DNA of 64,000 nt from Candidatus Levyibacteriota bacterium (GTDB lineage Bacteria > Patescibacteriota > Microgenomatia > Levybacterales > UBA12049): contig CAVRKE010000001.1 in the NCBI GenBank assembly GCA_963722305.1, forward strand, positions 501,549 through 565,548. The letters run 5' to 3'. Numbering within the stretch: position 1 is the stretch's first letter; the number at the start of each line of letters is the position of its first letter. The notes under the pieces are model-generated. The model did not search any database. It worked only from the letters and a program-made list of their open reading frames with translations, and had not been told where the DNA came from. This document shows, piece by piece, positions 1 through 64,000 of the stretch. The translations under genes and the position numbers were made by a program.

Positions 1-1
1 C

Positions 2-331
2 ATTCGGGTAATTGCTGCCAACGCCGACCTTTACGAATCAATCATTAGTACTTTCCAACAGGTAGGCTTTTCGATCCAGTCGCTCTCTCCGGTTACGCTT
101 TACGGCGACGACATCCAGATTGAAAGACTAACCAGCGAGTCGGAAAAAATATTTTCCGGAAAAAATGACTCTTTAAGAAAATACAGCCTGGTGAGTGACA
201 CCGGTAATTTTGTCGCGGCAAAAGAAGAAGAAGTAGTCAAGCAAAAAAATAACATGATGATTATTGCCTCGGTTATAATGTTTGTCATTGCGGGGTTTTT
301 GCTGGTTTTCGCCTTATTTTTCCTCAAATAA
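2..331 (+). CDS. C-terminal fragment of a membrane-anchored protein (5' end outside window); possibly pilus-assembly related
   Basis: Frame open from the window edge to TAA at 329-331. It ends in a hydrophobic helix, MMIIASVIMFVIAGFLLVFALFFLK. The antisense track ORF 100..327 is probably the artefact. Confidence 0.45.
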   Translation: MRVIAANADLYESIISTFQQVGFSIQSLSPVTLYGDDIQIERLTSESEKIFSGKNDSLRKYSLVSDTGNFVAAKEEEVVKQKNNMMIIASVIMFVIAGFLLVFALFFLK

Positions 332-670
332 AATTAAACCTTTAGTAATTTTAGCTTCATTTTGGGGTAATCCCACCCTGTTGGTACAAAATCGTTAGAA
401 TATGATTATGTACCATTTAAAACAAGTACCTACGGATGCCCAGATTAAAAAGTTTCTCAGAAGAACTGTTTTTGGTAGAAATATCTTCTGTCCAAAGTGC
501 AAATCCTGGAATATTGTTCGCTTTGAAAAAAGATACAGATGTAGACAATGTCAGATTAAGTTCTCGCTGTTTTCCCATACCTGGCTTTGCAATGTGAAGA
601 TTCCTTTGCAGAGATTTATAATGGACCCCATAATCTGCACAGTCACCTTAGACTAAGATAGAATAGTTCT

Positions 671-967
671 ATGGATCAAAAAATACGCAGAATTCATCCA
701 CCGGCATTTAAAGCCAGAGTTGCTCTGGAGGCAATTAAGGAACAAAAAACAATTGCGGAGCTGTCAAGTATGTACGGTGTACATTCAACCCAAATAACGA
801 AATGGAAACGCCGGGCGTTGGAGATTCTCTCGCAAGGGTTTTCAGAACATCTTATTCAACGGAAACGGGATGACCGTGAGCTGGTACAGGAATTGTATCG
901 GCAAATAGGAAGATTAAAAGTCGAAGTAGACTTTCTTAAAAAAAAGATGGGCATCTTCGACGAGTAG
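671..967 (+). CDS. IS3-family transposase OrfA (HTH)
   Basis: 98 aa. The HTH-like segment KTIAELSSMYGVHSTQITKWKRRA is followed by a leucine-zipper-like tail. An A8 run lies at 938-945 near the 3' end. Confidence 0.85.
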   Translation: MDQKIRRIHPPAFKARVALEAIKEQKTIAELSSMYGVHSTQITKWKRRALEILSQGFSEHLIQRKRDDRELVQELYRQIGRLKVEVDFLKKKMGIFDE

Positions 968-1070
968 GGATATCCTTACTCCCGGAGAAATTGCTCTGCA
1001 CATTAACAAAACAGAAAGCGTATTACCAAAGAGTATACGGGCTGATCTTCTGGATATTTCCAGATCAAGT

Positions 1071-1808
1071 TTGTACTATCAGCCAAGACCGGTTAAACCC
1101 GAGGCACTCATTTTAATGAACAGAATTGATGAGGTATATACTGCCCACCCTTTTTATGGTTCAAGACGTATGGCAAAAGAGGTTGGTGTTAACAGAAAAC
1201 AGGCACAACGCCTGATGCGTGAAATGGGCTATGAGGCATTGTATCCGAAGCCTAATTTGAGTAAACCCGATAAACAACACATGTTCTATCCGTATTTACT
1301 CAAAGGAGTAGTTGCAGGATATCCAAATCATATCTGGGGCACAGATATTACGTATATTCGGATGAAACATGGGTTTGTATATTTAACTGCCTTTCTTGAT
1401 TGGTTTACCAGATTTGTTGTTTCCTGGAAGCTCTCAATTACCCTTGAAACAGACTTTTGTTTTGATGCTGCAACTGAAGCAATTGAGAAATTCGGAAGAC
1501 CAACCATTATTAATGAAGATCAGGGATCACAAAATACCGATCATCTGATGACAGATCTCTGGGAAAATCACAATGTCAAAATCAGCATGGACTCACGGGG
1601 ACGGGCACTGGACAATATCTTCACCGAGAGGTTATGGAGGAGTGTTAAATATGAAGAGGTATACTTAAAAGAATACGCTACTGTTTTGGAAGCAAAAGAA
1701 AACATTGAAAACTATTTTTACTTTTACAATTATGAAAGAAAACACCAATCGCTTAATTACAGAACACCGGCTGAAATATATTTTGGAAAGGAGGAAAACT
1801 TAGTCTAA
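1071..1808 (+). CDS. IS3-family transposase OrfB (DDE integrase core)
   Basis: rve-type motifs: WGTDITYI (D), NEDQGSQ (D), FTERLWRSVKYE (E). The frame is already open from 930 (..LDISRSSLYYQPRP), so the TTG at 1071 is probably not the real start. OrfB is probably expressed as an OrfAB fusion. Confidence 0.85.
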   Translation: MYYQPRPVKPEALILMNRIDEVYTAHPFYGSRRMAKEVGVNRKQAQRLMREMGYEALYPKPNLSKPDKQHMFYPYLLKGVVAGYPNHIWGTDITYIRMKHGFVYLTAFLDWFTRFVVSWKLSITLETDFCFDAATEAIEKFGRPTIINEDQGSQNTDHLMTDLWENHNVKISMDSRGRALDNIFTERLWRSVKYEEVYLKEYATVLEAKENIENYFYFYNYERKHQSLNYRTPAEIYFGKEENLV

Positions 1809-2503
1809 GTTTAGCCGTTTTACTGTGTTGACAATGGGGTCCACCTTAATTTTGGTTAATTCTCTGGTGCTGGACAAAACAAATGCCGGTTAAACAGACT
1901 GAAGATCTAACTTCTTTGTCTGAGAAGGGAGTCAGACATTACTTTGACTTGTTCAGAGAACAATTACCAAGAGATCAGAGGCTTCTAGAGCATATTGTCC
2001 AGCTTGATGAGGCCTACTTTGGCAGATTTGGTAATACCGCACTTCTCATGGGAAAGGAGAGAGGAACCAGAAAGCTTGCTTATCAAATCCTCTCCTCTGA
2101 TGCCCCAGCGAAGAAAGATGCAATTGATTTTGTTAGAACTTACGTTAAACCAGAGTCTCAACTAAATACAGATGGCTCTACTATTTACAAAAATATTGAT
2201 AAGTATTATCCTCTATTCCATATGACAGACATTCACAAGAAATTTGAGTTTACCAACACCTCTGAAATTGAAGGAATGTTTGGCGTTTTAAGGACTTTTA
2301 TCCGGAGGATGTACCACCATGTCAGTGAAGAAAAGCTTGAAGAATATGTCTGTGAATTTTACTGCAGATTTTCCAGACCGGAAATGTTTAAATCTCCTTA
2401 CCATTACTTGCAAAACACGCTACATGCTTTACCAACAGGGTAGGAGAACCCTCATTTTGCTTCTTGACAAGGCATATCTATTATGTCAATAATTAATTAA
2501 TAC

Positions 2504-2953
2504 ATGAAATCTGCTGCCCAACAAAAAGGTTTTACATTAATCGAACTCCTCGTCGTCATCGGAATCCTTGCAATCCTCTTTTCAATTGTTTTAATTGCTA
2601 TCAATCCAGCCAGGCAATTTAACCAAGCTAATGACACAAAAAGAAGAAGCGATACGCTGCAGATTTTGAACTCAATTCATCAGTATGCAGCTGAGCACTC
2701 CGGAAATCTTCCGGCACCGTTAGCAACACCATATACAGCCGCCGATGTGGCTAATACAGGCGCCGACCTCTGCGCACTGATAATGCCAACTTATATTTCG
2801 GCTCTTCCGCAAGATCCGGCTAATAACAATGGTGTACCAATCACATCCTGCACAACCTACGACACAGGCTATCAAGTAGCAGTTGATGCTCAAGGAAGAG
2901 TTACAGTTAGCGCACCGGATGCTAAACTAGGCACAGTGTCGGTAACCAGATAA
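2504..2953 (+). CDS. Type IV pilin / pseudopilin (prepilin N-terminal cleavage-methylation domain)
   Basis: The sequence QQKG|FTLIELLVVIGILAIL shows the class III signal (G-1, F+1, E+5). Confidence 0.85.
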   Translation: MKSAAQQKGFTLIELLVVIGILAILFSIVLIAINPARQFNQANDTKRRSDTLQILNSIHQYAAEHSGNLPAPLATPYTAADVANTGADLCALIMPTYISALPQDPANNNGVPITSCTTYDTGYQVAVDAQGRVTVSAPDAKLGTVSVTR

Positions 2954-2954
2954 T

Positions 2955-3401
2955 ATGAAAAGTCAAAAAGGTTTTACATTAATCGAACTCCTCGTCGTCA
3001 TCGGAATACTTGCAATCCTCTTTTCAATTGTTTTAATTGCTATCAATCCAGCCAGGCAATTTAACCAAGCTAATGACACAAAAAGAAGAAGCGATACGCT
3101 GCAGATTTTGAACTCAATTCATCAGTATGCGGCTGAGCATTCCGGAAATCTACCAACAGGTTTAACAGCCGGGATGGCCGCAGTCGATGTTTCTGATACA
3201 ACCGGAGATGCTAATATCTGTGCGCAGATAATGCCAACTTACATTTCGGCTCTTCCGCAAGATCCGCAAAACAACAGTGGAGCACCAATCACAACCTGCA
3301 CCGGCTATGACACCGGCTATCAGGTTTCAGTAGATACACAGGGAAGAGTTACAGTTAGCGCACCGGATGCTAAACTAGGCACAGTGTCGGTAACCAGATA
3401 A
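2955..3401 (+). CDS. Type IV pilin / pseudopilin, tandem paralog
   Basis: SQKG|FTLIELLVVIGILAIL. The N-terminal ~65 aa and C-terminal ~20 aa are near-identical to 2504..2953, while the centre has diverged. Confidence 0.85.
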   Translation: MKSQKGFTLIELLVVIGILAILFSIVLIAINPARQFNQANDTKRRSDTLQILNSIHQYAAEHSGNLPTGLTAGMAAVDVSDTTGDANICAQIMPTYISALPQDPQNNSGAPITTCTGYDTGYQVSVDTQGRVTVSAPDAKLGTVSVTR

Positions 3402-3422
3402 ATTCACGATAAATATTGAATG

Positions 3423-3445
3423 AACCCCTGCAAAGGGGTTTTTTA
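3423..3445 (+). terminator. Rho-independent terminator after the pilin pair
   Basis: Stem AACCCCT, loop GCAA, stem AGGGGTT, followed by TTTTT. Confidence 0.7.
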
Positions 3446-3463
3446 TTGCCTACGTGTATTAGC

Positions 3464-3493
3464 TTGACATCTAATCTTCCCATTACTTATAAT
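3464..3493 (+). promoter_or_regulatory. Sigma70-type promoter (TTGACA-N18-TATAAT)
   Basis: TTGACA at 3464-3469 and TATAAT at 3488-3493. The ATG at 3504 lies 10 nt downstream of the -10 element. Confidence 0.5.
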
Positions 3494-3503
3494 CCGCTTT
3501 ATT

Positions 3504-4046
3504 ATGCCATCGATAGCAAGACGAGGACACAGAGTAGGGCCTGAACGAGGCGGAACAACAGATGTTGGTGGAGCACCCGCAACTGCTACGAAAGAAGCGG
3601 GTGGAACTATGGTTGTTCCGGACATTGAACATTCTATTTTTGGATCCACCCCGCAACAGTTTGCGGCAATGTTTGAGCAAGAATACAGCGAAATCTATTT
3701 TGAAGATATACCATTAACGCTTCGTTCTAAGGACGGCAGTAAAATAAAGCTTAAACCCGGAGTTTTTGTTACAACTACAGATTCTAAAGGAGAACCAATC
3801 CAACAATGTTTAATCGACCGGGGAATTATCATAAATATTCTTTTAATGGACGCTGTTCAACCAGACGGCACACAGATTGAAAGGAGTTTTCCTAATGTCG
3901 AGGGACGTAAAACATTATTAACACTTGCAGGGTTTTGTAGCGAAAAAGATCATATGCCTACTATTACTATCGGCAGTGCTGCTCATAACAGGCTGAAACA
4001 AGCTATACAGCAGTATCGCCAAGAAAGATCTGGTCAGCATCCATAA
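3504..4046 (+). CDS. Hypothetical protein (start uncertain; alternative ATG at 3609 preceded by GGTGGA)
   Basis: 180-aa ORF with no recognised motif. The first ~35 codons are GC-rich and could instead be a structured leader (stem CACCCGC...GCGGGTG overlaps an SD-like GGTGGA). Confidence 0.45.
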   Translation: MPSIARRGHRVGPERGGTTDVGGAPATATKEAGGTMVVPDIEHSIFGSTPQQFAAMFEQEYSEIYFEDIPLTLRSKDGSKIKLKPGVFVTTTDSKGEPIQQCLIDRGIIINILLMDAVQPDGTQIERSFPNVEGRKTLLTLAGFCSEKDHMPTITIGSAAHNRLKQAIQQYRQERSGQHP

Positions 4047-4060
4047 CATTTAAACATTAA

Positions 4061-5836
4061 TTACCTTCCAAACCAAGCATCTAGAATCTTTTTGGCGATC
4101 GGCGCGGCCACGTTACTGCCTTCTCCGCTGTTTTCCGAAAGGACCGTGATAACAATTTGCGGATTGTAAGCCGGCGCAAACAGCGTCACCCAGGCATGGG
4201 CTAAGGTATTTTCTCCACCGTTTTCCGCCGTGCCGGTTTTGCAGGCTAAAACCACCTGGCGCATATCGGCCGAGCCCGAAGAAGGGTCAACCCCTAGAAT
4301 ATTTTTCCCGTCGATGGGAAGCTTTGGATTCTTAACCATGTAATTAAACAAGGGCCAAGCCACACCCCCGGGACTGCAGGCTTCAACCATCCCCTCCTTA
4401 ATTAAATCCGCCGAATGGTTGTCTAAAAGATTGACGCTGAGAAGTTGGGAACCAAAATCCTTCATTAAGTGCGGCTTATACAAATTGCCGTTATTGGCAA
4501 TCGCCTGCGTCCAGGAATTAACCTGTAAAGGCGTGGTTAAGAGGTAACCCTGGCCAATTCCGTAGTGATAGGTATCCCCCAAGTACCATTGTTCGCCGAT
4601 ATTTTTGAGTTTCCATTCCGGCGTCGGCACTAATCCCGGTGCTTCTCCCGGCAAATCAATCCCCAAGTCTTCCCCCAACCCGAATTTCTTGGCCATTGCC
4701 GAAACTTTATCAACCCCCACTTTTTCCGCCAGTTGATAAAAGAAAATATCGTTGGAACGCTTGATGCCTTTGACAATGTTGACCATGCCGTCGGTTCCAC
4801 CGTAACCGGTGTAATACCAGTTGGAAAAAGAAAATGCACCGACCGTCAAAACGCCGGTATCTTCGATTTGCCAGTTTTCGTCAATGATTTTATCAGCCAG
4901 GCCCGCCGAAGCGACTATTAATTTAAAGGTTGAACCCGGTGGATAGACTCCTGAAATTGCCCGATTTAAAAGCGGCTGGTTTTGCGAATCGGAAAGAATA
5001 TCCGATAAGCTTAAATATGAACTGGCAGTCGAGATTTTATAATCCTGTCGCATCGTAAACAGGTTAGGGTCAAACGAAGGCTTGGAAACCATAGCCAGTA
5101 TTTCACCGTTAGGAGTTGAAACTATGGCCGCGCCCTTTTTGACGTCTTTCATGGCTGTAAAGACCGCCTCCTGAAGCTTTGCATCTAAAGTCAAAACGAT
5201 ATCTTGTCCGGCAACCGGGTCATTCTGGCCAAGCACCCTGACCAAATTGCCCCTCGCATCAACTTCGAAAAGCTCCTTCCCGTCGGTCCCTTTTAATAAA
5301 GACTCGTATTCCTGCTCGATTCCGGATTGTCCGACTAAATCTGATGGCGAGTATCCGGCGTATTGAGGATCCGACAGTTGCTCTTTGGAAATCTGGCCGA
5401 TATAGCCCAAAACGTGGGCGAAGGCTTCTTTGTACGGATAGCTTCTTAAAGAATCCACTTCCAAATTATTTTTGCCCGCAGCAATTGCCTGCAAAGCTTC
5501 ATCCTGATTTAAAATTACCGTTTTACCGTTAACAATTTCCCTTACTCCGGGCGCGTTAAAAACTAAAGGCGTACCGTTTCGGTCAAAAATTATTCCTCTT
5601 GGCGCATGGATGGTAACGGTTTTGGTGCGGTTACTGTCCGAAAGGTAGCGGTAATAATAACCTTCCAAGACCTGCAGAAAAAATAAGCGGAAAAAAAGAA
5701 TTGAAAATAACACCAGCAAAGCCAAAGGCAGCAAATAATTCCTGTTGGAATGCCCACCACCCTCGTAATCCCATTTTCTTCTTTTGTGGTCGCCCTTAGT
5801 AATATAATCGCCAAAAGCGATACCCGGTTTATTCAT
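4061..5836 (-). CDS. mrdA: Penicillin-binding protein 2 (elongation transpeptidase)
   Basis: N-terminal TM segment. Transpeptidase motifs STFK (PGSTFKL), SxN (RSNDIFF) and KTGT (CKTGTAE). It lies downstream of mreC-mreD. Confidence 0.85.
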   Translation of the reverse strand: MNKPGIAFGDYITKGDHKRRKWDYEGGGHSNRNYLLPLALLVLFSILFFRLFFLQVLEGYYYRYLSDSNRTKTVTIHAPRGIIFDRNGTPLVFNAPGVREIVNGKTVILNQDEALQAIAAGKNNLEVDSLRSYPYKEAFAHVLGYIGQISKEQLSDPQYAGYSPSDLVGQSGIEQEYESLLKGTDGKELFEVDARGNLVRVLGQNDPVAGQDIVLTLDAKLQEAVFTAMKDVKKGAAIVSTPNGEILAMVSKPSFDPNLFTMRQDYKISTASSYLSLSDILSDSQNQPLLNRAISGVYPPGSTFKLIVASAGLADKIIDENWQIEDTGVLTVGAFSFSNWYYTGYGGTDGMVNIVKGIKRSNDIFFYQLAEKVGVDKVSAMAKKFGLGEDLGIDLPGEAPGLVPTPEWKLKNIGEQWYLGDTYHYGIGQGYLLTTPLQVNSWTQAIANNGNLYKPHLMKDFGSQLLSVNLLDNHSADLIKEGMVEACSPGGVAWPLFNYMVKNPKLPIDGKNILGVDPSSGSADMRQVVLACKTGTAENGGENTLAHAWVTLFAPAYNPQIVITVLSENSGEGSNVAAPIAKKILDAWFGR

Positions 5837-5853
5837 AAATGTTGTTGTACTCC

Positions 5854-5954
5854 AATTTCTAATTTAAAATTTCTAATTTTTAATCAAGTCTAAATGTCTT
5901 AATTTTGAGCATTTTGGGCATTCATTGGAAATTAAGAATTAAAAATTGAAAATT
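5854..5954. repeat. AT-rich ~100-bp palindromic intergenic repeat, copy 1
   Basis: Reads AATTTCTAATTTAAAATTTCTAATTTTTAATCAAGTCTAAATG...CATTCATTGGAAATTAAGAATTAAAAATTGAAAATT. It is about 85% alignable by eye with 11541..11646. Confidence 0.7.
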
Positions 5955-6360
5955 ATCCTTTTATATTCGCTCTCTGAACCACCTTAAACATTATTAATCC
6001 GATTATTGAACTTACAACCGCTTGAACAATAATTAAGTCTGTATCCCCCACTAGGAAAAGATAAATAAAACTTCCTGCAAGTATAGTAAGGAAAACAAAA
6101 GTATTGGTTTCGATCTCAAATTTACTTTGGTAAAGCAGAACCAAGAATAAAGATAGCACAAAAAAGGCGCTGGATAAGCCAAGTGTCCGAAAGCCGACCA
6201 AGTCTAAAAGAATCCCGAAGATAAAGCCGAAACCAAACAGCCAATTTTCTTTTGACAGCACCAGCAAAACGAGTAACGCCAAAAAAACCAAGGGAAGAGT
6301 GGTCAGGCTTGCTTCTAGAATTAGGGCGATTGATAGTAAAATTAGCGCCAAAATCTTCAT
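5953..6360 (-). CDS. mreD: Rod shape-determining protein MreD
   Basis: 135-aa polytopic membrane protein overlapping the mreC stop (ATGA-type junction at 6360). The position is typical of mreD. Confidence 0.65.
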   Translation of the reverse strand: MKILALILLSIALILEASLTTLPLVFLALLVLLVLSKENWLFGFGFIFGILLDLVGFRTLGLSSAFFVLSLFLVLLYQSKFEIETNTFVFLTILAGSFIYLFLVGDTDLIIVQAVVSSIIGLIMFKVVQRANIKG

Positions 6361-7163
6361 TAGTAATTAACAATCACAAACACTTTGCTAAGCTTACTAA
6401 AATTAATTTTACTGTTCAGTTTTGCTTCCTGGAAAAGGTCGCTGGGGAACTTACTGACCGATTCTATTTGTCCGACCACCAGATCCGGAGGAACACCAAC
6501 CATAGTTTGACTGTCAAAATCACCTTTAGTTAAGACTAAGTCGCCTTTTTGTAAAGAATCTGACAAGACAACGTTATCTAAAAATAAACCGCCACCACCC
6601 TGGCCTTTTACCACTCCCAAAGCATCTGTTGAGGCCGTTTTAGCCGTAAAAGATGAGGAAAAATTGCTAATTAACATTACACTTGCTAGGGAGGAGGAGG
6701 TTTTAATAATCCTCCCAACCAAATTGTCCTGGTAAACAACCGCTTGTCCAACTTTGATTCCGTCATTTTCTCCTCTGTCCAGAACTAAAAATTCCGGAGC
6801 AGAAATTCCGGGGATGAATCCGGGAGCGCCGATGACGTTTGCTTCAATTAAAGTTGGACTTTTCGGATTTTCCGTTTGAAATTGGTCCCTTAAAGCCTTG
6901 TTATCTTCAATAAGCTTAGTCTGATTGACAATTTTTTCAGTTAAGGCAAAATTTTGGGCCTGCAAACTTTTTACTTCCGAGTTCGTAGCAAAACCGGTCA
7001 ATTTTGCATAAGCACTATAGCTTAGAGCCTGAAACGGCGCTAAAACTTCCTTGGTCAACGAGTCAACCGGCTTTAAAAGACCCATTTTTGAGATGAAAAT
7101 AATCACTAACGACAAAAACAGGAAGAGCAAAAAATAGGAAAGAAGATTGTTTTTTTGGTGCAT
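6360..7163 (-). CDS. mreC: Rod shape-determining protein MreC
   Basis: N-terminal TM segment, coiled-coil region, then beta-rich domains (..GQAVVYQDNLVGRIIKTS.., ..GDLVLTKG..). It lies upstream of mreD-mrdA. Confidence 0.75.
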   Translation of the reverse strand: MHQKNNLLSYFLLFLFLSLVIIFISKMGLLKPVDSLTKEVLAPFQALSYSAYAKLTGFATNSEVKSLQAQNFALTEKIVNQTKLIEDNKALRDQFQTENPKSPTLIEANVIGAPGFIPGISAPEFLVLDRGENDGIKVGQAVVYQDNLVGRIIKTSSSLASVMLISNFSSSFTAKTASTDALGVVKGQGGGGLFLDNVVLSDSLQKGDLVLTKGDFDSQTMVGVPPDLVVGQIESVSKFPSDLFQEAKLNSKINFSKLSKVFVIVNY

Positions 7164-7348
7164 GAAACCATTTTAGCCTTTTTGAAAAAAGAAGACAAGC
7201 TTTTGCATACTAGGTTGACTAGAATTATGCGAATAATTTTGATATCTATTTATGTTCATAATATGAGTAATACTTTATTTTTGATGGCTATGTTTATTTA
7301 CATTAATTGTCAAAATATGGGCTTTGACTCGCCTGCTATAATAGCGCT

Positions 7349-8191
7349 ATGGCAAAAAAATCTGTTACGGAGGTTTTAAAATATTTTCAGTTTTCCGATA
7401 AAAATAAAGTTCTAAAAAAACTGCAGACAATTATTGCCGGCGGAAAAAATAATTTGCATTTACTTTTTGATTTTGACCGGACCTTAACTGTTGGTAAAAA
7501 CAACACCGGTGAAGACTTTACTTCGTGGAATATCTTAACAAAACTTTTGCCTCCTAAGGCTTTTGCCAAACAGTACAAACTTTATCAAAAATATCGACCA
7601 ATAGAGGCATCGGGCAAATTAAGTGCCAAAGATGCAACAAGTTGGGCCAATCAGGTGTTGAAAATTATTGTTGAAAACCAGGTCAATTTGTTGGAAATGG
7701 AAAAAGACTTTTTGCAAAACACCAGCATTAGATCTCATGCTAAAAACATTTTTGATGCTTGTAATATTCTCGGAATTCCCATTGTAATTGTCTCGGCCGG
7801 AATAAAAAATGTTATTGATATTTGGTCAAAAATATTTCAGGTATCCCCTGCTTTAGTTTTAGCTGTCAAGCTAATCGCTGACACAAACGGAAAAATTATC
7901 GACTGGGACAAAAATATTATCCATGTAGGAAATAAAGGAGAACAAGGAAACGAGGAGTTGGATAAAATCAAAAATCAAAGACCGAACATTATTGCCGTTG
8001 GGGACGCCATTGAAGACGCGGATATGGTTAAGGACGATGAAAATGTCCTGCGGATAAGAATTAACGACCCAAGGATAGATGAGAAATTAAGTGAAGCAGA
8101 ACGTCTGAAGAAAACTTTTGCCAAGTTTGATTTAATGATTGACTCCGGCACTCTGGAGCCGGTTTTGAAGATTTTGGAATTATTGGAATAA
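7349..8191 (+). CDS. HAD-superfamily hydrolase, pyrimidine 5'-nucleotidase (UMPH-1/cN-III)-like
   Basis: HAD motif I FDFDRTLT, motif II VSAG, motif IV GDAIEDADM. The large cap between motifs I and II resembles the cN-III family. An extended -10 element TGcTATAAT at 7334-7342 lies 6 nt before the ATG. Confidence 0.6.
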   Translation: MAKKSVTEVLKYFQFSDKNKVLKKLQTIIAGGKNNLHLLFDFDRTLTVGKNNTGEDFTSWNILTKLLPPKAFAKQYKLYQKYRPIEASGKLSAKDATSWANQVLKIIVENQVNLLEMEKDFLQNTSIRSHAKNIFDACNILGIPIVIVSAGIKNVIDIWSKIFQVSPALVLAVKLIADTNGKIIDWDKNIIHVGNKGEQGNEELDKIKNQRPNIIAVGDAIEDADMVKDDENVLRIRINDPRIDEKLSEAERLKKTFAKFDLMIDSGTLEPVLKILELLE

Positions 8192-10384
8192 ACTATTTGA
8201 ACCAAAAATCTCTTTTATAATTTCTGCCTTTAATTTTGATGTAAGTCTTCTCCTCCTTGTTGGTTTACTCTTTGGATTTCCAAGCTCAGATATTGCCTTA
8301 CGTTTCATTTCTAGTCTTTTTTTCATCGGCATCCCCTGCAACCTAATTATTTGCTTAATAATTGAGTCACGGAGAATTGATGCCATCATGTTGGGATCAT
8401 CCGACTCGGGTAAAACTTCATTTACAATTCCTATATCTAATCCATGTTGTTCTGCTGCGGTAGACTTCATCGAAGGCATTAGTTCTTTAACTTGTTCTGC
8501 TGTAGGATTGGAAACCCTTTTTATTATTGCAGTCTGATTTCTAGGCTCAGCTACAAATATTTTGCTTTTTTTAGGCGCCCCTATAAATTCTCCGAAAGGC
8601 AATATTCCAATCATTCCGCCGCTACCGCCAACACCCCAAATATATCCTATTCCTACCCATTTATGACTATTGACTGCTTCGGTTGATTCGGCAATACTTC
8701 TTGGTTGTCCTTTTCTTTCCGCTTCTATTGTCGGATTGGCTCCTAAAGTATCAATTAACGATACCAACGGCCATTTAAATCTGTCGGCAACTTTTAACAA
8801 CCGAATTATCCGTTGGTAATCTTCCGGCTGTGGACTGGCAGGAATTTTTACTATTTCAAAGCCTCCAGGTTTTTCCGGATTGGGGATTCTTTGGTAAGAA
8901 GGCATGTTGCCGATCATTAACACTGGCTGCGGGCCAATCTTAACAATTGAGGCCACAATTGCCGGATAACGTAAGATTGTGGTTTCATAAGAAGCACCAC
9001 CGTCTTCCGGATAAATTTCGGTGTGCTCAATGTGCCCCTGGTAAAGATTGACAACGTCATTCGGATTGGGAAACATTCTGGTAATCAGTGTTTGCATATC
9101 CGGTCTTTGTGAGTTTCTGACTAGCTCGTCGTATTCCCGAAGCAACCTATCCGCCTCCGGCTCATCTGCAGGAATTTCCGGTTTTGCATCTCTAGGTTGT
9201 TCATAGAACACCCTATCAGGAGAGATAAATCCTTCCAGTTTGAAAGCATCGGCTTTGGTCTCCTCTCCTTCAGTTGGACGAAAATCAGGTTTATTTTCGT
9301 AGGTCAATCTTTGGTGGCTCGGTTTAGTTATTCTGACAAACCTTTGCAAAAAATTTAAAAGCTCTTCTTTGGTTTTGAAAACCAAATCAATTTCCCGGGG
9401 GGTTAAAGCTTGCGCTTCAACACTCTGCTCCCAACCTTCAACAGGTACTTTTGTATAAAATTCCGTTAAGTGTTTACCCGAAAAACCAAAATCATTACCT
9501 TCCAAAGCAACAATAATATCTCCAAGCGGTCCAATACTTGCCGATTCTCCGCCAAATTCCGGACCGATTAGAGCGGTTATATAAGCCCTATCTTTGGCTT
9601 GCTCTTTAAAATCGTGTACCTCCATCACTTGTTTTGGTAATTGAACTAAAGCCACGGTACCTTCATCTTGTCTTGCTCCCGCGGAGGCTAAAAAGCAAAC
9701 CAATGGACGTTCGTGTCTGCCAAGAAGTCTATCCCTAAGATTTCTGCGGCGTGCCAATTCACTAGCTCTTTTGAATTTTTCTCCCGCAACCTGTCCGTTA
9801 GAGCCCCTTTGGAAATCATAATATTTTACATACGCAACTACTTCTACCCCACCCAAATTAGCGTGTCCATAGCATGCTGATTCAGGTTTACCGGTTTTTT
9901 TCTCTTCTTCTCTAAGTCGATCAAAATATCCACGGACCCTTGAAGGAAGATGCGGCTCCACGCCGGCCGGAATATTAGCTTCAACTCTTGTCTCAGCAGA
10001 ACGCTTTAGTCCCATAATGTCCTTTTTTACTCTCATCCAACGGTCAAGTTCATCAAGATGGATATTTCTTACAAGCCAATCTGTGATTTCGACTACTCTA
10101 TCGACAACTTCCTGGCCGTTAAGTTTTGGCCTTGACTCTAACATTGTCTTTGGAAAAGTTACGTTTGGTCTCGCTGGAGTTTCCAGGGGAACATTTCCGG
10201 GCATAATTGATATTTCCGGCCCGGCTTCGGTTCGAGTAAGGCGTACTGTAGTCAATGTCCCATCCGGATTCCGAAGAAGTGCCCTGACTCGGGTAATTTT
10301 GTTAGGGTCAAAATCGGGATGTTCGGCCCTTAGCGTTGACAATATCCATTTACTTGGTTTATTTGGGCCTTGTTCTCTCGCCAT
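8180..10384 (-). CDS. Fused carboxyltransferase, AccD-like (beta) plus AccA-like (alpha) domains, with a ~190-aa unknown N-terminal extension
   Basis: The beta part PLVCFLASAGARQDEG...ITALIGPEFGGESASIGPLGDIIVALEGNDFGFSG aligns with E. coli AccD PLICFSASGGARMQE...LTDPTMGGVSASFAMLGD..IGFAG. The alpha part SQRPD...AIVASIVKIGPQPVLMIG...PEDYQRIIRLLKVADRFKWPLVSLIDTLGANPTIEAERKGQPRSIAES...GVGGSGGMIG aligns with AccA. Confidence 0.75.
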   Translation of the reverse strand: MAREQGPNKPSKWILSTLRAEHPDFDPNKITRVRALLRNPDGTLTTVRLTRTEAGPEISIMPGNVPLETPARPNVTFPKTMLESRPKLNGQEVVDRVVEITDWLVRNIHLDELDRWMRVKKDIMGLKRSAETRVEANIPAGVEPHLPSRVRGYFDRLREEEKKTGKPESACYGHANLGGVEVVAYVKYYDFQRGSNGQVAGEKFKRASELARRRNLRDRLLGRHERPLVCFLASAGARQDEGTVALVQLPKQVMEVHDFKEQAKDRAYITALIGPEFGGESASIGPLGDIIVALEGNDFGFSGKHLTEFYTKVPVEGWEQSVEAQALTPREIDLVFKTKEELLNFLQRFVRITKPSHQRLTYENKPDFRPTEGEETKADAFKLEGFISPDRVFYEQPRDAKPEIPADEPEADRLLREYDELVRNSQRPDMQTLITRMFPNPNDVVNLYQGHIEHTEIYPEDGGASYETTILRYPAIVASIVKIGPQPVLMIGNMPSYQRIPNPEKPGGFEIVKIPASPQPEDYQRIIRLLKVADRFKWPLVSLIDTLGANPTIEAERKGQPRSIAESTEAVNSHKWVGIGYIWGVGGSGGMIGILPFGEFIGAPKKSKIFVAEPRNQTAIIKRVSNPTAEQVKELMPSMKSTAAEQHGLDIGIVNEVLPESDDPNMMASILRDSIIKQIIRLQGMPMKKRLEMKRKAISELGNPKSKPTRRRRLTSKLKAEIIKEIFGSNSLFQ

Positions 10385-10392
10385 AAGGCAGA

Positions 10393-10421
10393 ATTATAGT
10401 CGCGAAATCCTGTAGTGTCAA
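10393..10421 (-). promoter_or_regulatory. Sigma70-type promoter (TTGACA-N17-TATAAT) for the carboxyltransferase gene
   Basis: On the minus strand, TTGACA at 10421-10416 and TATAAT at 10398-10393. The ATG at 10384 lies 8 nt downstream. Confidence 0.55.
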
Positions 10422-10427
10422 ATGAGC

Positions 10428-11531
10428 TTACTTGAGGCCGCCGATGACTTTGACGCGCTGCAAGAGCGAGTCGTCTTCCAATACTTTGCCGGTACCACGG
10501 ACAACCGAAGTTAAAGGGTCTTCACTGCGGACAACCGGAATGTGAGTTCTTTCCACAATCAAATGGTCAAGCCCGGAAAGAAGCGAACCTCCGCCGGTTA
10601 AAAGAATTCCGTGTTCCAGAATATCGCTGGTTAGTTCCGGCGGCGCATCTTCCAGAACAGAGGCCACCGCATCAATAATCTGACTTAAAACCGGCGACAA
10701 CGCTTCCCTGATTTCCACTTCCGTCACTCTTAGGCTCTTTGGTAGTCCGGTTTCAATATCCCTGCCCCTGATAATGGCCACCTTTTCTTCTCTTTTCTCT
10801 TTTTCCCCGTCTTTGCTGTTTGTAGTTTGGGATTTGTGATTTGGGATTTGTTGATATGCGCTGCCAATTTTTATTTTCATTTCCTCGGCGGTTTTTTCAC
10901 CAATCAACAATCCATGTCGAAGTCTGATGTAGTGAGAAATTGCCATGTCCATATCGTCTCCGGCAACTCTTAAAGATTTGGAAACCACAATTCCGCCCAG
11001 GGAAATTATCGCAATTTCGGTGGTTCCCCCCCCAACGTCAATCACCATTACACCGCTAGGTGAAAAAACCGAAATATTTTCGCCGATGGCCGCTGCCATT
11101 GGTTCTTCGATTAAAAAGGCTTCCCTTGCCCCTGAAGATAGTGTCGCTTCCCAAACGGCTCTCCTTTCGACTTCTGTCACCGATGAAGGAATGCCGATTA
11201 CTACTCTGGGCCTGGAAAAAGCCAAAGGGATCGACTTACCGACTTCGTAAACCTGCTGAATATAATAAGAAATCATCGCCATGGTGGCATCAAAATCGGA
11301 AATCACTCCGCCTTTTAAAGGCCTTATTGTCATAATTGCCGCCGGAGTTTTTCCAACCATTTTTTTGGCTTCCATTCCTACCGCAATCACTTTTTTGCTT
11401 TTTTTATGGATGGCCACCACCGAAGGTTCCCTGATCACAATCCCCTTCCCTTTTACAAAAACCAAAGTATTAGCAGTGCCCAAGTCGATACCAATGTCAT
11501 GGGAGAAAAGAGAGAATAGTTTATTGAACAT
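10428..11531 (-). CDS. mreB: Rod shape-determining protein MreB (actin-like ATPase)
   Basis: DIGIDLGTANTLVF, VIDVGGGTTEIAIISLGG, LTGGGSLLSGL. It carries a ~25-aa low-complexity insertion (QQIPNHKSQTTNSKDGEKEKREEK). Confidence 0.9.
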   Translation of the reverse strand: MFNKLFSLFSHDIGIDLGTANTLVFVKGKGIVIREPSVVAIHKKSKKVIAVGMEAKKMVGKTPAAIMTIRPLKGGVISDFDATMAMISYYIQQVYEVGKSIPLAFSRPRVVIGIPSSVTEVERRAVWEATLSSGAREAFLIEEPMAAAIGENISVFSPSGVMVIDVGGGTTEIAIISLGGIVVSKSLRVAGDDMDMAISHYIRLRHGLLIGEKTAEEMKIKIGSAYQQIPNHKSQTTNSKDGEKEKREEKVAIIRGRDIETGLPKSLRVTEVEIREALSPVLSQIIDAVASVLEDAPPELTSDILEHGILLTGGGSLLSGLDHLIVERTHIPVVRSEDPLTSVVRGTGKVLEDDSLLQRVKVIGGLK

Positions 11532-11540
11532 AGATAAGAA

Positions 11541-11646
11541 CTTCTAATTTAAAATTTCTAATTTCTAATCAAGTCCAAATGACTTAATTTTAAAATTGAA
11601 GCATTTAAACATTCATTGAAAATTAAAAATTGAGAATTGAAAATTT
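11541..11646. repeat. AT-rich ~100-bp palindromic intergenic repeat, copy 2
   Basis: Same element and orientation as 5854..5954, lying just upstream of the mreB start. Confidence 0.7.
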
Positions 11647-11710
11647 CTATACCATAATAGCATCTTGCGGTACTTTTTCCAATATGCTAGGATTACTCTA
11701 ATTCCTATAG

Positions 11711-14209
11711 ATGAGATTATTAAATTTTTGTAACAAGGTCATTGAATATTCCTTTTACCTGCTTTTCTTCCTGGTGCCGCTGGCTTTTACCAACGACACC
11801 TCCGAACTTTTCGAGTTTAATAAGCTCTGGGTAACCTTTATTATTACCCTTGTCATTGCCGCCGCCTGGACTACCAAAATAGTTATCAAAAGGCAATTAC
11901 GGATCCAGAAAACCCCTTTGGATATCCCCATCGTCCTATTTTTAGCCTCGGAAATTATCTCCACCTTCCTTTCTTTAGACCCGCACACTTCAATCTGGGG
12001 CTATTATTCAAGGTTTAACGGCGGACTACTCTCAATTATCTCCTACATCTTCCTGTATTATGCTTTTGTTTCCAACCTGAAAGAGGAAGAAACGGAAGAA
12101 AAAGTAAAATTAGGACTGAAAAAGGTTTATATTTTTATTATTGGCGTTGTCGCCTTCTTTATCGGCGCCCTGGTTTCTTCGCAAATCAAAAGCTCACAAA
12201 GTGCGGATATTCCCTACCAATTGCTGATGAATTTGCTAACCGTTTTTGTTTCCTTCGCCATTTTGATGAAAGCCGCACCGCAAGGAATTATCAAACGCTC
12301 AATTTTTGCCATTCTTTCTTCCTGTTTACTGGTTGTATTATGGGGCCTTCCTTCTCATTTCGGTTATGATCCAACCTGCCTCTTGTTTAGGGGCACCTTT
12401 GACGTTTCCTGCTGGACAAACGAATTCCAACCCAAAGTGCGCATTTTCTCAACTCTTGGGCAACCCGACTGGATGGCAGCATATCTGGCTGCTTTAATTC
12501 CTTTAATCGGAGCTTTATTTATTAATTCTGTTTCCGAAAGTAAGATTATTTTTAGTAAAAGCTTATCTTTCTTTAAAGATAAAAACTTTATCATCTCGGC
12601 CTCTCTTTTTATCTTTTTTGTTATCACGTACCTCGCATTACTGTATACCGTCTCCCGTTCAGCAGTGCTGGCTATTTGGTTGTCAATTCTCCTTTTCTTA
12701 GTCTGGTTTTTCTGGTTTTATATTAAACCGCGCTTTGATCTAAAAAAACTAAACCTTGATTTTAAAACCGCCATACTGCTGTTTGTGAGCGTTGGGGTTA
12801 TCACTTTTTTTGCGGGACAACCCTTTGGCCAACTGAATAAATTCTCGTTTAGTTATCTGACTTCGCTTTTTGCCAGGCCGCCGACTTCAACTAAAACTGT
12901 CGCTAAGCCGGCCGCAGTTGCGCCGGTGACTTTACCCCCCGGCTCAAGCGGAGAACTTGGTGGAACCGATTCGGGCAAAATCAGACTGTTGGTTTGGGAT
13001 GGGGCAATCGACATCTGGAAACACAATTTACTCTTCGGCAGCGGTTTGGAAACTTACGCCTACGCCTATTATCAATACCGGCCTGCCGCCCACAACCTGA
13101 CGTCAGAATGGAAGTATCTTTATAACAAAGCACATAACGAATATTTGAATTACTTGGCAACGACCGGAACTGTCGGCATTGTCACCTACCTACTGATGAT
13201 TGGCAGCTTTTTGTTTCTGTCACTTCACTACTTGCTTAAAAAAAGAAGCCGACTTTCACGCAAAGACTTGATTATTGTTTCCCTGCTGGCTGGCTATTGT
13301 ACGATTTTGGTCACCAACTTCTTAGGCTTCTCTGTAGTGATGATTAATATTTTGTTCTATCTTTTCCCCGCGTTTATTTTTATCTTGGCCGGCAAAATAA
13401 ATTATAACAAAGCTTATTCTCTTCCCTCTTTTGCAAAAGATGTCTATGTTTTAAGCAAACTGCAAAAGGCCTTAATTGTAATTGCAGTCGTAGTTTCATT
13501 GTACTTGATTTACGTTTTAGTAAACTTCTGGAACGCTGACAGAAATTATTACTACGGCATGAATTATGACCAGGCCGGAGATTATCAACAAGCCTATCCG
13601 TATCTGCGCCAAGCGGTAACATTAAGGCCAAGCGAACCCACTTTTAAGGACGAGTCTTCTTATAATAACGCCGTGCTCGGAGCCAGCCTCTTAGTTCAGG
13701 CACAGAAACAACCGCAAGACCAGCAACAGCAAGCCCAGACCGTGGCCAAACAATTAATCGATACCGCCATCGGTTACTCTAATGAAGTCACTAGCACTCA
13801 TCCAAATGACATTGTTTTTTGGAAAACCAGAGTCAGGGTATTTTATACGCTCGGGCAATTAGACCCAAGCTATCTTCCGCTGGCTTTAGAGGCAATTAAA
13901 AAAGCGGCAGAGTTAGCTCCAACCGATGCGGATGTTTCCTATAATTTAGGCGTTTTATATGGCCAGAATGGAGACATCAAAGATGCCGTAAACACTTTGG
14001 AAAATACAATCAGATTAAAATCGGATTACTCAAACGCCTATTATGCCTTAGGAATTTTCTACCATCAACTGGCACTTAACTCCAGCGGAAAAGTGGTTGA
14101 CCAAAGTTACAACCAAAAAGGCATCGCCGAAATGAAGTTGCTTATAAAATATTTTGGGCCGAATAAGAATGCGTCGGACGCCATCGCTGCCTGGGGCGGA
14201 GGTAAATAA
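11711..14209 (+). CDS. O-antigen ligase (Wzy_C)-like polytopic membrane protein with C-terminal TPR repeats
   Basis: More than 10 predicted TM helices. The motif NKAHNEYLNYLATTG is typical of the O-antigen ligase family. The C-terminal ~230 aa carry TPR-like repeats (AYPYLRQAVTLRP.., YNLGVLYGQNGDIKDAV.., YYALGIFY..). Confidence 0.7.
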   Translation: MRLLNFCNKVIEYSFYLLFFLVPLAFTNDTSELFEFNKLWVTFIITLVIAAAWTTKIVIKRQLRIQKTPLDIPIVLFLASEIISTFLSLDPHTSIWGYYSRFNGGLLSIISYIFLYYAFVSNLKEEETEEKVKLGLKKVYIFIIGVVAFFIGALVSSQIKSSQSADIPYQLLMNLLTVFVSFAILMKAAPQGIIKRSIFAILSSCLLVVLWGLPSHFGYDPTCLLFRGTFDVSCWTNEFQPKVRIFSTLGQPDWMAAYLAALIPLIGALFINSVSESKIIFSKSLSFFKDKNFIISASLFIFFVITYLALLYTVSRSAVLAIWLSILLFLVWFFWFYIKPRFDLKKLNLDFKTAILLFVSVGVITFFAGQPFGQLNKFSFSYLTSLFARPPTSTKTVAKPAAVAPVTLPPGSSGELGGTDSGKIRLLVWDGAIDIWKHNLLFGSGLETYAYAYYQYRPAAHNLTSEWKYLYNKAHNEYLNYLATTGTVGIVTYLLMIGSFLFLSLHYLLKKRSRLSRKDLIIVSLLAGYCTILVTNFLGFSVVMINILFYLFPAFIFILAGKINYNKAYSLPSFAKDVYVLSKLQKALIVIAVVVSLYLIYVLVNFWNADRNYYYGMNYDQAGDYQQAYPYLRQAVTLRPSEPTFKDESSYNNAVLGASLLVQAQKQPQDQQQQAQTVAKQLIDTAIGYSNEVTSTHPNDIVFWKTRVRVFYTLGQLDPSYLPLALEAIKKAAELAPTDADVSYNLGVLYGQNGDIKDAVNTLENTIRLKSDYSNAYYALGIFYHQLALNSSGKVVDQSYNQKGIAEMKLLIKYFGPNKNASDAIAAWGGGK

Positions 14210-14249
14210 GATTTTTCCCAAAGCCCATTACACTGAAAGTTAAATAACA

Positions 14250-14795
14250 ATGTTAGACATCATCAAAGCCCCCAATCCGATACTCTCTTTACAGGCAAAA
14301 CCGGTTGCCAAAGTTGATAAGGCGGTTTTGAACCTGATTGAGCAGATGGAACAGGCTCTTAATGCGGCTTTTGATCCGGTCGGAGTGGGACTGGCGGCGC
14401 CGCAAGTCGGTAAAAGTTTGCAGCTATTTATTGTCAAACCAACCAGTAAATCCCCTATCTCTGTTTTTATCAACCCTAAAATCACGGCCAAAAAGCCTTT
14501 GCTTTCCGAAAACGAAGAAAATAAAAAACCCTATAAACTTGAAGGCTGTCTATCGCTTAAGGATATTTGGGGCGAAGTACAAAGGTCACCGGAAATTGTA
14601 CTTGAATATCTGGACCAAACGGGAAAACTCCATAAACGAAAGCTCAGCGGTTTTATGGCCATCATTATCCAACACGAATATGACCATTTGGAAGGAATTC
14701 TTTTCCCCAAACGGGTGCTCGAACAAGGCGGAACACTCTATGAATCTCACAAAAACTCCAAGGGTGAGGACGAATTTGAAGAGCTTAAAATCTAG
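14250..14795 (+). CDS. def: Peptide deformylase
   Basis: Motifs GVGLAAPQVG, EGCLS and HEYDHLEG. Confidence 0.9.
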   Translation: MLDIIKAPNPILSLQAKPVAKVDKAVLNLIEQMEQALNAAFDPVGVGLAAPQVGKSLQLFIVKPTSKSPISVFINPKITAKKPLLSENEENKKPYKLEGCLSLKDIWGEVQRSPEIVLEYLDQTGKLHKRKLSGFMAIIIQHEYDHLEGILFPKRVLEQGGTLYESHKNSKGEDEFEELKI

Positions 14796-15379
14796 AGGAA
14801 GTTGAATTCTAATTTTGTTGTCTTTGAGTTGGCAACTTGCTGTTTGGAATTTCGGATGTATTTGCGGTAGTGTTTTTGGACAATCACTTTATTGTAATCG
14901 CTGACTTTCTGAATGAACTCGATTCCCTGCAGGTGGTCGTATTCATGTTGGATGACCCGCGCCATAATTCCGTTGCAAAGAAGAGTGAACTTTCGGCCAT
15001 TCTCGTCAAACGCTTCAATCTGAACTTCTTTTGGACGCAGCACCGGTCCGAAAATTCCGCCGTCGTCCAAACTGCCGCAGCCTTCATAAATTACACTTTT
15101 AGCTTTCGATTGGAAAGTAATTTTCGGGTTAATAAAAACTCTTAGTTTATCAGCTTTGAAGGTTTTTCTCGCGCCGGTGTCTCTTGGATGAGTAACAAAA
15201 ATTTGGTAATTTTCCGCAATTTGAGGACAGGCAATGCCGATTAAATCCACTTTGTACATTGTATCGCAAAGGTCTTTGACTAACTTTCGTACTTTAGCTA
15301 ATTTGAAATTTGATATTTGCTTATTTGCTGATTTTAATCTCGGATCCCCCGCTTCAATCACTTTTCTTATCATAAACAA
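14792..15379 (-). CDS. def: Peptide deformylase, second paralog
   Basis: Motifs IGIACPQIA, EGCGSL and QHEYDHLQG. It is convergent with the first def, and the two stop codons share the palindrome CTAG at 14792-14795. Confidence 0.85.
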   Translation of the reverse strand: MFMIRKVIEAGDPRLKSANKQISNFKLAKVRKLVKDLCDTMYKVDLIGIACPQIAENYQIFVTHPRDTGARKTFKADKLRVFINPKITFQSKAKSVIYEGCGSLDDGGIFGPVLRPKEVQIEAFDENGRKFTLLCNGIMARVIQHEYDHLQGIEFIQKVSDYNKVIVQKHYRKYIRNSKQQVANSKTTKLEFNFL

Positions 15380-15384
15380 TAAAA

Positions 15385-15942
15385 TTATCTTGGTCTTGAA
15401 CTAATTTTAATCCTGCGTAATGTCCCGTCGGGCATTAATCGTGCTAAAAATCTTCTCTTATTAAAACCCCACGCTTCTCCAACTAGTCTTCCTTGGGCTT
15501 CCCAGTTATGTCTAATCATCCCTTCTCTTTCTAATCTTTTGTCTTCAAGATAGCTCTCCCACGATTTGGCTAATTCTAGATTACTCGCCAACACCACGAA
15601 ACCTTGTCTACTACCCGCAGTGCCGGTCACAGTGGTAATATCTGTAAACTTGTGAACAGCGTCAAGTACTCCCCGTATGAACGCTGCTTCTGGCGTTTGA
15701 CCGCTACGATCAGGTGCCGGATCAATCTCAGAAGCTAGTCCTTCGAGCTCAACAATGGCGGGAAACACTTCTGACTCACTTCTGACCACAATACTTCCTG
15801 AAGAAAGTCCTTCGAGGAATTGTGCAACATTAGCTTCGTGAAGTATCCCTCCCGTCCCGACTTGAGCATCTTGCCCGCCAGCTTCTCTGGCATCTGACAC
15901 TGCACCATGATTTACTTGTCTACCTAATTCTCCGTTATTCAT
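15385..15942 (-). CDS. Hypothetical protein
   Basis: 185-aa ORF with its own TTGACT-N17-TAAAGT promoter (15981-15953), 10 nt before the ATG. No recognised motif. Confidence 0.5.
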   Translation of the reverse strand: MNNGELGRQVNHGAVSDAREAGGQDAQVGTGGILHEANVAQFLEGLSSGSIVVRSESEVFPAIVELEGLASEIDPAPDRSGQTPEAAFIRGVLDAVHKFTDITTVTGTAGSRQGFVVLASNLELAKSWESYLEDKRLEREGMIRHNWEAQGRLVGEAWGFNKRRFLARLMPDGTLRRIKISSRPR

Positions 15943-15994
15943 TGGAGCATAAACTTTACCACTATAAGATGATTAAGTCAAGCGAAATCCTTAC

Positions 15995-17093
15995 GGTACA
16001 TTCTAGCTCGAAGTGCAACGATTTGAGGTTTTTGTATTCTGCATGATTTCTCCTAAAACTTCAAGTGGTATTTTCCAATCCAAACATTTTCTGGGCGTAT
16101 TATTCAGTTCCCATTCAATTAAAGCAACGTCTCTTTCGGTAATTAGATCCATGCTTATGCCTTTAGGAATAAAACGCCTGATTCTTCCATTCATATTTTC
16201 AACCGTTCCTTTTTCCCAGGAGTGATATGCATGACAGAAATATACAGACATGTCTAAGCTCTCCGTAATTTGTTTATGTTTGGTATTTTCAGCTCCATTG
16301 TCAGCAGTCAGAGTTTTTCTGATTTTGTCAGGAAAACGACTCATTCTAGCAAACAGTTTCTTAGTTTTTTCATCTGCTGTTTTAGCAGCTAGCTTTGACA
16401 TAACAGTAAGCCTTAGTTTTCTTTCAACCGTTACTGACAGGGCAGTCTTGTCAGTTTGGCGGCCTATCACATTATCTGTCTCCCAATGGCCAAGTTGTAA
16501 TCTTGTGTCAATCGATTTGGGTCTACTATCAATCGAAATAGCTTCAGGAATACGGCTATCTCTATTAACCCTTCTTCCCAGCTTTTTCATTCTTTTCTTG
16601 CGTTTTACTGTTAGATATTGCCAGAGCTTAAATTGCTTGTTCTGTGGTTTGTAGATTGCCTGATAAATAGTTTCATGGACAATTGAAAGATCGGGATGAT
16701 CTTTTGACAATCTTCCGGCAATTGTTTCAGGAGACCACTGTTTCTCTATTAGTTTCTTTTTAACATAAGAGTAGACCTCCGGTCCTTTCCAGGATGCTTG
16801 AGAGCGTTGAATAGCTGCTCTCTTATCAGCTTTTTGTTGTGCACGGCAGGGAATATATACGGCTGAAGTTTTCTCCAATCCCTTGGTATATGTTCTGTTT
16901 CTTTTGAGTTCACGAGACAGAGTGCCTTTGTTTCGTCCTAATTTATCTGCAATATCTCCCAGACTTAGTCCTGCATGCTTAAGCGCATAAAGCTCTTCCC
17001 GCTCTACAAGAGTTAAATGATTATACATAGCGCAACACCTCCTTTCGGTAATTGATTTTACCTCAAGTGTTGCACTTCGTTTTAGAACCTACC
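15995..17093 (-). mobile_element. IS30-family insertion sequence (1099 bp)
   Basis: Terminal IRs GGTACATTCTAGCTCGAAGTGCAAC (15995-) and rc GGTAGGTTCTAAAACGAAGTGCAAC (-17093). A 3-bp direct repeat TAC lies at 15992-15994 and 17094-17096. The element sits between the def genes and fmt. Confidence 0.8.
16003..17028 (-). CDS. IS30-family transposase
   Basis: 341 aa. N-terminal HTH (LTLVEREELYALKHAGLSLGDIADKLGRNKGTLSRELKRN) and a DDE core (HWETDNV.., TADNGAEN.., WEKGTVENMNG). Confidence 0.9.
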   Translation of the reverse strand: MYNHLTLVEREELYALKHAGLSLGDIADKLGRNKGTLSRELKRNRTYTKGLEKTSAVYIPCRAQQKADKRAAIQRSQASWKGPEVYSYVKKKLIEKQWSPETIAGRLSKDHPDLSIVHETIYQAIYKPQNKQFKLWQYLTVKRKKRMKKLGRRVNRDSRIPEAISIDSRPKSIDTRLQLGHWETDNVIGRQTDKTALSVTVERKLRLTVMSKLAAKTADEKTKKLFARMSRFPDKIRKTLTADNGAENTKHKQITESLDMSVYFCHAYHSWEKGTVENMNGRIRRFIPKGISMDLITERDVALIEWELNNTPRKCLDWKIPLEVLGEIMQNTKTSNRCTSS

Positions 17094-17137
17094 TACCTCT
17101 TTATACTAAATTCTAAATCCACTATACTAAATACGGT

Positions 17138-17983
17138 ATGAAAGCAGTCTTTTTTGGCTCATCAAGATATATCGTCCCCGTTTTGGAAATGATTTATAAT
17201 AATTTTGACCTGCCTTTGGTTGTTACTACCGAACAAAACCGCGTGGACCCCATTCCCTTCTATTGCGCGTCCAAAAAGATTAACTTTCTTAAAGTTAGAA
17301 AATCTGCCGACATGATTTCCAATTATGAAATCGGGCAAACCATGGCCAACATTGGCATCGTTGCCGACTTCGGCGTTTTGGTTCCCGATTCCCTGTTGAA
17401 TGTTTTTCCCTATGGAATTGTGAATATTCACCCATCCCTACTGCCAAAATACCGGGGTCCAACACCTGTGCAAAGCGCCATTTTAAACGGAGACACGGAA
17501 ACCGGCGTTACCATCATTAAGCTTGACAAATATCTCGACCACGGACCGGTCGTCGCCCAAGTCAAGGAAGAAATAAAAGAAAATGATACTGCCAAATCTT
17601 TGTATGAAAGGCTTTTTAAAATCGGCGGGGAGCTTTTAATAAGGACTCTTAGCCGCTTTGAAAATGCCGAGTCTCTGATGATACCGCAAAACCATGAAAA
17701 CGCCACTTTTACCAAACCGCTGACTAAAGACGACGGTTTTGTCGAACTGACAAGCGTCGTCGGCGGAAAAAGTTTTTTCGAAAGAATGGTTCGGGCTTAT
17801 TATCCCTGGCCGGGAGTTTGGACTAAAGCGCTGATTAATGGCCAAATGCTGTTGATTAAATTCTTGCCGGAGAAAAAAATACAGGTTGAGGGCGGAAATG
17901 AAATGGGCTATAAAGACTTTTTGAATGGCTACGCGGATAAAGCGGAGAAAAATTTGTTGGAGTTTTTGAAGAGAGAACTTTAA
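17138..17983 (+). CDS. fmt: Methionyl-tRNA formyltransferase
   Basis: The segment HPSLLPKYRGPTPVQSAILNGDTETGVTIIKL is followed by a C-terminal Formyl_trans_C-like region. The def genes lie nearby. Confidence 0.85.
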   Translation: MKAVFFGSSRYIVPVLEMIYNNFDLPLVVTTEQNRVDPIPFYCASKKINFLKVRKSADMISNYEIGQTMANIGIVADFGVLVPDSLLNVFPYGIVNIHPSLLPKYRGPTPVQSAILNGDTETGVTIIKLDKYLDHGPVVAQVKEEIKENDTAKSLYERLFKIGGELLIRTLSRFENAESLMIPQNHENATFTKPLTKDDGFVELTSVVGGKSFFERMVRAYYPWPGVWTKALINGQMLLIKFLPEKKIQVEGGNEMGYKDFLNGYADKAEKNLLEFLKREL

Positions 17984-18177
17984 GCTGCTTTTCTTCTAAT
18001 TCCTACGTTTCTCGCAACTATTGTTAACAAACCTCTTTCACGCTTGCGATTATATGAGCCATCTATCCTAAGCTCCACAGTATCAGCTAAACCCAATCTG
18101 CCCCGTGCCAAAGGGTGAACCGGAGAACCTTCAGCCTCTCTCCAATGCACACGACGACTATTGTCTTTGTCTTTCAT
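17980..18177 (-). CDS. Small hypothetical protein (65 aa), coding status uncertain
   Basis: The ORF starts 11 nt after the rpmB stop, with no SD and no recognised motif. It is basic and Arg-rich. Confidence 0.3.
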   Translation of the reverse strand: MKDKDNSRRVHWREAEGSPVHPLARGRLGLADTVELRIDGSYNRKRERGLLTIVARNVGIRRKAA

Positions 18178-18188
18178 AATTTCTGACC

Positions 18189-18422
18189 TTAAGCTGCGAC
18201 AACCGGAGGAACTTCAACTTTTACTGCTGCCTGGGGTTTGGCTGCAGCTCTGATTGTTCTTTGGCATTTGGTGCAAAGCCTGACTCTTTTGGCCACACCA
18301 CCAACGATAATCCGAGCGCTATGAAGGTTCGGTTTAAAAATTCTTCTGGTGCGGTTTTTGGCGTGGGAAACATTGTGTCCGTACATTACTCCCTTGCCGC
18401 AATTAAAACAAACTAAGGCCAT
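18189..18422 (-). CDS. rpmB: 50S ribosomal protein L28
   Basis: [19 protein letters not shown] is the signature of L28. A C4 Zn-ribbon variant is present (CFNCGK...CTKC). Confidence 0.9.
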
Positions 18423-18450
18423 AATCTTTGTATTATAACTAAAATGTGCG

Positions 18451-18520
18451 GAATTTTCAATTCGAAATTTTAAATTTAAAATTATATTCTTAAAAATTGA
18501 TTGAAAATTAGAAATTAAAA
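18451..18520. repeat. AT-rich palindromic intergenic repeat, compact copy 3
   Basis: GAATTTTCAATTCGAAATTTTAAATTT...AAAAATTGATTGAAAATTAGAAATTAAAAAC is related to the arms of 5854..5954. It overlaps the TTGAAA-N17-TATAAT promoter (18501-18529) of the S2P gene. Confidence 0.55.
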
Positions 18521-18535
18521 ACTTATAATTGCCTA

Positions 18536-19183
18536 ATGGACTTAATCGGTATCATCATTATTCTTCCAATATTAATATACAGCGCAATTTTACATGAGAT
18601 TATGCATGGCTTAGTTGCCGAACGCTTAGGCGATCCAACAGCCCGACTTATGGGTAGAATTACCCTTAATCCAATACCACATATCGACCCTTTTATGAGC
18701 ATACTTCTCCCTTTAATCCTATCTCTATCTCCAACTCATGTAATTATTGGTGGCGCGAAGCCTGTTCCTGTTGATCCATTTAACTTCCGCGAACCAAAGA
18801 AGGATATGGCCATAGTCTCTTTAGCCGGACCAGGAACAAACTTTTTGATTGCAATTGTTTTCGGAATTATTTGCCGAGTGGTCTTCCCAGGATTGACTTT
18901 AGACGGGGTATTAAACAGCGGAATATTAGGCGCTATTTTAGGAACAATTGTTTATATAAATATTATCTTGGCCATTTTTAACCTAATTCCCATTCCCCTG
19001 CTTGACGGTTCCAAAATCTTCGCGCTGGTGTTGCCGGACAGAGAAGCGGCAATGTATATGTCCATCGGCAGTTTTGGAATTTTGATAATTTTCTTCCTGC
19101 TACTTTTCCCTATCGGCGGATTTTCCCTGGGGAGTTTAATGTTTAACCTCCTGACCTTTGCGCAACATTTACTGGGGCTTTAA
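18536..19183 (+). CDS. Site-2 protease family (peptidase M50) membrane metalloprotease
   Basis: HExxH motif (HEIMHGLVA) in a TM helix, plus the second motif [13 protein letters not shown]. Confidence 0.8.
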
Positions 19184-20164
19184 ATATCTGCTACTTTGTC
19201 TTGTCCTTGCTCTAACCTGATCTAAAACCTCTGGCTCAACGGCAACTTTTTCAAGAACTCCCATTGCTCTCATCCCATCTTCTTCGTTAAGGGCTATTTC
19301 CAGCGGTGACTGCTTAAAAAGTAAAGCCAGTAAAGCAATCCTCGCTAAAGAAGTTGTTCTGGTTGCTCCACTTTCTATTGCCCGATAACCTCCAACTCCT
19401 TTTCTAAATCCCAAGAATTTTCCAACTGTGCCTTTGGATAGATTCATCGCCTGTCGTAAAGCCCTGATATTTCCTTTTCTAACAGGCAACATCTCCATTA
19501 ATTCACGATCAAATTCAGCACCTTCGTAAAAATGAACACCGGGAATATGGTCTAAATCAAGAGGACTATTACTAAAAACGCTGTGATCTATTTGTTTGTG
19601 CGAATAATCACTTCTGCTACTTTGTCTTGTCCTTGCTCTAACCTGATCTAAAACCTCTGGCTCAACGGCAATTTTACCAAGAACATCCATTGCTCTCATC
19701 CCATCTTCTTCGTTAAGGGCTATTTCCAGCGGTGACTGCTTAAAAAGTAAAGCCAGTAAAGCAATCCTCGCTAAAGAAGTTGTTCTGGTTGCTCCACTTT
19801 CTATTTTTTGGTAACCTTTTTGCCCAAGCCCCAAAAATTCTCCTACTTTTTCTTCAGATAAATTTACGGCTAGACGTAAAGCCCTGATATTTCCTTCTCT
19901 AACAGGCAACATCTCCATTAATTCACGATCAAATTCAGCACCGTCGTAAAAATGAACACCGGGAATATGGTCTAAATCAAGAGGACTATGATAAGCATAG
20001 GTGTGACCTCTTTCTCTGCGTGTGGGCTCTGGTTGAGCAAGTACTCTTCTTGACGCTATGGAATAATCTGCTCCAAATATTGTTGCAAGAGCATTTGTTC
20101 TTGGCGGCAAATCTGGTCCAAGAATATGTGATCCTAAGTGTTCACCACCTGATTTTACCATCAT
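19169..20164 (-). CDS. Protein with two tandem XRE-type HTH modules (internal duplication)
   Basis: Two ~140-aa units (..SPLDLDHIPGVHFY.GAEFDRELMEMLPVR.GNIRALR..IESGATRTTSLARIALLALLFKQSPLEIALNEEDGMRAM..VAVEPEVLDQVRARTRQSSR). The (Y/A)IESG..T...L..IA segment is typical of the XRE HTH. Confidence 0.65.
   Translation of the reverse strand: MMVKSGGEHLGSHILGPDLPPRTNALATIFGADYSIASRRVLAQPEPTRRERGHTYAYHSPLDLDHIPGVHFYDGAEFDRELMEMLPVREGNIRALRLAVNLSEEKVGEFLGLGQKGYQKIESGATRTTSLARIALLALLFKQSPLEIALNEEDGMRAMDVLGKIAVEPEVLDQVRARTRQSSRSDYSHKQIDHSVFSNSPLDLDHIPGVHFYEGAEFDRELMEMLPVRKGNIRALRQAMNLSKGTVGKFLGFRKGVGGYRAIESGATRTTSLARIALLALLFKQSPLEIALNEEDGMRAMGVLEKVAVEPEVLDQVRARTRQSSRYLKPQ
19188..19989. repeat. Intragenic tandem duplication (two ~380-bp units, period 420-426 bp)
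   Basis: 19188-19569 and 19614-19989 share long identical stretches, for example CCATTGCTCTCATCCCATCTTCTTCGTTAAGGGCTATTTCCAGCGGTGACTGC.... A diverged ~75-bp central patch carries a 6-bp indel. Confidence 0.85.
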
Positions 20165-20230
20165 ATAAAAAATATTATATCACAAAAATAAGCTTAAAGT
20201 CAACACTATAGGATTAGACTTGGGGCAATT

Positions 20231-20992
20231 TTAAAGCGTTATTTCTAAATCGTCGACCGCGGCGGTGGTGTTGGGAAAAATTGTTTTGGCTTTCTCTTCG
20301 GCTTTTTTCCGCTCTTCTAAAGTTAAATAAACAGGGGCGCTGAAGTGCGTCAACAGCAGCTTTTTGACATTCTCTTCTTTGGCAACAGTTGCCGCCTGGA
20401 CCGGGTCAAGATGACCTGTGTCGCCCTCTTTAGTCTGAATATTTGAGCATTCACTAATTAGAACGTCGGCAGCGTGAGTCAGCTTTCTTAAGCCTTCTGT
20501 AAGCCCGCAGTCGCCCGTGTAGGCAATTGTTTTACCTTCAAGTGTAATTCTATAACCGTGGTCTTTGAATAAATGAGCTTGCTCAACTACCGATACGGGA
20601 AATCCGACATTTTGTTCTCCTGAGGGAAGCTCATGCAGCCTGATTTCGGTTTTTGGGCTTTGCGTATTTTTCGGCTGAGAAAGGTACCCTGTCATATAGG
20701 GCGGATTATAAAAAGTGTCAAAATCTTTCTTTCTGCCCTTTGCCACATAAACATCAATCCCCTGTCTAAGGAAGAAGCTCGACAAAATTCCTAACCCAGA
20801 AACATGGTCTTGATGAAAGTGGGAAATAAAAAGTGAAATCGGTTTGTCTTCGGTAATATATTTGTTGAGCTTATAAATGCCGTTGCCAGCGTCAAATACT
20901 ACGTAACGCTCTTTGCTGTCGATAAGAACGCAAGCTGTATTGCCGGTTGGAGTTGTATACCACCCGTTAGTGCCTAAAAATATAATTTTCAT
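20231..20992 (-). CDS. MBL-fold metallo-hydrolase
   Basis: Motif HFHQDHVSG (HxHxDH). The start is set at MKIIFLGTNGW (ATG at 20992), because the longer track ORF would overlap the neighbouring hydrolase gene. Confidence 0.7.
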   Translation of the reverse strand: MKIIFLGTNGWYTTPTGNTACVLIDSKERYVVFDAGNGIYKLNKYITEDKPISLFISHFHQDHVSGLGILSSFFLRQGIDVYVAKGRKKDFDTFYNPPYMTGYLSQPKNTQSPKTEIRLHELPSGEQNVGFPVSVVEQAHLFKDHGYRITLEGKTIAYTGDCGLTEGLRKLTHAADVLISECSNIQTKEGDTGHLDPVQAATVAKEENVKKLLLTHFSAPVYLTLEERKKAEEKAKTIFPNTTAAVDDLEITL

Positions 20993-21737
20993 GGTGTGCA
21001 AATTTGTTGTCGGTCTTTGAACATTATCACACGAAATCAATTCTTGGGAAAGGGGATGCTCCGTATAATCTGATTTCGCCATTTGGATCAGGGAATACCG
21101 GTTTTTCACCTTTTGCAAAAGCATAAAACGGGGCTTCACTCATGATCCTAACATTGGTTTCTCCACGGAATTGATGGTCACAATCAGGAATAGTAAAAAG
21201 TTCTCTTCGAACCGCGCCTGTTGCTAAATCGTAGAATATTTTACCAGCCCCTGGTCCAACCATCTCATCTTGTTCTCCAATTACAATACATACTTCACCG
21301 CTAAATTTACTTAATCCTTCTCTTACCATTCCTTCCGGCATGTCACCAGATGGCGCATAGAGAAGAATCCTTGAGACTTCTGGATATTCGTGAGCCACTG
21401 CAGCGATTGCGCTTGCCCCTCCTGAAAATCCCATTAATAAAATCTCCGGTGCTGGCTCCCCGCATGTCACCCAAGCGTTGCTTCTTGCATACTGAAGTGC
21501 TGCTCTTAGGTTAATATCAGGAAGATACCCAACCCTGATATTGTTGCCTGTTCTAACAACAGCTCCCAATTCCTCTGTCTGCATGTGGTGAGCTAAACGC
21601 TTATATTCATGTAGGCGTCCATCTATGCTGCCATCAATGCTGGGAACATTAATAATTATTCTTCTTGAAACATTTGGATGAATCGCTAATTGAACTTTAA
21701 GGTGGACCCCATTGTCAACACAGTAAAACGGCTAAAC

Positions 21738-22475
21738 TTAGACTAAGTTTTCCTCCTTTCCAAAATATATTTCAGCCGGTGTTCTGTAATTAAGCGATTG
21801 GTGTTTTCTTTCATAATTGTAAAAGTAAAAATAGTTTTCAATGTTTTCTTTTGCTTCCAAAACAGTAGCGTATTCTTTTAAGTATACCTCTTCATATTTA
21901 ACACTCCTCCATAACCTCTCGGTGAAGATATTGTCCAGTGCCCGTCCCCGTGAGTCCATGCTGATTTTGACATTGTGATTTTCCCAGAGATCTGTCATCA
22001 GATGATCGGTATTTTGTGATCCCTGATCTTCATTAATAATGGTTGGTCTTCCGAATTTCTCAATTGCTTCAGTTGCAGCATCAAAACAAAAGTCTGTTTC
22101 AAGGGTAATTGAGAGCTTCCAGGAAACAACAAATCTGGTAAACCAATCAAGAAAGGCAGTTAAATATACAAACCCATGTTTCATCCGAATATACGTAATA
22201 TCTGTGCCCCAGATATGATTTGGATATCCTGCAACTACTCCTTTGAGTAAATACGGATAGAACATGTGTTGTTTATCGGGTTTACTCAAATTAGGCTTCG
22301 GATACAATGCCTCATAGCCCATTTCACGCATCAGGCGTTGTGCCTGTTTTCTGTTAACACCAACCTCTTTTGCCATACGTCTTGAACCATAAAAAGGGTG
22401 GGCAGTATATACCTCATCAATTCTGTTCATTAAAATGAGTGCCTCGGGTTTAACCGGTCTTGGCTGATAGTACAA
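21738..22475 (-). CDS. IS3-family transposase OrfB (copy 2)
   Basis: Protein identical to that of 1071..1808. Confidence 0.85.
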   Translation of the reverse strand: MYYQPRPVKPEALILMNRIDEVYTAHPFYGSRRMAKEVGVNRKQAQRLMREMGYEALYPKPNLSKPDKQHMFYPYLLKGVVAGYPNHIWGTDITYIRMKHGFVYLTAFLDWFTRFVVSWKLSITLETDFCFDAATEAIEKFGRPTIINEDQGSQNTDHLMTDLWENHNVKISMDSRGRALDNIFTERLWRSVKYEEVYLKEYATVLEAKENIENYFYFYNYERKHQSLNYRTPAEIYFGKEENLV

Positions 22476-22578
22476 ACTTGATCTGGAAATATCCAGAAGA
22501 TCAGCCCGTATACTCTTTGGTAATACGCTTTCTGTTTTGTTAATGTGCAGAGCAATTTCTCCGGGAGTAAGGATATCC

Positions 22579-22875
22579 CTACTCGTCGAAGATGCCCATC
22601 TTTTTTTTAAGAAAGTCTACTTCGACTTTTAATCTTCCTATTTGCCGATACAATTCCTGTACCAGCTCACGGTCATCCCGTTTCCGTTGAATAAGATGTT
22701 CTGAAAACCCTTGCGAGAGAATCTCCAACGCCCGGCGTTTCCATTTCGTTATTTGGGTTGAATGTACACCGTACATACTTGACAGCTCCGCAATTGTTTT
22801 TTGTTCCTTAATTGCCTCCAGAGCAACTCTGGCTTTAAATGCCGGTGGATGAATTCTGCGTATTTTTTGATCCAT
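22579..22875 (-). CDS. IS3-family transposase OrfA (copy 2)
   Basis: Protein identical to that of 671..967. A T8 run on the plus strand lies at 22601-22608. Confidence 0.85.
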   Translation of the reverse strand: MDQKIRRIHPPAFKARVALEAIKEQKTIAELSSMYGVHSTQITKWKRRALEILSQGFSEHLIQRKRDDRELVQELYRQIGRLKVEVDFLKKKMGIFDE

Positions 22876-23212
22876 AGAACTATTCTATCTTAGTCTAAGG
22901 TGACTGTGCAGATTATGGGGTCCATTATACTTTTGTAAGAAATTCTCTCCCCAAAAATTCTCCCCCTCTAAAATCAGGGTCATTGCTAGGATAAGCATAT
23001 CTACCCTTAAACGTCCTTAAAGGTTCTCCGATGTACATTGCTGCTTCACTATTTTTTCCAACCAGTTCTGCCATGGGCAGATTGTATCACGACGTAAATA
23101 ATATATCAAACAACATCAAGAGACATACTTGAGGACTTGCTTTTTTGAAAAGGGGTTTTGTGCCAAAAATTTTGGCAGGGTTGCTTAGACTCGAGATTAA
23201 AAGTGAGCGTTT

Positions 23213-24466
23213 TTAGATTTGTCCTTTTCGAATTTCATTCCCCCTTTGGAAAGCCAGACGACTAGGATCTCTTCCTCCATGGGATAGAATGTTGGAATGT
23301 ATGTCTGATGTGCTCGGCGTTGTTCCTCCGTTTGCACCATACCTTACTTGAGCAGGGGGAATACCTTTGCGTCTATTCCACGCTCCGCTTTCAACAAAAT
23401 TTATTAAAGTGTTTTTTAACACATGCAATCCTTCTCTAACTCTCGCCTCCATTACTGCTTTTGCATCACCGTCAAGTTGACCATCTATGGTGGAACGGCA
23501 CAAAACAGCAAGTGCTTCTACTTTTTCTATTATGGTTTTCGGGTCAACCATTTTCCCCGGTCTTAAAAAATTTGGAAGCTCAACTAGATATTTACTCATT
23601 GCAGCCACCAGGTAAGGAAGATATCTTACATCATAGCTATCCCTTCCTTCCGCTTTTAATTCTTGGGGGAAAGGAAAAAATAGAGAATTGAATATTGCAG
23701 ACCGTTCTTCTTCCAAAGACACTCGAAGGTTCCAAACGGCAACCGATTGTAAAAAACTGTCAACACCATCTTTGGGTACATATCCACTCGCAACCAATTT
23801 TTGAATACTGCCTATCGTAGGTAATCTTTGTATCACCAACGGTAAACTATTAACGGAGACAGGCAAATTCCGTTCTTTATTTGGCTGCATGAGGGTTGTT
23901 ATATTTGTAAAGGGCCTGCCTGTTGTCTCATCTAACAACCGTCCTTGAACAAGAGCAACCGCCAAGTAGTCTATTATTGTACCTTTTGTATGCGGCTCGT
24001 GTCTAGCAACTTCAAAATATGGCAACTGTTGCTCTCCCAATAAATCCTTTAAATAAGCTGGCTCCTGCTCTGAATCAGGCATGTCTGATTCAGCCACATC
24101 CGGAGATTTTCCCAGCAAACTCGCCAAATAAACGGATTGGCTATGGCTTGCTCGCCTTTCTCTATGCCAGTTATCAAACACAATTTCTCCAAGGGCAATA
24201 AAGCGCCTGGAAGGGCAAAACATCTTATCGCCAAGATGCATAATCAGTTGCTTGATGGTTAAACCCTCCGTCGGAAATGGCAACGGTTGATTTTCAAAAA
24301 CTACAGTTGCTATATACGCCGGCAGACGTAGCTCCGGATGCCTGAGTAAAAGTTCAGGGAAGTAGCGTGGATCCACAACACTTGGTGTTGGTTTTACCCA
24401 TTTTATCGAACCTGAAGATTCTTCCATTCCGTTACCAGGAAGCGCCTCAATTAGTTGTCTTTGCAT
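23213..24466 (-). CDS. Hypothetical protein (417 aa)
   Basis: Long ORF with a TTGCAT-N16-TATAAT promoter (24501-24474), 7 nt before the ATG. No recognised motif. Confidence 0.55.
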   Translation of the reverse strand: MQRQLIEALPGNGMEESSGSIKWVKPTPSVVDPRYFPELLLRHPELRLPAYIATVVFENQPLPFPTEGLTIKQLIMHLGDKMFCPSRRFIALGEIVFDNWHRERRASHSQSVYLASLLGKSPDVAESDMPDSEQEPAYLKDLLGEQQLPYFEVARHEPHTKGTIIDYLAVALVQGRLLDETTGRPFTNITTLMQPNKERNLPVSVNSLPLVIQRLPTIGSIQKLVASGYVPKDGVDSFLQSVAVWNLRVSLEEERSAIFNSLFFPFPQELKAEGRDSYDVRYLPYLVAAMSKYLVELPNFLRPGKMVDPKTIIEKVEALAVLCRSTIDGQLDGDAKAVMEARVREGLHVLKNTLINFVESGAWNRRKGIPPAQVRYGANGGTTPSTSDIHSNILSHGGRDPSRLAFQRGNEIRKGQI

Positions 24467-24513
24467 GAAGAAAATTATAGCAGAAATATTACATAATGCA
24501 ACTATAGGGTATC

Positions 24514-24763
24514 TGGCAGGCCAGGAGGGAATCGAACCCCCAACAGAGGTTTTGTCCCAGAAGTATCTCGCAAATTTTTATTGCAGGGTTGCTCAGATTC
24601 GAACTGAGAAAAGCAGTTTTGGAGACTGCTGTGATAACCATTTCACCACAACCCTTTGAAAAATTTGCTTAGAACTTCGGGATCCCGTAGATGTAAGCTT
24701 TTTCTCCGAAAAAGCAACATACTACTGGGAGAGACCTCAGTTATACCATTTAACTACTGGCCT
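24514..24763 (-). tRNA. Interrupted tRNA-Trp(CCA)-like gene: 5' part 24763-24731, 176-nt insert 24730-24555, 3' part 24554-24514 with encoded CCA
   Basis: The 5' part is AGGCCAG TA GTTAAATGGTATAAC T GAGGT CTC. The 3' part is CAAA ACCTC TGTT GGGGGTTCGATTCCCTC CTGGCCT G CCA. All four stems are complementary, and U8, A14, G18G19, T54T55C56 and A58 are present. The joined loop CTCCAAA gives anticodon CCA. Confidence 0.7.
24584..24655 (-). tRNA. tRNA-Trp (anticodon CCA), complete, nested inside the interrupted tRNA
   Basis: AGGGTTG TG GTGAAATGGTTATCAC A GCAGT CTCCAAA ACTGC TTTT CTCAGTTCGAATCTGAG CAACCCT G. The cloverleaf is canonical, with A1-U72 and G73. No CCA is encoded. Confidence 0.9.
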
Positions 24764-24771
24764 ATGACGTT

Positions 24772-24800
24772 ATTATACTGGGAATGGACAAATCTAGCAA
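24772..24800 (-). promoter_or_regulatory. Sigma70-type promoter (TTGCTA-N17-TATAAT) 8 nt upstream of the outer tRNA 5' end
   Basis: On the minus strand, TTGCTA at 24800-24795 and TATAAT at 24777-24772. The outer tRNA position +1 is at 24763. Confidence 0.5.
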
Positions 24801-24818
24801 TTGAGGAAGAAACAGGGG

Positions 24819-24995
24819 TTATTTCAGTTTTTCGTTTTCTTTGTGGTCGGTAACTTTTCTACAATGCCGGCAATATTTTTTGAGCAGCAATTTTGCCTCT
24901 GTATTCAGCTTATTTCTGGTCGTGACGTAATTTCTGTTTTTACAAACAGTGCAAACGAGCCCCAAAACTACCCTATGTTCTCCCTTTTTTGCCAT
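24819..24995 (-). CDS. rpmG: 50S ribosomal protein L33
   Basis: This 58-aa ORF falls below the track cutoff: MAKKGEHRVVLGLVCTVCKNRNYVTTRNKLNTEAKLLLKKYCRHCRKVTDHKENEKLK. It shows the L33 pattern C..C..RNY.T..N......L.LKKYC..C...T.HKE. The plus-strand track ORF 24801..25025 is antisense to it. Confidence 0.85.
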   Translation of the reverse strand: MAKKGEHRVVLGLVCTVCKNRNYVTTRNKLNTEAKLLLKKYCRHCRKVTDHKENEKLK

Positions 24996-25045
24996 AAACG
25001 GTATTTTAGCAGACTTTCTTCGTAATTTGAAGAGCGAGTATTTTG

Positions 25046-25117
25046 AGCCGAGAGCGGGAATCGGACCCGCGACCTAGTCATTACCAATGACTTGCTCTGC
25101 CACTGAGCCATCTCGGC
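25046..25117 (-). tRNA. tRNA-Thr (anticodon GGT)
   Basis: GCCGAGA TG GCTCAGTGGCAGAGC A AGTCA TTGGTAA TGACT AGGTC GCGGG TCCGATT CCCGC TCTCGGC T. The T-loop has C at position 55. Confidence 0.85.
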
Positions 25118-25144
25118 GTGCTATAACAATGAGCCTGTCAAATG

Positions 25145-25228
25145 TGCTGGGTGAGGGACTCGAACCCCCGCAGACCTTACGGTCATCTGGTCTACAGCCA
25201 GAGGCGATTGCCGCTACGCGAACCCAGC
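25145..25228 (-). tRNA. tRNA-Tyr (anticodon GTA), long variable arm
   Basis: GCTGGGT...TCTGG CTGTAGA CCAGA, variable arm TGACCGTAAGGTCT, T arm GGGGG TTCGAGT CCCTC, acceptor ACCCAGC, discriminator A. Confidence 0.85.
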
Positions 25229-25251
25229 GTGTTATTATTTTAGCAGATTTG

Positions 25252-25323
25252 AGCCGAAGGCGAGATTCGGACTCGCGACTTGCTGTTTACAAAACAGCTA
25301 CTCTACCACTGAGTTACTTCGGC
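25252..25323 (-). tRNA. tRNA-Thr (anticodon TGT)
   Basis: GCCGAAG TA ACTCAGTGGTAGAGT A GCTGT TTTGTAA ACAGC AAGTC GCGAG TCCGAAT CTCGC CTTCGGC T. The T-loop has C at position 55. Confidence 0.85.
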
Positions 25324-25650
25324 TTAAGCTTAATTGATTTTAGCAAAAACTATACCAAGAAGGAAGCCCCAGGGGCCAAAGGAATAATACTTGATAAATT
25401 CGTCCCTCGGTATTGAGTAGAGCTGATGTTTCCCCGAACTTCAAATTAGGTGGGCTAAACTCATTGCACTTAGCAATGAAGTAATTCGCCCTGTCTCACG
25501 CCAATCTGGCGGATACCTCAAGTCCAGTGAAATTGTAGAGGAAAATCTTACCAACTCCCTCTAATACCAAAGAACAGTAAAAGTATAGAACAGACTTTTC
25601 ACGACTGTCAAGACCTTGACAAGGGGTGTATAATGTGAAAATTTTTAAAA

Positions 25651-26694
25651 TTATGCTGCTCTTTCTAACTGTCTGAAGATGGTTATCCCTTTATAGGCAG
25701 GAACAAAAGCGGTTATTCCCAAAGGGATTGTCGTTGTCTTAATAAAGCTTGTCGTTCCCCGGGGCTCCCCATCCTGTTCGAACGCAACTGGCTCTGCTAA
25801 ATTAATCACTGTTTGCCGTATTCGGCCCGACATTGCTACTAAAGGATTCTTCCTGCCTCTTAAAGCAAACGTGAGTAGTCCTCGGGGAAATATTTCCCAA
25901 CCTTCATCCCCTTCAATTAAAGTCATGTTTTGCCAACCGTCATTGACTTTGGCTCTGGGATGGAGTCTTCCACAAACATGCCATTGAGAATTACTGTATA
26001 TTACTTCCAGAAAGCGGATTGGTTTTGGCTTACCCCTCCTGCCAATAATTATTTCTCCCGACACTTCTCGATATGAACCTAAATCACGAAGACCGGCTTT
26101 AAAAAACGGCCATTTGCCGTCGCTCGTCTTTTCCTCTCCGTAAGCATGTACCATACTCATGGCGTGGGCTAAATAACCGGCATCTGCCACACCCAGATGT
26201 ATATCCTTGTTTCCCGATGAATCTTCTATCTCTCCAAAATCCATACCTTTTCTGACGCCGTTTTGCATGGCGAGGACTATTTCAGCGGCGCGTTTTGAGG
26301 CATGAAGGTCATGGTCGTAGTTATTGACGGTTCCGATTTGTACCGTGGCAATGGCTATTCTTTTTTCGGGACCGTTATCGAGAGCAGTAACCAAAGCCTC
26401 TCCTTTTTCTCTCTTTCTTTTCTCGGCATTAAGTACGCCTTTTGCTCCTTTATTAAGTCCTCCATCTCCGGTGGCCATCGCAATAATCGTGGCGCCTTTT
26501 TCAATGGACTTTTCCGTAAGTACTGTTTCGTCTCCCGCATGCTCCGTGTAACAAATGTCAATCAACCATCCGCCGGCCTGCAACCCTTTGGCGACATCAT
26601 TCACCAGTTTTAATCTTTCCTTCCTGCCCGCCTTTTCTCCACCATTAGGATTAACAATAAACGTAACGCGTTCGGGATTATCTCGTTCTAACAT
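25651..26694 (-). CDS. Diacylglycerol/lipid kinase family protein (DAGK catalytic domain, YegS/LCB5-like)
   Basis: FIVNPNGG at the N-terminus and the TGDGGLN (GGDG-type) motif. A TTGACA-N17-TATGAT promoter (26732-26704) lies 9 nt before the ATG. Confidence 0.6.
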   Translation of the reverse strand: MLERDNPERVTFIVNPNGGEKAGRKERLKLVNDVAKGLQAGGWLIDICYTEHAGDETVLTEKSIEKGATIIAMATGDGGLNKGAKGVLNAEKRKREKGEALVTALDNGPEKRIAIATVQIGTVNNYDHDLHASKRAAEIVLAMQNGVRKGMDFGEIEDSSGNKDIHLGVADAGYLAHAMSMVHAYGEEKTSDGKWPFFKAGLRDLGSYREVSGEIIIGRRGKPKPIRFLEVIYSNSQWHVCGRLHPRAKVNDGWQNMTLIEGDEGWEIFPRGLLTFALRGRKNPLVAMSGRIRQTVINLAEPVAFEQDGEPRGTTSFIKTTTIPLGITAFVPAYKGITIFRQLERAA

Positions 26695-26785
26695 TAGGGC
26701 TGCATCATAGCAAGACTATTTGAGACTGTCAATTGCGAGGCTTTCTTTAATTGAAATAAGGTAGATGTAAGAATACAATATAAAT

Positions 26786-29323
26786 ATGGAAAACCAGACA
26801 ATCGATGCTTCTTTAGATCAACAGTTTTGGAAATTAACCTATGAAGACGTCTTAACCAAGCTACAAACAAGATTATCCGGCCTGACAGAAGCGGAAGTTT
26901 TAGAAAGACAAAAGTTATACGGCTTAAACACAATCCATAAAAGAAAAGTAAATCTTATTTCCATCATCCTTCGCCAATTTAAAAGCAATCCGTTAATTAT
27001 TATTCTGGCGCTGGCCACATTTATCTCTTTTTCCCTTGGCCAACAAATTAGCTCCTATTATATTTTCGGGATGATTCTGGTAAGCATACTTTTGGGGGTT
27101 TGGAACGAGTATGGAGCGGAAAAAACCGTAGATGCGCTCTTAAAAAAAATCTCTCCTACCGCCCTGGTTATTCGTAATGACCAAAAACTGGAAATCCCGA
27201 TTGCTCAATTAACAATCGGCGATGTTGTTTTACTCTCCGAAGGAAGCATTATTCCGGCAGATTTGCGCCTGATTACCACCAATGATTTGGAAGTAAACCA
27301 ATCCTCGCTCACCGGAGAGTCGAAAACATCCTTTAAGGTAGCAGAAAATTTGTCTGTTGCGCCTGAAGGACTAAGTAAAATGGCCAATATTGCTTTTATG
27401 GGAACCTCTGTTGACAGCGGCTCCGGAAAGGGAGTCGTGATTAAAATCGGCAAGGATACGGAATTTGGAAAAATTGCCAAAAGCACGCTGTATATTAAAC
27501 CGGAAACTGATTTTGAAAAAGGGCTGGCAAGCTTTGGAAGACTCTTAGTGAAAGTTATTTTCATTCTAACCGCTGTTATTTTTGCCGTTAATGCATTGCT
27601 CGGCCACCACCTGCTTGATTCCCTGCTTTTCTCCTTAGCGATTGCTGTTGGGCTTACACCGGAGCTTCTTCCGGTAATTGTCACCGTCAGTCTTTCTCAC
27701 GGAGCAGGCAAACTGGCCAAGAAAAAAGTGGTGGCAAAACAGTTAATTGCCATAGAAAACCTTGGTAACATGGATACGCTTTGTACGGACAAAACAGGCA
27801 CGCTCACCGAAGGCAATATTGAACTGATTGACTTTCTTGATACCAAGGGTGAGAAAAATATCAATGTTTTAACCTCCGCTTTGCTTTGCAACAGCGCAAT
27901 TATCCATCATAAGGTCATTGGTAATGGTATTGATGCGGCAATTTGGAAATATGCCATGAAAAATAATCATAAGCCCGACCCTTCCATTATTAAGCTTGAG
28001 GATGAGCCGTTTGATTACAACCGAAAAGCAATGTACTCGGTTGTGGCTGAAAAAGAAAGCCATACCCTAATCGTTAAAGGCGCACCTCAGGCCATTCTCT
28101 CGTACTGCAAGAAGGAAAAGCTGACCGAGGAATGGGAGAAAAAATTTGCAGGCTTAAACAACGACGGTTTAAGAGTTGTCGTCATTGCAACTAAAAAAGT
28201 GCAAAAGAAGGATGCTTATTCATGGGAGGATGCCGAAGAAGGCCTGACCCTTTTAGGCTACATGACCTTCTTAGATATCCCAAAACTGTCCGTAAAAGAG
28301 GCGCTGGTAAAACTAAAAAATTTAAATGTGGCGGTCAAGGTAATTACCGGCGATAATGAAATCGTCACCCAAAAAGTCTGCCGGGAAGTTGGGATGGAAG
28401 TAACAAAGGTGCTGCTTGGCGCTGAGATTGACAAGCTGGACGATGCAAAACTTAAAGAACAGGTAATAACGGCCAATGTTTTTGCACGCGTTACTCCCGA
28501 GCAAAAAATGCGGATTATCCAGGCAATCCGCGATAATGGACATACTGTCGGATATCTTGGAGACGGCATTAACGACATTCCTCCGCTTCGCAATAGCGAT
28601 GTGGGTATTTCCGTCAACACTGCCGTAGATGTAGCTAAAGATGCTGCGGCAATAGTGCTTCTGCGGAAAAGTCTTGACGTGATTGCGGATGGGATTATGG
28701 AAGGAAGAAAAACCTTTAATAATACTATCAAGTATATCCTGATGGGAACCAGCTCTAATTTTGGCAATATGTTTTCGGCTGCCGGAGCCTCTTTTTTCCT
28801 TCCTTTTTTGCCGATGACTCCCGTGCAAATCCTGCTTACCAACGGCTTGTATGATATGTCGCAACTGACCATACCAACGGATAACGTCGACCAAGAAAGT
28901 CTTATAAAACCACGGCATTGGAATATTAATTTCATCCGAGACTATATGGTCTTTTTTGGACCAATCAGCTCTTTGTATGATTTTCTTACTTTTGGTGTGA
29001 TGTATTTCCTTTTTAAAGCCAGAGGCCCGCTTTTCCAAACCGGTTGGTTTATTGAATCGATGGCGACTGAAATCTTGGTGATTTTTGTCATCCGCACCTC
29101 GCGAACACCTTTCTTTCTAAGCAAGCCCAGCAAGTGGCTGCTTGGAGCGTGTGTCATCATCGTTGGACTATCATTGCTGATTCCTTTTTCTCCTCTAGCG
29201 GCCGACTTGGGATTTGTTACTCCTCCCCCGCTTTACTTTATAATTCTGATCCTCCTGGTCTCAACTTATCTTCTGCTGGTGGAAACATTAAAACGCATAT
29301 TTCTTAAGAATTACAGTCTGTAG
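26786..29323 (+). CDS. mgtA: P-type ATPase, Mg2+-importing (MgtA-type)
   Basis: DKTGTLT phosphorylation motif, TGES, GDGINDIPPL, and 10-TM topology. The N-terminus (LSGLTEAEVLERQKLYGLN) resembles MgtA/MgtB. A TTGAAA-N17-TACAAT promoter (26751-26779) lies 6 nt before the ATG. Confidence 0.8.
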   Translation: MENQTIDASLDQQFWKLTYEDVLTKLQTRLSGLTEAEVLERQKLYGLNTIHKRKVNLISIILRQFKSNPLIIILALATFISFSLGQQISSYYIFGMILVSILLGVWNEYGAEKTVDALLKKISPTALVIRNDQKLEIPIAQLTIGDVVLLSEGSIIPADLRLITTNDLEVNQSSLTGESKTSFKVAENLSVAPEGLSKMANIAFMGTSVDSGSGKGVVIKIGKDTEFGKIAKSTLYIKPETDFEKGLASFGRLLVKVIFILTAVIFAVNALLGHHLLDSLLFSLAIAVGLTPELLPVIVTVSLSHGAGKLAKKKVVAKQLIAIENLGNMDTLCTDKTGTLTEGNIELIDFLDTKGEKNINVLTSALLCNSAIIHHKVIGNGIDAAIWKYAMKNNHKPDPSIIKLEDEPFDYNRKAMYSVVAEKESHTLIVKGAPQAILSYCKKEKLTEEWEKKFAGLNNDGLRVVVIATKKVQKKDAYSWEDAEEGLTLLGYMTFLDIPKLSVKEALVKLKNLNVAVKVITGDNEIVTQKVCREVGMEVTKVLLGAEIDKLDDAKLKEQVITANVFARVTPEQKMRIIQAIRDNGHTVGYLGDGINDIPPLRNSDVGISVNTAVDVAKDAAAIVLLRKSLDVIADGIMEGRKTFNNTIKYILMGTSSNFGNMFSAAGASFFLPFLPMTPVQILLTNGLYDMSQLTIPTDNVDQESLIKPRHWNINFIRDYMVFFGPISSLYDFLTFGVMYFLFKARGPLFQTGWFIESMATEILVIFVIRTSRTPFFLSKPSKWLLGACVIIVGLSLLIPFSPLAADLGFVTPPPLYFIILILLVSTYLLLVETLKRIFLKNYSL

Positions 29324-29414
29324 GAATAATCTTGGGAATGGTTTCGCATTCGATTGAAGGAAAAGAACTGTTAAAACTTTTGGAAGAAATCAGAAAACTT
29401 TTCGAGACAAATTC

Positions 29415-30266
29415 GGGTTCTCCTACCCTGTTGGTAAAGCATGTAGCGTGTTTTGCAAGTAATGGTAAGGAGATTTAAACATTTCCGGTCTGGAAAATCT
29501 GCAGTAAAATTCACAGACATATTCTTCAAGCTTTTCTTCACTGACATGGTGGTACATCCTCCGGATAAAAGTCCTTAAAACGCCAAACATTCCTTCAATT
29601 TCAGAGGTGTTGGTAAACTCAAATTTCTTGTGAATGTCTGTCATATGGAATAGAGGATAATACTTATCAATATTTTTGTAAATAGTAGAGCCATCTGTAT
29701 TTAGTTGAGACTCTGGTTTAACGTAAGTTCTAACAAAATCAATTGCATCTTTCTTCGCTGGGGCATCAGAGGAGAGGATTTGATAAGCAAGCTTTCTGGT
29801 TCCTCTCTCCTTTCCCATGAGAAGTGCGGTATTACCAAATCTGCCAAAGTAGGCCTCATCAAGCTGGACAATATGCTCTAGAAGCCTCTGATCTCTTGGT
29901 AATTGTTCTCTGAACAAGTCAAAGTAATGTCTGACTCCCTTCTCAGACAAAGAAGTTAGATCTTCAGTCTGTTTAACCGGCATTTGTTTTGTCCAGCACC
30001 AGAGAATTAACCAAAATCTCTGCAAAGGAATCTTCACATTGCAAAGCCAGGTATGGGAAAACAGCGAGAACTTAATCTGACATTGTCTACATCTGTATCT
30101 TTTTTCAAAGCGAACAATATTCCAGGATTTGCACTTTGGACAGAAGATATTTCTACCAAAAACAGTTCTTCTGAGAAACTTTTTAATCTGGGCATCCGTA
30201 GGTACTTGTTTTAAATGGTACATAATCATATTCTAACGATTTTGTACCAACAGGGTGGGATTACCC
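29415..30266 (-). mobile_element. IS1595-family insertion sequence, intact copy B (852 bp)
   Basis: Same IRs as copy A. An 8-bp direct repeat ACAAATTC lies at 29407-29414 and 30267-30274. Confidence 0.9.
29423..30229 (-). CDS. IS1595-family transposase (intact)
   Basis: 268 aa. Zn-ribbon CPKCKS..RYRCRQC, with DDE-type residues in VQLDEAYFG, NTDGSTIY and TSEIEGMFGVLR. Confidence 0.9.
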   Translation of the reverse strand: MIMYHLKQVPTDAQIKKFLRRTVFGRNIFCPKCKSWNIVRFEKRYRCRQCQIKFSLFSHTWLCNVKIPLQRFWLILWCWTKQMPVKQTEDLTSLSEKGVRHYFDLFREQLPRDQRLLEHIVQLDEAYFGRFGNTALLMGKERGTRKLAYQILSSDAPAKKDAIDFVRTYVKPESQLNTDGSTIYKNIDKYYPLFHMTDIHKKFEFTNTSEIEGMFGVLRTFIRRMYHHVSEEKLEEYVCEFYCRFSRPEMFKSPYHYLQNTLHALPTG

Positions 30267-30315
30267 ACAAATTCCTTATTGAAAGGCTAAATTTGGGCTG
30301 ATATAATTTAAATTT

Positions 30316-30627
30316 ATGAATAGACGTGAAAGACAAAGAATAAGACAAAAACAAATGCCAGTAACATCCCCATCAGTTTTGTGCCCGCCGGAGAAAGCGG
30401 TTCTTTGTGGCGCACTTAAAGGTAAATGTGACTTGGTAAGAGTAGGCCAAACTGCTGCAGTTTATGAAAGAGATGGCGGAAATTCAGCTGATTTACTTGG
30501 AAGAACTACAGCAGTTATAAGTGCCAGGAGATGCACCGAGGACGCAATAAGGACATATCTTCCACCTGCCGCCAGACCAGCATATAGGCCAGCTCCCGAC
30601 AAGCTTCCATCCATATTTAGATCATAA
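30316..30627 (+). CDS. Hypothetical Arg-rich protein (103 aa)
   Basis: An extended -10 element TGaTATAAT (30299-30307) lies 8 nt before the ATG. No motif was recognised. The competing antisense ORF 30462..30653 has no such promoter. Confidence 0.35.
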   Translation: MNRRERQRIRQKQMPVTSPSVLCPPEKAVLCGALKGKCDLVRVGQTAAVYERDGGNSADLLGRTTAVISARRCTEDAIRTYLPPAARPAYRPAPDKLPSIFRS

Positions 30628-30665
30628 TCTAACAGTAATTCTAAAGAAAACACTGGATAAGAAAA

Positions 30666-31325
30666 CTAAAGAAAAAGAAGCGAGAAGATGCCCATTGATG
30701 CACCAAGCATTGAGCCGCCGATGACGTCGGACAACCAGTGCTCCCCCAGATAAATTCTGGAAATGAACATTAAAGCCGCAAAAATAATGATCGAACAATA
30801 CAGCAATCGTTTTTGAACTTTTGAAAGCCGTTTCAGATGATAGATAATAAATATCAAAATCGTCGAAATGAACAATGTCCTGGCCAAATGACCGGAGGGA
30901 TATGATGAGCCGGGTTGGACATAAGAAGTGGGAAACTGGAAAGGAATATCATAGCGAAAGAAAAGGTATGGTGGTCCCGGATGAGCAACAAAAGCTTTCC
31001 CGAAAAGTTCTAAAAGATGGAAGAAGCCAAAAATACACAGAACAAAAATAAACCTCAATTTCCGAATAAAGAACCATAAAATAAGCAGTAATACACTCAC
31101 AATTTCAAAGCTTCCGACCAGGCTTAAAAGCGAAAAAAAGAAGTCAAAGCGTCTGGGAATTTTGTTTTGCAACCTGACCGTCGTATCAAAATCCAAGTGA
31201 ACAAAAAGGTTTTTGTGGACTAGGTAAGAGAACAAGATAAAAACAATGAACAATGAAATGCCAAAAATTGCCGGGAGCAGTTTGGGCGAAGTCCTGAGGG
31301 GTTGATCCGAAGGATTTTTCTTCAT
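30666..31325 (-). CDS. PAP2-family phosphatase (membrane)
   Basis: PAP2 motifs YPSGH and SRIYLGEHWLSDVIGG, with a multi-TM topology. Confidence 0.8.
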   Translation of the reverse strand: MKKNPSDQPLRTSPKLLPAIFGISLFIVFILFSYLVHKNLFVHLDFDTTVRLQNKIPRRFDFFFSLLSLVGSFEIVSVLLLILWFFIRKLRFIFVLCIFGFFHLLELFGKAFVAHPGPPYLFFRYDIPFQFPTSYVQPGSSYPSGHLARTLFISTILIFIIYHLKRLSKVQKRLLYCSIIIFAALMFISRIYLGEHWLSDVIGGSMLGASMGIFSLLFL

Positions 31326-32206
31326 TAGTCTAATTTGAGTTCCTTTAGGAATTTTTTAAATTCTCCGTTGATATCGGGATGCTTTAGCCCCCACTCAACT
31401 ACTGTTTTCATATATTCCAATTTATTGCCGGTGTCATAATACTTGGCATCTTTTATCTCCACCGCGTACAAAGGCACACCTTGTTCTTTTAACTTATTAA
31501 TGGCGTCTACCAACCACACTTCCCCGCCCTGTCCCGGCGCTAAATTCCTCAAGGCAGCAAAAATTTGCGGCGGCAAAATGTATCCGCCGTGGGTTGCCAG
31601 ATTGGACGGGGCTTTGTCCGGTTCGGGTTTTTCGACAATTTCGTTGATCTTGTAAACATTGCCTTCAACCTGGGTGACGTCGGCAATTCCGTATCTTTTT
31701 AAGTCTTCCTTTTTGTCTATCCTCACTCCGGAAATAACAATCCCCCCGTATTTTTCGTAAACGCCAATCATTTGCGAAAGGCGCGGAGGTGTGGCATAAA
31801 TAAATTCATCTCCCCACAAAACCGCAAACGGTTCGTCTTCGATGGCCGGCTCCGCCGACAAAATCGGCGTACCGTTGCCATACGGGCCCTTTTGCCTGAT
31901 GTAAATAAAGTTGGCCATTTCGGCCAGTTTATTAATCTGCTCAACGAATTCGGTCTTACCGCCATCCTTGAGATTTTTAAGCAGCTCCGAATTCGGCACA
32001 TCAAAATGGTCTTCGATAGCCCGCTTGGCCGAGCCGGTGACAATAATCACATCCCGTATTCCCGACCCCACCGCCTCCTCAACCACATATTGGATAACCG
32101 GTTTATCAACAATCGGCAGCATTTCTTTAGGCATGGCTTTAGTCTGGGGCAAAAAGCGGGTGCCAAACCCGGCGGCGGGGATAACAACCTTGCGAATCTT
32201 CTTCAT
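31325..32206 (-). CDS. galU: UTP--glucose-1-phosphate uridylyltransferase
   Basis: VIPAAGFGTRFLPQTKAMPKEMLPIVDKPVIQYVVEEA. The start is set at MKKIRKVV (ATG at 32206) rather than at the longer track ORF. Confidence 0.85.
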   Translation of the reverse strand: MKKIRKVVIPAAGFGTRFLPQTKAMPKEMLPIVDKPVIQYVVEEAVGSGIRDVIIVTGSAKRAIEDHFDVPNSELLKNLKDGGKTEFVEQINKLAEMANFIYIRQKGPYGNGTPILSAEPAIEDEPFAVLWGDEFIYATPPRLSQMIGVYEKYGGIVISGVRIDKKEDLKRYGIADVTQVEGNVYKINEIVEKPEPDKAPSNLATHGGYILPPQIFAALRNLAPGQGGEVWLVDAINKLKEQGVPLYAVEIKDAKYYDTGNKLEYMKTVVEWGLKHPDINGEFKKFLKELKLD

Positions 32207-32346
32207 ATGCTTTCTGCATTGTAATGCTTTACGCGATTTCCTGTCAACCCTGTTAAATACCAGCGAAGCTGGTGCTTTTAGCATTTAATAGGGTCAACAT
32301 TTGACTTTCAAAACTTATCCTGCTTTACTTAAATTAAGCTGAATTT

Positions 32347-33795
32347 ATGCCCGACCAGAAAATACTAGATTATATTAAGACCGAAGAACAAAAAGGTTTT
32401 GCTAAAGCTACTATCACAACTGCTCTCTTAAAAATCGGCTGGCCACAAACACAAATCGACGAAGCTTTTGCAAGCCTTAATAATCAAACTCCGGCTGCGC
32501 CCGTAAGTCAAACTCCAAAACAAACTCCTCCCCAAATCTCTAACTACCTCCCGGGGGTAAAACAGCTTTTTGGCCAGGCTTGGCAAATTGAAAAAGACAG
32601 ATTCAAAACAATCGGGGCCATCATGCTATTTCCGTTTGCTTTTCTAATTATCGGCCTCATCGTTGGCCTTATCGGTATTTTTGCAAAACAAAATTTAATT
32701 GCAATTGCCGTGATTGGCATTGCTGCCCTTTTCACGATTGTTTTTAACATTTGCGCTCCAATTGCGCTGATACTGGCAATTAAATACAGGCATGAAAAAA
32801 TTGGCTTTAGGCAAGCTTATACAAAAAGCATCGGCAAGGCAATCCCGTTAATTATTCTTTCTATTTTATCCGGACTTATAGCCCTTACCGGCCTTATTCT
32901 TTTTATAGTTCCAGCGTTTATTTTTGGCATCTGGTTTAGCATGGCAATTTATGCATTGGTAAGCGATGATGCCGGAATAATTGCATCATTAAAATTAAGC
33001 AAACAATACGTAAACGGTAAGTTTTTTGCCGTACTTTATCGGTTTATCGGCTTTAGTATTATCATCTTTTTGCTTTCTCTATTGATTGGTCTGATTCCTA
33101 TTGTTAATTTATTTTTGGGGATTATAAATTTGCTGGTACTTAGTCCCCTTTCCACAATTTATAGTTATTTGCTCTATGAAAACCTGAAAAATTTGAACGG
33201 AAAACCGATTTCGAATCAGCCAAGCAAACTGTTTGTCTCGCTTATTCTATTTTTATTAGCCTTGATTGCATTTCTGCTTTTGCTGGTTTTAGCCTATGTG
33301 ATACCAAATTTAATTAAAAACTACAGCAAGCCACCAACAGCTTATCAATACAAACAAACTCTGCCAAATAAGAATTTGAATTCTCTTCCTGCTCAGACTC
33401 CTATGCCGACTCAAAGTGTGAATCCATCGCAAATTCCTGCTCCGATTGAGGCTACTGGTTCGGCCGAAACTCCTACCTGCACTATTGACTGGAGTAATTT
33501 CCCGCCCTTGATAATCACTGGGCAACCATATACGTTTTCGGTTATGTTTAATTCCAATTTCGGCACAGCCATGCCCTCTGTCTATATCTATCCTGGCGGA
33601 CAGGCTCTCTACCGAGACAGCAATTCTTCCGGCTCTAATTTAAATTCGGTAACTGTAACCGTTGGCCTTACAGGCCCGACAAACGGGACCTACACTCTTA
33701 AACCATATCTTGATAATTCTTCCGCACAAGGTGTTGAGTGCAACGAAAAAACATTTACTGTCGGGGAACAAAATCAACCTTCCCCAACTCCTTAA
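32347..33795 (+). CDS. Polytopic membrane protein with a Pro/Thr-rich linker and a C-terminal extracellular domain, function unknown
   Basis: 482-aa ORF with several long hydrophobic helices between residues ~95 and ~325. Confidence 0.6.
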   Translation: MPDQKILDYIKTEEQKGFAKATITTALLKIGWPQTQIDEAFASLNNQTPAAPVSQTPKQTPPQISNYLPGVKQLFGQAWQIEKDRFKTIGAIMLFPFAFLIIGLIVGLIGIFAKQNLIAIAVIGIAALFTIVFNICAPIALILAIKYRHEKIGFRQAYTKSIGKAIPLIILSILSGLIALTGLILFIVPAFIFGIWFSMAIYALVSDDAGIIASLKLSKQYVNGKFFAVLYRFIGFSIIIFLLSLLIGLIPIVNLFLGIINLLVLSPLSTIYSYLLYENLKNLNGKPISNQPSKLFVSLILFLLALIAFLLLLVLAYVIPNLIKNYSKPPTAYQYKQTLPNKNLNSLPAQTPMPTQSVNPSQIPAPIEATGSAETPTCTIDWSNFPPLIITGQPYTFSVMFNSNFGTAMPSVYIYPGGQALYRDSNSSGSNLNSVTVTVGLTGPTNGTYTLKPYLDNSSAQGVECNEKTFTVGEQNQPSPTP

Positions 33796-33874
33796 ACTCT
33801 TTCTTTACATGCCCCTAAATTTCTGTTAAAATGTTGACAAATCCCATTATCCTAGTGTATTGGGATTTTAATTT

Positions 33875-34063
33875 ATGGCAACCACCCCGGCAAATTTTTT
33901 ACGCGAAGTTCGGGATGAACTGAAAAAAGTTGTCTGGCCGACCCGGGACGAAATAATCAGGCTTACGGGCGTTGTCATATTGGTCAGTTTACTGGTTGGA
34001 GTTTTCCTGGGTGGAACCGACTTTATTTTGACTAAATTAGTTGCAATATTAGTAACCAGATAA
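33875..34063 (+). CDS. secE: Preprotein translocase subunit SecE
   Basis: 62 aa. The segment FLREVRDELKKVVWPTRDE is followed by a single TM helix. It lies directly upstream of nusG. Confidence 0.85.
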   Translation: MATTPANFLREVRDELKKVVWPTRDEIIRLTGVVILVSLLVGVFLGGTDFILTKLVAILVTR

Positions 34064-34069
34064 TAAATT

Positions 34070-34861
34070 ATGACCGACAATAAAAAGACAAAAATTGAAG
34101 AAACACCTGAAGATACAACTCTGGTCGAAAAAGCTGTTGAAGAAGAAAAAACCGAACAAAAAGTCGAAGAAGTTGTCGACGAGGTGATTGAAGAGAAAAC
34201 CGAGCAAACGGAGAACAGCGAAATCCCGAGCGCAGCCGAGGGAGAAACCCCTGAAGGAAACGAAGTTTCCGAAGGGACCGAAGAGACTAAGGAAGAACCC
34301 GCAGTTGAAGAAACGCCCGCACCCGCTTCCTTGTCCGATGACGCCAAATGGTACATTGTCCACACTTATTCCGGACATGAAAACAAAGTTTCCAAATCCC
34401 TAAGGCAGCGCATTGAATCGATGGGTTTTGAAGACCGCATTTTTGACATTATTGTTCCGACCCGCGAAACCTTTAAAGTTTCCGGCGGTAAAAAAGAAAC
34501 AGTTAAAGAAAAGATTTTCCCCGGCTATGTCTTGGTCAAAATGATTTTGGACGACGAAAGTTGGCTTCTGGTTAGAACCACCCAGGGCGTCACCGCTTTT
34601 ATCGGCGCCGGCAACAAACCGACCCCGATTTCCGACAAAGAAGTGGCGGCCATCCAAAAGTTTATGGCCACCGAAGAACCATTATACAAAGCCTCTTTTG
34701 TGGTTGGCGAAGCGGTCAAGATTACGGACGGGCCGTTTACCGATTTCCTCGGCACCATTGACAATATTGACGAATCCAAGGGAAAACTGAAGGTTTTGGT
34801 AAGCATTTTCGGACGAGAAACTCCTGTTGAGCTAGATTTTCTCCAAGTATCAAAATTATAA
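34070..34861 (+). CDS. nusG: Transcription termination/antitermination factor NusG with a ~85-aa acidic N-terminal extension
   Basis: KWYIVHTYSGHENKV (NGN domain) and a C-terminal KOW (GEAVKITDGPFTDFLGTI). Glu/Thr-rich N-terminus. Confidence 0.9.
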   Translation: MTDNKKTKIEETPEDTTLVEKAVEEEKTEQKVEEVVDEVIEEKTEQTENSEIPSAAEGETPEGNEVSEGTEETKEEPAVEETPAPASLSDDAKWYIVHTYSGHENKVSKSLRQRIESMGFEDRIFDIIVPTRETFKVSGGKKETVKEKIFPGYVLVKMILDDESWLLVRTTQGVTAFIGAGNKPTPISDKEVAAIQKFMATEEPLYKASFVVGEAVKITDGPFTDFLGTIDNIDESKGKLKVLVSIFGRETPVELDFLQVSKL

Positions 34862-34878
34862 TAATGAAAATCTAGCGA

Positions 34879-34902
34879 AATCCTGAGCGTTAGCGAAGGA
34901 TT
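34879..34902 (+). repeat. Hairpin repeat with tandem G.A mismatches (family copy 1)
   Basis: Stem AATCCTGAGC, loop GTTA, stem GCGAAGGATT. It lies just after the nusG stop. Confidence 0.65.
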
Positions 34903-34943
34903 GAATACGGCTTCTTGCAAGTGAGTAAGCTTTAGCTTACGAA

Positions 34944-34965
34944 ATCCTGAGCGAAAGCGAAGGAT
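34944..34965 (+). repeat. Hairpin repeat with tandem G.A mismatches (family copy 2)
   Basis: Stem ATCCTGAGC, loop GAAA, stem GCGAAGGAT. A separate GTAAGC-TTTA-GCTTAC hairpin (34925-34940) lies between copies 1 and 2. Confidence 0.65.
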
Positions 34966-35203
34966 CAGTAGACATTTTAAGATAGAATAAGTATAATAGA
35001 AAAACTTATTACGAGTCTGGGAGACCGTAAGGTCGTTTGAACCAGTAGATAAGAACCTCTTTTTGAGACTTTTCTACTTTCAAATTTTCAGTTTTAATAA
35101 TAATTTTTGCGGGGAGCTTGCAAAATTTTTGAAGGACGACAAGCGAATTACGGGTCCGAAAAAATTTTCGTAAGCGACCCAAGCAAATCTTTAGAAAGTA
35201 AAT

Positions 35204-35314
35204 ATGGCTAAAAAGATTAAGACAATCATTAAAATTAACATTCCGGCCGGAGCAGCCCGCCTGCCATCGCTGGTAGCTCAGGCATGGAACGCTATTATGA
35301 AAGGACGAAATTAA
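35204..35314 (+). other. Upstream ORF / partial 5' duplicate of rplK (36 codons)
   Basis: It encodes MAKKIKTIIKINIPAG, identical to L11 residues 1-16, then diverges through indels. Its TAA at 35312-35314 lies 1 nt before the rplK GTG. Confidence 0.6.
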
Positions 35315-35315
35315 A

Positions 35316-35738
35316 GTGGCGAAGAAAATCAAGACAATAATTAAGATAAATATACCTGCCGGGCAGGCCACGCCTGCGCCACCGGTGGGAACGGCTTTGG
35401 GACCACACGGATTACCGATTATGGAGTTCGTCAAGGCCTTTAACGACAGGACTGCCGAGCAAAAAGGCACCATTGTTCCGGCTGTAATTACCGTTTACGA
35501 AGACCGCACTTTTTCGTTCATTGTCAAAAAATCTCCGATTGCGGAAATGATTAAAAAAGCGATGAACCTGGAGAAAGGTTCCGGCAAACCGGGGACAGAA
35601 TCGGCAGGAACATTGACTAAAACTCAGGCCGAGCAAATTGCCAAAGACAAGCTGGAAGATTTGAATACCGACGACGTGACTCAAGCTGTCAAAATTGTGG
35701 AAGGAGTCGCCCGCTCAATGGGCATCAAAGTACAATAA
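35316..35738 (+). CDS. rplK: 50S ribosomal protein L11
   Basis: MAKKIKTIIKINIPAGQATPAPPVGTALGPHG... is the canonical L11 N-terminal domain. GTG start. Confidence 0.95.
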   Translation: MAKKIKTIIKINIPAGQATPAPPVGTALGPHGLPIMEFVKAFNDRTAEQKGTIVPAVITVYEDRTFSFIVKKSPIAEMIKKAMNLEKGSGKPGTESAGTLTKTQAEQIAKDKLEDLNTDDVTQAVKIVEGVARSMGIKVQ

Positions 35739-35739
35739 T

Positions 35740-36639
35740 ATGGGAAAAATTAGAGTCAGAACTCTTGGCGACGAAAGCCAGGAAGAACAACAAAAAAACG
35801 AGGTCAAGAAAAAACACGAGGCTAAATTGAACGCAGCGAAATCCTCGACGAGAGGAAAGACGACCAAGGCTCCCGGCATGAAAGGCGGCGAAAGAGTGGT
35901 TTCGGTTGGCCCGAGCGAAGAAGAATTAGCCGCTTTGGATAATAAAGGGGTGGCAGAAGAGGGAGGGCTCCCGACAGCGCGCAGTGAAGAGAGCACTGGC
36001 GGGAAGGAAACCTCTGACAGGACCCCGACAAAAAAGCCTAAAAAGGAACAAAAAAACTTCCATTCGCAAAAATACGAGAAACTGTTAGCCGAAGTTGACC
36101 GCAGCAAGACTTATCCTTTAAACGAAGCGCTGGCGCTTTTGCAGAAACTGCAGCGGAAATCTTTTGACGAAACCGTTGAATTGCATGTTAATACCTTAAC
36201 CAGTGGTATTTCCGGCCAAATTACTCTTCCCCACGGCACCGGTAAAACCACCCGCGTCGCCATTGCCGACGACAAAATAATTGCCGAAGTCGAAAAAGGA
36301 GTGATTAATTTTGACGTTTTGGTGGCAGAACCAAGTATGATGCCAAAACTGGCCAAGGTGGCTAAAGTACTAGGACCAAGAGGCTTAATGCCAAACCCCA
36401 AAAACGGCACGATTTCGCCAAAGCCGGAAGAAGTGGCCAAAAAATATGCCGGCGGACAAATGAACTTTAAAACCGAGACCAAAGCACCGATTATTCACTT
36501 AACTGTCGGCAAAATTTCCTTTGGTCCGGAAAAATTAACCGAGAACATTGAAGCATTAATTGCCGCCATCAAAAAAACTAATATCGTAAACGTTACCTTG
36601 AAATCTACAATGAGCCCGGGGCTGAAGATAAAGATCTAA
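35740..36639 (+). CDS. rplA: 50S ribosomal protein L1 with a ~110-aa Lys/Glu-rich N-terminal extension
   Basis: The canonical L1 core begins near KYEKLLAEVDRSKTYPLNEALALL and includes ..LPHGTGK.. and ..LGPRGLMPNPK... The start is set at the ATG at 35740, 1 nt after the rplK stop. Confidence 0.85.
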   Translation: MGKIRVRTLGDESQEEQQKNEVKKKHEAKLNAAKSSTRGKTTKAPGMKGGERVVSVGPSEEELAALDNKGVAEEGGLPTARSEESTGGKETSDRTPTKKPKKEQKNFHSQKYEKLLAEVDRSKTYPLNEALALLQKLQRKSFDETVELHVNTLTSGISGQITLPHGTGKTTRVAIADDKIIAEVEKGVINFDVLVAEPSMMPKLAKVAKVLGPRGLMPNPKNGTISPKPEEVAKKYAGGQMNFKTETKAPIIHLTVGKISFGPEKLTENIEALIAAIKKTNIVNVTLKSTMSPGLKIKI

Positions 36640-36684
36640 GCCTCAATTTGACAATTTTTTACCTCAGTAGTATTATCCGCAAGT

Positions 36685-36942
36685 ATGCCATGCCTACATG
36701 AATTGGGTTTAGTACGAAGAATTAAAAATACAGGCACACATATCGCACGATCGATTGACAGATTTGAACTGAAGGTTGAAGGGCTTAGTTCAAGGCAAAA
36801 AAGACAAATTTATTTTGTTATAGTAGCATTTATGTTAGCTACTGTAGGTTCCATTGGCGCAGTTGCAGGTAATGACTTAGGCGCTGCGATGCCTTTCTCC
36901 GGAGCTGCCGCATCGATATTTGGTGCAGCCATGAACTCCTAA
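36685..36942 (+). CDS. Small hypothetical membrane protein (85 aa)
   Basis: A TTGACA-N17-TATTAT promoter (36648-36676) lies 8 nt before the ATG. Gly/Ala-rich C-terminal TM segment. Confidence 0.45.
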   Translation: MPCLHELGLVRRIKNTGTHIARSIDRFELKVEGLSSRQKRQIYFVIVAFMLATVGSIGAVAGNDLGAAMPFSGAAASIFGAAMNS

Positions 36943-36989
36943 CTCGGCCTATTGACAACCAACCACCTCAGCATTAAAATCCGCTCAAT

Positions 36990-37844
36990 ATGATAAGAGA
37001 ATTTGGAACATTTCGACCTCTGTCTCCCAGCCTAATAGGTGATCCACAATCACCGGGACAAGCTAGTCCTACTAAAGATTCTGATGGCCGCTTAGCTCCG
37101 CAGGAGCGCCGTATTAAACTGCTTGCTGCTCTTTGCGAAAAAGGACTGTTTAAAGCGGTCGCTGCCTTGGAAAAAGAACAACCGACGAATGATCTTAAAT
37201 ATCGTTCCTGGGAATTAGTCAGGCACGGTAGAGCGGCAGAAGTGGTTGGAACAGTTTTAGGCCCGGACGGAAAACCAATACGTTACAACGGTTTTGAACC
37301 GTATTTTCTCGGTCTTCCGGCAGAGAAAATTGTCAAGCGGGAAATCGAATTAGGCCATCATCTTGCAGCTGAACTTAAGTTGGAACATCCAAAGGGCAGA
37401 ACAATAGAACTAAATCAACAGGAACGGGAAGTTATAAAAGCTTTACGCGGTGAGGAAATATCCCATTCCCACATTATTCAGGTATTAAAAGACCTTGATT
37501 GCGTTTTTCAAGTTGTTCATAATAGGGCAAAAGGCGGTTTAATTTGGGAAGGCATCCGGTTCCGGGACCACACGCATGACATTGTTGAATCAAGCCAACC
37601 TTACGAACCAGTCGTTAAAAATACGGTTGTTCATGTAGAAAACGCGGAAGACAGAAACGCTCTTATCTTACTGGGTGAAATCGGCATTATAGGCCATCCA
37701 GCACTTAGAGAAATCGTTGAGGGTATTCCTTTTAGATTTGAAGAAGAACCAAAACCTGTTATAGTCGTAGACGAGGCAACACATCGAAGGCTTAACGCCG
37801 CGGTGCATACTGGTGAAAAAGGACCGCCTGATGAACTTGCCTAG
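36990..37844 (+). CDS. Hypothetical protein (284 aa)
   Basis: A TTGACA-N17-TAAAAT promoter (36952-36980) lies 9 nt before the ATG. No recognised motif. Confidence 0.55.
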   Translation: MIREFGTFRPLSPSLIGDPQSPGQASPTKDSDGRLAPQERRIKLLAALCEKGLFKAVAALEKEQPTNDLKYRSWELVRHGRAAEVVGTVLGPDGKPIRYNGFEPYFLGLPAEKIVKREIELGHHLAAELKLEHPKGRTIELNQQEREVIKALRGEEISHSHIIQVLKDLDCVFQVVHNRAKGGLIWEGIRFRDHTHDIVESSQPYEPVVKNTVVHVENAEDRNALILLGEIGIIGHPALREIVEGIPFRFEEEPKPVIVVDEATHRRLNAAVHTGEKGPPDELA

Positions 37845-37908
37845 AATCCCTTTCCGTTCGGTTTGACAATAAACCGCCAACACAGTAAAATCCCCACATT
37901 ACTAAATT

Positions 37909-40089
37909 ATGAGCGTAGAGCAGCACAGACGCACCAACAGAGAGACTCTTGCCGAGGCTTTTTCGCTTGAAAAACAAGCCGCGGGCGCAATAGCGGGGAG
38001 ATTACATTTAATACCGCTACATGAAAGACAAGAAACGGAAACTGTTAAGCTGACTTTTGCATCATTCGGAGTAGTAGGCGCATGCGGCCAAACCGGCCGG
38101 CTTTATATCGAGAGGACTGCTCTTGGCTCCCCCACTCTTCCCATTACTGCAGTTGATTTGGTAGAGCCTACGAAAAGAGGAATAGAATTCCCCGACAGCG
38201 TTAAATTTTCTAGCGATTTAGCTTCAATTTTGCAAAGAAAAGACAGACCCGAAGCTTTTATTCTTGCGACCACTAATCCCATTGATAAACTACTTGAAAC
38301 TTTTAGAGATAACCTTGACGACAGACATATCACTTTGATTCTTCCTCAAAATGGAGTTGACGTTGTACCAAAAGCTCAAGAAATATTAAAAGGTAAAAAC
38401 GTAACTTTAATAAGAGCAAGCTTATTTACACCGGTTGATACTGAGCCGGATGGAAAAATTAAATATCCGGAGGACAAATTAAGAATAGGGCTTTCTTTAG
38501 TCAGGCCGGAAGGAGATATTGCCGATCCCGAAAAAGAGAAAGAACTTCAAAAGGCGGTAGAAACGTTTAGACGAGGAGGTTTTGACGCTAAAATTTTTGA
38601 GAACTATGTCAGCATGGAATGGACAAAGTTAGTTTTGAATGCGGTTGGCATAACAGGAGGTATTGTCGGCATTTCACCAAAAGAAGTTTACAATGACCAC
38701 GCCCTGTATCTACTGGAAACGCAGGCGCTGCACGATAGATTAAGAATTTTGGAAGCAGCCGGAATTAAATTAGAACATATTCCCTGGGGCGGAGCCGCAC
38801 TTTTACCTACATATGATTCTCTCCCTGGACTAATAAGAAAAAGTCATTTGGCGCAATTCCTTTATGGCCAGAAAGTGATTGCCGGCAGAGGGAATAAGCC
38901 TTCATCGGTTGGAATCAATATTCAAAAAGGAACCCCAACTGAGGGAATTACTTATCTTGAACCATTTGTCAAACTTGGAGAAACGGTTGGACTGCGATCA
39001 ATTGTCGATGAAGCGATGATTGAAATCATTCAAGGAAATTATACATTTATAACTCGTCGCAAAAACGACGTTGATACTCAAGAAAGAAAAATTGATTTGG
39101 CAGATTTTAGCCTCGAAGAGAGAAGAACGCTTTTGTTTGAAACTATTAGAAAACTAAGCCAAAAACCGCCAACCCGCCTGGACCGACTTGAAGGCAGAAT
39201 ATTTGCCGAAGGAGCGAAAAGATTTCTTCGTTACAGGATTATTGATCCACGCAACTACAGAGAGCGAACAGCTGAAGTTTTGCATCCAAAAAATGCTGAA
39301 GAAAAACCAGGTGAGGTGGTTGAAGGATTAAATCATGGAGACATGTCTGACTCTATTCACGGAATGGAATTAAATTTCACGATAGATGATATTGCCCATG
39401 CCTATGGCATGGATACTTTTTGGCATTACGATCGAACAAGAGGAAAAAAATATACCAGACTTTATGCTTGGGTAGAAGCTAAAGTGACAGCGGCAACCGG
39501 TATGCGAACCTACCACATCTTAAGGGAAAAAGATTTTGAATATTACCGAACCCACCGCGGAGCTATAGAAGGAAAAGCTCCTGAAGAATATAGCGGCCCA
39601 TCCTACAGAAAAATCAGGGAAAGACTTAAAAAAGAAGGCGGAATTTTTCTAATTGCTCCAGAGGCAACCAGAACTTTAACCGGCGAGCTAAATAGAGCTC
39701 AACCTGCAGGACTATTTTTAGAAACAAAGGACTTCAAGGAACGGGGCGTTTATCTTCCGGTAGGACTTGTCCCGACTTCTATCAAAGTCCCTTATCCCGA
39801 GAGAAGAAGTCTCGCCCAAAAAGCTAAACGCTTTTTGGCTAAAACAGAAATTAGAGTAGGAAAGCCTGTAACCTACGCTGAAATTATCCAAGATATGACA
39901 ATTGTCAATGAAGGCATAAAAGCTGTAAATAACCAAAGAGGAGAAAATGAGCAACTCGAATTAATGACCATAAGCGACATGATGATGCTTTATATCGCTA
40001 GGGTTCTTCCTCCACAGTATTGGGGATACTATAAAGAATACGTTCAATTCATGCCAAAAAATAATGGCAACGCTCCCCTAGCCACCTAA
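37909..40089 (+). CDS. Fusion protein: ketopantoate-reductase (ApbA/PanE)-like N-terminal half plus PlsC-type acyltransferase-like C-terminal half
   Basis: The N-terminal half has a Rossmann motif VVGACGQTG and MEWTKLVLNAVG (the W.KL..N motif of PanE). The C-terminal half has NHGDMSD (H-x4-D) and IAPEATRT (an FPEGTR-like motif). A TTGACA-N17-TAAAAT promoter lies at 37863-37891. Confidence 0.5.
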   Translation: MSVEQHRRTNRETLAEAFSLEKQAAGAIAGRLHLIPLHERQETETVKLTFASFGVVGACGQTGRLYIERTALGSPTLPITAVDLVEPTKRGIEFPDSVKFSSDLASILQRKDRPEAFILATTNPIDKLLETFRDNLDDRHITLILPQNGVDVVPKAQEILKGKNVTLIRASLFTPVDTEPDGKIKYPEDKLRIGLSLVRPEGDIADPEKEKELQKAVETFRRGGFDAKIFENYVSMEWTKLVLNAVGITGGIVGISPKEVYNDHALYLLETQALHDRLRILEAAGIKLEHIPWGGAALLPTYDSLPGLIRKSHLAQFLYGQKVIAGRGNKPSSVGINIQKGTPTEGITYLEPFVKLGETVGLRSIVDEAMIEIIQGNYTFITRRKNDVDTQERKIDLADFSLEERRTLLFETIRKLSQKPPTRLDRLEGRIFAEGAKRFLRYRIIDPRNYRERTAEVLHPKNAEEKPGEVVEGLNHGDMSDSIHGMELNFTIDDIAHAYGMDTFWHYDRTRGKKYTRLYAWVEAKVTAATGMRTYHILREKDFEYYRTHRGAIEGKAPEEYSGPSYRKIRERLKKEGGIFLIAPEATRTLTGELNRAQPAGLFLETKDFKERGVYLPVGLVPTSIKVPYPERRSLAQKAKRFLAKTEIRVGKPVTYAEIIQDMTIVNEGIKAVNNQRGENEQLELMTISDMMMLYIARVLPPQYWGYYKEYVQFMPKNNGNAPLAT

Positions 40090-40128
40090 CCCTTGACGGA
40101 AAAATAAATATGAATTAATATCCACATC

Positions 40129-40254
40129 ATGTCAATTGAAAGAAAACATTTAAACAGACTTGAAGCTTGGAAAAAAGGCGAACCATATCGTAGAGCTGTT
40201 GATCTAACGCGTAGCGATGGCTACAATCCATCCATTCCCCATCCCCACAGCTAA
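40129..40254 (+). CDS. Small hypothetical protein (41 aa)
   Basis: MSIERKHLNRLEAWKKGEPYRRAVDLTRSDGYNPSIPHPHS. A TTGACG-N17-TAATAT promoter (40093-40121) lies 7 nt before the ATG. Confidence 0.3.
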   Translation: MSIERKHLNRLEAWKKGEPYRRAVDLTRSDGYNPSIPHPHS

Positions 40255-40289
40255 AAGGAGACCGTTTTATCGAATCTTCAGAATGGGCC

Positions 40290-40442
40290 ATGAATAGAGG
40301 GCTTATTGCGGCTGCATTTTCTTTCTTAAGCTATCTTTCTGGGAATGAGCGGGCAGGTACAGCGGCAGCGGCGACAGCGGCTGTTTTTATCTTAAGCTCC
40401 ATTATTCTTTATAATCTATCCAATTATTCAAACCCAAACTAA
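40290..40442 (+). CDS. Small hypothetical membrane protein (50 aa)
   Basis: MNRGLIAAAFSFLSYLSGNERAGTAAAATAAVFILSSIILYNLSNYSNPN has two hydrophobic segments, in the same style as the C-terminus of 36685..36942. Confidence 0.25.
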   Translation: MNRGLIAAAFSFLSYLSGNERAGTAAAATAAVFILSSIILYNLSNYSNPN

Positions 40443-40510
40443 GGCACCTATACCTTGAAGACAAGTAAGACATGCTCATGTTAAATTTCTGTCTCGAAAT
40501 AGATTAAGTC

Positions 40511-42185
40511 TTAAGGTTGACTTCTTTGAGGTAAAGTTGGCAATGAATCTTTCGTTGCTTCCCATTCTTTAAGAATCTGAATAACTCTTTGGTTCTCACC
40601 TGCTGTGGGATCTAATATAGCCTCTTCCAAGTTAAGCATAGCCACGTTATACAGTTTGCCAAACTCTCTAACAAAATTTGCATCATGTCCCTTGCTCAGA
40701 GACCGTTCATGTGAGATTTCATGAAGATAAGTTTCAAGTGCAGTTGAAAACGCTTGATGGATTCGTTCTTGTGCTTCCCACAAGAATTCAGGCGTATAAT
40801 GCCCATGGAAAATACTTTTTTCCTTAGCAGCGCTAAACATCCAGATTTGAGGAGTTTCCTTAATTCCCATTATTTCTCCGGCAAATTCCCTTAGCAATCC
40901 CGTTCTTGTGTTTTCAGCTTCTGAAGGCTCAATTCTAAAATGACTCATTAGATTTTTAACAGCTTCTGCCGTTGTAGTCATTCCCAAATCTGCCATTGCA
41001 GGATGACAAAGAACATAACCTGCTCCTTCTAGAGCTAGGTCATAGTCACCAAACGCCTCGTTGCTTATGGCGACATATTGAGAAGGAAATTCTAGCGGTT
41101 GTCCGTGATATTTTTCGACATAAGCATCCACCATCGCTCCCAATAATTGCCCTGGTATTGAAATATCGTAAATTGAATTCATGAAGTCTTCCCCCATAGC
41201 CAATGCGTTTGCCATGCCCTTTTTTGTCCGATCGGGATCGTCTACGCTTTCTATGTCTACCGATTTAGGACCTCCTGGAACCAATGGTTTTTTTCTTCCA
41301 TACCAAAAATCGGGATTATTGACTATAGTGCTTCGTATTTCTTCCTCTGTCATTCCAGCTACAATTTTCGGAATAACGTCTTCTTCTATTTGTCCTTTTG
41401 TTACAGCTCCTCGGTCTCGATCCGCACTTAAAAACTTTTCCCTTAGTCCATAGTGTTATGTCTTCAATTGCATTGTAACCTCCGCCACTCTTATCACCCA
41501 GAAATAGAAGATCTTGACGAAAATGACGTCTTTGTCCAGCTTCGTAAATATTACCTTTTTTGCCTTTGTGGAGCTTAAAGCCTCCAACTTCGGGATTGCT
41601 ATATGTGGGATTTCTAAAGTCAGGATTTTCGCTTGAATAGAAAAGATTTCTTGTTTCAAGAAATGTTTTTGCCATTCCTGGTGTTGGAAACTTAACACTA
41701 AACCTACTTCCGGCTTGATAATGAACTCTTTCTACTCTTGCATAGAGGCCTTTCGTGGGTTCATCGCCAATTCTATAATCAGGAACATCATTTAGATAGT
41801 AGGTTAAACGCCAGTCTCCCGATTCGTGCACTACTTGATTAGCTCCCATTCTTGTCAACATGATTAGCGCGGCGACTTTTGCTCCTTCCCGATATCCTCC
41901 CGCAGATGAATCATCCATAGATTTTGTTCCTCCGCCCATATGCATTAAATGTGAATAGTCGTATTCACCTGAACCGCCTATTAAAACTTGGACTCCGTGT
42001 TCGGTTTTGGTTTGAGAATGGATAACTCCGTCTAGTGTGCCACCTTGCCCATCAAAGAAGTTTTGCCATACATCTCGAGCGGTTTTTTCATCATCCCAAG
42101 GAACGTTGTATGTTGTAAGTAAGCCAAGATATCTATTTTCAATTACCGAAGACCTTATTTCGCCTGATGGTATTGGATCTGGCAT
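40511..42185 (-). pseudogene. Frameshifted ~558-codon gene: GHKL-ATPase-like N-terminus, HExxH-containing C-terminus
   Basis: Track ORFs 41316..42185 and 40511..41353 overlap. The downstream frame is open from 41455 and reads ..LREKFLSADRDRGAVTKGQIEEDVIPKIVAGMTEEE.., so a +1 shift near GGGAAAAG (41442-41435) joins them. Motifs: ARDVWQNFFDG (N-box-like), GGYREGAK, LHEISHERS (HExxH). Confidence 0.55.
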
Positions 42186-42263
42186 AGCAATCTAATTGTT
42201 GTATATTACGAATGTAATTGCAAGCATATCTCGAGCATAATCCATGCTTGAGTTTTATTCTTT

Positions 42264-43115
42264 CTATGTTCCCGTCCAAATCCCAGCAATCATTCCCTTG
42301 CTTTGTAATAGATCAATTGTGGTTACTGCAAAATTTAGATGGTGTTCAAAAAGCGTTTCTTCAACTTTTTGTTTAATAAATTTTAAGAGAAACTTTTCCA
42401 TTTGCTTATCTGGAAGTACAAAAAGAATAATTGTATTAGCTGCTGTTGCTCCTTTGTAGTCTGAATATTCAATATATTGTTGTACTCTGTATCTTAAATA
42501 GTACCTTGGAGTCTTTTCTCCAATTAATTCAAGGTAATATAAATAGTCTTCTTTATCCTTAACTTGTTTTTTAAGCTTATTAATAGCTGTTGTTAATTTA
42601 ATCTTTTTCTTTATATAGTCGTCAATGATTGCAGGAGATGTTTTTAAAGATATTGCACAATCAGGATATGGTTCTATTATTACATCGTCTTCGTAGAGCT
42701 CCTGTTTTGTTTTAAAGAAGTTTAACGCATTAAGATCTTCAGTTTTACGTAGAGTGTCTAGGTAAAGATTGGCAATTACTGAACATCTACTTCTAAACTC
42801 TTCACTTCTTTCTTTTTCTCTGTAGAATTTATGAGCTGTATCATAGTCGATGTTATATCTAACAAACCTGACACCGGTTGGCGCTAAGAAATACACTGCC
42901 GGTTGAAGATTGAAAGGTGTTTTTCTGTCATAGATACGGTATAGATAGTCATTTTCTACTAAGTTTTTAAGCCATACGTTAATTCTTTTATAGTCCTTAT
43001 GTTTCATTATGGTTTGTATTTGAATTCTGTTTAGGAATCTGAATTTATGAATTAGTTTTAGTATTTCTTTTTGTTTTTCTGAGATGTAGGGTAGTTCGTA
43101 AGACCATTTTTTCAT
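42264..43115 (-). CDS. Replication-relaxation family-like protein (wHTH N-terminus); plasmid/integrative-element type
   Basis: 283 aa and AT-rich. The N-terminus ISEKQKEILKLIHKFRFLNRIQIQTIM resembles the wHTH of replication-relaxation proteins. The call is from memory of the family only. Confidence 0.4.
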   Translation of the reverse strand: MKKWSYELPYISEKQKEILKLIHKFRFLNRIQIQTIMKHKDYKRINVWLKNLVENDYLYRIYDRKTPFNLQPAVYFLAPTGVRFVRYNIDYDTAHKFYREKERSEEFRSRCSVIANLYLDTLRKTEDLNALNFFKTKQELYEDDVIIEPYPDCAISLKTSPAIIDDYIKKKIKLTTAINKLKKQVKDKEDYLYYLELIGEKTPRYYLRYRVQQYIEYSDYKGATAANTIILFVLPDKQMEKFLLKFIKQKVEETLFEHHLNFAVTTIDLLQSKGMIAGIWTGT

Positions 43116-43494
43116 ATGTTTTTTGTTTTTAAGAGGCAGTTATTGTTTTTAGTTTAGTTTTGAGGGCAGAGGTTTTATTGTTTAGTATTATATCATTTTA
43201 GCGGATTTTAGAGTTATATCTTTATTTATATTTATATAAATAGAAAAGAGGGAATAACCCAGGATGTGATTTTAGACATTATTCGGCTAATTTAATGGAA
43301 AAATAGACACCACCCCCGCCCTAGCCGAATAGGGCAAAAAGAGTACTTACGTAGGTACTATTTGAAAGCTATGATATACTTTAATTTAATGAAAAAGAAA
43401 CTGTTGGAGAAAGATAAAAAATTATTAGAGTTTGTAAAGATGGGTGGACGTGAGGGAGCAAAAAAAGATTTCCTATCTTTACTTAAAAAAGCAG

Positions 43495-44385
43495 CTAAAC
43501 CTTTAAAGTCTTAACCTCTGCAACTTGTCTTAGTAGCATTTCAAACATTTTTCCCTGATTGTTTCTCTGATTATATCGCCAAGCATATTCGTTGACATAA
43601 CTTTGGAGATATTTCTTTGAAACAACTCTATAAACTCCCGTAATTCCTCTTTTTAACTGAGACCATACCCCCTCAATAGTATTATTGTGAATAAATCCTC
43701 TTACATATTCTCCGCTTGAATGATTAACTTTGTCATGGTCGTAGTATCCAAAGTCATACAGGTTTTTATACGAAGCAAGTTCATCTGTCATGACATGGGC
43801 TTTAGGACTGACATTTTGTTTTATCTGGTTTATCAGCGTCCATTTTCCAGTATTGGGAATATGTTTTAAGTATGCCTTGCCACCCCTTTCAACTGCTCCC
43901 CAAACTACTTCCTTAGGTATTTCGTTGAAGTTTGGTTTTGTAGCTCTATTCTTACCCTTACCACCGATATATGTTTCGTCTATTTCAACAATCCCGCTTA
44001 AAAGTCCACCTTCCGTTTCTGCCATTAACATTCTGATTTGTTTAAACATTCTCCACGCCGTCTTATATGTTACCCCTAACATTCTCTCCAATTGTTTGGC
44101 CGATGTTCCGGATCTAGTTGTAACCATTAAATACATTGCAAAAAACCAAAGATCAAGTGGAGTACTGGTTTTTTCAAAGATAGTACCGGCCAGTGGATAG
44201 ATCTGAAACCCACAATACTTACAAGCATATGAGGTTCTATTGGTTACGGGATAGAAGACTGAAAGACTTTTACATTTAGAACATTCCATCTCATCTGGGA
44301 ATCTTAAGCGTTTAATAGCTTCCAGGCACTGTAAATGTGTACCGTATTTTCGCTTAAATTGTCTGAGGCTAAACTTCTTATTCAT
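43495..44385 (-). CDS. IS1595-family (ISXO2-like) transposase, a second, different element
   Basis: Zn-ribbon CSKCKS...CKYCG. DDE-type residues in VEIDETYIGG, VMTDELASY and NNTIEGVWSQLKR. The element ends could not be defined with confidence. Confidence 0.8.
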   Translation of the reverse strand: MNKKFSLRQFKRKYGTHLQCLEAIKRLRFPDEMECSKCKSLSVFYPVTNRTSYACKYCGFQIYPLAGTIFEKTSTPLDLWFFAMYLMVTTRSGTSAKQLERMLGVTYKTAWRMFKQIRMLMAETEGGLLSGIVEIDETYIGGKGKNRATKPNFNEIPKEVVWGAVERGGKAYLKHIPNTGKWTLINQIKQNVSPKAHVMTDELASYKNLYDFGYYDHDKVNHSSGEYVRGFIHNNTIEGVWSQLKRGITGVYRVVSKKYLQSYVNEYAWRYNQRNNQGKMFEMLLRQVAEVKTLKV

Positions 44386-44443
44386 AGCCTCATTATACAG
44401 TATTATTTACTTGTTGTCAAGGGATAAGTACCCAAACTAACTC

Positions 44444-44472
44444 TTGACGCTATAAAACTCTTCTGCTAAACT
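44444..44472 (+). promoter_or_regulatory. Candidate rplJ-rplL promoter (TTGACG-N17-TAAACT)
   Basis: TTGACG at 44444-44449 and TAAACT at 44467-44472, about 140 nt upstream of rplJ. Confidence 0.4.
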
Positions 44473-44508
44473 GTTAAAACCTAAGACAGCGAGTCGAGCG
44501 GAGCGAGA

Positions 44509-44528
44509 TCCTGAGCGCTAGCGAAGGA
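44509..44528 (+). repeat. Hairpin repeat with tandem G.A mismatches (family copy 3)
   Basis: Stem TCCTGAGC, loop GCTA, stem GCGAAGGA, located in the rplJ leader. Confidence 0.6.
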
Positions 44529-44586
44529 CGAACTTCAATCCATAAATCTCGCCGAGGAGAAACTAAGTTCATTTTGAACTTAAAGT

Positions 44587-44609
44587 AACTCGCTTAGGCG
44601 AGTTTTTTT
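44587..44609 (+). promoter_or_regulatory. Terminator-like hairpin plus U7 tract abutting the rplJ ATG (possible L10-leader attenuator)
   Basis: Stem AACTCGC, loop TTAG, stem GCGAGTT, followed by TTTTT, then the ATG at 44610. An upstream CTCGCC (44549-44554) could pair alternatively with GGCGAG (44597-44602). Confidence 0.45.
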
Positions 44610-45452
44610 ATGGATACAAATACCAAAATCAGCACCAACCGGCCCACCAACACTAAAGTTACGGCGGGCAGGCAGAAGAAAATTGAAGTCGTTGCCAAGC
44701 TTAATGAAAAGTTAGCCAAATCCAAGGCAATTATCTTCACCAACTACACAGGGGTCACCCACAAGCAGCTGGAAGCCCTGAAAAGAGCGATTAAGCCAAT
44801 GCAGGCGGAATATGTCGTCGCCAAAAATTCTTTGATTCTCAGGGCTTTGGACGAAAACAAAATCAAGCTTGAGGGCGAAAATCCGCTGCAAGGCCCAACC
44901 GGAACGCTTTTGATTTATGCCGACTATATTGAACCGCTCAAGCAGCTGGCCAAAACCATGAAGGAACTGGGGCTTTTAAACATTAAGCTTGGTATTATGG
45001 AAAATCAGTTTTTAAGCGGCGAGCAAATCTTAAAAATTTCCGCTCTTCCGCCGAGAGAAACCTTACTCGCTCAAGTTGCCGCCGGCTTAAAGTCCCCTAT
45101 TTCCGGTTTACATCGGGCTTTGAACTGGAATTTACAGAAATTAGTGATGACACTTAAGGCTGTTGCCGATAAAAAACCCGCAGTCGCTGCAGTTCCGGTT
45201 CAAACTGTTCTGACCGCGAATCCGACAGAACCCGAATCAGTCATGGCGGAAACCGTAGCCGAAAAAACTGCTGAAACAGCACCCGCGGAACCTAATCAGC
45301 CGGCGGCCGAACCAAATATTACCGAGCCTGAAACAATCGGGGCAGAAACCGAAGCAGAAGTAGTCGCCGAACAACCAGAGAAGGATAATCCTACAATTGA
45401 AGCAGAGAAAAGTGTCGCGTCAAACGCGATTGGCGAAGGGGGTGAGAATTGA
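44610..45452 (+). CDS. rplJ: 50S ribosomal protein L10 with a ~110-aa Ala/Glu/Pro-rich C-terminal extension
   Basis: L10 core (..[32 protein letters not shown]..). It lies upstream of rplL and overlaps it by 4 nt. Confidence 0.85.
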
Positions 45453-45844
45453 TGGCAAAATTAAAACAGGAAGAGTTATTAAAAGCAGTTGAAGAAATGT
45501 CAGTTCTCGAACTCTCTGAATTCGTCAAAGCTCTGGAAGAAAAATTCGGAGTTTCGGCAGCCGCTATGGCAGTAGCCGCACCGGCAGCCGCAGCCGCTCC
45601 GGCAGAAGCTGGAGAAGCAGCGGAAGAACAGACAGTCTTTAACGTCGTTATTGCCAACGGCGGAGCAACCAAAATCGCAGTCATTAAAGCTTTAAGAGAA
45701 TTAGTCCCAACCCTGGGACTCTCGGAAGCCAAAGGACTGGTCGATACCGCTCCGAAGGAAGTAATGACAGCCGTTAATAAGAAAACAGCAGAAGAAGCTA
45801 AAACAAAATTAACAGCAGCCGGAGCTACAGTAGAACTTAAATAA
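45449..45844 (+). CDS. rplL: 50S ribosomal protein L7/L12
   Basis: [26 protein letters not shown], an Ala-rich hinge, then [25 protein letters not shown]. Confidence 0.95.
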
Positions 45845-45865
45845 ATTAAGTTGAGCGTAGCGAGA

Positions 45866-45885
45866 TCCTTAGCGCAAGCTAAGGA
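45866..45885 (+). repeat. Hairpin repeat (family copy 4, fully Watson-Crick)
   Basis: Stem TCCTTAGC, loop GCAA, stem GCTAAGGA. The G.A/A.G positions of copies 1-3 are replaced here by T-A/A-T pairs. Confidence 0.6.
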
Positions 45886-45932
45886 CTAGGGTTGAGTTGA
45901 AGTAAAATTTCTTTGAAGTTTTCGCAATTTTT

Positions 45933-45963
45933 CCCTTACATTCTCGAATGTGAGGGAATTTTT
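45933..45963. terminator. Bidirectional rho-independent terminator between rplL and the convergent gene
   Basis: CCCTTACATTCTCGAATGTGAGGG forms an ~10-bp stem with one G.U pair, flanked by AATTTTT and AATTTTT. Confidence 0.6.
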
Positions 45964-45968
45964 GTTGG

Positions 45969-46442
45969 CTATAAATTAAAAGTTAGCTGCTTTGAAGTCC
46001 GGGTTACAAAAACATCGTTTTGATCCCATTGTGTATCAGAATCAATATAACGGGTTGTCAGCCATACTCCGCCACGGTCGCGAATGAGTTCAAAAACTGC
46101 CGGTAAATGAGGTGGATTAGGTAAGTTACGAGGGTTTGGTAATGGATACGGATCATCGATTGGCTCCATAACTATTACATACCGCTTTCCGATTTCTAAC
46201 TGTTGCATATTCCCTTTTGCGGCTTCTATTGCCAAAAAAATGCCTGCTTCGGGAGAAAGTCTATTTTCTGGTTTTCCCCAAATTTGCTCCGCTTTTGAAG
46301 CGTCACTAATCATAAAACTTAACCCTGTAGGCATTTCAAAAGGCGGCATTAGTTCAATCATTGTTCTTGCCGCCCCGGCAACATTGAGCCCTCGAGTAGA
46401 ATCTAATAAGTTCCCTACAGCTGTATTTCTTTCCGGCAACAT
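45969..46442 (-). CDS. Hypothetical protein (157 aa)
   Basis: A TTGACA-N17-TATATT promoter (46479-46451) lies 8 nt before the ATG. No recognised motif. Confidence 0.5.
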   Translation of the reverse strand: MLPERNTAVGNLLDSTRGLNVAGAARTMIELMPPFEMPTGLSFMISDASKAEQIWGKPENRLSPEAGIFLAIEAAKGNMQQLEIGKRYVIVMEPIDDPYPLPNPRNLPNPPHLPAVFELIRDRGGVWLTTRYIDSDTQWDQNDVFVTRTSKQLTFNL

Positions 46443-46556
46443 GTTCTTGGAATATACAGTTGGATATCCTTTTTGTCAACAACGATTTAGACTGTTCACA
46501 TTTTACCCTAGGCGCTACGTGGGGGTGATTCTTGTTGGCTAAAGAGGGTTTTGCAG

Positions 46557-47507
46557 TTAATTTGAGAATATCTGTTTAAGCTGTTTATCTATTTCCGGAA
46601 TTGCTGCTAGTCCTTCGATTAATGTTTCAGTAGGCTCTTCGTACTGAATTGCTGCAACTGGTTGCCAGTGACTATCTCCATCATGCTGTAAGCCAAAATA
46701 AAAGAAGCCAACTTGATTTTCTAATGGCATCATAATTGATGCTGTCCAAAATTCCGGGTCTTCTACAGAACCTCTATCTACTTGCAGTTCTTGCCCTGTT
46801 TTCAGATTAATGTCCGCACTCTCAACGTAAGCATGCGGATTAAGAATATTTATTCTACCCCGTAATCTACTAATTGCGGATAGCAAAGGAGCATGTCCTT
46901 CTGCCCTTGTCTTATTTTCTTCTGCCTCCCTGTCTGTAACAGCTTCGAAAGCGTCAATTCCATATAACTTTAAAAAGCTTACTTCAAAACTTTCAACACC
47001 AAAGTCAGTTACTCTTGTTTCATCACCGTTTCTCTCCATATAAAAAGTGTGAACGTCGCCGCGGGTGGGAGGAACGTAAGGCGGCAGTGGAGCAAGTAAT
47101 CTATTAAAATCTCTGCCGATTGCATATGCTGCCCCTTGAGCTCTCAGCCCGATTGAAACTTCGGCGTTAATCGGCAAGTGCCTATGTGCAAAAGGCTCCA
47201 ATTGACCTGACTGTTCATTGATTTGAAAACCAAAAGTAGCATCAATAATCTGCTCTCCTTCGCTAAAAGTCAACGCCATTGACCAAGAATCGGGAGCTAT
47301 TTTGGTACCACCTTGGTATTTTAACGTTGCCCCATCTCTTAAACTGAACTCCCCGCTTGCTACATTATTTGTGTCAGCAAATATTCTGCTTCTTAAAGCA
47401 ACAATTTGCCCGGAAAACTCTGCCTCTCTACCTTTTGCTTCTGAGTCTTGAACCGGTACTTGTCTTACTCCCGTGTCTGGCGACATATTCCCGAAAATAT
47501 ACACCAT
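46557..47507 (-). CDS. Hypothetical protein with two homologous tandem domains (start may be the ATG at 47486)
   Basis: Two ~90-aa segments share the pattern (A/S)..(S/R)(R/L)(I/R)...L..G..L......W. A TTGACA-N17-TATATT promoter (47524-47496) lies 9 nt before the internal ATG at 47486, which favours the shorter form. Confidence 0.5.
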   Translation of the reverse strand: MVYIFGNMSPDTGVRQVPVQDSEAKGREAEFSGQIVALRSRIFADTNNVASGEFSLRDGATLKYQGGTKIAPDSWSMALTFSEGEQIIDATFGFQINEQSGQLEPFAHRHLPINAEVSIGLRAQGAAYAIGRDFNRLLAPLPPYVPPTRGDVHTFYMERNGDETRVTDFGVESFEVSFLKLYGIDAFEAVTDREAEENKTRAEGHAPLLSAISRLRGRINILNPHAYVESADINLKTGQELQVDRGSVEDPEFWTASIMMPLENQVGFFYFGLQHDGDSHWQPVAAIQYEEPTETLIEGLAAIPEIDKQLKQIFSN

Positions 47508-47796
47508 TATGGTTTACCTGTCAAATTTGCCTCTTGATACATGCTGCGCTTTCCTTCGATTTCACTCAGGACTATAGTGCGCCCAGTCCTAAAGGATTTC
47601 GTTTCACTCAATATCGCGAACTATCTATAGACTATAGATATTTTGGGTCTTGATGCATGTTGCTTCGCTCAATACTTTCGCTCGGCCCAGTATCGCGTGG
47701 TAATTCTAAAATTGCCACTTGACAATTATGTTACACTTTGTTACTTTATCGTTGATTAATTATCATATTGATGACTATATGTATAGTCACAAGGTT

Positions 47797-48006
47797 ATGA
47801 ATAATCAAACCCTATCAATCAATAACCTACCCGATCTCCTGACAGTTAGGGAAGTGGCCCAAATCCTGAGAGTCTCCCCTCTCACCATCAAACGCTGGGG
47901 CAAAAGAGGAAAGCTCCCGGCCATAAGGATTAATTCCCGAGGAGATCGAAGGTACAAAAAGGAAGCCGTCCTCTGGCTTCTCGGTATTCAGGCAAAAGAA
48001 GAGTAA
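47797..48006 (+). CDS. Excisionase/MerR-type HTH DNA-binding protein (69 aa)
   Basis: LLTVREVAQILRVSPLTIKRWGKRGKLPAIRI. The start is set at the ATG at 47797, preceded by AAGG. The longer TTG-initiated track ORF is unlikely. Confidence 0.65.
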   Translation: MNNQTLSINNLPDLLTVREVAQILRVSPLTIKRWGKRGKLPAIRINSRGDRRYKKEAVLWLLGIQAKEE

Positions 48007-48131
48007 AAGTTGCTCGCTAACGCTTGCGCCAATTTCTAATTTCTAATTCTTGATTTCTAAAGAAAACTCAATGCCTAATTACTAATTAGCTCTGAAGTAT
48101 AATTCTGAAGACAGACATCACCCTCTATTAT

Positions 48132-48641
48132 TTACTTCCCTGTGGGAACAACCGGAGCATTGAATGTCGGAGCAGCAGTCGGAACGGATGTAGGAGCCGG
48201 CGCACTGGCGCCAAGATTCACCGGCGCCACTTCAATAATTTTATTAATACTTTCCCGGTAGAGAATGGCCTTTTTCGCTTGGGTATAAATTAAAACCTTA
48301 TCACCATTTTGCGCATTGGCAAAAAACGGCTGGTCGCTCAATTTGGTAATATCCGAAACCGTGGCAATAGTCGGCTGCTCATTGGTCGGCAAAAGCATCA
48401 ATTTTCCAACTTCGGCCACCACCTGTTTTGCTTCGGCGTTTGTCGAAGCAGCCGGATTTTGCAATAAATTTTCCGCTTGCTTATATTGGTGATAAAAATA
48501 GTAAGACGGCAAAATCGCAATTACCAACAAAATTACAAGCACAATAATCCATAGCGATTTATTGCCTCTGAGGTTACTCAGTATTTTTTCTTGATATTCG
48601 CGAAGCTTCTGGACAGAAATTTTCACTACAGTTATTATCAT
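48132..48641 (-). CDS. Membrane-anchored hypothetical protein
   Basis: A single N-terminal TM helix (LWIIVLVILLVIAILPSYYFY) is followed by a ~110-aa soluble domain. Confidence 0.55.
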   Translation of the reverse strand: MIITVVKISVQKLREYQEKILSNLRGNKSLWIIVLVILLVIAILPSYYFYHQYKQAENLLQNPAASTNAEAKQVVAEVGKLMLLPTNEQPTIATVSDITKLSDQPFFANAQNGDKVLIYTQAKKAILYRESINKIIEVAPVNLGASAPAPTSVPTAAPTFNAPVVPTGK

Positions 48642-48720
48642 AAAGAAAATTCCGGAAGTTTGTCAATCCCCGTCTTAAAAACATTGAACCAAATTTGAAT
48701 TTGTTGTAAAGTAAAGATGG

Positions 48721-51531
48721 ATGAAGAAAAAAATAACCTTTGGCCTGCTCTTATTTTTTTTGTCTGTCAGTTTATTTTGGAATTTACCCGAGGTTAAAGC
48801 AGCCGGTTTTACCAGCGCCTATCTAAGGCTGAATAACCAAACTCCAAGCTCGGCTCTTGCGGGCACTGTTTGTGCCCAACCTTCTTCACCGGGTGCCGGC
48901 AGCGAAAGTAAAATCAGCCTTTCTTTTCCCGATGATTTTACAGTTTCGGGAAACACCAGCAACTGGACTACTAATGTTACCAATCTTCCTTCCGGTTCCA
49001 CACCCTGGCCATCAATCGGCAACCCCGCCGTCAGTATTTCTGGCCAGTCTGTCACATTCTCAAGCGGCGATTTAACCGCCGGCACTATTTACTGCTTTAA
49101 TTTTAACGGCGCTTCCTCGACCACCGGCGCTGTCGGCAATGATAAGACCGGTGCTCTAACAAGCAAAAATTCTTCGGATGTTATTATTGACCAGTCTGCT
49201 TATGCTGTCTCTATCGTTTCCAGTAACCAAATTGGAATTTCGGCCACTGTCTCGCCCGCGGCCTCCGACCTGCCGATCTCGATTGAATCAACTACTGTCG
49301 GCAACAATTTTCCGCAAAACACCATTTTGGACTATAAAATTACCTACGGTTCATTAACGGTCGGACCTTTCCCCTTAACTATTCAGGCCGAGTGGTCGCA
49401 AGGAACAATTGATGGTAGCCCTACGCCCTCAGTTGACCTTTTAAATTACGTCATCGGCAGTGCTTCGAATGCTTATGACGCAGCTCCGGCCGTAGTTGAT
49501 ACTACCAACCGAACTATCACCTGGACCATTAATTCTTTTCCCGGCAATACTGTTGGCCAGACGGTTACTTTTGAGCTGGAAACCAATGATTCTTATACCG
49601 GCAGCGAAGTTGTCAGTTTTAATGTGGCGGCCAGAAGCATGTCGGAGACAACGATTACTCCCGACCAGACAGTTAGCCAAACCTATCTTTACAGCACAGG
49701 GATTGAGCCAACCCCCACTCCCGCCCCCCCAACGGCCACGCCTACTCCCGGTACAAGTAGCAGCACCAGCACTATTACGCCAACCACCACTCCCACTGTC
49801 GCTTCCTCGCCCAGCCTGGCTTTTTCGGCGATTTCAATTCAGTCTCTATCGCAGTCCCAGGCCCAAATCGACGTTTCCACCACCAACAATGCAACTATCA
49901 CCGTCCAATATGGCACTGGCATCAATGCCCTTTCACAAAGTATTACTACTTCTTTGCCGACCAGCGAAGCTTTGCTAACCCTCCCAAACCTCACAGCCGA
50001 TACCAATTATTATTACCGCGTCACTGCCAAGGATGCTTTTGGCAACGTTATTAAGTCCGACATCTTTACTTTTAAAACTGCCGTTATCTCCCAAGCTACG
50101 CTGGCTGACCTGCAATCACTGATTGTCACCAGCAACAACAACATTTTACTTAACCCACAGACCGAAAAAATCACCACCGGTAATACCGTTTACTCGGTGG
50201 TTATTCCGCAGTTAAGCATTTTTGAAATTCATTTTTCGCTGACAAAATACGTGCCGATAAAAAATATCCAGGTAATCATCGAGAACAAACACGTTTTAGG
50301 CGCCAACACCTTTACTCCGCAGACGGCTGCTTCTAATTTTGTCGATTTGGTAGAAACCCAACCGGGGGTTTTCACCGGAAGGCTGTTAAGTCAACAAACT
50401 CCGGGAGTCTACGAGCTGTATGCCAAAATAGTCGACTACAACGGCAATATTACACTACAAAAAATAACGGACATCGTGGTTGTGCCGGAATTTAAGGTGC
50501 TTGAAAAAGGCACCAATAACCCCATCGAAGCTGCCAGAATACTGCTTTATCTGTATAACCCGACGACCAGAATTTACGAGGTTATTTCTCCGCAAATCCT
50601 GCCTATTAATAACCCTTTGTTTTCCCAGCCTAACGGAGTCGTCCCCATTGTTTTGCCCAAAGGGCAATACAAGGCGGATATTTCAGCCATTAATTACCAG
50701 TCCCAAACTGTGACGTTTGCAGTCGGGGCCACTTCTGGAAACTATCCGACTGTCTACCTGCAAAATCAACCATTCAGTCTGACTAATTATGTCAATTTCT
50801 TTCTTACCACGCTTTCCGATTACGTAATATCAAGCCAACAAACTTTAAGCCAGTTTTCTGCTTCAAGCCGCCTATTTGCCTTTTTGGAAGGCTTAACTTT
50901 ACTCGGCTTTGTCTTTTTAGCTTTTCTCTCCTTTTCGGCCAGGACGCACATTTCCCTACCCTATATTCCTTACTTTTTCTTCCATAAACTCAAGCAGCTA
51001 TTGTTTAAAGAAAATTCGCTGACCATTGGCAAAGTTTACGACGAGGTCACTCAAGCTCCGGTTTCAAAAGCACTGGTGTATATTATTGATGCGAAAAAGA
51101 ACAGCCTGATAGCGCATCTTCGAACCAACCGGCTGGGCGAATTTTACTGCCGAAAATTCGCAGCTGTCGACAAAATAAAGATTACCGTCGTCAAAAAAGG
51201 TTTTATCGCTAAGGCCCCGCTTGAATATAGCCAAAAAAGCTTGAGTGTTATGCCGATTAGCATCGCTTTGGAGAAAGATCTTACTTATCGAAAATCGGTG
51301 ATTGAGCTTTTGCTTTTGGCTATTGAGAACATTTTTGGTGCTTTTATGGAATTTACTCTGGTTCTGACAATTATTCTGGAGCTGTATTTTATCCCACCCT
51401 TAGGAATTCTCAAAGTGTCTCCTTTCCTGGCATTATCGATTTTTAACGTTGTTCTTTTAATTCTTTACCTCTACAAACCACGCAGTTTGATGTTCAAAAA
51501 TCCTCTGATAGAACAAGATCTTGCTGCTTAG
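48721..51531 (+). CDS. Large surface protein (936 aa): signal peptide, Thr/Pro linker, FN3-like module, carboxypeptidase-regulatory-like modules, C-terminal TM helices
   Basis: Signal peptide FFLSVSLFWNLPEVKA|AG. A PTPTPAPPTATPTPGTSSSTSTITPTTTPT linker. ..TADTNYYYRVTAKDAFGN.. is FN3-like. ..GKVYDEVTQAPVSKALVYIID....TNRLGEFY is CarboxypepD_reg-like. Confidence 0.65.
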   Translation: MKKKITFGLLLFFLSVSLFWNLPEVKAAGFTSAYLRLNNQTPSSALAGTVCAQPSSPGAGSESKISLSFPDDFTVSGNTSNWTTNVTNLPSGSTPWPSIGNPAVSISGQSVTFSSGDLTAGTIYCFNFNGASSTTGAVGNDKTGALTSKNSSDVIIDQSAYAVSIVSSNQIGISATVSPAASDLPISIESTTVGNNFPQNTILDYKITYGSLTVGPFPLTIQAEWSQGTIDGSPTPSVDLLNYVIGSASNAYDAAPAVVDTTNRTITWTINSFPGNTVGQTVTFELETNDSYTGSEVVSFNVAARSMSETTITPDQTVSQTYLYSTGIEPTPTPAPPTATPTPGTSSSTSTITPTTTPTVASSPSLAFSAISIQSLSQSQAQIDVSTTNNATITVQYGTGINALSQSITTSLPTSEALLTLPNLTADTNYYYRVTAKDAFGNVIKSDIFTFKTAVISQATLADLQSLIVTSNNNILLNPQTEKITTGNTVYSVVIPQLSIFEIHFSLTKYVPIKNIQVIIENKHVLGANTFTPQTAASNFVDLVETQPGVFTGRLLSQQTPGVYELYAKIVDYNGNITLQKITDIVVVPEFKVLEKGTNNPIEAARILLYLYNPTTRIYEVISPQILPINNPLFSQPNGVVPIVLPKGQYKADISAINYQSQTVTFAVGATSGNYPTVYLQNQPFSLTNYVNFFLTTLSDYVISSQQTLSQFSASSRLFAFLEGLTLLGFVFLAFLSFSARTHISLPYIPYFFFHKLKQLLFKENSLTIGKVYDEVTQAPVSKALVYIIDAKKNSLIAHLRTNRLGEFYCRKFAAVDKIKITVVKKGFIAKAPLEYSQKSLSVMPISIALEKDLTYRKSVIELLLLAIENIFGAFMEFTLVLTIILELYFIPPLGILKVSPFLALSIFNVVLLILYLYKPRSLMFKNPLIEQDLAA

Positions 51532-51622
51532 AAATAACCTAAACACTCGCCGCTTCAACCAGTGGCTATTTTACTCCCTTGCTTCCGGCTTAACTCAATT
51601 TTTAAACAACCGCCTTAGGCCT

Positions 51623-54600
51623 TTATTGAGTCGGTGTTATGGTTGGAGTTGAAGATTCAACCTGATTTAGAATTGATTGGAACGCCGCCGACTGGGTCGC
51701 TTGCGGTTCGGGTGTGGGCACTACCGGCTCCAGTCCCGCAGTTTTGGCATCCTGGACTGAAAGCGCCACCCAGGAAAAGTTAATATCTTCGGGTGCGGGT
51801 TTATTCAGCCGAATTGTAAATCCCTGGGTAGTTCTATCGGTAATCACATAAGAAAGATTACCGTTAAGGATGGCATCTTCCAAAGCTTTCTGGGCCACCT
51901 GGTCATTTATTTTGTCAAGGGCAATACTGGCAGTGACAACCGGTGTGTCGGCATACTCGTTGTCAAAAGTCACCGAAACAGTATCCTCTCCCTGCTTAAT
52001 CACCGCAAATCCGGCCGTATCGCTGTTGAAAGTCGGAGTTGAATTAAATCTGACGTTACCCTTAAACACCACGTCGTTCATAAAGTAACTAAAGCCGGAA
52101 ACGAGGAAATTATTGGTCGTCAGACTATCAAGAACATTCAAAGCGCCCTGGATAAGGCCGTTACCCGCAACATTTAAGTCGGCCGAAATAGTGGCCAAAC
52201 CGTTAACGTTCAAATCGGAAAGGTTGAGGGTTGAGGGAAGGGTTGTTGTCGCCGATGGCGTGGCTGTTGCCAATTCTCCGCTTTGAGTGGCATCGGAAAG
52301 AACCGCTACGCTATTAGATAGTGCTGAAATTTGGTTGGTCAGTATTTCCAAACCCTCAATATGGTCGGCCCTGATGGTTTTGGCAGTAATTAAGTCGGCG
52401 ACAATTTCCGGGCTGATTACCTCGCCGGCCGCCACTGTTCCGGTGAAAACTTCCGAAGAATTAAACGCTGCCGAACCGGCGTCCTTAAGGCTTTGCAGGT
52501 ATACCAAAGTATTTTGGTCACCGCTGGAAATTTGGTTCATGTAGGAATCAAGGCCGGTATCCCCATAGATATCGGCAAACCCCGCACTGGTCGAAGCCAC
52601 AAAGTTTTCGTCCGCCATTGCCAGCTCGACACTTTCGCCGTTATAGCTGGTTAAGTTAACAAAGACCGTGATAGTTCCGCATTGGGTGGTTGACAAACTG
52701 CCTGCCCCTTGGGCCGGACAATCGGAAACTTCGGTTGGGTCGGTCGGGTCAAAATCCTCAATAGCAGTTCCCAACACTCTGCCGGCCACCGTGGCTTTCA
52801 TCGCGTAACCGGGAATTGAAGACGATGTCAGGTAATCACCGGAATGGATTGGCCCGTTTTCGGTGGAAACCAGCACGGGCACGCGTCCCACAAGGGCGAT
52901 GGGATAAGAATCCGGTGTGTAAGCACCCGCTACGAATCCCGGGTCTGTTGAAACCACTCCCATGATGTTACTTTGGTATTGCATAGTTGACTGAATCACA
53001 TTTTGTGCATTAAATTGGTCGCCGACCACCACTTCTCCCGGATTTAAAGTTTGGGTGGAGGTGTAATTTTCCGCTAAATCCGCCCCGCCCGAGTTCCACG
53101 CCCCGCCTGCGGCTGTGTAAGCCTGTCCGTCGGCGGCAAACCTAAAGGCATTCATTCCTTCACTGGTTAAAGTCAAAATATTCGGGTCTGTGGTATTTGC
53201 CAGTCTCCAGTACTGCAAAGTTGGCGTCTGTATCTGCCTATAATAATCAACTGAACCTCCGCTATCTATTCCTGACCAAACTCTCTCTTTCTCATAAGGC
53301 ATATTTGGCATTGTTCCAGTAAGGGTAAACTTAAACTGCGCCCAGGTGTCGCCGGCATTTGGATTAATCAATCCACCGGCTTTTTCGACATCATTCCAGT
53401 TGGTGGCCGTCATGGCGGCCAAACTTGAACCGGTTCTTGATTGGACTCCGATTGCCCCCTGCCCGACATTTTTCCAGTCGAGCGAAGTATTGGCAGTAAG
53501 GTTATTGGAATTTATTGGTTCAGTCACATACGTCCCCTGTAAATTCCAGCCGGCATCAATGATCATTGTATTGGAACTGCCTCCTACAATGACTACAAAT
53601 TTTCCATCCGGTCTTTGAAAAACATTTGTGCCCGCAGCTAAATTGCTAGGCGAAGGTAACGTCGGGCCTGCCCAAGTTCCTCCTACAACCTGTACAGAAG
53701 GGTCCACAATTGTTGTCGAGGTTGCCCCGCCGTTTGCCCACAGTATTTTTCCATCCGGCAAAGGAATTGTAAATGCGCCCGCTCCGGCATTGGCAGACAA
53801 AACTTCACCGAGCGCGGCGGTAAACGTACCAAGTCTTGCATCATAAAGATAAATCGTAGTCGCGGCTGTTCCTCTGGTTTGCAGCCAGTTGCCGTTGGAA
53901 ATTTGCACAGTGGTTGCGTTTGCCCCGTATGCAGCAGTGGTAGCAGGGCCAACAACAAAAGAGTTGCTTGATTCTTCATAGATATCGGTTACCGCACTGG
54001 TCCCTAAAAAGACAAGGTATTTTCCGTCAGGCCTTTTAATGCTGTAGGCTCCAGCGGTGACCGTTGATGTAGTGGCCGGACCGGCTGTAAATGAATTTAA
54101 GAACGGGTCGTAAATGTTGGTATTGGCTGTTGCACCTCCCAAAATTATCAGAAATCTTCCATCAGAGCGCAAAATAGCATGAGCGCCTGCGCCAATTGCG
54201 GCTGTTACGCTAGGTCCGGCGAAAAAAATATTTCTGACCGGATCATAAATATCTGTAAGCTGAGAGGCGCCTATAAACAACATAAACTGCCCGTTGGGTA
54301 AAGGTATCGAGAATGAACCGGTATTCGGATTGCTCGCCCCAACCGTTGTCGGACCGACAGTGAACAAACCGGTAGTCGAATCATACATTCTGGTTGCGTT
54401 TGAATTACCAGCTAAGATAATCAAAAACTTACCGTTTGGCAACTGTAGAGTGTGGGACCCTGTTCCAGCAGTGCCGCCCAAGTCCGCCGAGGCAGATGCA
54501 ACAATAATATCGGCATTAGAACTTGGCACGCTGCCATTTTCAAACGTTGCCAAAGTAACGGAATCGGAATCGCCAGTAACTGTTCCGTTAAAAACCGCGC

Positions 54601-57600
54601 TTTGGGTGGCGGCGTTTCTATCTTCGGTTGAATCACTGGCCAGTACTCCACCGTAGCCGGCAATTGGATTCTGGATTTTGAAATCATAAAGCGTCGGTTG
54701 GGTAATTTGGCGCACGTACTCGGTTGAACCCTCTGACGCCCACATGTTGCTTGGCACTGCCGTTCCTACCACTTGGTTATAAGGCGGGGCAATCGGCGAG
54801 TTGAATTGAATTTGAACCTTGACTTGAGTCGCACCCGGCATAGTTTGAATCAAATCGCCGTTGTTTTGAATTAAGTTGTAACTCACACTGCCAAGATTCC
54901 CGTTAACAGCCGTTTTGACATAAACCTCGACTCCGGCCGAAGGCGACGCCGAAACCGCAGGCGTCGAATCCCAAAAAATCGCCGAATAGGTGGAAATTTT
55001 TGTGCTGGTAATATCTTCCGATGTCCAAACACCACCAGTCCTCCAACCTACGTCATAAACCGTCGAGTTTGTACCAAGTGCACCGTTAAGAATTAAATAA
55101 CTTCCGTTATCTCTCTGGAATACGCCGCCCCCTACCCCAACCGAATTAGGTAAATTATTGGTAACCTGCGTCAGACTGCCGGTTGTACCGGAGGTCGGGT
55201 CGTAAAGATATGTCGCTTTTGAACCGTTGCCAACCGTAATTATCCATTTGTTGTTGGCCATTTGAAAAGCGGTTGAACCGGTGCCGACTTTATCACTAAA
55301 TTGCGGTCCGGCTGTAAATGTGTTAGTGGCAAAATTATAAATATCCGTATTGATATTATTGTTGGCATCAATCACCATAAACCTGCCATCAGGCAGTTGC
55401 AAAACATTGGCGCCGGTACCCGCAGCCGACTGGAGCGTCGGTCCGGCCGAAAAAGTACTGGTTACAGGATCATAAATATTGGTGGTAGTGGTGTTACCGC
55501 CCAGGATTACTATCCACTTTCCGTCCTGACGCTGGAAAACCGCCGAACCGGAAGCGACAATATTACCTGCTCCCGATAAAGCCGGCCCCTGGGCCATAGT
55601 GTTGGCAACCGGGTCATACAATGCGCTATATTGTGAACCGCCGAGTAAAACCAGGAACTTGCCGTCGGAATGCGGAATAACGCGGGAACCACCGCCGGCG
55701 ATATACTGGACGCCGCCAATTACTGGCAGATTCGGGCCAACCGCGATTGAACCAAAATTATTACTTCCGGCCGGGTCATAAATATCGCTTCTGTTGGCAT
55801 AAGTGATTACGAATTTCCCATCCTGTCTTTGGAAAACCGCCGAGCCGGAACCAATGGTTGCAGTTAAGTTAGGTCCGACGGTAAAAGTATTGGTCGGCAC
55901 GCTATACGTGTAAATTCTGGCGCTGGCAGCCGATACTCCGCCTAAAAATGCTACTACTCCGTTTTGCTGCCGCATAATTGCCGAACCCGAAGAAATTGGG
56001 ATTACCGTTGAAGGTGCGCCGGTGGAAGTTGGATTGATAGTGCTTGCAGTTAAAGAATTATCAACCTGCATTGAAATATCATTATTTGCAATTGAAACGT
56101 TAGTTGAACAGTATCCACTGCCGCTGCAGAAAGTTCCTTGGGTAAAGTCTGAAGTGGTGTTTTTAGTGATATCATCGTTGGTTGAATTTCCGGCAATTCT
56201 AGCAGAACCGACAACGTCAAGATTGTAACCGGAATTAGCTAAAGAACCGCCAATCCCGACACTGCCGTTTTGGTTAACGACAAATCTGGTTGCCCCGGAA
56301 GCAGAAGCGGCAATCAAAGCGCCGGTTCCCGAATTGTCGACGACCAGACCAGCAAAAGAAGTTGCCCCGGAAATGGAGGCGATAGCAATTGTGCCATTAT
56401 TAAGTCTGACATCAAAGTTTGCCAGAGGAGTAGTTCCGTCAGTGTTAATCCCCACCAAACCTGAGCCGCCCGGATTAATCGCAAAGTTTTGGTTAGTTGC
56501 GGTGCTGATTGTATCAATACCGGTTCCGGTAAAGCTAATTCCCGAACCATTGCCGGCCATCACTAAATTCCCGTTTTGCTGAACGGTGAATAAAGGCACG
56601 CCGGAGGCTGAAGCCGTAAAAATATCTCCTGTTCCCAACTGGTTTATTGTTAATCCCGCAAAAGAACTATTTCCGGAGAAAGAAGCTACTCCCAAAGTTC
56701 CGCTGGAACCCCGAACATCCAAAGTGGCAAGCGGCGCGGTGGTGCCAATACCAATCATGGCGCTGGCGGTAGCGTTGTTGACACCTAAAATACTACCTAA
56801 GATTAAACTGTTGTTTTGTGTTACATAAGCATTGGCTCCAATGGCTGTGGCGTTAATCAGATTGCCTAAACCAACATCGGCACCATACCCCAAAAGCGTA
56901 TTTAAGCCTCCAACGTCAATTGTCTGTCCTGCCTGATCACCCACGGCAGTATTGTTGGTACCAAGAGTCGTACTTTGACCCGCCTGATAGCCGAGGAAGG
57001 AGTTTTGAAAACCGGCGGTGTTGGAAAAACCTGCTCTGCCACCGAGGAAGGAATTGTTATATCCGGCGTTATTGTTATAACCTGCATAAAACCCGAGGAA
57101 GGAATTGTTATACCCGCTGGTATTGAGCCAACCTGCCATATAGCCGAGGAAGGAGTTGTCGTATCCGGTCAGGTTGGATAAGCCCGCCGTTTCGCCAAAG
57201 AAGGAGTTTTGGTATCCGGTGGTGTTATTTTGACCTGCGTAAGATCCGAGGAAGGAATTTTGGTATCCGGTCAGGTTGGATAAGCCTGCATAAAATCCAA
57301 CGAAGGAATTGTTATTCCCGGCGGTATTAGCACCACCTGCAGAATCTCCAACGAAGGAATTATTGTATCCGGTGGTATTAGAATTACCTGCATAAGCTCC
57401 GAGGAAGGAATTGTAGGATCCGCTGGTATTAACACTACCTGCATTCATACCAAGGAAGGAGTTATTAGATCCGGTAGTATTATATTCACCTGCGCCATTT
57501 CCAAAGAAGGAGTTTAGAGATCCGGTGGTGTTGCTTTGGCCTGCCTGATAGCCGATGAACGAGTTAGAGCCACCAGTGGTGTTGGATTGACCTGCGTTTA

Positions 57601-60600
57601 GGCCGATAAAGGTATTGGATTTGCCCGATCCTCCGTTTCTAAAATCTATTGCGGTTGTGCCGTTAGAGTTTAAAATTGTGGCAATCGGACTAACTGTATT
57701 TACTTGCCTGAGGATAACGTTATCAATTGTTCCGTACCAATTCATCGTTGGGGTAAAAGTAAGGTCTCCCGCGCCGAAAGAAGTAATCAGTTGGGTGTCG
57801 GTTTTACTCATGTTGACGTCTTGACCGACGGCTGTACCGTTTGTTCCTCCAACACCCGGAGTTAAGGAACCGGAAGAAGTACCGGTAGTTGTAAAAGTGT
57901 AAGTCAGCTCATAAGTACCGGCAGCAATAAGCGTATCAAAATCAGTCGTGTTATTAGTTAAAGTAAATACCCCTGTTCCCGGAGCATCTTTAGCCGCAAC
58001 ACCACTTGAATTAACATTAACATTCCACGGGGGCTGTCCGCCTGATGTTGTCCAGTGGCCGGTGCCCGAAAATTGACTATCGTTAGCAACGTTCTTAATC
58101 TTATTCGCTTGTACATAACTAGCGACGTCTCCGCCAACAACTCCCTCAATCGCCAGTTTTGCTGTTGGCGTATTTGTTCCAATCCCGACATTGCCGTTAT
58201 TTTGTATTACAAACTTCGTCCAACCACTGGCGGAGGCGGTAAATAAATCCCCAACGCCGTCATTGTTGGCCACCAAAGAAGCAAAGGATGTTGCTCCGGA
58301 AATTGAAGCAATGGCGATTGTCCCAACGTTAGGCCTAACATCAAAATTGGCCAGAGGAGTAGTTCCGTCGGTGTTGATGCCAAAAAGACCGGTGCCGCCC
58401 GGATTAATCGCGAAGTTTTGGTTACTGGCAGTGGTAATAGTATTTAATCCTGAAGTTCCCGAGAAGTTAAGGTCTGCTCCGTTCCCCGACAATGTGATTC
58501 CGGTTGTTCCTGCCAAAGTCAAGTTGCCGGACGAATCAATGTAATTTGTGGCGCCAAAAAACTGCAGGTTGCCGGTTGAACCGGAATTAAGAGTTAGAGT
58601 GTTTCCACCGGTGTTTGTAATTGACGGGCTAGAACCGGTAAAAGCCAGATTTCCGCCATTACTTAAGGAGGCAAAAGTGCCAGCCCCAAGGCCCGTTACA
58701 GACCACTGAGCATCATTAAGTGCCAGATCACCGCTTGAAGCATTGCCGATGGTGATAGTTCCGGCATTTGAACCCGTACCAATGTTGGTGGTATTACTGC
58801 CCGAAGTATTAATACTGGTTGCACCCAAAACGGTTAAACCACCCAGAGTTCCCACCGAAGTTAAGGAAGAGCCGGTCACTCCCGAGCCTAAAGTAGTGGT
58901 AGACAAAACGGAAGTGCCTCCGATTTGGTATGCTCCCGAAGCGTTAACATTACCGGCATTGGAAATTGTGAACCTCGGCCAACCGGAAGCGGAGGCAGTA
59001 AATAAGTCCCCGACGCCATTGTTATTGGCCACTAAAGTTGCGAATGAAGTTGTTCCGGAGATGGAGGCCACCGCTAAAGTGCCGGAACTGCCCCGAACAT
59101 CCAGGGTTACGAAGGGAGCAGTTGTGCCGATACCAATATAGCCGGTATTATCCCGGATAGTCATGGCAGTTGCCCAGGTGTTCAGTCCTGACTTGTAGCC
59201 AAAGTTTAAAGTGCCGTTCCCCGGCTCAATGGTAGAGCTGTTTGTTCCTCCCAACACTAAAGTGGCAGAGATGGAAGCGCTACCGGTCGGAGCACCGATA
59301 TTGACTACTGTGGCAGCTCCGGCAAGATTAAGTGTGCCGGTTAATCCGGTATTAAATACAGCCAGAGATCCGGAAGTTTGGTTAGTAGCAATGGTTGTAC
59401 CATTAAGCGTGATTGTTCCCGAAGCACCGCCCATAGTTAGAGTTGTCGTTGCGCCACCATAGGTGATTGATGTCGGCGTCGCCAATTCCGTAACCGTAGC
59501 CAGACTGGAATTAATGTTTGAGGCGTTAAGATTGATGACGCTTCCTGCCGCCGAGTTTAATGGAGCAAGAGTAATATTGCCGCTGGTATTCCCGCCAATG
59601 GTTAAGAGCTGGTTATTGGTCGTTTGAATAGCCCCTGTTCCATAGATACTAAAAGTTAAATTACCGGAGATAGAAGCATTACCACCCAACTCATTAGTGC
59701 CACTGGTATAAGGCATCACAACCAGGTTGCCGCCGACTGTGGCAACCGGCGTCCCGCCAGCGAGGTTTAAAACCGCAAAGGCAGCCGAACTGGTTGCTTG
59801 TGAACCGATTAGAAAATCCGCAGTTGAGTTAATCGGCGTAATATATCCTCCTCCAACACCGCTAACCAAATTCCAGTAATTCGCTCCACCGCAACCGCTA
59901 CAAGACATAACCGTTAAGGCTCCGCCCTTGGTAATATGCCAGGAGTTACCTGTTCCCTCAATATCGTAAGAATAGCCGGAGGTTGTGCCTGATAAATTAA
60001 GCTGCAGACCTACCTGGTTAAACGAGCCGTTCGCTCCCGAAAGGTTTAAGGCCAAACCAACTACCCCCCCGGTTTGCGAAGTTGAGTTGGTAAGATTGGC
60101 CAAAGTACCGGTTGAACCCGTATCGGCATAGATTAAACCCGTGCCTGAATTTGGTAGTTTAACCGTAACACCATTTGCTACCTGCAAGGTGCCGGAGGTC
60201 GAGGCGTTTCCGGAGGTGTCCTGAACGGTTAGGCCGGCCACCTGTTGGGCATTAAAGGCAAACGGGACTGCGGCCATCTGAATTCTGGGAGTCATTTCGG
60301 AATCACTCCCTACTTTGACTCCCAGATAGAGTCCATCCCAATTGAAATTAAAATTGGCAGGAAATGCAACATTAGAGCCCAAAGCCACTCGGAAAATTCC
60401 GTCAACCGTGGTTACCGAATCTGTTTCTTGCCAGAGGTAACCCGAAGCCGGACTACCCGCGGTTGGGTGGTTATAGAAAGAGAAAGTCACCGAGTAGGTG
60501 CTATTGGTGACATTCGTTCCGGCGGCGTTAACCAGTTTTCCCTGAAAATTGATGGTGCGGTTAATGCCCGGCGCAGCCCACACCGGCTTTGTGAAAAATA

Positions 60601-60676
60601 GCGAAAAATTGGCAAGAAAAAAGACTATTGCCAAAACGGTCAAAAAGTGTCTAAAATTAGAGTGTGGTTTAAACAT
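51623..60676 (-). CDS. Giant secreted/surface protein (3017 aa): repeated tail-fibre-like modules, 14-residue YadA-head-like repeats, two Kelch-like beta-propeller arrays
   Basis: Uninterrupted 9-kb ORF with an N-terminal signal/anchor (LTVLAIVFFLANFSLFFTKPVWA|AP). The module GIGTTAP..LDVRG..GT.A.ASISG.TSFA.LV.N..G.GDLFTASASG occurs four times. About 14 copies of NSF.G..AG..NT.G. About 14 blades of ..DGKF.VI.GG....T.IYDP....F..GP...... Confidence 0.85.
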   Translation of the reverse strand: MFKPHSNFRHFLTVLAIVFFLANFSLFFTKPVWAAPGINRTINFQGKLVNAAGTNVTNSTYSVTFSFYNHPTAGSPASGYLWQETDSVTTVDGIFRVALGSNVAFPANFNFNWDGLYLGVKVGSDSEMTPRIQMAAVPFAFNAQQVAGLTVQDTSGNASTSGTLQVANGVTVKLPNSGTGLIYADTGSTGTLANLTNSTSQTGGVVGLALNLSGANGSFNQVGLQLNLSGTTSGYSYDIEGTGNSWHITKGGALTVMSCSGCGGANYWNLVSGVGGGYITPINSTADFLIGSQATSSAAFAVLNLAGGTPVATVGGNLVVMPYTSGTNELGGNASISGNLTFSIYGTGAIQTTNNQLLTIGGNTSGNITLAPLNSAAGSVINLNASNINSSLATVTELATPTSITYGGATTTLTMGGASGTITLNGTTIATNQTSGSLAVFNTGLTGTLNLAGAATVVNIGAPTGSASISATLVLGGTNSSTIEPGNGTLNFGYKSGLNTWATAMTIRDNTGYIGIGTTAPFVTLDVRGSSGTLAVASISGTTSFATLVANNNGVGDLFTASASGWPRFTISNAGNVNASGAYQIGGTSVLSTTTLGSGVTGSSLTSVGTLGGLTVLGATSINTSGSNTTNIGTGSNAGTITIGNASSGDLALNDAQWSVTGLGAGTFASLSNGGNLAFTGSSPSITNTGGNTLTLNSGSTGNLQFFGATNYIDSSGNLTLAGTTGITLSGNGADLNFSGTSGLNTITTASNQNFAINPGGTGLFGINTDGTTPLANFDVRPNVGTIAIASISGATSFASLVANNDGVGDLFTASASGWTKFVIQNNGNVGIGTNTPTAKLAIEGVVGGDVASYVQANKIKNVANDSQFSGTGHWTTSGGQPPWNVNVNSSGVAAKDAPGTGVFTLTNNTTDFDTLIAAGTYELTYTFTTTGTSSGSLTPGVGGTNGTAVGQDVNMSKTDTQLITSFGAGDLTFTPTMNWYGTIDNVILRQVNTVSPIATILNSNGTTAIDFRNGGSGKSNTFIGLNAGQSNTTGGSNSFIGYQAGQSNTTGSLNSFFGNGAGEYNTTGSNNSFLGMNAGSVNTSGSYNSFLGAYAGNSNTTGYNNSFVGDSAGGANTAGNNNSFVGFYAGLSNLTGYQNSFLGSYAGQNNTTGYQNSFFGETAGLSNLTGYDNSFLGYMAGWLNTSGYNNSFLGFYAGYNNNAGYNNSFLGGRAGFSNTAGFQNSFLGYQAGQSTTLGTNNTAVGDQAGQTIDVGGLNTLLGYGADVGLGNLINATAIGANAYVTQNNSLILGSILGVNNATASAMIGIGTTAPLATLDVRGSSGTLGVASFSGNSSFAGLTINQLGTGDIFTASASGVPLFTVQQNGNLVMAGNGSGISFTGTGIDTISTATNQNFAINPGGSGLVGINTDGTTPLANFDVRLNNGTIAIASISGATSFAGLVVDNSGTGALIAASASGATRFVVNQNGSVGIGGSLANSGYNLDVVGSARIAGNSTNDDITKNTTSDFTQGTFCSGSGYCSTNVSIANNDISMQVDNSLTASTINPTSTGAPSTVIPISSGSAIMRQQNGVVAFLGGVSAASARIYTYSVPTNTFTVGPNLTATIGSGSAVFQRQDGKFVITYANRSDIYDPAGSNNFGSIAVGPNLPVIGGVQYIAGGGSRVIPHSDGKFLVLLGGSQYSALYDPVANTMAQGPALSGAGNIVASGSAVFQRQDGKWIVILGGNTTTTNIYDPVTSTFSAGPTLQSAAGTGANVLQLPDGRFMVIDANNNINTDIYNFATNTFTAGPQFSDKVGTGSTAFQMANNKWIITVGNGSKATYLYDPTSGTTGSLTQVTNNLPNSVGVGGGVFQRDNGSYLILNGALGTNSTVYDVGWRTGGVWTSEDITSTKISTYSAIFWDSTPAVSASPSAGVEVYVKTAVNGNLGSVSYNLIQNNGDLIQTMPGATQVKVQIQFNSPIAPPYNQVVGTAVPSNMWASEGSTEYVRQITQPTLYDFKIQNPIAGYGGVLASDSTEDRNAATQSAVFNGTVTGDSDSVTLATFENGSVPSSNADIIVASASADLGGTAGTGSHTLQLPNGKFLIILAGNSNATRMYDSTTGLFTVGPTTVGASNPNTGSFSIPLPNGQFMLFIGASQLTDIYDPVRNIFFAGPSVTAAIGAGAHAILRSDGRFLIILGGATANTNIYDPFLNSFTAGPATTSTVTAGAYSIKRPDGKYLVFLGTSAVTDIYEESSNSFVVGPATTAAYGANATTVQISNGNWLQTRGTAATTIYLYDARLGTFTAALGEVLSANAGAGAFTIPLPDGKILWANGGATSTTIVDPSVQVVGGTWAGPTLPSPSNLAAGTNVFQRPDGKFVVIVGGSSNTMIIDAGWNLQGTYVTEPINSNNLTANTSLDWKNVGQGAIGVQSRTGSSLAAMTATNWNDVEKAGGLINPNAGDTWAQFKFTLTGTMPNMPYEKERVWSGIDSGGSVDYYRQIQTPTLQYWRLANTTDPNILTLTSEGMNAFRFAADGQAYTAAGGAWNSGGADLAENYTSTQTLNPGEVVVGDQFNAQNVIQSTMQYQSNIMGVVSTDPGFVAGAYTPDSYPIALVGRVPVLVSTENGPIHSGDYLTSSSIPGYAMKATVAGRVLGTAIEDFDPTDPTEVSDCPAQGAGSLSTTQCGTITVFVNLTSYNGESVELAMADENFVASTSAGFADIYGDTGLDSYMNQISSGDQNTLVYLQSLKDAGSAAFNSSEVFTGTVAAGEVISPEIVADLITAKTIRADHIEGLEILTNQISALSNSVAVLSDATQSGELATATPSATTTLPSTLNLSDLNVNGLATISADLNVAGNGLIQGALNVLDSLTTNNFLVSGFSYFMNDVVFKGNVRFNSTPTFNSDTAGFAVIKQGEDTVSVTFDNEYADTPVVTASIALDKINDQVAQKALEDAILNGNLSYVITDRTTQGFTIRLNKPAPEDINFSWVALSVQDAKTAGLEPVVPTPEPQATQSAAFQSILNQVESSTPTITPTQ
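56900..57616 (-). repeat. In-frame 42-bp tandem repeat array (~14-17 units) inside the giant gene
   Basis: The plus strand shows a periodic ..CCGAGGAAGGAATT.. every 42 bp, encoding NSF(L/F/V/I)G..AG..NT(T/S)G... Confidence 0.85.
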
Positions 60677-60707
60677 TAATTAATACTACCTACGGTAGTA
60701 TTAATTA
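60677..60707. promoter_or_regulatory. Perfect 14-bp inverted repeat (3-nt spacer) directly abutting the giant-gene start codon
   Basis: TAATTAATACTACC TAC GGTAGTATTAATTA. The ATG of 51623..60676 occupies 60676-60674. Confidence 0.6.
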
Positions 60708-60802
60708 CAGCAATTATAAGGCTGGAGGTCAAATCCTAGAAAGACTTGCATATTATTATTTATAATTGTATACTATTGCATAGCTAATTTTTCACGATAA
60801 TT

Positions 60803-61084
60803 ATGGAAAACCTAATGAATGTTAAGCAAGTTGCGTTTATTCTTAAAGTCCATCCCCTAACGGTTCGCCGTTACATAAAAAGCGGAAAATTAAAAGCAGT
60901 CAGGGCCGGCGGCAATGTCCGGATTAAGGAATCAAGTCTGACGGAATTTAACAAAGACTTTACCACTGCTTCCTCACAAAGACAAATTATTAAAAGCAGA
61001 CTCCGCCCGGCAAAGATTTTTACGCTTGACGACCCGTTATTTAGGCTCAGAGGCCGTGGAGCAAGCCTGAACTTAAGCCCCTGA
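60803..61084 (+). CDS. Excisionase/MerR-type HTH DNA-binding protein (93 aa), possible antitoxin-like partner
   Basis: MNVKQVAFILKVHPLTVRRYIKSGKLKAVRAGGNVRI. A TTGCAT-N17-TATACT promoter lies upstream (about 60747-60775). Confidence 0.6.
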   Translation: MENLMNVKQVAFILKVHPLTVRRYIKSGKLKAVRAGGNVRIKESSLTEFNKDFTTASSQRQIIKSRLRPAKIFTLDDPLFRLRGRGASLNLSP

Positions 61085-61109
61085 GATTTAGAATTATGAA
61101 GCTAGAATT

Positions 61110-61220
61110 ATGAATCAAGGAAAAATACAATCATTTACAGATTTACATGAATGGCAAGAAGCTCAAGAATTAACCATGATCTTTCAGAAAATGACTAATT
61201 CTTTGAGAAATGCTAATTAA
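61110..61220 (+). pseudogene. Truncated remnant of a four-helix-bundle (23S-IVS-type) protein gene
   Basis: MNQGKIQSFTDLHEWQEAQELTMIF matches the I.SF.DL..WQ.A.EL N-terminus of that family. The ORF stops after 36 codons. Confidence 0.4.
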
Positions 61221-61263
61221 ATCATTCACTGAAAATTGTAAATTGAAAAATGAAAATTGAATT

Positions 61264-61683
61264 ATGACCAGTAAAAAAGTTTATATCGCACCCAGCGCTT
61301 TTTACGCTCTAATTGACCGTGCCCATCCAAAACACGATCAGTCAGCGGCTTTCTTCCGGTTTTGCGCCGAGCAAAAATACATGCTATTTACCGATACAAA
61401 CACCTTAATCGAGGCTTATAATCATGTCTATATGGAAATTAGTCCTTCCCTGGCTAAAGACTTTTTGCGCACGATTTTTTTAGGCAACATTAACATTATT
61501 TACCCCGAAGAAAGCGACATTAAAGCCGCTTTGAAAACCTTAATCAATTACCAATCAACCGAGTTAACTTTTTCCCAAGCGCTGCGGGCAGTTTTGGCAA
61601 ATAGGCGCGGCGTTACGCAAGTGTTTACTTTTGATTACTTGCATCCGTTATTTGGTTTAAGCGTTTTCTATCTGCCGATATGA
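61264..61683 (+). CDS. PIN-domain-like protein (two of four canonical acidic residues substituted)
   Basis: The C-terminal TFSQALRAVLANRRGVTQVFTFDYLHPLFGL matches the PIN pattern (sf.Da..la.A.r.g...v.TfD.df). The first-strand Asp is Ala (VYIAPSAF), and the third acidic position is Gln. Confidence 0.5.
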   Translation: MTSKKVYIAPSAFYALIDRAHPKHDQSAAFFRFCAEQKYMLFTDTNTLIEAYNHVYMEISPSLAKDFLRTIFLGNINIIYPEESDIKAALKTLINYQSTELTFSQALRAVLANRRGVTQVFTFDYLHPLFGLSVFYLPI

Positions 61684-64000
61684 GAATAAATCAAAAAATT
61701 AAATTAACAAGCATGCTGCTCGGTTTAGCTCTTATTCTTTTAGCTTTCTTAATGGCTTTTTCCCAAAATTCAGCCTCATTACCAAGCTTTTCCGCTCCAA
61801 ACTTTATCACTAACGCTTCGGGAAATTATGTGGCTAAAAATAGTATTTTTGAAGCTATTTTCCCTGGCCAAAGCCGTGAACCGATAACCATAACTAAAGA
61901 TAAAAGCCTTTCGTTTACTCTGGCTAACGCCCAAGCCACGCAGGCCAAAGTTGATGGCAATAAAATCCTTTACGCAAATGCTTATTCATCCTCAAACATT
62001 GTATATCAAACTATAAATAATGGTATCAAAGAATCAATCATTCTACTGTCTAATACTAACATTCCCGATGAATTTTCCTATAATTTTAATGCCCAGGATT
62101 TAAAGGCAGAACTTGCCAACGACAACAGCATTGAGTTTACGCAAATTTCCAATGAGCCGGCCAAAGATATTCCCGTTTCCGACGGAACAGTTATAAAAGC
62201 AAACCAGGCAGTAAATTATTTGCCGGAACATCCGGTCCGTTTTAAAATTGCCCCCCCGATTATGATTGATGCTAAAGGCCAAAAATCACAAGTCTCGGAC
62301 GTAAAAGTAATCTTGGGCAAAAACTCTTTAACCCTTATCCCTAACAAGGACTGGCTGAAGAAAGCGACTTTCCCGGTTACCCTGGACCCAACAGTCGAAA
62401 CGACTCCTCAGATTGTCAAAGAATTGGCAAACAAAAGAACCGAAACTTCCAAAGAATTCCTCAATGACGACGGCTCATATACCTCCGTCATTTATCAAAA
62501 CCCTATCCAATATAAAGACGGTAATACTTACAAAGACATTGACAGAACTTTTCGACTGTCCGATGACCCGAGCTACAAGTACCAGGTTAAAACCGGGATT
62601 TATATTGCCAGACTAAAAAAGACTCTCAGTGGTCAAAGCGATATTGAACTGGATTTTGGCGGCAGCAGCCTTGGCCTTTCTCCCCTTTCGATCGGCTGGG
62701 ATAACGGCGACAACCTGGGAACAGTAAAAGCGGTTGAGGGCAAGATTTCCGGCGACGGGTCATCTGTCACCTACTCAAGTTTGTTTGGCATCCAAGGTGT
62801 TGATCTACAAGCCACTTATGACAATGAGAAATTTTTGAAAGAAACCGTTATCAATGACCCACAAGCTATTCAGGCGCAAAATCATACTAATGATAATTTG
62901 GAAATAAACTTTGCCCTGACTATTCCATCCGACGTTGACTTAAGGGTGAACGGTAAAACTTGGGATAAAACTTCCACCGTTGAAACCCAGGATACAATTG
63001 GCGTTTTTAAAAACGGTGTCGAAATTTCCGACCTTCGCAAAGCCATTGTCTATGGCGCAAGCAAAGACCCGACAAATTTAAATAACATTCAAATCATTAC
63101 CATTAGGCTAGCCAAAGTCGGCAATCAGTTAATCTTAACCAAAATCATTTCCGGAAACTGGCTTTCAAACGCAATATATCCTGTCCGCACCGACACCACC
63201 GACACCATCTACGCTGATACAACCGACGGAGAAGTAGATAGTTACAGCGCTAGCGGTAGCTTTGAGAATGCGCGTAATGGTATAGGGGATGCCACATTTT
63301 TCGGTTCGTCGACAGTTACGACCGCTACGATAGGTCAATTTTGGGAAGTTACTATTTCTAACGTCTATGACGTATATCAATACTTTGTACAATTTAATAC
63401 CTCCGGCATAGGAACAGATACGATTAGTTCGGCCACCTTTTCTTTATATGGGGATGGAGCTAATACTGCTCGAGACTGGACTATTGAAGTAAGAGTCGAT
63501 GACTGGGGACCGTCCTTAGACATCGGTATGCCCGATTTTGTAGCCGGCACAAGTCTTGGCGGACTGACACTTGTCGCCCACTGGGATCCTTACACCTCCG
63601 GTTGGCCTACGAATGCCTATACTGATTTTACCGACGACGCAATGGCCGCTAATATCAATAAGAACGGACAGACCCGATTAATGCTTGACAGTAGTCGGGT
63701 GCGCCTCGACCAACCTTATGTTTATCCTTCGGGCGAGACAGCAGATTTTTATACCGCCGATCAAGCCGGCACTTCACAGGATCCGAAACTGACCATTGTA
63801 CATTCGTCCAGCAACCCAATTCCACCTTCCAGTCCTTCCAGTAGTACTTATACCTTGATCGACTATGGTTTTGGCTCGGGCGGAACCGCCAATTCCAGCG
63901 ACGGAACATACCAACTTTACGCGATTTCCGGGGAAATCGAATCTGCTAGTCCAAGCTCGCTAAATTACGGCTTGTTGCCGGGATTAACCTATACTCTCCA
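61680..64000 (+). CDS. Large secreted protein, 5' partial (>773 aa, continues past the window end)
   Basis: The ATG at 61680 overlaps the PIN stop (ATGA). I translated the frame by hand from about 62640 to 64000 and found no stop. N-terminal signal/anchor LTSMLLGLALILLAFLMAFS. Recurrent module ends read (F/Y)PV(T/R).D(P/T)T. It is absent from the ORF track because no stop lies in the window. Confidence 0.75.
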   Translation, partial: MRINQKIKLTSMLLGLALILLAFLMAFSQNSASLPSFSAPNFITNASGNYVAKNSIFEAIFPGQSREPITITKDKSLSFTLANAQATQAKVDGNKILYANAYSSSNIVYQTINNGIKESIILLSNTNIPDEFSYNFNAQDLKAELANDNSIEFTQISNEPAKDIPVSDGTVIKANQAVNYLPEHPVRFKIAPPIMIDAKGQKSQVSDVKVILGKNSLTLIPNKDWLKKATFPVTLDPTVETTPQIVKELANKRTETSKEFLNDDGSYTSVIYQNPIQYKDGNTYKDIDRTFRLSDDPSYKYQVKTGIYIARLKKTLSGQSDIELDFGGSSLGLSPLSIGWDNGDNLGTVKAVEGKISGDGSSVTYSSLFGIQGVDLQATYDNEKFLKETVINDPQAIQAQNHTNDNLEINFALTIPSDVDLRVNGKTWDKTSTVETQDTIGVFKNGVEISDLRKAIVYGASKDPTNLNNIQIITIRLAKVGNQLILTKIISGNWLSNAIYPVRTDTTDTIYADTTDGEVDSYSASGSFENARNGIGDATFFGSSTVTTATIGQFWEVTISNVYDVYQYFVQFNTSGIGTDTISSATFSLYGDGANTARDWTIEVRVDDWGPSLDIGMPDFVAGTSLGGLTLVAHWDPYTSGWPTNAYTDFTDDAMAANINKNGQTRLMLDSSRVRLDQPYVYPSGETADFYTADQAGTSQDPKLTIVHSSSNPIPPSSPSSSTYTLIDYGFGSGGTANSSDGTYQLYAISGEIESASPSSLNYGLLPGLTYTL

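Follow-up and report, generated by a model that had tools for sequence, protein, structure and literature searches.

An IS1595-family transporter IS inserted beside lineage-typical genes between rplA and rplJ in a Levybacteria genome

In the window (the whole 64,000-nucleotide stretch of Candidatus Levyibacteriota DNA analyzed here), rplA ends at 36639 and rplJ starts at 44610, leaving a gap of 7,970 bp. We conclude with high confidence that this interval consists of two layers of different age and origin, a native layer (36640-40442) and an inserted transporter IS (tIS) of the IS1595 family (40443-44432). An earlier note on this DNA had placed the gap and its ORFs correctly and had read the whole as one accessory island of ~8 kb; the DNA is indeed non-ribosomal and its right half mobile and compositionally foreign, but the left half is native and the single island does not hold. 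On the plus strand, the interval is flanked by rplA (35695-36639; Pfam Ribosomal_L1, 120 bits), which follows secE, nusG and rplK, and by rplJ (44610-45452; Ribosomal_L10, 69.8 bits), which precedes rplL. The rplA product has an N-terminal extension of ~120 aa; L001-L006 and L124, which are close relatives within Levybacteria, share 57-79% identity with it over the full length, and in more distant relatives the alignment begins at about residue 118.

We compared the interval with that of 11 Levybacteria genomes (L001-L009, L015 and L124), whose rplA-rplJ gaps measure 1.6-5.1 kb. In nine of the 11, the gap contains a homolog of at least one of two left-half products, the 284-aa protein or the 726-aa protein (acyltransferase domain). 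The exceptions are L004, with an unrelated 385-aa ORF in a gap of 1.6 kb, and L006, for which the contig stops just past rplA. In L124, the closest relative, a small membrane ORF, a homolog of the 284-aa protein at 60% identity, an acyltransferase gene and rplJ follow one another as they do in the window, with a gap of 2.66 kb and no IS. The separation of L1 from L10 is therefore typical of the lineage, and a cluster previously described as normally contiguous is in fact normally split here. Nor does the left half look like cargo, as had been proposed: relatives carry its homologs at the same position, and its composition (GC 42.3%, tetranucleotide distance at the 32nd percentile) is indistinguishable from that of the host. 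In more distant taxa, little or nothing separates rplA from rplJ, as in L010 (~220 bp) and in Planctomycetes loci. Since segment 37978-40442 has no nucleotide homolog in L124, part of the native layer may itself be an older acquisition.

Levybacteria normally have at this place the genes for a small membrane protein, a lineage-specific protein of ~280 aa and a PlsC-type acyltransferase, each with its own promoter. In the window, the three plus-strand genes encode an 85-aa small membrane protein (36685-36942), which has a counterpart at the same position in relatives, the 284-aa protein (36990-37844) and the 726-aa protein (37909-40089). They are preceded by promoter-like sites at 36648-36676 (TTGACA-17-TATTAT), 36952-36980 (TTGACA-17-TAAAAT) and 37863-37891, respectively, each matching the consensus at 11 of 12 positions, as the earlier note had recognized; the sites at 36952 and 37863 form direct repeat D2. 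The 284-aa protein belongs to a narrow Levybacteria-specific family with no assigned function: it has no match in Pfam, NCBIfam, PADLOC or PHROG, and a search of 5.8 billion proteins returned only three non-identical homologs. Its homologs lie just 3′ of rplA, after one small ORF, in L001, L002 and L003 (28-32% identity) and in L124 and L125 (60%).

The 726-aa product is a predicted reductase-acyltransferase fusion. Its first ~30 residues resemble the stand-alone acyltransferase of the lineage, with 65% identity over the N-terminal 28 aa to the 270-aa protein of L124. Residues ~35-420 may form a PanE/ApbA-like reductase, for which the profile matches are weak (ApbA_C 21.4 bits, TIGR00745 28.7 bits), and residues ~420-716 a divergent PlsC-type acyltransferase domain. 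This second assignment, which bears out the acyltransferase part of the original annotation, is made through homologs: the domain shares 22-24% identity with 245-272-aa gap proteins of L005, L007, L008, L009 and L015, among which those of L005 (39 bits) and L007 (30 bits) pass the PF01553 cut-off and that of L009 (18.5 bits) falls below it. Dozens of proteins of 600-690 aa share this two-domain architecture. We infer that this strain's acyltransferase gene kept its promoter and first ~30 codons, the remainder being swapped for the fusion version. The layer ends with two tiny plus-strand ORFs of 41 aa (40129-40254) and 50 aa (40290-40442), which are doubtful genes; they have no gene call in an independent contig, L029, and their similarity to small ORFs of relatives is not significant. 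Within the left half, nothing is strain-specific except the body of the 726-aa gene, with its fused reductase, and the two doubtful ORFs.

The right half consists of a complete tIS of 3,990 bp on the minus strand (40443-44432), present as a single copy in the window. Its ends are marked by 26-nt terminal inverted repeats (IRs), the transposase-distal GGCACCTATACCTTGAAGACAAGTAA (40443-40468, plus strand) and the transposase-proximal GGTACTTATCCCTTGACAACAAGTAA (44407-44432, minus strand), which are complementary at 21 of 26 positions and form a pair (I2) that is unique in the window, with none expected by chance. Immediately outside both repeats stands a perfect 8-bp target-site duplication (TSD), CAAACTAA, at 40435-40442 and 44433-44440, for which an 8/8 match at these positions has a chance of ~2e-5; flanking direct repeats, which had not been found before, therefore do exist around the right half, and the left copy contains the TAA stop of the 50-aa ORF. 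The element encodes a 296-aa DDE transposase with an N-terminal zinc ribbon (43495-44385, minus strand), whose earlier assignment to the IS1595 type is upheld by PF12762 (129 bits), PF12760 (32 bits) and NF033547 (199 bits). Its promoter (44392-44420, minus strand; TTGACA-17-TATAAT) matches the sigma-70 consensus at 12 of 12 positions, the -35 box falling within the proximal IR. With a GC content of 36.7% against 42.7% for the window, the tIS ranks in the bottom ~1% of 4-kb windows, and its tetranucleotide distance is in the top 5%; its composition is foreign. Its ends appear to be ISNwi1-like (ggnnatTAT), its putative ISfinder subgroup.

Because the tIS is intact, its transposase gene having a consensus promoter and its IRs being flanked by an 8-bp duplication, the boundaries and the mechanism of the right half, which had been left unsettled, are resolved, and the remains of a plasmid or integrative element seen there by the earlier note give way to a transposon. 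Expressed from the promoter that overlaps the proximal IR, the transposase would recognize both 26-nt repeats and insert the whole unit together with its passenger genes, and an 8-bp staggered cut, falling past the stop codon of the ORF nearest upstream and ahead of the rplJ promoter, would have produced the duplicated CAAACTAA.

On the far side of the insertion, nucleotide homology with the IS-free L124 restarts at 44439. The rplJ promoter (44444-44472, plus strand; TTGACG-17-TAAACT with TG) begins 3 bp past the TSD, and its sequence is conserved in L124 right behind the acyltransferase stop codon. Region 44462-44617 (plus strand) is probably a divergent L10 leader: the match to RF00557 scores 34.6 bits, below the Rfam gathering score of 44 (E 0.0088), and spans the full model length at the correct position. 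As promoter and leader are both untouched by the tIS, expression of rplJL is presumably preserved.

The tIS combines a recurrent accessory gene, which has its own conserved regulatory spacer, with a swappable cargo position. The accessory gene (42264-43115, minus strand) encodes a 283-aa Replic_Relax-like protein, an assignment already made in the earlier note, which scores 28.8 bits (cutoff 25.3) over the N-terminal 104 of 191 profile positions only; a MarR-like winged helix is followed by a C-terminal alpha/beta domain in which the canonical (D/E)xK lysine is absent. The AT-richness noted previously is confirmed for this gene (31.0% GC) and for the spacer (43116-43494, minus strand; 30.3% GC), against the window mean of 42.7%. 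Blocks of the spacer are conserved in comparison with L126 and L128, and it contains a hairpin after the transposase gene, a conserved AT palindrome and an extended -10 element, TGATATAAT, upstream of the Replic_Relax gene; the repeats reported there exist and are minor, namely (TTATAT)x4 and palindrome I3. The cargo position is filled here by a gene (40511-42185, minus strand) for a predicted fusion of a GHKL ATPase (MORC/MutL/Hsp90-like) with a Wss1/SprT-like HExxH zincin. In the window it is read as overlapping ORFs of 280 and 289 aa, and the frameshift is real relative to an independent contig, L030, in which the ORF is intact (557 aa); the difference is one extra T at 41428. The product has no match to a PADLOC defence family or a Pfam family, its labelled homologs come from CPR bacteria and DPANN archaea, and genes of this type stand alone in mobile-element-rich contexts. 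From its architecture, the most likely role of the cargo is in conflict or defence, as a single-gene factor.

JGI metagenomes contain at least 587 confirmed relatives of the transposase, among 600 candidate stretches scanned. The proximal 26-mer IR was found with at most six mismatches in 72 of 80 related metagenome loci, in nearly all of them 47-120 bp upstream of the transposase gene. Twenty related elements, delimited by IR similarity alone, measure 1.66-4.23 kb; 13 have a perfect 8-bp TSD and three more a 7/8 match, and CTAATCTA is the TSD of a further one, 5.9 kb long. Among the passengers of these elements are type IIG-like R-M fusions, SocA/Panacea, DUF433, DUF3800 and Bro-N; the cargo is variable and often of defence type. 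In L126-L129, the block of transposase gene, spacer and Replic_Relax gene is 80-85% identical at the nucleotide level over 2.16-2.18 kb and is then followed by different genes; L128 and L129 also have a distal end of the same type, with four mismatches.

The insertion is recent. An independent assembly of sample ERR11594402 (Logan contigs) gave L029, which matches 35954-40442 at 100% identity, crosses the rplA junction and ends at 40442, and L030, which matches 40413-44459 at 99.95%, carries the whole tIS as one unbranched path and crosses both IS junctions, reaching 30 and 27 nt into unique flanking sequence. A k=31 bubble between a filled and a precise empty allele predicts a span of exactly 40413-44459, and from these contig ends the site appears to be still polymorphic in the source population. 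The two contigs also rule out a misjoin at the edges of the gap, at 36.6 or 44.4 kb, which the earlier note had named as a risk.

Could the entire interval 36640-44443 nevertheless be one acquired accessory island, with cargo on the left and a decayed plasmid or integrative element on the right, splitting a contiguous rplKA-rplJL cluster? The near-adjacency of rplA and rplJ in distant taxa, the mobile-element genes inside the interval and the lack of the 726-aa gene body and tiny ORFs in L124 would fit such an island. Yet synteny, with left-half homologs in the gap of all comparators other than L004 and L006, largely speaks against it, as do the native composition of the left half and the self-contained right half with its own IRs and TSD, and we found no integrase, tRNA target or repeats bounding the whole interval; we give it a very slim chance. 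That a misjoin or chimera at ~36.6 or 44.4 kb placed unrelated DNA between rplA and rplJ is scarcely credible: chimeras can arise when CPR genomes are assembled as MAGs, and the independent assembly does break at the IS boundary, but it breaks exactly as an insertion polymorphism predicts, its contigs cross the rplA and both IS junctions, and both flanks are syntenic with L124.

Two further readings concern the right half. It could be a small plasmid or integrative remnant, with the Replic_Relax protein as Rep or relaxase and the spacer as origin, next to an IS1595 of ~1.1 kb, the distal IR and the 8-bp repeat being coincidental. Replic_Relax proteins are tied to plasmid replication and relaxation, including the MOB_C class (PMC3424549, PMC5357655), CPR homologs are found, without a transposase, in islands that also hold TA genes and serine recombinases, and the spacer is AT-rich with a palindrome. 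We nonetheless regard this reading as very unlikely, given the low chance of the perfect duplication just outside both IR arms, the lack of a proximal-type IR copy between the transposase and Replic_Relax genes, the contiguity of the conserved block in other elements, one of which is bounded by a distal IR of the same kind and a perfect TSD, the unbranched path of L030, and a search of 72,556 plasmids that returned no match. Within an intact tIS, the Replic_Relax-like protein might not be a passenger but take part in transposition or transfer itself, either as a TnsA-like nuclease that partners the DDE transposase on the second strand, or as a MOB_C-type relaxase by which the element could be mobilized. 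Five distinct elements, with transposases at 57-94% identity to that of the window, have its gene directly 3′ of the transposase gene and co-oriented with it, and the intervening spacer is conserved at four close loci, L126-L129. Published work places the family in the MOB_C class and gives it the PD-(D/E)XK fold (PMC3424549, PMC5357655), and the tIS-linked clade conserves P151-D152 and E196. However, elements with equally close transposases (L037, 77%; L038 and L040, 71%) lack Replic_Relax and most keep TSDs, homologs exist without any transposase, the canonical lysine is missing, D152 is not conserved in distant homologs, fold searches returned only the wHTH domain, and the window contains no conjugation genes. 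We consider a machinery role unlikely, and retain the reading of an accessory gene in a cargo-carrying tIS.

Compared with the E. coli L11 and L10 operons (rplKAJL-rpoBC), the order secE-nusG-rplK-rplA ... rplJ-rplL is kept, as are a separate rplJ promoter and L10 leader. What sets Levybacteria apart from E. coli is a lineage trait, the 1.6-5 kb of non-ribosomal genes that separate rplA from rplJ: a PlsC-type acyltransferase in most relatives and, in the closest ones, the 284-aa family too. In addition, rpoBC is absent within 6 kb after rplL, both here and in L124. The Replic_Relax-like protein resembles Replic_Relax (PF13814)/MOB_C relaxases such as pAD1 TraX in its Pfam score above the gathering threshold, its link to mobile DNA and its N-terminal winged helix, behind which comes an alpha/beta domain whose elements run alpha-beta-beta-beta-alpha-beta, as expected of the PD-(D/E)XK fold. 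Unlike them, it matches only the N-terminal part of the profile without the catalytic lysine, its gene lies inside a transposon rather than on a plasmid, with no match in the plasmid collection, and no oriT, coupling protein or T4SS is found near it.

VcSduA (Shedu type I-D) is a single-gene defence protein that combines a GHKL ATPase with an effector (PMC12137116). Like VcSduA and the prokaryotic MORC/paraMORC ATPases, the cargo is a stand-alone gene from mobile-element-rich contexts, predicted to join an N-terminal GHKL ATPase, a second (transducer or clamp-like) domain and a C-terminal effector in one polypeptide. It differs from them in its lack of a PADLOC or Pfam family match and in its labelled homologs from CPR bacteria and DPANN archaea, and from VcSduA in its effector, a predicted Wss1/SprT-like minimal zincin protease instead of a PD-(D/E)xK nuclease.

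The tIS concept for IS1595 is already published (10.1101/2021.05.26.445724; PMC3129680, citing Siguier 2009). The element described here agrees with the IS1595 tIS (Siguier, Gagnevin and Chandler 2009; TnCentral definition) in its single IS1595-type DDE transposase with N-terminal zinc ribbon, its short imperfect terminal IRs beginning with GG, its 8-bp target duplication, its passengers between transposase and distal IR, and its size of 3.99 kb. It departs from known examples in its host, a CPR bacterium (our literature search found no paper linking IS1595 elements to CPR), in a lineage that repeatedly keeps a Replic_Relax-type gene and conserved spacer beside the transposase gene, before the variable cargo position, and in its cargo, an uncharacterized GHKL/zincin fusion. 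The kind of element is ordinary, a cargo-carrying transposon, and its cargo is unusual.

In the window, ORF mapping and Pfam place secE (33875-34063), nusG, rplK and rplA (35695-36639) ahead of a 7,970-bp interval that is followed by rplJ (44610-45452) and rplL, and rplA similarity identifies the source MAG as Candidatus Levybacteria (Levyibacteriota, CPR/Patescibacteria). The earlier note had read this gap as a single accessory island of ~8 kb between rplA and rplJ. All the non-ribosomal ORFs that it listed were recovered (ORF map, Pfam), and the single-island reading is only partly supported: the right half (40443-44432) is a foreign element, but the left half (36640-40442) is native in composition and its genes are syntenic in relatives. 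Judged as a genomic island, 36640-44443 has no integrase, no tRNA within 11 kb and no repeats bounding the interval. When rplA-rplJ spacing was compared, relatives were found to keep the same genes, and the split is a lineage trait: a homolog of a left-half gene is present in the same gap in 9 of 11 Levybacteria comparators, at odds with the proposal that this half is cargo. The two exceptions are L004, whose gap holds an unrelated 385-aa ORF, and L006, whose contig stops right after rplA. The gap measures ~5.1 kb in L001, ~2.1 in L003, ~1.6 in L004, ~3.1 in L005 and L015, ~4.1 in L007 and ~1.7 kb in L008, and among the loci compared rplA/rplJ adjacency is confined to taxa more distant than Levybacteria. 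A ~250-aa protein family lies inside the gap in 8 of the 11 comparators; the L003 gap holds a 284-aa homolog alone, without a member of that family. In the closest relative, L124, the order is secE, nusG, rplK, rplA, a 78-aa membrane ORF, a 284-aa homolog (60% identity), a 270-aa acyltransferase, rplJ and rplL, with an IS-free gap of 2.66 kb. Nucleotide homology between the window and L124 reaches 37977, which falls within ~25 codons of the start of the 726-aa gene, and restarts in the closing bases of the right target-site duplication (TSD), at 44439, where the rplJ promoter and leader are kept.

The left half has a GC content of 42.3% and host-like tetranucleotide usage, and it is conserved, lineage-typical content, not cargo. 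Promoter-like sites matching 11 of 12 consensus positions each precede its three plus-strand genes, bearing out the promoters previously proposed for them. The 85-aa and 284-aa proteins have no matches in Pfam, NCBIfam or PHROGs. Among 5.8 billion proteins the 284-aa protein has just 3 non-identical homologs, which makes its family very narrow, and the best of them led to L124; in L001, L002 and L003, homologs at 28-32% identity follow rplA and one small ORF. The ~250-aa gap family is a PlsC-type acyltransferase (PF01553, 39 and 30 bits, above cutoff), and residues ~420-716 of the 726-aa protein are homologous to it (E 1e-11 to 1e-13). The profile scan gave no PF01553 match for the 726-aa protein itself, which carries NHGDMSD (HX4D) and IAPEATR (for the (F/I)xPEGTR block), read by eye from the sequence, as well as weak PanE/ApbA matches (Pfam, NCBIfam). 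The gene still has the ancestral acyltransferase's promoter and N-terminus, but its body appears to be a reductase-acyltransferase fusion, an architecture found in dozens of other proteins of 600-690 aa. Similarity of the tiny 41-aa and 50-aa ORFs to the small membrane ORFs of relatives is not significant.

Between the acyltransferase gene and rplJ, three relatives, L001 (8802-10907), L005 (1749-3865) and L015 (11419-13553), carry a conserved minus-strand pair made of a ~500-aa calcineurin-like metallophosphoesterase and a 172-aa protein without family match; because this pair is missing from both the window and L124, the gap appears to be a variable hotspot. In L009 (12369-13465), rplJ-rplL is inverted relative to rplK-rplA, 1.8 kb downstream, which is further evidence that the rplKA and rplJL units are uncoupled in Levybacteria. 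To the right of rplL, L124 has 49 bp in place of a 1.27-kb segment (46445-47712) that bears a 316-aa minus-strand ORF (46557-47507, no Pfam match), a second strain-specific indel near the ribosomal cluster. Neither rpoB nor rpoC lies within ~6 kb downstream of rplL (window 45845-51600; L124, 6987-11300), the arrangement being alike in both, and this stretch holds unannotated ORFs, a MerR-type HTH gene and a gene for a 936-aa protein with a weak purple-acid-phosphatase N-domain match. Both rplA and rplJ are extended outside their Pfam domains, rplA by a Lys/Glu-rich N terminus of ~120 aa (35695-36100) and rplJ by an Ala/Glu/Pro-rich C terminus of ~100 aa (45150-45452); both extensions also occur in L001-L003 and L124 and are missing or diverged in more distant Levybacteria.

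The right half is a complete IS1595-family transporter IS (tIS), with inverted repeats (IRs) and an 8-bp TSD. A repeat search found a 26-nt IR (40443-40468 versus 44407-44432, 21/26 complementary, 81%) that exactly encloses the minus-strand block, and a degenerate pattern built from both arms has no other match in the window (0 expected by chance). The octamer CAAACTAA abuts both arms externally (40435-40442 and 44433-44440), an 8/8 match at a fixed position for which the chance is ~2e-5. The flanking direct repeats that the earlier note had not found are therefore present at the IRs, and the boundaries and mechanism, which it had left open, are settled for this half. A target duplication of 8 bp is typical of the IS1595 family, and the ends GGTACTTAT and GGCACCTAT, together with GGTAATTAT of relatives, agree with ggnnatTAT, which we take to be the ISfinder end consensus of the ISNwi1 group. 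The IRs and the octamer duplication thus give 40443-44432 (3,990 bp) the architecture of an IS1595-family element. Its 296-aa transposase is unambiguously an IS1595/ISXO2-type DDE enzyme with an N-terminal zinc ribbon, as had been proposed for its type (PF12762, 129.1 bits, cutoff 27; PF12760, 32.3, cutoff 25.4; NF033547, 199.3, cutoff 75), and is preceded by a perfect-consensus promoter (TTGACA-17-TATAAT) whose -35 box lies within the proximal IR. Between tnp and the distal IR are two passengers, a Replic_Relax-like gene and a 557-aa GHKL/zincin gene. At 36.7%, the GC content of the element falls among the lowest ~1% of 4-kb windows, and the tetranucleotide distance of the element is in the top 5%; the AT-richness already noticed in the Replic_Relax gene (31% GC) and the spacer (30%) is confirmed against 42.7% for the window. 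A small antisense ORF on the plus strand (43362-43514, 50 aa in the window) overlaps the tnp 3′ end and the spacer; a 41-aa gene is called at this conserved position in a contig of an independent assembly (L030) and in the four loci with the closest Replic_Relax homologs (L126-L129), and the ORF is putatively coding.

Two contigs of the independent Logan assembly (ERR11594402) cover the insertion, L029 matching window 35954-40442 at 100% identity and L030 matching 40413-44459 at 99.95%, and together they exclude an assembly misjoin, an explanation for which the earlier note had allowed. The two contigs overlap by exactly 30 nt, that is, k-1 at k=31. We modelled the de Bruijn bubble that the filled allele forms with a precise empty allele keeping one CAAACTAA (the synthetic empty allele reads ...TTCAAACCCAAACTAACTCTTGACGCTATAAAAC...), and obtained a filled-specific unitig of 40413-44459, an exact match to the coordinates of L030; the modelled right end hinges on the IR tip and the left flank happening to share 3 nt (ACC). 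Since the flanks of L030 are unique at either end, that graph holds a single copy of the element, and the branching must therefore stem from another path, one that bypasses the element. Neither an empty-site read nor a second copy was observed directly, the IS-free L124 aligns up to the TSD, and a look-up with the rplJ protein for a right-flank or empty-site contig gave no exact record. The contig ends suggest that the insertion is recent and probably polymorphic. Inside the Replic_Relax gene, at 42936, the window and L030 differ by a single A/C, which together with an indel at 41428 indicates that the element was sampled as slightly different variants in the two assemblies.

The insertion point lies between the 50-aa ORF's stop codon and the promoter of rplJ (44444-44472), showing that an IS1595 tIS is able to insert 3 bp away from the promoter of an essential ribosomal-protein gene and still spare it. 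Downstream, 44462-44617 gives a full-length, sub-threshold match to the L10 leader (RF00557, 34.6 bits, E 0.009). The rplJL regulatory unit is intact, the tIS genes are transcribed away from rplJL, and rplJL expression is presumably preserved. At 44587-44609, inside the sub-threshold leader match, a 7-bp-stem hairpin and T-run (AACTCGCTTAGGCGAGTTTTTTTT) end directly before the rplJ ATG and may form a candidate attenuator; L124 has an analogous hairpin and T-run ahead of rplJ.

A metagenome scan for relatives of the transposase gave, among the matches listed, 80 loci with proteins 45-77% identical to that of the window. The proximal IR arm is conserved among them: a sequence with at most 6 mismatches to GGTACTTATCCCTTGACAACAAGTAA is found in 72 of these 80 listed loci, nearly always 47-120 bp upstream of the transposase start. 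Related elements with a second, inverted copy measure 1.66-4.23 kb, well above a bare IS of ~1.1 kb, and perfect 8-bp duplications flank 13 of the 20 delimited elements (3 more match at 7 of 8 positions). Their passengers include type IIG-like R-M fusions (HSDR_N, N6_Mtase, Methylase_S), SocA/Panacea antitoxin, DUF433, DUF3800 and Bro-N, and variable, often conflict-type cargo is thus the norm in this transposase clade. One locus, L071, carries two related tIS in tandem (5921-9083 and 9092-11154), 8 bp apart, each flanked on both sides by the octamer GCCATCCT, which suggests that one element inserted at the duplicated target of the other.

The 283-aa passenger matches Replic_Relax (PF13814) at 28.8 bits against a gathering threshold of 25.3, over profile positions 1-104 of 191 only, and most of its homologs carry a precomputed PF13814 match. 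It has an N-terminal HTH/winged-helix DNA-binding domain, and its order of secondary-structure elements fits PD-(D/E)XK, with P151-D152 and E196 conserved in the 23 closest homologs; the canonical position lacks a Lys, residue 198 being hydrophobic, and distant homologs do not retain D152. In fold searches the C-terminal domain went unreported. T4SS, coupling-protein and plasmid genes are absent from the interval and from the contexts of the 283-aa homologs, and there was no plasmid match; the link to oriT and conjugative transfer or plasmid replication that marks MOB_C relaxases is not seen here. The closest homologs (88-89%) lie directly downstream of IS1595 transposases, in L126/L127 (tnp 94% identical) and L128/L129 (tnp 75%). 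Nucleotide identity of 80-85% extends over the first 2,164-2,179 nt, comprising the IR, tnp, the spacer and the Replic_Relax gene to its stop codon, and then ends; the block is followed by a PP2C-like gene in L126 and by a 620-aa ORF, bAvd and a reverse transcriptase in L128/L129. In the latter two, the tIS is 5.9 kb long with a perfect 8-bp TSD, CTAATCTA (L128, 5703-11624; L129, 290-6207), its transposase and Replic_Relax protein are 75% and 88% identical to those of the window, and its cargo consists of components of a diversity-generating retroelement. In the spacer, the hairpin that follows tnp, an AT palindrome and an extended -10 are conserved blocks, so that, from its sequence, the spacer reads as a terminator plus promoter/operator; an iteron-type origin was considered and rejected, the spacer having only a short (TTATAT)x4 run and the palindrome.

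Given this recurrent block, and the more distant Replic_Relax homologs that follow tnp in the metagenome loci L044 and L050, the protein could be regarded as part of the transposition machinery. We consider this unlikely, as elements with equally close transposases (L037, 77%; L038 and L040, 71%) are free of Replic_Relax, and most such elements, including L038 and L040, retain perfect TSDs. Conversely, Replic_Relax homologs without any transposase occur in islands with serine recombinases or TA genes. Because the gene is missing from close elements and present without a transposase, we class it as an accessory or passenger gene that recurs. The cargo seen with it so far is a GHKL-ATPase/Wss1-like protease in the window; L126 has a PP2C-like gene in that place, and L128/L129 have a diversity-generating retroelement. 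A broader proposal, which we likewise hold to be improbable, is that these elements would form an undescribed IS1595-type CPR transposon lineage with a three-part platform: tnp, a co-inherited winged-helix/PD-(D/E)XK Replic_Relax protein that would act in the life cycle and has its own conserved control region, and a slot where conflict modules are exchanged as cargo; in that case the 557-aa family would be a new single-gene defence system whose ATPase controls a protease effector. On such a platform, Replic_Relax might act in second-strand cleavage, end recognition, replication of the excised form or mobilisation.

The other passenger, the GHKL/zincin gene, is disrupted in the window by an additional T at 41428; L030 lacks this T and has the ORF whole (557 aa), in agreement with the frameshift proposed earlier. 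The AlphaFold model, for which 46 sequences were used, has high confidence (pLDDT 87.5, pTM 0.84). The protein has a Bergerat fold with the N-box Asn and Gly-rich ATP-lid motifs of GHKL ATPases, and a zincin fold with a conserved HExxH, as in the minimal zincins of the Wss1/SprT (WLM) type; the invariant or near-invariant residues of the family (N42, D45, G96, E100 and G101; H488, E489 and H492) fit both domains. None of the 77 homologs is annotated or contains a Pfam domain, and those few that bear an organism label come from Patescibacteria and DPANN archaea. They are stand-alone genes in varied contexts, with mobile-element or conflict genes (Tn3, resolvase, integrase, HEPN-AbiU2 and GIY-YIG) among the neighbours of two of the three homologs examined, and no fixed partner gene in the contexts of the three (6 loci). 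An HMM search of the 80 listed transposase-related loci found no further copies of the 557-aa gene, and the cargo proteins had no tblastn matches in annotated plasmids or phages. PADLOC, run on all seven gap proteins, returned only a spurious WYL match on the transposase, indicating that no known defence system is present in the gap.

Taken together, these results resolve what seemed to be an island in a ribosomal cluster into a lineage trait and one defined transposon, which guards against reading the left-half genes as acquired cargo. They also point to passenger-carrying IS1595 elements that move genes of the conflict type within the ultra-small genomes of CPR bacteria, which are considered poor in mobile elements, and single out two uncharacterised families for follow-up, the GHKL/Wss1-like fusion and the Levybacteria-specific 284-aa protein, which always sits beside rplA. 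For the former, the closest functional analogy found is the Shedu defence protein VcSduA, which has a similar GHKL-ATPase-plus-effector layout; unlike in VcSduA, the effector is a protease, and since PADLOC also holds no model matching the 557-aa protein, we propose a defence role only tentatively. A tIS is distinguished from an IS by passenger genes unrelated to transposition inside the IRs (10.1101/2021.05.26.445724), and the passages on tIS in that paper and in PMC3129680, citing Siguier et al. 2009, describe them as IS1595 elements with extra genes and report them solely for the IS1595 and IS66 families. The element thus belongs to a kind already known, and what remains new is that the host belongs to CPR, that the Replic_Relax block recurs and that the GHKL/Wss1-like cargo family is uncharacterised.

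Follow-up and report, generated by a model that had tools for sequence, protein, structure and literature searches.

What would a small-genome bacterium do with a single protein in which a ketopantoate-reductase-like module is joined to a PlsC-type acyltransferase module? The wider setting is that bacteria of the CPR (Patescibacteria) possess fatty-acid-based membranes, yet have no complete lipid pathway (Probst et al. 2020, PMC7242380); the CPR genomes screened in detail were without PlsB or PlsX, and ACP-using enzymes are reported to be missing (PMC7242380). The protein considered here is encoded within a window of 64 kb, which is the whole stretch of DNA that was analysed, and its family is a candidate membrane-lipid assembly enzyme. 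No description of the fusion protein was found in the literature on the fusion itself, on bacterial acyl-DHAP reductases or on CPR acyltransferases. The statement in an earlier note on this DNA that the combination is uncharacterised appears right, though the IMG pipeline automatically labels some members '1-acyl-sn-glycerol-3-phosphate acyltransferase/ketopantoate reductase'.

The fusion gene and its product

The gene and the features that lie outside its two modules are as follows.

37909 to 40089, + strand: reductase-acyltransferase fusion gene, a complete ORF from ATG to stop, 726 aa
37863 to 37891, + strand: putative sigma-70-type promoter-like site, TTGACA-17-TAAAAT, 11/12 matches, from a consensus scan only
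37909 to 38046, + strand: N-terminal ~46 residues, weakly conserved, pLDDT < 50, partly missing in relatives
39094 to 39228, + strand: linker between the modules, two basic helices (residues ~396-440) with 10 K+R vs 6 D+E

The reading frame and all four motifs quoted from it in the earlier note (VVGACGQTG, MEWTKLVLNAVG, NHGDMSD and IAPEATRT) were borne out. A chimeric or misassembled ORF is ruled out by an identical protein (P0001) encoded on an NCBI contig of 608 kb, by its recurrence in an independent Logan assembly, and by the existence of at least 30 fused clusters. A distance of 18 nt separates the end of the promoter-like site from the ATG, and the fusion gene may accordingly have its own promoter and a short leader; an Rfam scan of the window returned four tRNAs only, with no leader or riboswitch close to the gene.

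The protein is predicted from its hydropathy to be soluble, or at most peripherally membrane-bound. No segment compatible with a transmembrane helix was found in it with a 19-residue Kyte-Doolittle window, the peak value being 1.23 and located within the reductase core. The linker is too low in hydrophobicity for a membrane span, and N-terminal membrane-embedding helices such as those of PlsC were not found in the hydropathy scan.

The reductase module

The N-terminal module would be an NAD(P)H-dependent carbonyl reductase with the fold of ketopantoate reductase (KPR). Its recognisable elements are listed below.

38047 to 39108, + strand: reductase module (residues ~47-400), composed of a Rossmann and a helical ApbA_C-type domain, with the ketopantoate-reductase / D-mandelate-dehydrogenase fold
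38071 to 38097, + strand: dinucleotide-binding motif VVGACGQTG, from residue 55, of the form GxxGxxG, with G57, G60 and G63 invariant in the family
38341 to 38358, + strand: LPQNGV, aligned with the QNG/HNG motif of KPR, N148 being at the place of its catalytic-site Asn
38614 to 38649, + strand: MEWTKLVLNAVG, from residue 236, with K240 and N244, both invariant, at the positions of the KPR catalytic Lys and Asn (W-x-K-L-x-x-N helix)
38884 to 38967, + strand: GRGNKPSS...TPTEGITYLEPF, R-x-N and T-E-x-x-Y segment, aligned with the KPR segment 'RENY..TEVDYIHG' that holds the catalytic Glu

The AlphaFold model of this half (pLDDT 80-90) was matched by Foldseek to 8ix9, 5hws, 2ofp, 8wl1 and 1yjq (target-normalised TM 0.69-0.71, E 2e-11 to 1e-8), and the best match in a profile search of the PDB was the T. 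kodakarensis KPR 5hws (E 7e-16). The local domain profile for the module gave E 5e-142. By profile alignment all of the KPR catalytic Asn, Lys, Asn and Glu are present, as N148, K240, N244 and the Glu of 'PTEG', and they are conserved family-wide, the Glu being invariant in alignment A2. The catalytic residues of E. coli KPR we take to be N98, K176, N180 and E256, with N148 presumably the equivalent of Asn98 in the KPR literature.

The reductase half is not a PanE orthologue, as it lies far under the NCBIfam cut-offs. The window protein scores 28.7 bits against a TIGR00745 cut-off of 141.35, which no member tested passes, and 21.4 bits against the ApbA_C (PF08546) gathering score of 22.7, which some relatives pass (31.7 and 27.3 bits); the ApbA N-domain (PF02558) was undetected in the window protein in the Pfam scan, and phmmer of this protein against the PDB gave no match. 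Nevertheless, a true PanE that serves pantothenate, CoA or ACP-cofactor synthesis, and to which an ordinary PlsC is attached through a loose phosphopantetheine link, would account for the T. kodakarensis enzyme being the best PDB match, for the IMG name of some members, and for the phosphopantetheinyl-transferase and ACP genes that are neighbours in one clade. This explanation is very unlikely. All PanE equivalog and subfamily cut-offs are missed widely, no pan genes of the pantothenate pathway occur in any locus examined, and repeated independent fusion, permutation and tight split pairing with one acyltransferase family would be unexpected for metabolically distant enzymes.

Glycerol-3-phosphate (G3P) dehydrogenase is absent among the 60 PDB profile matches listed and the top 50 Foldseek matches, both of which are dominated by KPRs, and the identification of the module as GpsA is therefore lowered, even if the job of GpsA may still fit. 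A possible GpsA-like 'SRNR' phosphate-binding motif in 'GRxN' was considered and is not diagnostic, as the same R-E-N is found in the T. kodakarensis KPR.

An altogether different role would be that of an inert module, one that senses NAD(P)H for regulation or that serves the acyltransferase as a scaffold. The GxxGxxG in place of the GxGxxG of classical KPR and the presence of Rossmann-type regulatory domains (TrkA) among the weaker profile matches would fit such a role, but the KPR-site Lys, Asn and Glu, which lie outside the nucleotide motif, are invariant or nearly so in fused, permuted and stand-alone forms, and catalytic inertness is extremely improbable.

The acyltransferase module

The C-terminal module would be an H-x4-D O-acyltransferase of the GPAT/LPLAT superfamily, and its features are the following.

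39181 to 40056, + strand: acyltransferase module, residues ~425-716, GPAT/LPLAT (PlsC-type) alpha/beta fold
39328 to 39351, + strand: motif I, LNHGDMSD, from residue 474, with the H476-x4-D481 catalytic dyad
39652 to 39675, + strand: motif III, IAPEATRT, from residue 582, a variant of FPEGTR(S) in which E585 and R588 are conserved and Gly is replaced by Ala
39751 to 39774, + strand: motif IV region, YLPVGLVP, aligned with 'VLPVSIWGT' of PlsC

The motif I His and Asp are invariant in alignment A3; across the 32 fusions the His is aligned in 31 and the H-x4-D spacing is kept in about 30. Distant relatives carry the canonical NHxSHxD and YPEGTRS in the same alignment columns as the window motifs, and motif III in relatives takes the canonical form PEGTRS or EGGRS, with EG[TG]RS[RK] in most members. 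In GPAT and LPAAT enzymes the motif III Arg and the basic residue that follows it bind the phosphate of G3P or LPA; this following residue is missing in the window protein (EATRTL) and in its closest relative P0002 (EGTRSL).

Between motifs I and III the profile of the family could be aligned with soluble acyl-ACP:G3P acyltransferases (1iuq, 1k30, 8ia1; E ~1e-12), and between motifs III and IV with PlsC. The AlphaFold model of this half has the LPLAT alpha/beta fold and resembles GPAT/PlsC-type acyltransferases. The transferase half is thus no less similar to glycerol-3-phosphate acyltransferases (the soluble plastid GPAT and GPAT1) than to lysophospholipid acyltransferases. The earlier note had proposed a lysophospholipid-type remodelling or salvage enzyme, of which the acyltransferase part stands, whereas the GPAT resemblance and the lack of a membrane anchor make acylation of the backbone as likely as remodelling.

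PF01553 gave no match to the window protein at E <= 1, whereas it is passed by the relatives P0005 (42.4 bits) and P0007 (34.9 bits; gathering score 23). The TIGR00530 cut-off of 102.95 was reached by no member of a test set comprising five stand-alone acyltransferases and the fusions P0001 and P0005. The Pfam, NCBIfam and PDB phmmer searches being uninformative for the window protein alone, the observation of a fusion rests on family-level and structural evidence only. At the family level, PF01553 matches at E <= 0.01 in 7/10 members (best E 7.5e-11) and ApbA_C in 8/10. The domains named in the earlier note are thus recognised by profile in the family, and in the window protein itself only as a sub-threshold ApbA_C match with no acyltransferase match. 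The assignment to a PanE/ApbA-like reductase and a PlsC-type acyltransferase is nonetheless supported by profile, motif and fold evidence together, the two halves matching ketopantoate reductases and GPAT/PlsC-type acyltransferases in AlphaFold and Foldseek comparisons.

Architectures of the family and the ribosomal-protein slot

The fusion recurs, as the survey of its distribution suggested in the earlier note has shown, in at least 30 clusters at 50% identity among 1.84 billion representatives, and it is accompanied by permuted and split forms. The family is found mostly in small-genome (CPR-type) bacteria, with relatives in Daviesbacteria, Chisholmbacteria, Roizmanbacteria and Curtissbacteria; these relatives and the 608 kb contig point to a CPR origin of the window. 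Across 32 divergent clusters of fusions both active sites are conserved, the reductase with GxxGxxG, QNG, the invariant Lys, K-x3-N, R-x-N and Glu, and the transferase with H-x4-D and EG[TG]R. The order of the domains is reversed, with the transferase first, in P0025, in P0061 and in the group of P0006, and in one locus (L021) separate reductase and acyltransferase genes lie 5 nt apart. Fused and split forms are interleaved in the domain tree. The two modules are functionally linked, as is seen from the fused, permuted and split-pair forms and from the interleaved tree.

The genomic position of the gene is defined by three further features.

35695 to 36639, + strand: rplA (ribosomal protein L1), upstream edge of the conserved slot
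44610 to 45452, + strand: rplJ (ribosomal protein L10), downstream edge of the conserved slot
40511 to 44385, - strand: insertion specific to the lineage, which separates the fusion gene from rplJ and contains a Replic_Relax gene, an IS1595 transposase and two unknown ORFs, GC down to 0.33; not part of the enzyme

In the clade of the window the gene, or the gene pair, is always located between rplA and rplJ, as seen in four relatives of 38-58% identity and including the split pair of L021; in another locus (L005) the fusion gene overlaps the start of rpsF. The fusion gene in this lineage is best explained as a constitutive housekeeping gene that belongs to the rplKAJL cluster of ribosomal-protein genes. 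Carriage as cargo of a mobile island, suspected from the Replic_Relax gene, the IS1595 transposase and the dip in GC, is ruled out, since the relatives of 38-58% identity hold the gene in the rplA-rplJ slot without those elements; only the block from 40511 to 44385, which is missing in L012, L013 and L021, is therefore an insertion. The ORFs of 284 and 85 aa upstream and of 280 and 289 aa downstream match no Pfam family and have no homologue in any related locus, and these four are treated as unrelated to the enzyme.

Neighbouring genes and the lipid context

Most of the gene neighbourhoods examined are uninformative, including those of the stand-alone acyltransferases (L017, L019) and of the stand-alone reductases (L004, L007), the latter having no partner module within 8 kb. 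The informative ones contain genes for ACP, a phosphopantetheinyl transferase (PPTase) and a HAD hydrolase, which adjoin the fusion in L002, L008 and L022 (one clade only), and FabH-like genes, which lie near it in L011, L012 and L021. In L011 the FabH-like gene is 20 nt upstream of the fusion and its Cys-His-Asn triad is intact, while a gene for a MIP (glycerol-facilitator-type) channel also adjoins the fusion; in L012 and L021 the FabH-like gene stands beside the rplJL cluster. These neighbours point to ACP-linked acyl chemistry.

Such neighbours could also mean that the reductase acts on the acyl donor, reducing an ACP- or CoA-bound 3-ketoacyl chain delivered by the FabH-like enzyme, with the transferase then moving the 3-hydroxyacyl (or acyl) group to an acceptor, as in a minimal ACP-dependent pathway for lipids or lipid-like compounds. 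KPR-fold enzymes and the 3-hydroxyacyl-CoA dehydrogenases are placed in one structural superfamily, and one member of the family has a weak 3HCDH_RFF match, both of which fit this scheme alongside the placement of the FabH-like, ACP and PPTase genes. The catalytic set (QNG, K-x3-N, T-E), however, is typical of KPR-family 2-oxoacid reductases and not of 3-hydroxyacyl dehydrogenases. In the FabH-like protein of L021 the active-site Cys is replaced by Gly, and no FabH-like gene was found within the 64 kb window. Moreover, FabH-like, ACP and PPTase proteins would be equally able to feed acyl-ACP to a GPAT-type transferase, and reduction of the donor chain is considered unlikely.

The loci of the permuted form are envelope or glycoconjugate clusters, with GT2, PMT, MptA_B and Polysacc_synt genes in L010 and FemAB, DegT and Mur ligase genes in L020. 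This context would agree with another acceptor, whereby a 2-oxo acid or small ketone is reduced and then O-acylated. Hydroxypyruvate could yield glycerate, for instance, or a branched 2-oxoacid could yield a D-2-hydroxy acid, or dihydroxyacetone could yield glycerol, and the end product would be an acylated small molecule or an envelope lipid of unusual type instead of lysophosphatidate. The nearest structures and profiles, KPR and D-mandelate dehydrogenase, are both 2-oxoacid reductases, and the position of the KPR carboxylate-binding Ser is variable by alignment reading, which suggests a changed substrate. Against this, no known pathway needs such a housekeeping product, yet the gene resides in ribosomal-protein clusters of two clades, and the motif III Arg with its frequent basic follower favours a phosphorylated acceptor. 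Acylation of such a product is improbable, if still worth entertaining.

Among the genes of the window itself are those for a lipid kinase of the DAG-kinase type and for a PAP2 phosphatase, from which it follows that glycerolipid handling is present, and in addition one for an acetyl-CoA-carboxylase (ACC) carboxyltransferase-like protein. The latter, together with the FabH-like, ACP and PPTase genes beside the fusions of relatives, makes doubtful the premise of the earlier note that de novo lipid synthesis appears to be lacking in the organism.

A proposed route to lysophosphatidate

The two modules would serve consecutive steps in one pathway, the likeliest being formation of the glycerolipid backbone. 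Our preferred reading, held tentatively and at a little under an even chance, is that the fusion enzyme converts DHAP, NAD(P)H and acyl-ACP (or acyl-CoA) into 1-acyl-glycerol-3-phosphate (lysophosphatidate); here we infer what the substrates and the acyl donor are and in which order the steps run. In favour of this reading are the conservation of both active sites, the functional linkage of the modules, the GPAT-like transferase, the lack of a transmembrane segment, the neighbours that suggest ACP-linked chemistry, the housekeeping position, and the lipid kinase and PAP2 phosphatase encoded in the window. Two routes could lead to this product. In the first (a), the reductase would yield glycerol-3-phosphate, which the transferase would then acylate; in the second (b), the transferase would acylate DHAP and the reductase would then reduce acyl-DHAP. 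Several points weigh against formation of lysophosphatidate from DHAP: the reductase is nearest to 2-oxoacid reductases with no G3P dehydrogenase among the listed matches, the window protein and P0002 are without the basic residue after motif III, and the ACP, PPTase and HAD context comes from one clade only, with most neighbourhoods uninformative.

The bolder proposal, possible but rather doubtful, is that a soluble ACP-dependent DHAP-reductase/glycerol-phosphate acyltransferase replaces GpsA and PlsB or PlsX/PlsY in Microgenomates-type CPR, and would thus be a previously unrecognised bacterial route to lysophosphatidate and the missing first committed enzyme of membrane-lipid synthesis.

On account of its two conserved active sites, its place in ribosomal-protein operons of two clades, and its ACP, PPTase and FabH-like neighbours, the fusion family is a concrete, cloneable candidate for how CPR/Patescibacteria obtain or build their membranes. 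If the conversion of DHAP to lysophosphatidate is true, this would be a new entry point into bacterial phospholipid synthesis, and metabolic reconstructions that score CPR genomes as lipid-auxotrophic would change. If the function is another, an undescribed reductase-acyltransferase pathway is still indicated by the occurrence of fused, permuted and split forms.

Comparison with known systems

Among acyltransferases, the soluble ATS1 type (squash GPAT 1IUQ/1K30; 8IA1; plastid and chlamydial) shares its solubility with the fusion protein but has no fused reductase, and the likeness, at only ~12% identity, is visible only at the level of profile and fold. Neither orthology-level similarity to ATS1 nor a counterpart of its N-terminal helical bundle was found in the fusion protein, and the phosphate-binding pair K193/H194 of ATS1 is, by alignment reading, not visibly conserved in the family. 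Homologues of ATS1 at the BLAST level are reported only from Chlamydiae, plants and algae (PMC5716074). PlsC (T. maritima 5KYM) and the LPLAT/AGPAT proteins (PF01553) have a hydrophobic membrane-embedding N-terminal motif that is missing in the fusion, whose motif I-III region is nearer to GPAT than to PlsC.

With PanE/ApbA and the D-2-hydroxyacid dehydrogenases (1KS9/2OFP, 5HWS, 8WL1/5X20) the reductase of the fusion has in common the two-domain fold and the catalytic Asn, Lys, Asn and Glu. It differs from PanE/ApbA in its low identity (12-18%), in its GxxGxxG, and, by alignment reading, in the lack of conservation of the pantoate-carboxylate Ser. Unlike PanE/ApbA, it in every case either has an acyltransferase module as its partner or comes from a lineage that has the pair.

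In the eukaryotic DHAP pathway, GNPAT and an NADPH-dependent reductase (Ayr1/PexRAP) lead to lysophosphatidate, the acyl-DHAP reductases being short-chain dehydrogenases on separate polypeptides; in the literature search this combination of acyltransferase and acyl-DHAP reductase was encountered only in the eukaryotic literature. Bifunctional acyltransferases include Aas (joined to an acyl-ACP synthetase), land-plant GPAT4/6 (joined to a HAD phosphatase), Cmk-PlsC and HAD-PlsC. We know of no KPR-fold reductase in any of these or in the eukaryotic DHAP pathway. Fusions of a cytidylate kinase or a HAD protein to an acyltransferase do occur among the relatives of the fusion's transferase family, and in Aas, GPAT4/6, Cmk-PlsC and HAD-PlsC (on a single chain), as also in the eukaryotic DHAP pathway (within a single pathway), an LPLAT-fold transferase is coupled to an enzyme that makes or consumes its substrate, which is the same logic as that of the fusion described here.

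Detection and family of the fusion

Every motif that the earlier note had quoted in describing a reductase joined to a PlsC-type acyltransferase is located in the predicted product:

37909-40089, + strand: fusion ORF (ATG 37909 to stop 40089), 726 aa
residue 55: VVGACGQTG
residue 236: MEWTKLVLNAVG
residue 474: LNHGDMSD, which holds NHGDMSD
residue 582: IAPEATRT

Curated libraries barely detect the protein when it is scanned alone. Its sole Pfam match is ApbA_C (21.4 bits, below the gathering score of 22.7), its C-terminal half has no Pfam match in the single-sequence scan, NCBIfam apbA_panE reaches 28.7 of the 141 bits that its cut-off demands, and phmmer finds no match among PDB sequences. 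The earlier note would have abandoned the fusion had neither half given a significant domain match; the single sequence comes close to that outcome, and domain identity therefore had to be decided at the level of the family, where matches are present.

Ten relatives turn up when 5.8 billion proteins are searched through a word index; per-member Pfam scans find ApbA_C in eight of them and Acyltransferase (PF01553; best E 7.5e-11) in seven. Distant relatives carry the canonical NHxSHxD and YPEGTRS in the same alignment columns as NHGDMSD and APEATRT of the window protein. Searched exhaustively with a HMMER profile, 1.84 billion representatives at 50% identity yield 113 proteins at E <= 1e-30. 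When 155 retrieved proteins were sorted by local domain profiles, 34 had the reductase-then-transferase order (31 of them full-length fusions), two were clear transferase-then-reductase fusions, 73 had the transferase module only and 46 the reductase module only, the last count taking in three diverged permuted fusions and P0065. The homologues P0006, P0030 and P0035 bear N-terminal extensions of ~250 aa, which hhalign places on the transferase domain at 90% probability (E 1.8e-6), xHxxxxD falling in register. Distinct from these is the permuted fusion P0061, whose NHIGDND and FPTGTRS are fully canonical.

A complete fusion interrupted by two frameshifts, which are either long-read errors or the mark of a pseudogene, lies beside a TetR regulator and an FAD monooxygenase on a 2.8 Mb contig of a Chloroflexia-labelled MAG (L003:7636-9621), so the family is not restricted to CPR. 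For the window itself, a CPR affiliation is probable from its relatives and from a 608 kb contig that encodes an identical protein. The MAG records of two further loci, L002 and L006, are titled 'uncultured Gammaproteobacteria'; L006 and L005, a Daviesbacteria locus, have the same gene order 3′ of the fusion, which in L005 reads rpsF-ssb-rpsR, L002 has SecDF/DUF3048/GH125 synteny in common with L008 and L022, and both labels look doubtful. Transferase-module relatives are also fused to cytidylate kinase (PF02224) and HAD hydrolase (P0166, P0167, P0172, P0170), and are more cases of this acyltransferase family joined to nucleotide- or lipid-metabolism enzymes.

Structure and active sites

The full-length AlphaFold2 model has a mean pLDDT of 75 (80-90 in the reductase half) and is not reliable in its inter-domain geometry (pTM 0.56); the alignments used for AlphaFold, of 10 and 32 sequences, were shallow. 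Foldseek matches the full-length model to ketopantoate reductases and D-mandelate dehydrogenases (8ix9, 5hws, 2ofp, 8wl1) at a target-normalised TM of ~0.70 (E 2e-11). Profile searches of PDB sequences agree with the structure matches. The reductase module finds T. kodakarensis ketopantoate reductase (E 7e-16), to which its QNG, W-x-K-x-x-x-N and T-E-x-x-Y segments align in register. The transferase module finds PlsC 5kym over motifs III-IV (E 3.8e-14) and, over motifs I-III, three soluble GPATs of plastids (1iuq, 1k30, 8ia1; E ~1e-12). That the reductase is a true PanE is very improbable.

Structure matches of the transferase-half model (score)
Squash soluble G3P acyltransferase 1iuq, 216 residues aligned: 14.4
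Human GPAT1: 13.2
Tafazzin: 13.1
T. maritima PlsC: 12.4
PatA: 9.8
LpxM: 9.5
Next in list, an unrelated fold: 6.2

Motifs were tabulated for 32 fusions, the 31 full-length ones and P0065, added by its full-length profile match. Nearly always kept are GxxGxxG, (L)PQNG, K-x3-N (the Lys invariant), R-x-N and a Glu on the reductase side, and H-x4-D (His aligned in 31/32) and EG[TG]R on the transferase side; the window protein deviates once, by Ala for Gly in motif III (EATR). Judged from sequence, this is the pattern expected of two working catalytic centres, whereas neither decay nor a purely regulatory role would predict it. A regulatory Rossmann domain in place of an active reductase is very improbable. 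No family member has a stretch hydrophobic enough for a transmembrane helix, and the two helices joining the modules are basic. The product is soluble and made of two modules, one bearing a KPR-type NAD(P)H reductase site and the other an acyltransferase site of the H-x4-D kind, both predicted to be catalytic.

Linkage of the modules and genomic setting

Three independent lines indicate that the halves work together. Both fusion orders are known for the same two families. At locus L021, the slot between rplA and rplJ holds a 381-aa reductase gene, 43-50% identical to window-clade reductases at the protein level, followed after 5 nt by a 262-aa ORF that has no Pfam match and matches the transferase profile (E 3.9e-36), with NHHGKAD and NPEGTRS. 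In a rough neighbour-joining tree of the reductase module, indicative only for want of support values, fused, permuted and solo or split forms interleave, and the split group with L021 is sister to the window's fused clade. The two modules are evolutionarily locked together.

A mobile-island origin was first suspected because GC content dips between rplA and rplJ, where a Replic_Relax gene and an IS1595 transposase also lie. This reading is wrong for the fusion gene, as P0002-P0004 and the L021 split pair occupy the same slot; secE-nusG-rplK-rplA-[fusion]-rplJ-rplL, or its visible part, surrounds P0002 (58% identity), P0003 (43%) and P0004 (38%). The lineage-specific insertion is limited to a block that relatives lack:

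40511-44385, - strand: insertion block between the fusion gene and rplJ
within the block, - strand: two ORFs (280 aa, 289 aa) with a 38-nt overlap, no family
42264-43115, - strand: Replic_Relax gene
43495-44385, - strand: IS1595 transposase, perfect TTGACA-17-TATAAT promoter
42001-44000: GC dip

In Daviesbacteria-type loci rpsF-ssb-rpsR lies directly 3′ of the fusion, whose stop overlaps the rpsF start at L005, and the window gene has a near-consensus promoter-like site of its own 18 nt upstream. Together with the ribosomal-cluster position, this is consistent with a housekeeping gene whose expression is constitutive.

Neighbours in one clade (L002, L008/L009, L022) are genes for a phosphopantetheinyl transferase, a HAD hydrolase and a 110-aa ACP. 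A FabH-like gene lies 20 nt upstream of the fusion at L011, with a MIP channel gene alongside, and after rplL at L012 and L021. Registered on an E. coli FabH reference sequence, the L011 protein has Cys-His-Asn intact, and the Cys is present in the partial L012 ORF and is Gly in L021. The permuted forms L010 and L020 lie in envelope or glycoconjugate clusters, and all other neighbourhoods examined held nothing informative.

Proposed reaction

Very probably the protein is genuinely bifunctional, its reductase and its acyltransferase both serving a single acyl-lipid pathway. Most simply, a reductase joined to an O-acyltransferase makes or finishes a hydroxylated acceptor. As a tentative net reaction, with inferred substrates, DHAP + NAD(P)H + acyl-ACP (or acyl-CoA) would give 1-acyl-glycerol-3-phosphate, by either order of the two steps. 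This proposal draws on several features. A ketone-to-alcohol reductase and an O-acyltransferase share one chain. Soluble acyl-ACP:G3P acyltransferases are, though narrowly, the nearest kin of the transferase, which is like them between motifs I and III. The Arg of motif III is conserved and in most cases has Arg or Lys after it, a signature of phosphate binding in enzymes that use G3P, DHAP or LPA. The protein lacks a membrane anchor, ACP, PPTase and FabH-like neighbours are able to provide acyl-ACP, and the housekeeping location suits membrane biogenesis. Confidence is held down because the reductase stands closer to 2-oxoacid reductases than to G3P dehydrogenases of any kind. Action on another keto acceptor is unlikely, and the same low likelihood attaches to reduction of a 3-ketoacyl donor made by FabH.

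Other features of the window

36685-37844, + strand: 85-aa and 284-aa ORFs between rplA and the fusion gene
35695-36639, + strand: ribosomal protein L1 (rplA), TTG start as listed
8180-10384, - strand: 734-aa carboxyltransferase-like protein (ACCA E 5.5e-26; Carboxyl_trans)
25651-26694, - strand: soluble DAG-kinase-type lipid kinase (DAGK_cat)
30666-31325, - strand: PAP2-family phosphatase
1071-1808, 1883-2443, 16003-17028, 21738-22475, 29423-30229, 43495-44385: IS-type genes
51623-60676, - strand: 3017-aa ORF, no Pfam family except a faint Kelch match
48721-51531: 936-aa protein adjoining the 3017-aa ORF
14250-14795 (+) and 14792-15379 (-): two convergent, overlapping peptide deformylase genes

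The 85-aa and 284-aa ORFs have one near-consensus promoter each (36648-36676 and 36952-36980), belong to no Pfam family and lack homologues in all of the related loci; L012 and L013 have another unknown ORF in their place. L1 bears a low-complexity Lys/Glu-rich N-terminal extension of ~130 residues, and L1 of L015 (66% identical) a comparable one. The 734-aa acetyl-CoA-carboxylase carboxyltransferase gene, relevant to the organism's ability to produce malonyl-CoA, is unusual in its location among mre genes, flanked by mreB (10428-11531) and by a HAD-type nucleotidase gene, mreC, mreD and PBP2. The lipid kinase and PAP2 phosphatase are further genes for glycerolipid or polyprenol-phosphate handling in a small genome. 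The window is IS-rich: its 64 kb contain three integrases of the rve type and three transposases, or fragments, of the IS1595 type. Two of the integrases (1071-1808 and 21738-22475) have identical Pfam scores and are thus probably copies of one element. A 933-aa protein follows the ribosomal cluster at L021, similar in size and position to the 936-aa protein, and fmt (17138-17983) lies close to the deformylase genes.

Comparison with known systems

Some members already have a name from the IMG pipeline, '1-acyl-sn-glycerol-3-phosphate acyltransferase/ketopantoate reductase', and NCBI calls one simply an acyltransferase, so the architecture has been seen by software. A literature search finds no paper describing or testing a reductase-acyltransferase fusion, which bears out the earlier view of the combination as uncharacterised. 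The ACP, PPTase and FabH-like genes beside the fusion in CPR-type loci bear directly on the statement of Probst et al. (PMC7242380) that CPR genomes are without ACP-using enzymes and a complete lipid pathway. BLAST-level homologues of ATS1, the soluble plastid and chlamydial G3P acyltransferase, are reported only in Chlamydiae, plants and algae (PMC5716074), which makes the fusion's transferase a remote ATS1 relative. Each half belongs to a well-known superfamily, yet the reductase fails the curated definition of PanE and the transferase that of PlsC/AGPAT.

Follow-up and report, generated by a model that had tools for sequence, protein, structure and literature searches.

The MAT fibers of Bdellovibrio bacteriovorus (Bd2133, Bd2439 and Bd3182; Caulton et al. 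2024, PMC10769870) are prey-recognition surface fibers and are the described system which the protein analyzed here most resembles. MATs are defined by a conserved domain of ~130 aa which follows the signal peptide and presumably lies nearest the cell, by beta-helix units with a capping loop (V-G-G/N-small-x-x-P-x-x-x-L), and by a C-terminus which is either an S74 chaperone-protease (SDxxxK) or, as an alternative, an adhesive tip designated "NS74". A second point of comparison is gp12 of phage phi29 (Peptidase_G2; PDB 3GQ7, 3GQH, 3SUC), in which a beta-helix lies upstream of a C-terminal beta-rich autochaperone starting D-x-A-E right after the cleavage point S691|D692, the mature gp12* ending at residue 691 (PMC6542822). 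A literature search for Peptidase_G2/PF11962 found no papers. The K1F/K1E endosialidase tailspikes are trimeric and combine an in-line beta-propeller and a beta-helical stalk with a C-terminal intramolecular chaperone which is cleaved (general knowledge; PMC3357383). With respect to contact between cells, several glycan-binding surface proteins are needed by epibiotic Saccharibacteria (PMC10633639).

The gene described here occupies positions 51623..60676 of the minus strand of the window (the whole stretch of DNA that was analyzed, 64,000 nucleotides). It is a single uninterrupted ORF of 3017 aa and takes up 14% of the window, in agreement with an earlier sequence-only reading, and nearly all of the features which that reading had described for the protein were found to be present. 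A search for relatives placed the source organism in the candidate phyla radiation (Patescibacteria) as Levyibacteriota-like. No public copy of the protein was found by exact-sequence look-up, an NCBIfam search gave no match, comparison of the whole protein with the PDB by phmmer gave nothing useful, and a PHROG "tail fiber protein" was matched weakly (E 0.0024). The protein is built from phage tail-fiber parts, two predicted Kelch propellers and a lectin-fold domain. We read it, with a probability of about 60%, as a MAT-like fiber adhesin, a Sec-exported giant fiber of Patescibacteria which likely acts in host recognition or attachment.

As in the Bdellovibrio MAT fibers, the signal peptide is followed by a conserved beta-rich N-terminal domain, a likeness of position and description. 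Both have a beta-helix shaft with a V/I-G-I-G/N-T-x-x-P-x-x-x-L capping loop, and both are built as mosaics, with exchangeable adhesive domains and folds of the lectin type. Like the predator, the present organism would have to recognize other cells. In contrast to the ~1000 aa of a typical MAT and the 1915 aa of the longest MAT listed, the present protein has 3017 aa (~3x), and its C-terminus consists of a phi29 gp12/G2-type chaperone, a helical stalk and an H-type lectin fold, in place of S74 (SDxxxK). Neither the in-line pair of Kelch propellers nor the 17-aa solenoid is among the MAT domains described in the available part of that paper, and Patescibacteria are absent from its Table S3 selection. 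The capping-loop units of the definition are present in the giant protein, and with respect to the tip it fits NS74 in the broad sense only.

Export signal, shaft and repeat array

All coordinates below are on the minus strand unless otherwise indicated. The protein opens with a signal-like segment, MFKPHSNFRHFLTVLAIVFFLANFSLFFTKPVWA|AP (aa 1-34; 60575..60676), read from the sequence as a basic n-region, a 17-aa hydrophobic core and VWA|AP. Equivalent N-termini are present in homologues, and the signal or anchor expected at this end was upheld; the segment would direct Sec export. Directly after it lies a conserved beta-rich domain (INFQGKL..., aa 35-150; 60227..60574), which occupies the same place after the signal peptide in giant relatives from Patescibacteria (bit scores 93-164) and which, after local iteration, was found in 69 of 120 S74-terminated fiber proteins and also in short G2-terminated proteins of other phyla. 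It is common to hundreds of fibers of this kind and had been overlooked in the sequence-only reading. This domain of ~115 aa is presumed to anchor the fiber on the surface of the producing cell. The Gly/Thr/Asn/Ser-rich region that follows (aa 151-505; 59162..60226) had no family match in Pfam, is kept in relatives L003 and L006, and from its composition only is presumed to be fiber shaft.

Four modules of ~70 aa start at aa 512, 773, 1306 and 1416 (pairwise identity 50-74%), and two near-identical 30-aa leaders (NQNFAINPGG.GL.GINTDGTTPLANFDVR) were located at aa 752 and 1395; modules and paired leaders had both been described from the sequence beforehand. Module M1 (aa 506-590; 58907..59161) opens with the capping-loop motif YIGIGTTAPFVTLD, the leader and module M2 (aa 752-851; 58124..58423) carry the capping loops FGINTDGTTPLANFD and NVGIGTNTPTAKLA, module M3 (aa 1299-1384; 56525..56782) carries MIGIGTTAPLATLD, and the leader and module M4 (aa 1395-1494; 56195..56494) carry VGINTDGTTPLANFD, giving five copies of the motif at aa 514, 765, 830, 1308 and 1408. 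Supplementary Fig. 18 of PMC10769870 gives matching capping-loop motifs for MATs and MyRF. When the module profile (A4) was compared with the PDB, Bd2133 was matched (8ond_A, E 2.5e-6), as were 8ojn_C (E 8e-5) and 8ol4 (E 0.14). Judged by this profile comparison, the modules match solved beta-helix units of Bdellovibrio MAT fibers, capping-loop motif included, and the hits to the MAT structures 8ond and 8ojn bear out the tail-fiber-like character earlier ascribed to them. AF2 models of modules M3 and M4 were of low confidence. Between module M2 and the repeat array lies a domain of ~160 aa (aa 852-1010; 57647..58123) which was absent from the sampled Patescibacteria relatives and gave no Pfam match and no PDB sequence match by phmmer, aa 845-1010 returning only chance antibody Fab matches. 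It looks like a carbohydrate-binding jelly-roll and is put forward as a candidate only.

The repeat array (aa 1021-1292; 56801..57616) consists of 13 regular, in-register NSFxGxxAGxxNTxGxx units (aa 1021-1241), ~3 degenerate units extending to aa 1292, and a cap. TRF, repeat families and the spacing of NSF agreed on a period of 17 aa or 51 bp; the array had thus been recognized correctly, but the period of 14 aa (42 bp) assigned to it did not stand. The motif string given for it in the sequence-only reading itself has 17 letters. The array gave nothing useful against the PDB by phmmer and was modeled as a generic beta-solenoid. It has >5900 homologues, mostly with a Peptidase_S74 end, two of which carry the source label "trimeric autotransporter adhesin", and an array of this kind was present in only 1 of 117 giant relatives. 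The S74-ending "tail fiber domain-containing proteins" of Bacteroidota, Chlorobi, Acidobacteriota and others have the same N-terminal domain as the giant protein and share with it the NSFxGxxAGxxNTxGxx array (40-57% identity), the cap NATAIG...SLILGS and the subsequent GIGTTxP loop. Those proteins have 600-880 aa and end in S74, whereas here the array is one insert in a far larger protein with a G2-type end. The 17-residue solenoid was apparently gained from the S74 class of fibers.

Heads of YadA-type trimeric autotransporters resemble the array in that a short, regular Asn/Gly-rich repeat forms a narrow beta-solenoid. The YadA-head identity proposed for it was nevertheless rejected, as the 17-residue repeat is of the type found in bacterial "tail fiber domain-containing proteins"; the 14-residue YadA_head/Hep_Hag repeat together with a C-terminal YadA anchor was not found. 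The suggestion that long internal DNA repeats make the gene prone to recombination found little support, since the 51-bp units are mutually 63-71% identical, the sole long internal repeat pair (265 nt) is 73% identical, and exact repeats within the gene reach 24 nt at most. The shaft as a whole would be a long mosaic of capping-loop beta-helix units and the 17-residue beta-solenoid.

C-terminal autochaperone and lectin-fold domain

The C-terminal block starting GADLAENY at aa 2529 is a phi29 gp12-type (Peptidase_G2) intramolecular chaperone (aa 2529-2690; 52607..53092), and the phage-appendage-like character attributed to this block was confirmed by the homologues, by Foldseek and by alignment of the cleavage site. 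Within the 3017-aa protein itself PF11962 (Peptidase_G2) remained below the Pfam gathering score and gave no match. Homologues P0027, P0030 and P0118 reached 28.7-29.5 bits with this family against a cut-off of 25, and their PF11962 region aligned to aa 2529-2640 with 36% identity. The AF2 model of aa 2531-2680 had pLDDT >90 and was matched by Foldseek to 3suc, the pre-mature gp12 (E 6.5e-4, prob 1.0, 217 aligned columns). A profile of the full C-terminal alignment (A1) gave no match in the PDB; only the trimmed core profile did so, with the gp12 structures 3gqh and 6qz9 as top matches at E 0.11. Sequence similarity to gp12 is therefore marginal, and whereas the domain is terminal in gp12, the giant protein is cellular and carries a signal peptide. 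The domain is also 38% identical to jumbo-phage virion proteins (PA5oct-like). No PF13884 (Peptidase_S74) match was obtained in the 3017-aa protein, which therefore falls outside the S74 subgroup.

Conservation and the gp12 alignment predict an autocleavage site at A2532|D2533 (motif A-D-L-A-E; 53078..53083). Both D2533 and E2536 are invariant across the core alignment (A2), with conservation of at least 90% in A1, and they align with D692 and E695 of gp12 (residue 1 of 3gqh_A; residues 692/695 of 6qz9_A); from this we infer autocleavage at the equivalent bond. The autochaperone would nucleate trimerization from the C-terminal end and would then cut the chain at this position. ATP-dependent release has been described for gp12, and release in that style is implausible outside the cell. 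The DxxE motif is followed by 163 aa in gp12, by 133-150 aa in non-Patescibacteria homologues, by 430-670 aa in Patescibacteria homologues and by 485 aa in the present protein, in which the autochaperone is accordingly not the very C-terminal end.

Within this extension a helical segment and possible coiled coil (aa 2691-2800; 52277..52606), with AF2 helices at aa 2710-2737 and 2776-2798 of medium to low confidence, precedes an H-type lectin-fold domain (aa 2885-2975; 51752..52024) and a Pro/Thr-rich C-terminal tail (aa 2976-3017; 51626..51751), the tail being read from the letters themselves and kept in P0030. Pfam H_lectin (PF09458) scored 18.2 bits on aa 2885-2975, under the cut-off of 24, and 29.2 bits, above it, in homologue P0068. 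The lectin-fold model had pLDDT >90 and was matched by Foldseek to 3wmp, 4q56, 2ccv and 2vm9 (prob 1.0, E 6e-3 to 4e-2). This domain had been overlooked in the earlier reading. Helices and an H-type lectin fold placed after an autochaperone are an unusual arrangement. In this Patescibacteria version, a helical stalk and then a lectin-fold head come after the chaperone, and the head would be a second glycan-binding candidate. If cleavage occurs, a cut at D2533 would part the lectin head from the shaft, which is awkward for a model with the lectin as the fiber tip.

These features could also belong to a structural part of the envelope, an S-layer-associated or sheath-like fiber without partner recognition, in which the G2-like domain would serve for trimerization only, without cleavage, and the C-terminal lectin, joined in some homologues by SH3, would attach to the wall of the producing cell itself. 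Consistent with such a fiber, H_lectin is followed in P0068 by a wall-binding-type SH3_3, conservation in the giant-protein family is highest in the C-terminal cassette, and the gene of a conserved small membrane protein lies alongside. However, the invariance of D and E in the cleavage motif argues for kept autoproteolysis, the middle parts of the family are mosaic and rapidly shuffled, as is typical of recognition proteins and not of scaffolds, and the conserved N-terminal domain of MATs is presumed to be cell-proximal. We therefore consider a purely structural role unlikely.

Predicted Kelch propellers

Two Kelch-like blocks of about seven repeats had been noted from the sequence, and these were resolved as exactly 7 + 7 blades of ~46 aa each (44-52 aa) which align cleanly. 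Kelch array 1 (aa 1561-1889; 55010..55996) was identified by Kelch_6, by blade alignment and by comparison of the blade profile with the PDB, and array 2 (aa 2070-2391; 53504..54469) by the latter two. Kelch_6 scored 27.3 bits on aa 1500-1900 against a Pfam cut-off of 25.3, and only 20.8 bits on the whole protein; relatives P0255, P0262, P0268 and P0270 pass the Pfam Kelch cut-off, and 1046 relatives were found. In the PDB the blade profile matched 6ryw (E 3.6e-8) and galactose oxidase 1gof (E 1e-3). Both arrays are accordingly predicted as seven-blade propellers of the galactose-oxidase type, with closure of the ring likewise a prediction. Each block is followed by a domain of ~120 aa, the first (aa 1890-2010; 54647..55009) without a family match in Pfam and duplicated along with its propeller, and the second (aa 2392-2505; 53162..53503) situated upstream of the autochaperone and kept in homologues. 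The two units of propeller plus post-propeller domain are 29% identical over 455 aa, a duplication which the sequence-only reading had overlooked.

In plan the protein can be likened to the endosialidase tailspikes, whose propeller is a six-bladed sialidase combined with an S74 chaperone, whereas here seven-bladed Kelch propellers without evident catalytic residues are combined with a G2-type chaperone. An enzyme rather than an adhesin, that is a secreted or surface-bound protein which degrades polysaccharide (a tailspike-like depolymerase or a Kelch oxidase) for feeding or for breach of the host envelope, appears quite improbable. The domain searches detected no family of glycoside hydrolases, lyases or oxidases. 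Array 1 contains 0 Cys and 1 His and array 2 contains 0 Cys and 2 His, so that neither array offers the Cys-Tyr/His copper site of galactose oxidase, and a galactose-oxidase-like (AA5) enzyme was rejected on these counts. In addition, the regular 17-aa solenoid seems to lack irregular loops of the kind from which catalytic clefts are usually built. In the MAT-like adhesin the two propellers, displayed laterally, would be binding modules and not oxidases.

Genomic context and biological role

Downstream of the giant gene and on the same strand, a single-pass membrane protein of 169 aa is encoded (48132..48641), for which no Pfam family was found and which had been overlooked in the earlier reading. 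In 32 of 81 loci a same-strand homologue is found downstream, in 21 of those within 1.5 kb and often as tandem copies, and relatives of the giant gene usually adjoin a small single-pass membrane protein. On the other side, a divergent gene encodes a 93-aa HTH_17/MerR-type protein (60803..61084, plus strand) which shows synteny with the giant gene across 7 related genomes. The flanking large secreted proteins and small HTH proteins reported earlier were both recovered, the small ones being HTH_17/MerR. A neighborhood comprising L10, a 936-aa protein, the 169-aa protein, the HTH protein and a 139-aa protein is kept across seven Patescibacteria genomes. The identity of the 139-aa neighbor as a PIN toxin was dropped, being without Pfam support. 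The window also encodes MreB, PBP2, ribosomal protein L10 and tRNAs, no phage core genes (capsid, portal, terminase, tube, sheath) were found near the giant gene, and its context is cellular, not viral. Relatives occur mainly in Patescibacteria genomes, in which proteins of 1400 to >3900 aa are common.

That the gene encodes a phage or prophage tail fiber, tailspike or tailocin fiber and not a cellular surface protein is very improbable, for although the G2 chaperone is like phi29 gp12 and PA5oct-like virion proteins, a PHROG "tail fiber protein" was matched, the beta-solenoid resembles phage receptor-binding proteins and HTH_17/excisionase-like genes flank the locus, the protein has an N-terminal signal peptide, the neighborhood lacks phage core genes and is kept in seven Patescibacteria genomes, and giant relatives are common there; a prophage origin was rejected on genomic context.

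For the MAT-like fiber adhesin, the most likely role would be contact with another cell via surface glycans, by which an episymbiont would recognize its host and attach to it. Such a role, which the sequence-only reading had raised, is plausible because the organism belongs to the candidate phyla radiation. A fuller proposal, which we offer tentatively and hold to be rather doubtful, is that Patescibacteria own a lineage of giant phage-derived trimeric fibers in which a phi29-type self-cleaving chaperone is non-terminal, with a stalk and an H-type lectin head behind it. Cleavage would then yield a propeller fiber of ~2530 aa and a separate trimeric lectin of ~485 aa, working with the dedicated small membrane protein encoded adjacently as an episymbiont host-recognition apparatus.

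How members of the candidate phyla radiation find and hold their hosts is largely unexplained, and their large surface proteins mostly carry no annotation beyond "hypothetical". One such giant is now placed in a mechanistic class, that of MAT-like, phage-fiber-derived adhesins with a predicted self-cleaving chaperone. It offers as handles the cleavage site predicted at A2532|D2533, three modules that are candidates for glycan binding (the two Kelch propellers and the H-type lectin) and a conserved membrane-protein partner. These data suggest that the MAT design is not confined to the predator for which it was described in 2024 but extends to episymbionts, and that the G2 chaperone can serve in it besides S74.

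Chromosomal setting and conserved neighbours

The giant gene is a single unbroken ORF of 3017 codons (51623..60676, − strand) with a G+C of 0.47-0.50, compared with 0.41-0.44 around it, probably because the protein is rich in Gly, Ala and Thr. The window is cellular chromosome, and its genes include those for MreB, a PBP2-type transpeptidase, a P-type ATPase, a Wzy_C protein, ribosomal protein L10 and four tRNAs. Two mobile elements interrupt this otherwise housekeeping region: an IS1595-family transposase (43495..44385, −), adjoining the segment where GC is lowest (0.33, at 42-44 kb), and a protein (16003..17028, −) in which HTH_38 is accompanied by an integrase-core (rve) match below threshold.

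Upstream of the giant gene, and divergent from it, lie genes for an HTH_17/MerR-type 93-aa protein (60803..61084, +) and a 139-aa protein without known family (61264..61683, +), a pair whose synteny holds across seven related genomes. A gene for a large secreted protein which runs past the window end (61680..>64000, +) overlaps, at its start, the last 4 bases of the 139-aa gene; no Pfam family was found in this protein, and a single short segment matched a PHROG annotated 'virion structural protein', with E 4e-8. A second HTH_17/MerR gene (47719..48006, +) is located on the opposite side of the giant gene. In one database homologue (P0106, Daviesbacteria), HTH_17/MerR domains are fused to a C-terminal region resembling the Peptidase_G2 (G2) chaperone type. 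Downstream of the giant gene is a 169-aa single-pass membrane protein (48132..48641, −) with no match to any known family, and between the two lies a 936-aa protein (48721..51531, +) that has a signal peptide and an fn3/purple-acid-phosphatase-N-like domain and ends in several membrane helices; it is kept at the same position in related loci L002, L003, L011, L019 and L022 (36-49% identity). In 32 of 81 loci a homologue of the 169-aa protein was encoded downstream of the giant gene and on its strand, at most 1.5 kb away in 21 of those 32 and often as two or three tandem copies; such homologues stand just after the giant gene in L009, L012, L014, L015, L023, L024 and others. This protein may act as an anchor or as a partner in assembly.

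Seven related genomes keep the neighbourhood of 936-aa secreted/membrane protein, 169-aa membrane protein, HTH_17 protein and 139-aa protein, and no phage core genes were found near the giant gene. On these grounds a prophage fibre was rejected and, since the chromosome is cellular, the giant gene is a resident cellular gene; that it encodes a phage fibre of any kind is highly improbable.

Homologues of the C-terminal part were overwhelmingly from Patescibacteria, the closest being on a 936-kb contig (81% identity; titled 'Gammaproteobacteria', evidently mislabelled) and in a Levyibacteriota MAG (77%). Many MAGs with close relatives (L002, L004-L007, L011, L015, L019-L022 and others) bear the titles 'uncultured Gammaproteobacteria', 'Pseudomonadales' or 'Bdellovibrionales'. 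Their gene order is that of the Levyibacteriota locus L003, their contigs are at most 0.94 Mb, and they look like Patescibacteria genomes that were mislabelled automatically. Among metagenomic relatives of the C-terminus, the closest (P0002 in L001, 79% identity) was called as four consecutive same-strand genes (ENA contig_97328, 3..5219) jointly covering aa ~512-3016, probably one giant gene split by assembly or frameshift errors.

Shaft modules, 17-residue array and Kelch arrays

The sequence-only reading had described a signal-like N-terminus, four ~70-aa modules, two 30-aa leaders, an array of NSFxGxxAGxxNTxGxx units, DGK(F/W)-type repeats and a GADLAENY block, and all were present; the modules share 50-74% pairwise identity, the leaders differ at two positions and the DGK(F/W) repeats form two sets of seven. 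Right after the signal peptide is a domain (aa 35-150) which occupies the same position in giant Patescibacteria relatives (bit scores 93-164). Following local iteration it was detected in 69 of 120 collected fibre proteins terminated by Peptidase_S74 (S74), and it also occurs in short G2-terminated proteins of Chloroflexota, Ignavibacteriota, Krumholzibacteria and others.

When a module profile of 17 sequences was searched against solved structures, it matched mosaic adhesive trimer (MAT) fibres of Bdellovibrio, 8ond_A (Bd2133) at E 2.5e-6 and 8ojn_C at E 8e-5. For a further MAT fibre, 8ol4, E was 0.14 and the matched peptide was NVGIGTTTTTEKLN, which appears under Bd2439 in Supplementary Fig. 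18 of PMC10769870. The conserved module starts (YIGIGTTAPFVTLD, FGINTDGTTPLANFD, NVGIGTNTPTAKLA and so on) are, judged by sequence, the 'capping loop' motif defined by Caulton et al. for MAT and S74 fibres, which includes RVGINTDRPDEALV of MyRF (PMC10769870). Modelled as a single chain, modules M3 and M4 gave a pLDDT of ~50 (AF2); so poor a model would be expected of an intertwined trimeric beta-helix, and proves nothing.

The array had been assigned a period of 14 residues (42 bp), whereas TRF, repeat families and NSF spacing all gave 17 residues (51 bp). Its reading as a beta-solenoid, with several phage depolymerases among its counterparts, was supported; the likeness to a YadA head was not, as YadA_head/Hep_Hag models had no match in the giant protein. 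The suggestion that the DNA repeats are recombination-prone is weak, given 51-bp units 63-71% identical, a sole long pair (265 nt) at 73% and a longest exact repeat of 24 nt. More than 5900 database proteins match the array, mostly 600-880-aa 'tail fiber domain-containing proteins' ending in Peptidase_S74 and spanning Bacteroidota, Chlorobi, Acidobacteriota and other phyla; the array cap (NATAIG...SLILGS) and next GIGTTxP loop are also common to S74-class proteins. The giant protein has 12 strict matches to the unit. Because at least three units occur in only 1 of 117 giant relatives, and aa 850-1290 were matched by none of 25 related loci covering most of the giant protein, the array and the aa 852-1010 domain look, from sequence comparison, like a mosaic insert that came from fibres of the S74 class.

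The Kelch-like nature of the other two arrays was borne out by Kelch_6, which exceeded the Pfam cut-off on the segment (27.3 versus 25.3 bits) and in several relatives. The 14 blades share the consensus xGxGSxxxQxxDGKFLxxxGxxxxxTxIYDPxxNxFTxGP, and a ~120-aa domain follows each predicted propeller, the two propeller-plus-domain units being 29% identical over 455 residues. In the PDB the blade profile matched Kelch-domain oxidases (6ryw at E 3.6e-8) as well as galactose oxidase (1gof at E 1e-3), and weaker homologues carry Kelch_1, 2, 3, 4, 6 and Glyoxal_oxid_N. An exhaustive search yielded 1046 relatives (96 at E<1e-30), many within proteins of 1500-4454 aa. Both Kelch arrays contain zero cysteines, which rules out a copper-radical (galactose-oxidase-like) site. 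They are best read, on sequence, as binding modules, and a depolymerase or oxidase is improbable.

An internal chaperone and a lectin-fold extension

The C-terminal block, earlier likened to a phage appendage domain, was identified by four lines of evidence (aa 2529-2690) as an intramolecular chaperone of the type found in phi29 gp12, the pre-neck appendage protein. Three homologues exceeded the Peptidase_G2 cut-off exactly where they aligned to GADLAENYT, and a jumbo-phage virion protein was 38% identical to the region. The AF2 model (pLDDT >90) matched pre-mature gp12 (3suc; E 6.5e-4, prob 1.0), and also trimeric phage capsid cement proteins. The best PDB matches of the core profile were gp12 autochaperone chains, at E only 0.11; this alignment placed D2533 on the residue directly after the cleavage point of gp12 and matched E2536 to E695, both D2533 and E2536 being invariant in the core alignment of the family.

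Homologues outside Patescibacteria end 133-150 aa past this motif, like gp12, and those of Patescibacteria continue for 430-670 aa more. In the giant protein the extra part comprises predicted helices, a stretch modelled with low confidence and, modelled with confidence, an H-type lectin fold (aa 2885-2975), which matches SLL-2, Helix agglutinins and discoidin II. In one homologue the lectin is followed by an SH3_3 domain. That the chaperone lies internally is truly puzzling. If it cleaves, the lectin head would part from the shaft. Some homologues (P0092, P0093, P0097) carry two tandem G2-type cores (xYDFAE ..., the second ~250 aa on), an internal duplication that one would not expect of a terminal chaperone which cleaves itself.

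Likeness to MAT fibres and a proposed role in host contact

The giant protein fits the MAT plan, which combines an export signal and a conserved base domain with a trimeric mosaic shaft, binding domains that vary and, at the C-terminus, a folding device. We infer, rather than observe, its trimerisation, A2532|D2533 cleavage, cell-proximal end and ligand. A purely structural envelope fibre with its C-terminus bound to the producer's own wall seems rather unlikely. All the parts come from known families, and the design as a whole is known too. The novelty lies in the way a G2-type chaperone at an internal position is combined with a lectin extension, two predicted Kelch propellers and a solenoid apparently imported from the S74 class, and also in the protein's size, its phylum and its link to a membrane protein. 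MAT fibres are described on the Bdellovibrio surface as recognizing prey glycans (PMC10769870), and cultivated Saccharibacteria that live as epibionts depend on several surface proteins that bind glycans (PMC10633639). The most economical reading, by analogy with MAT, is that the giant protein may serve in host contact by a Patescibacteria cell.
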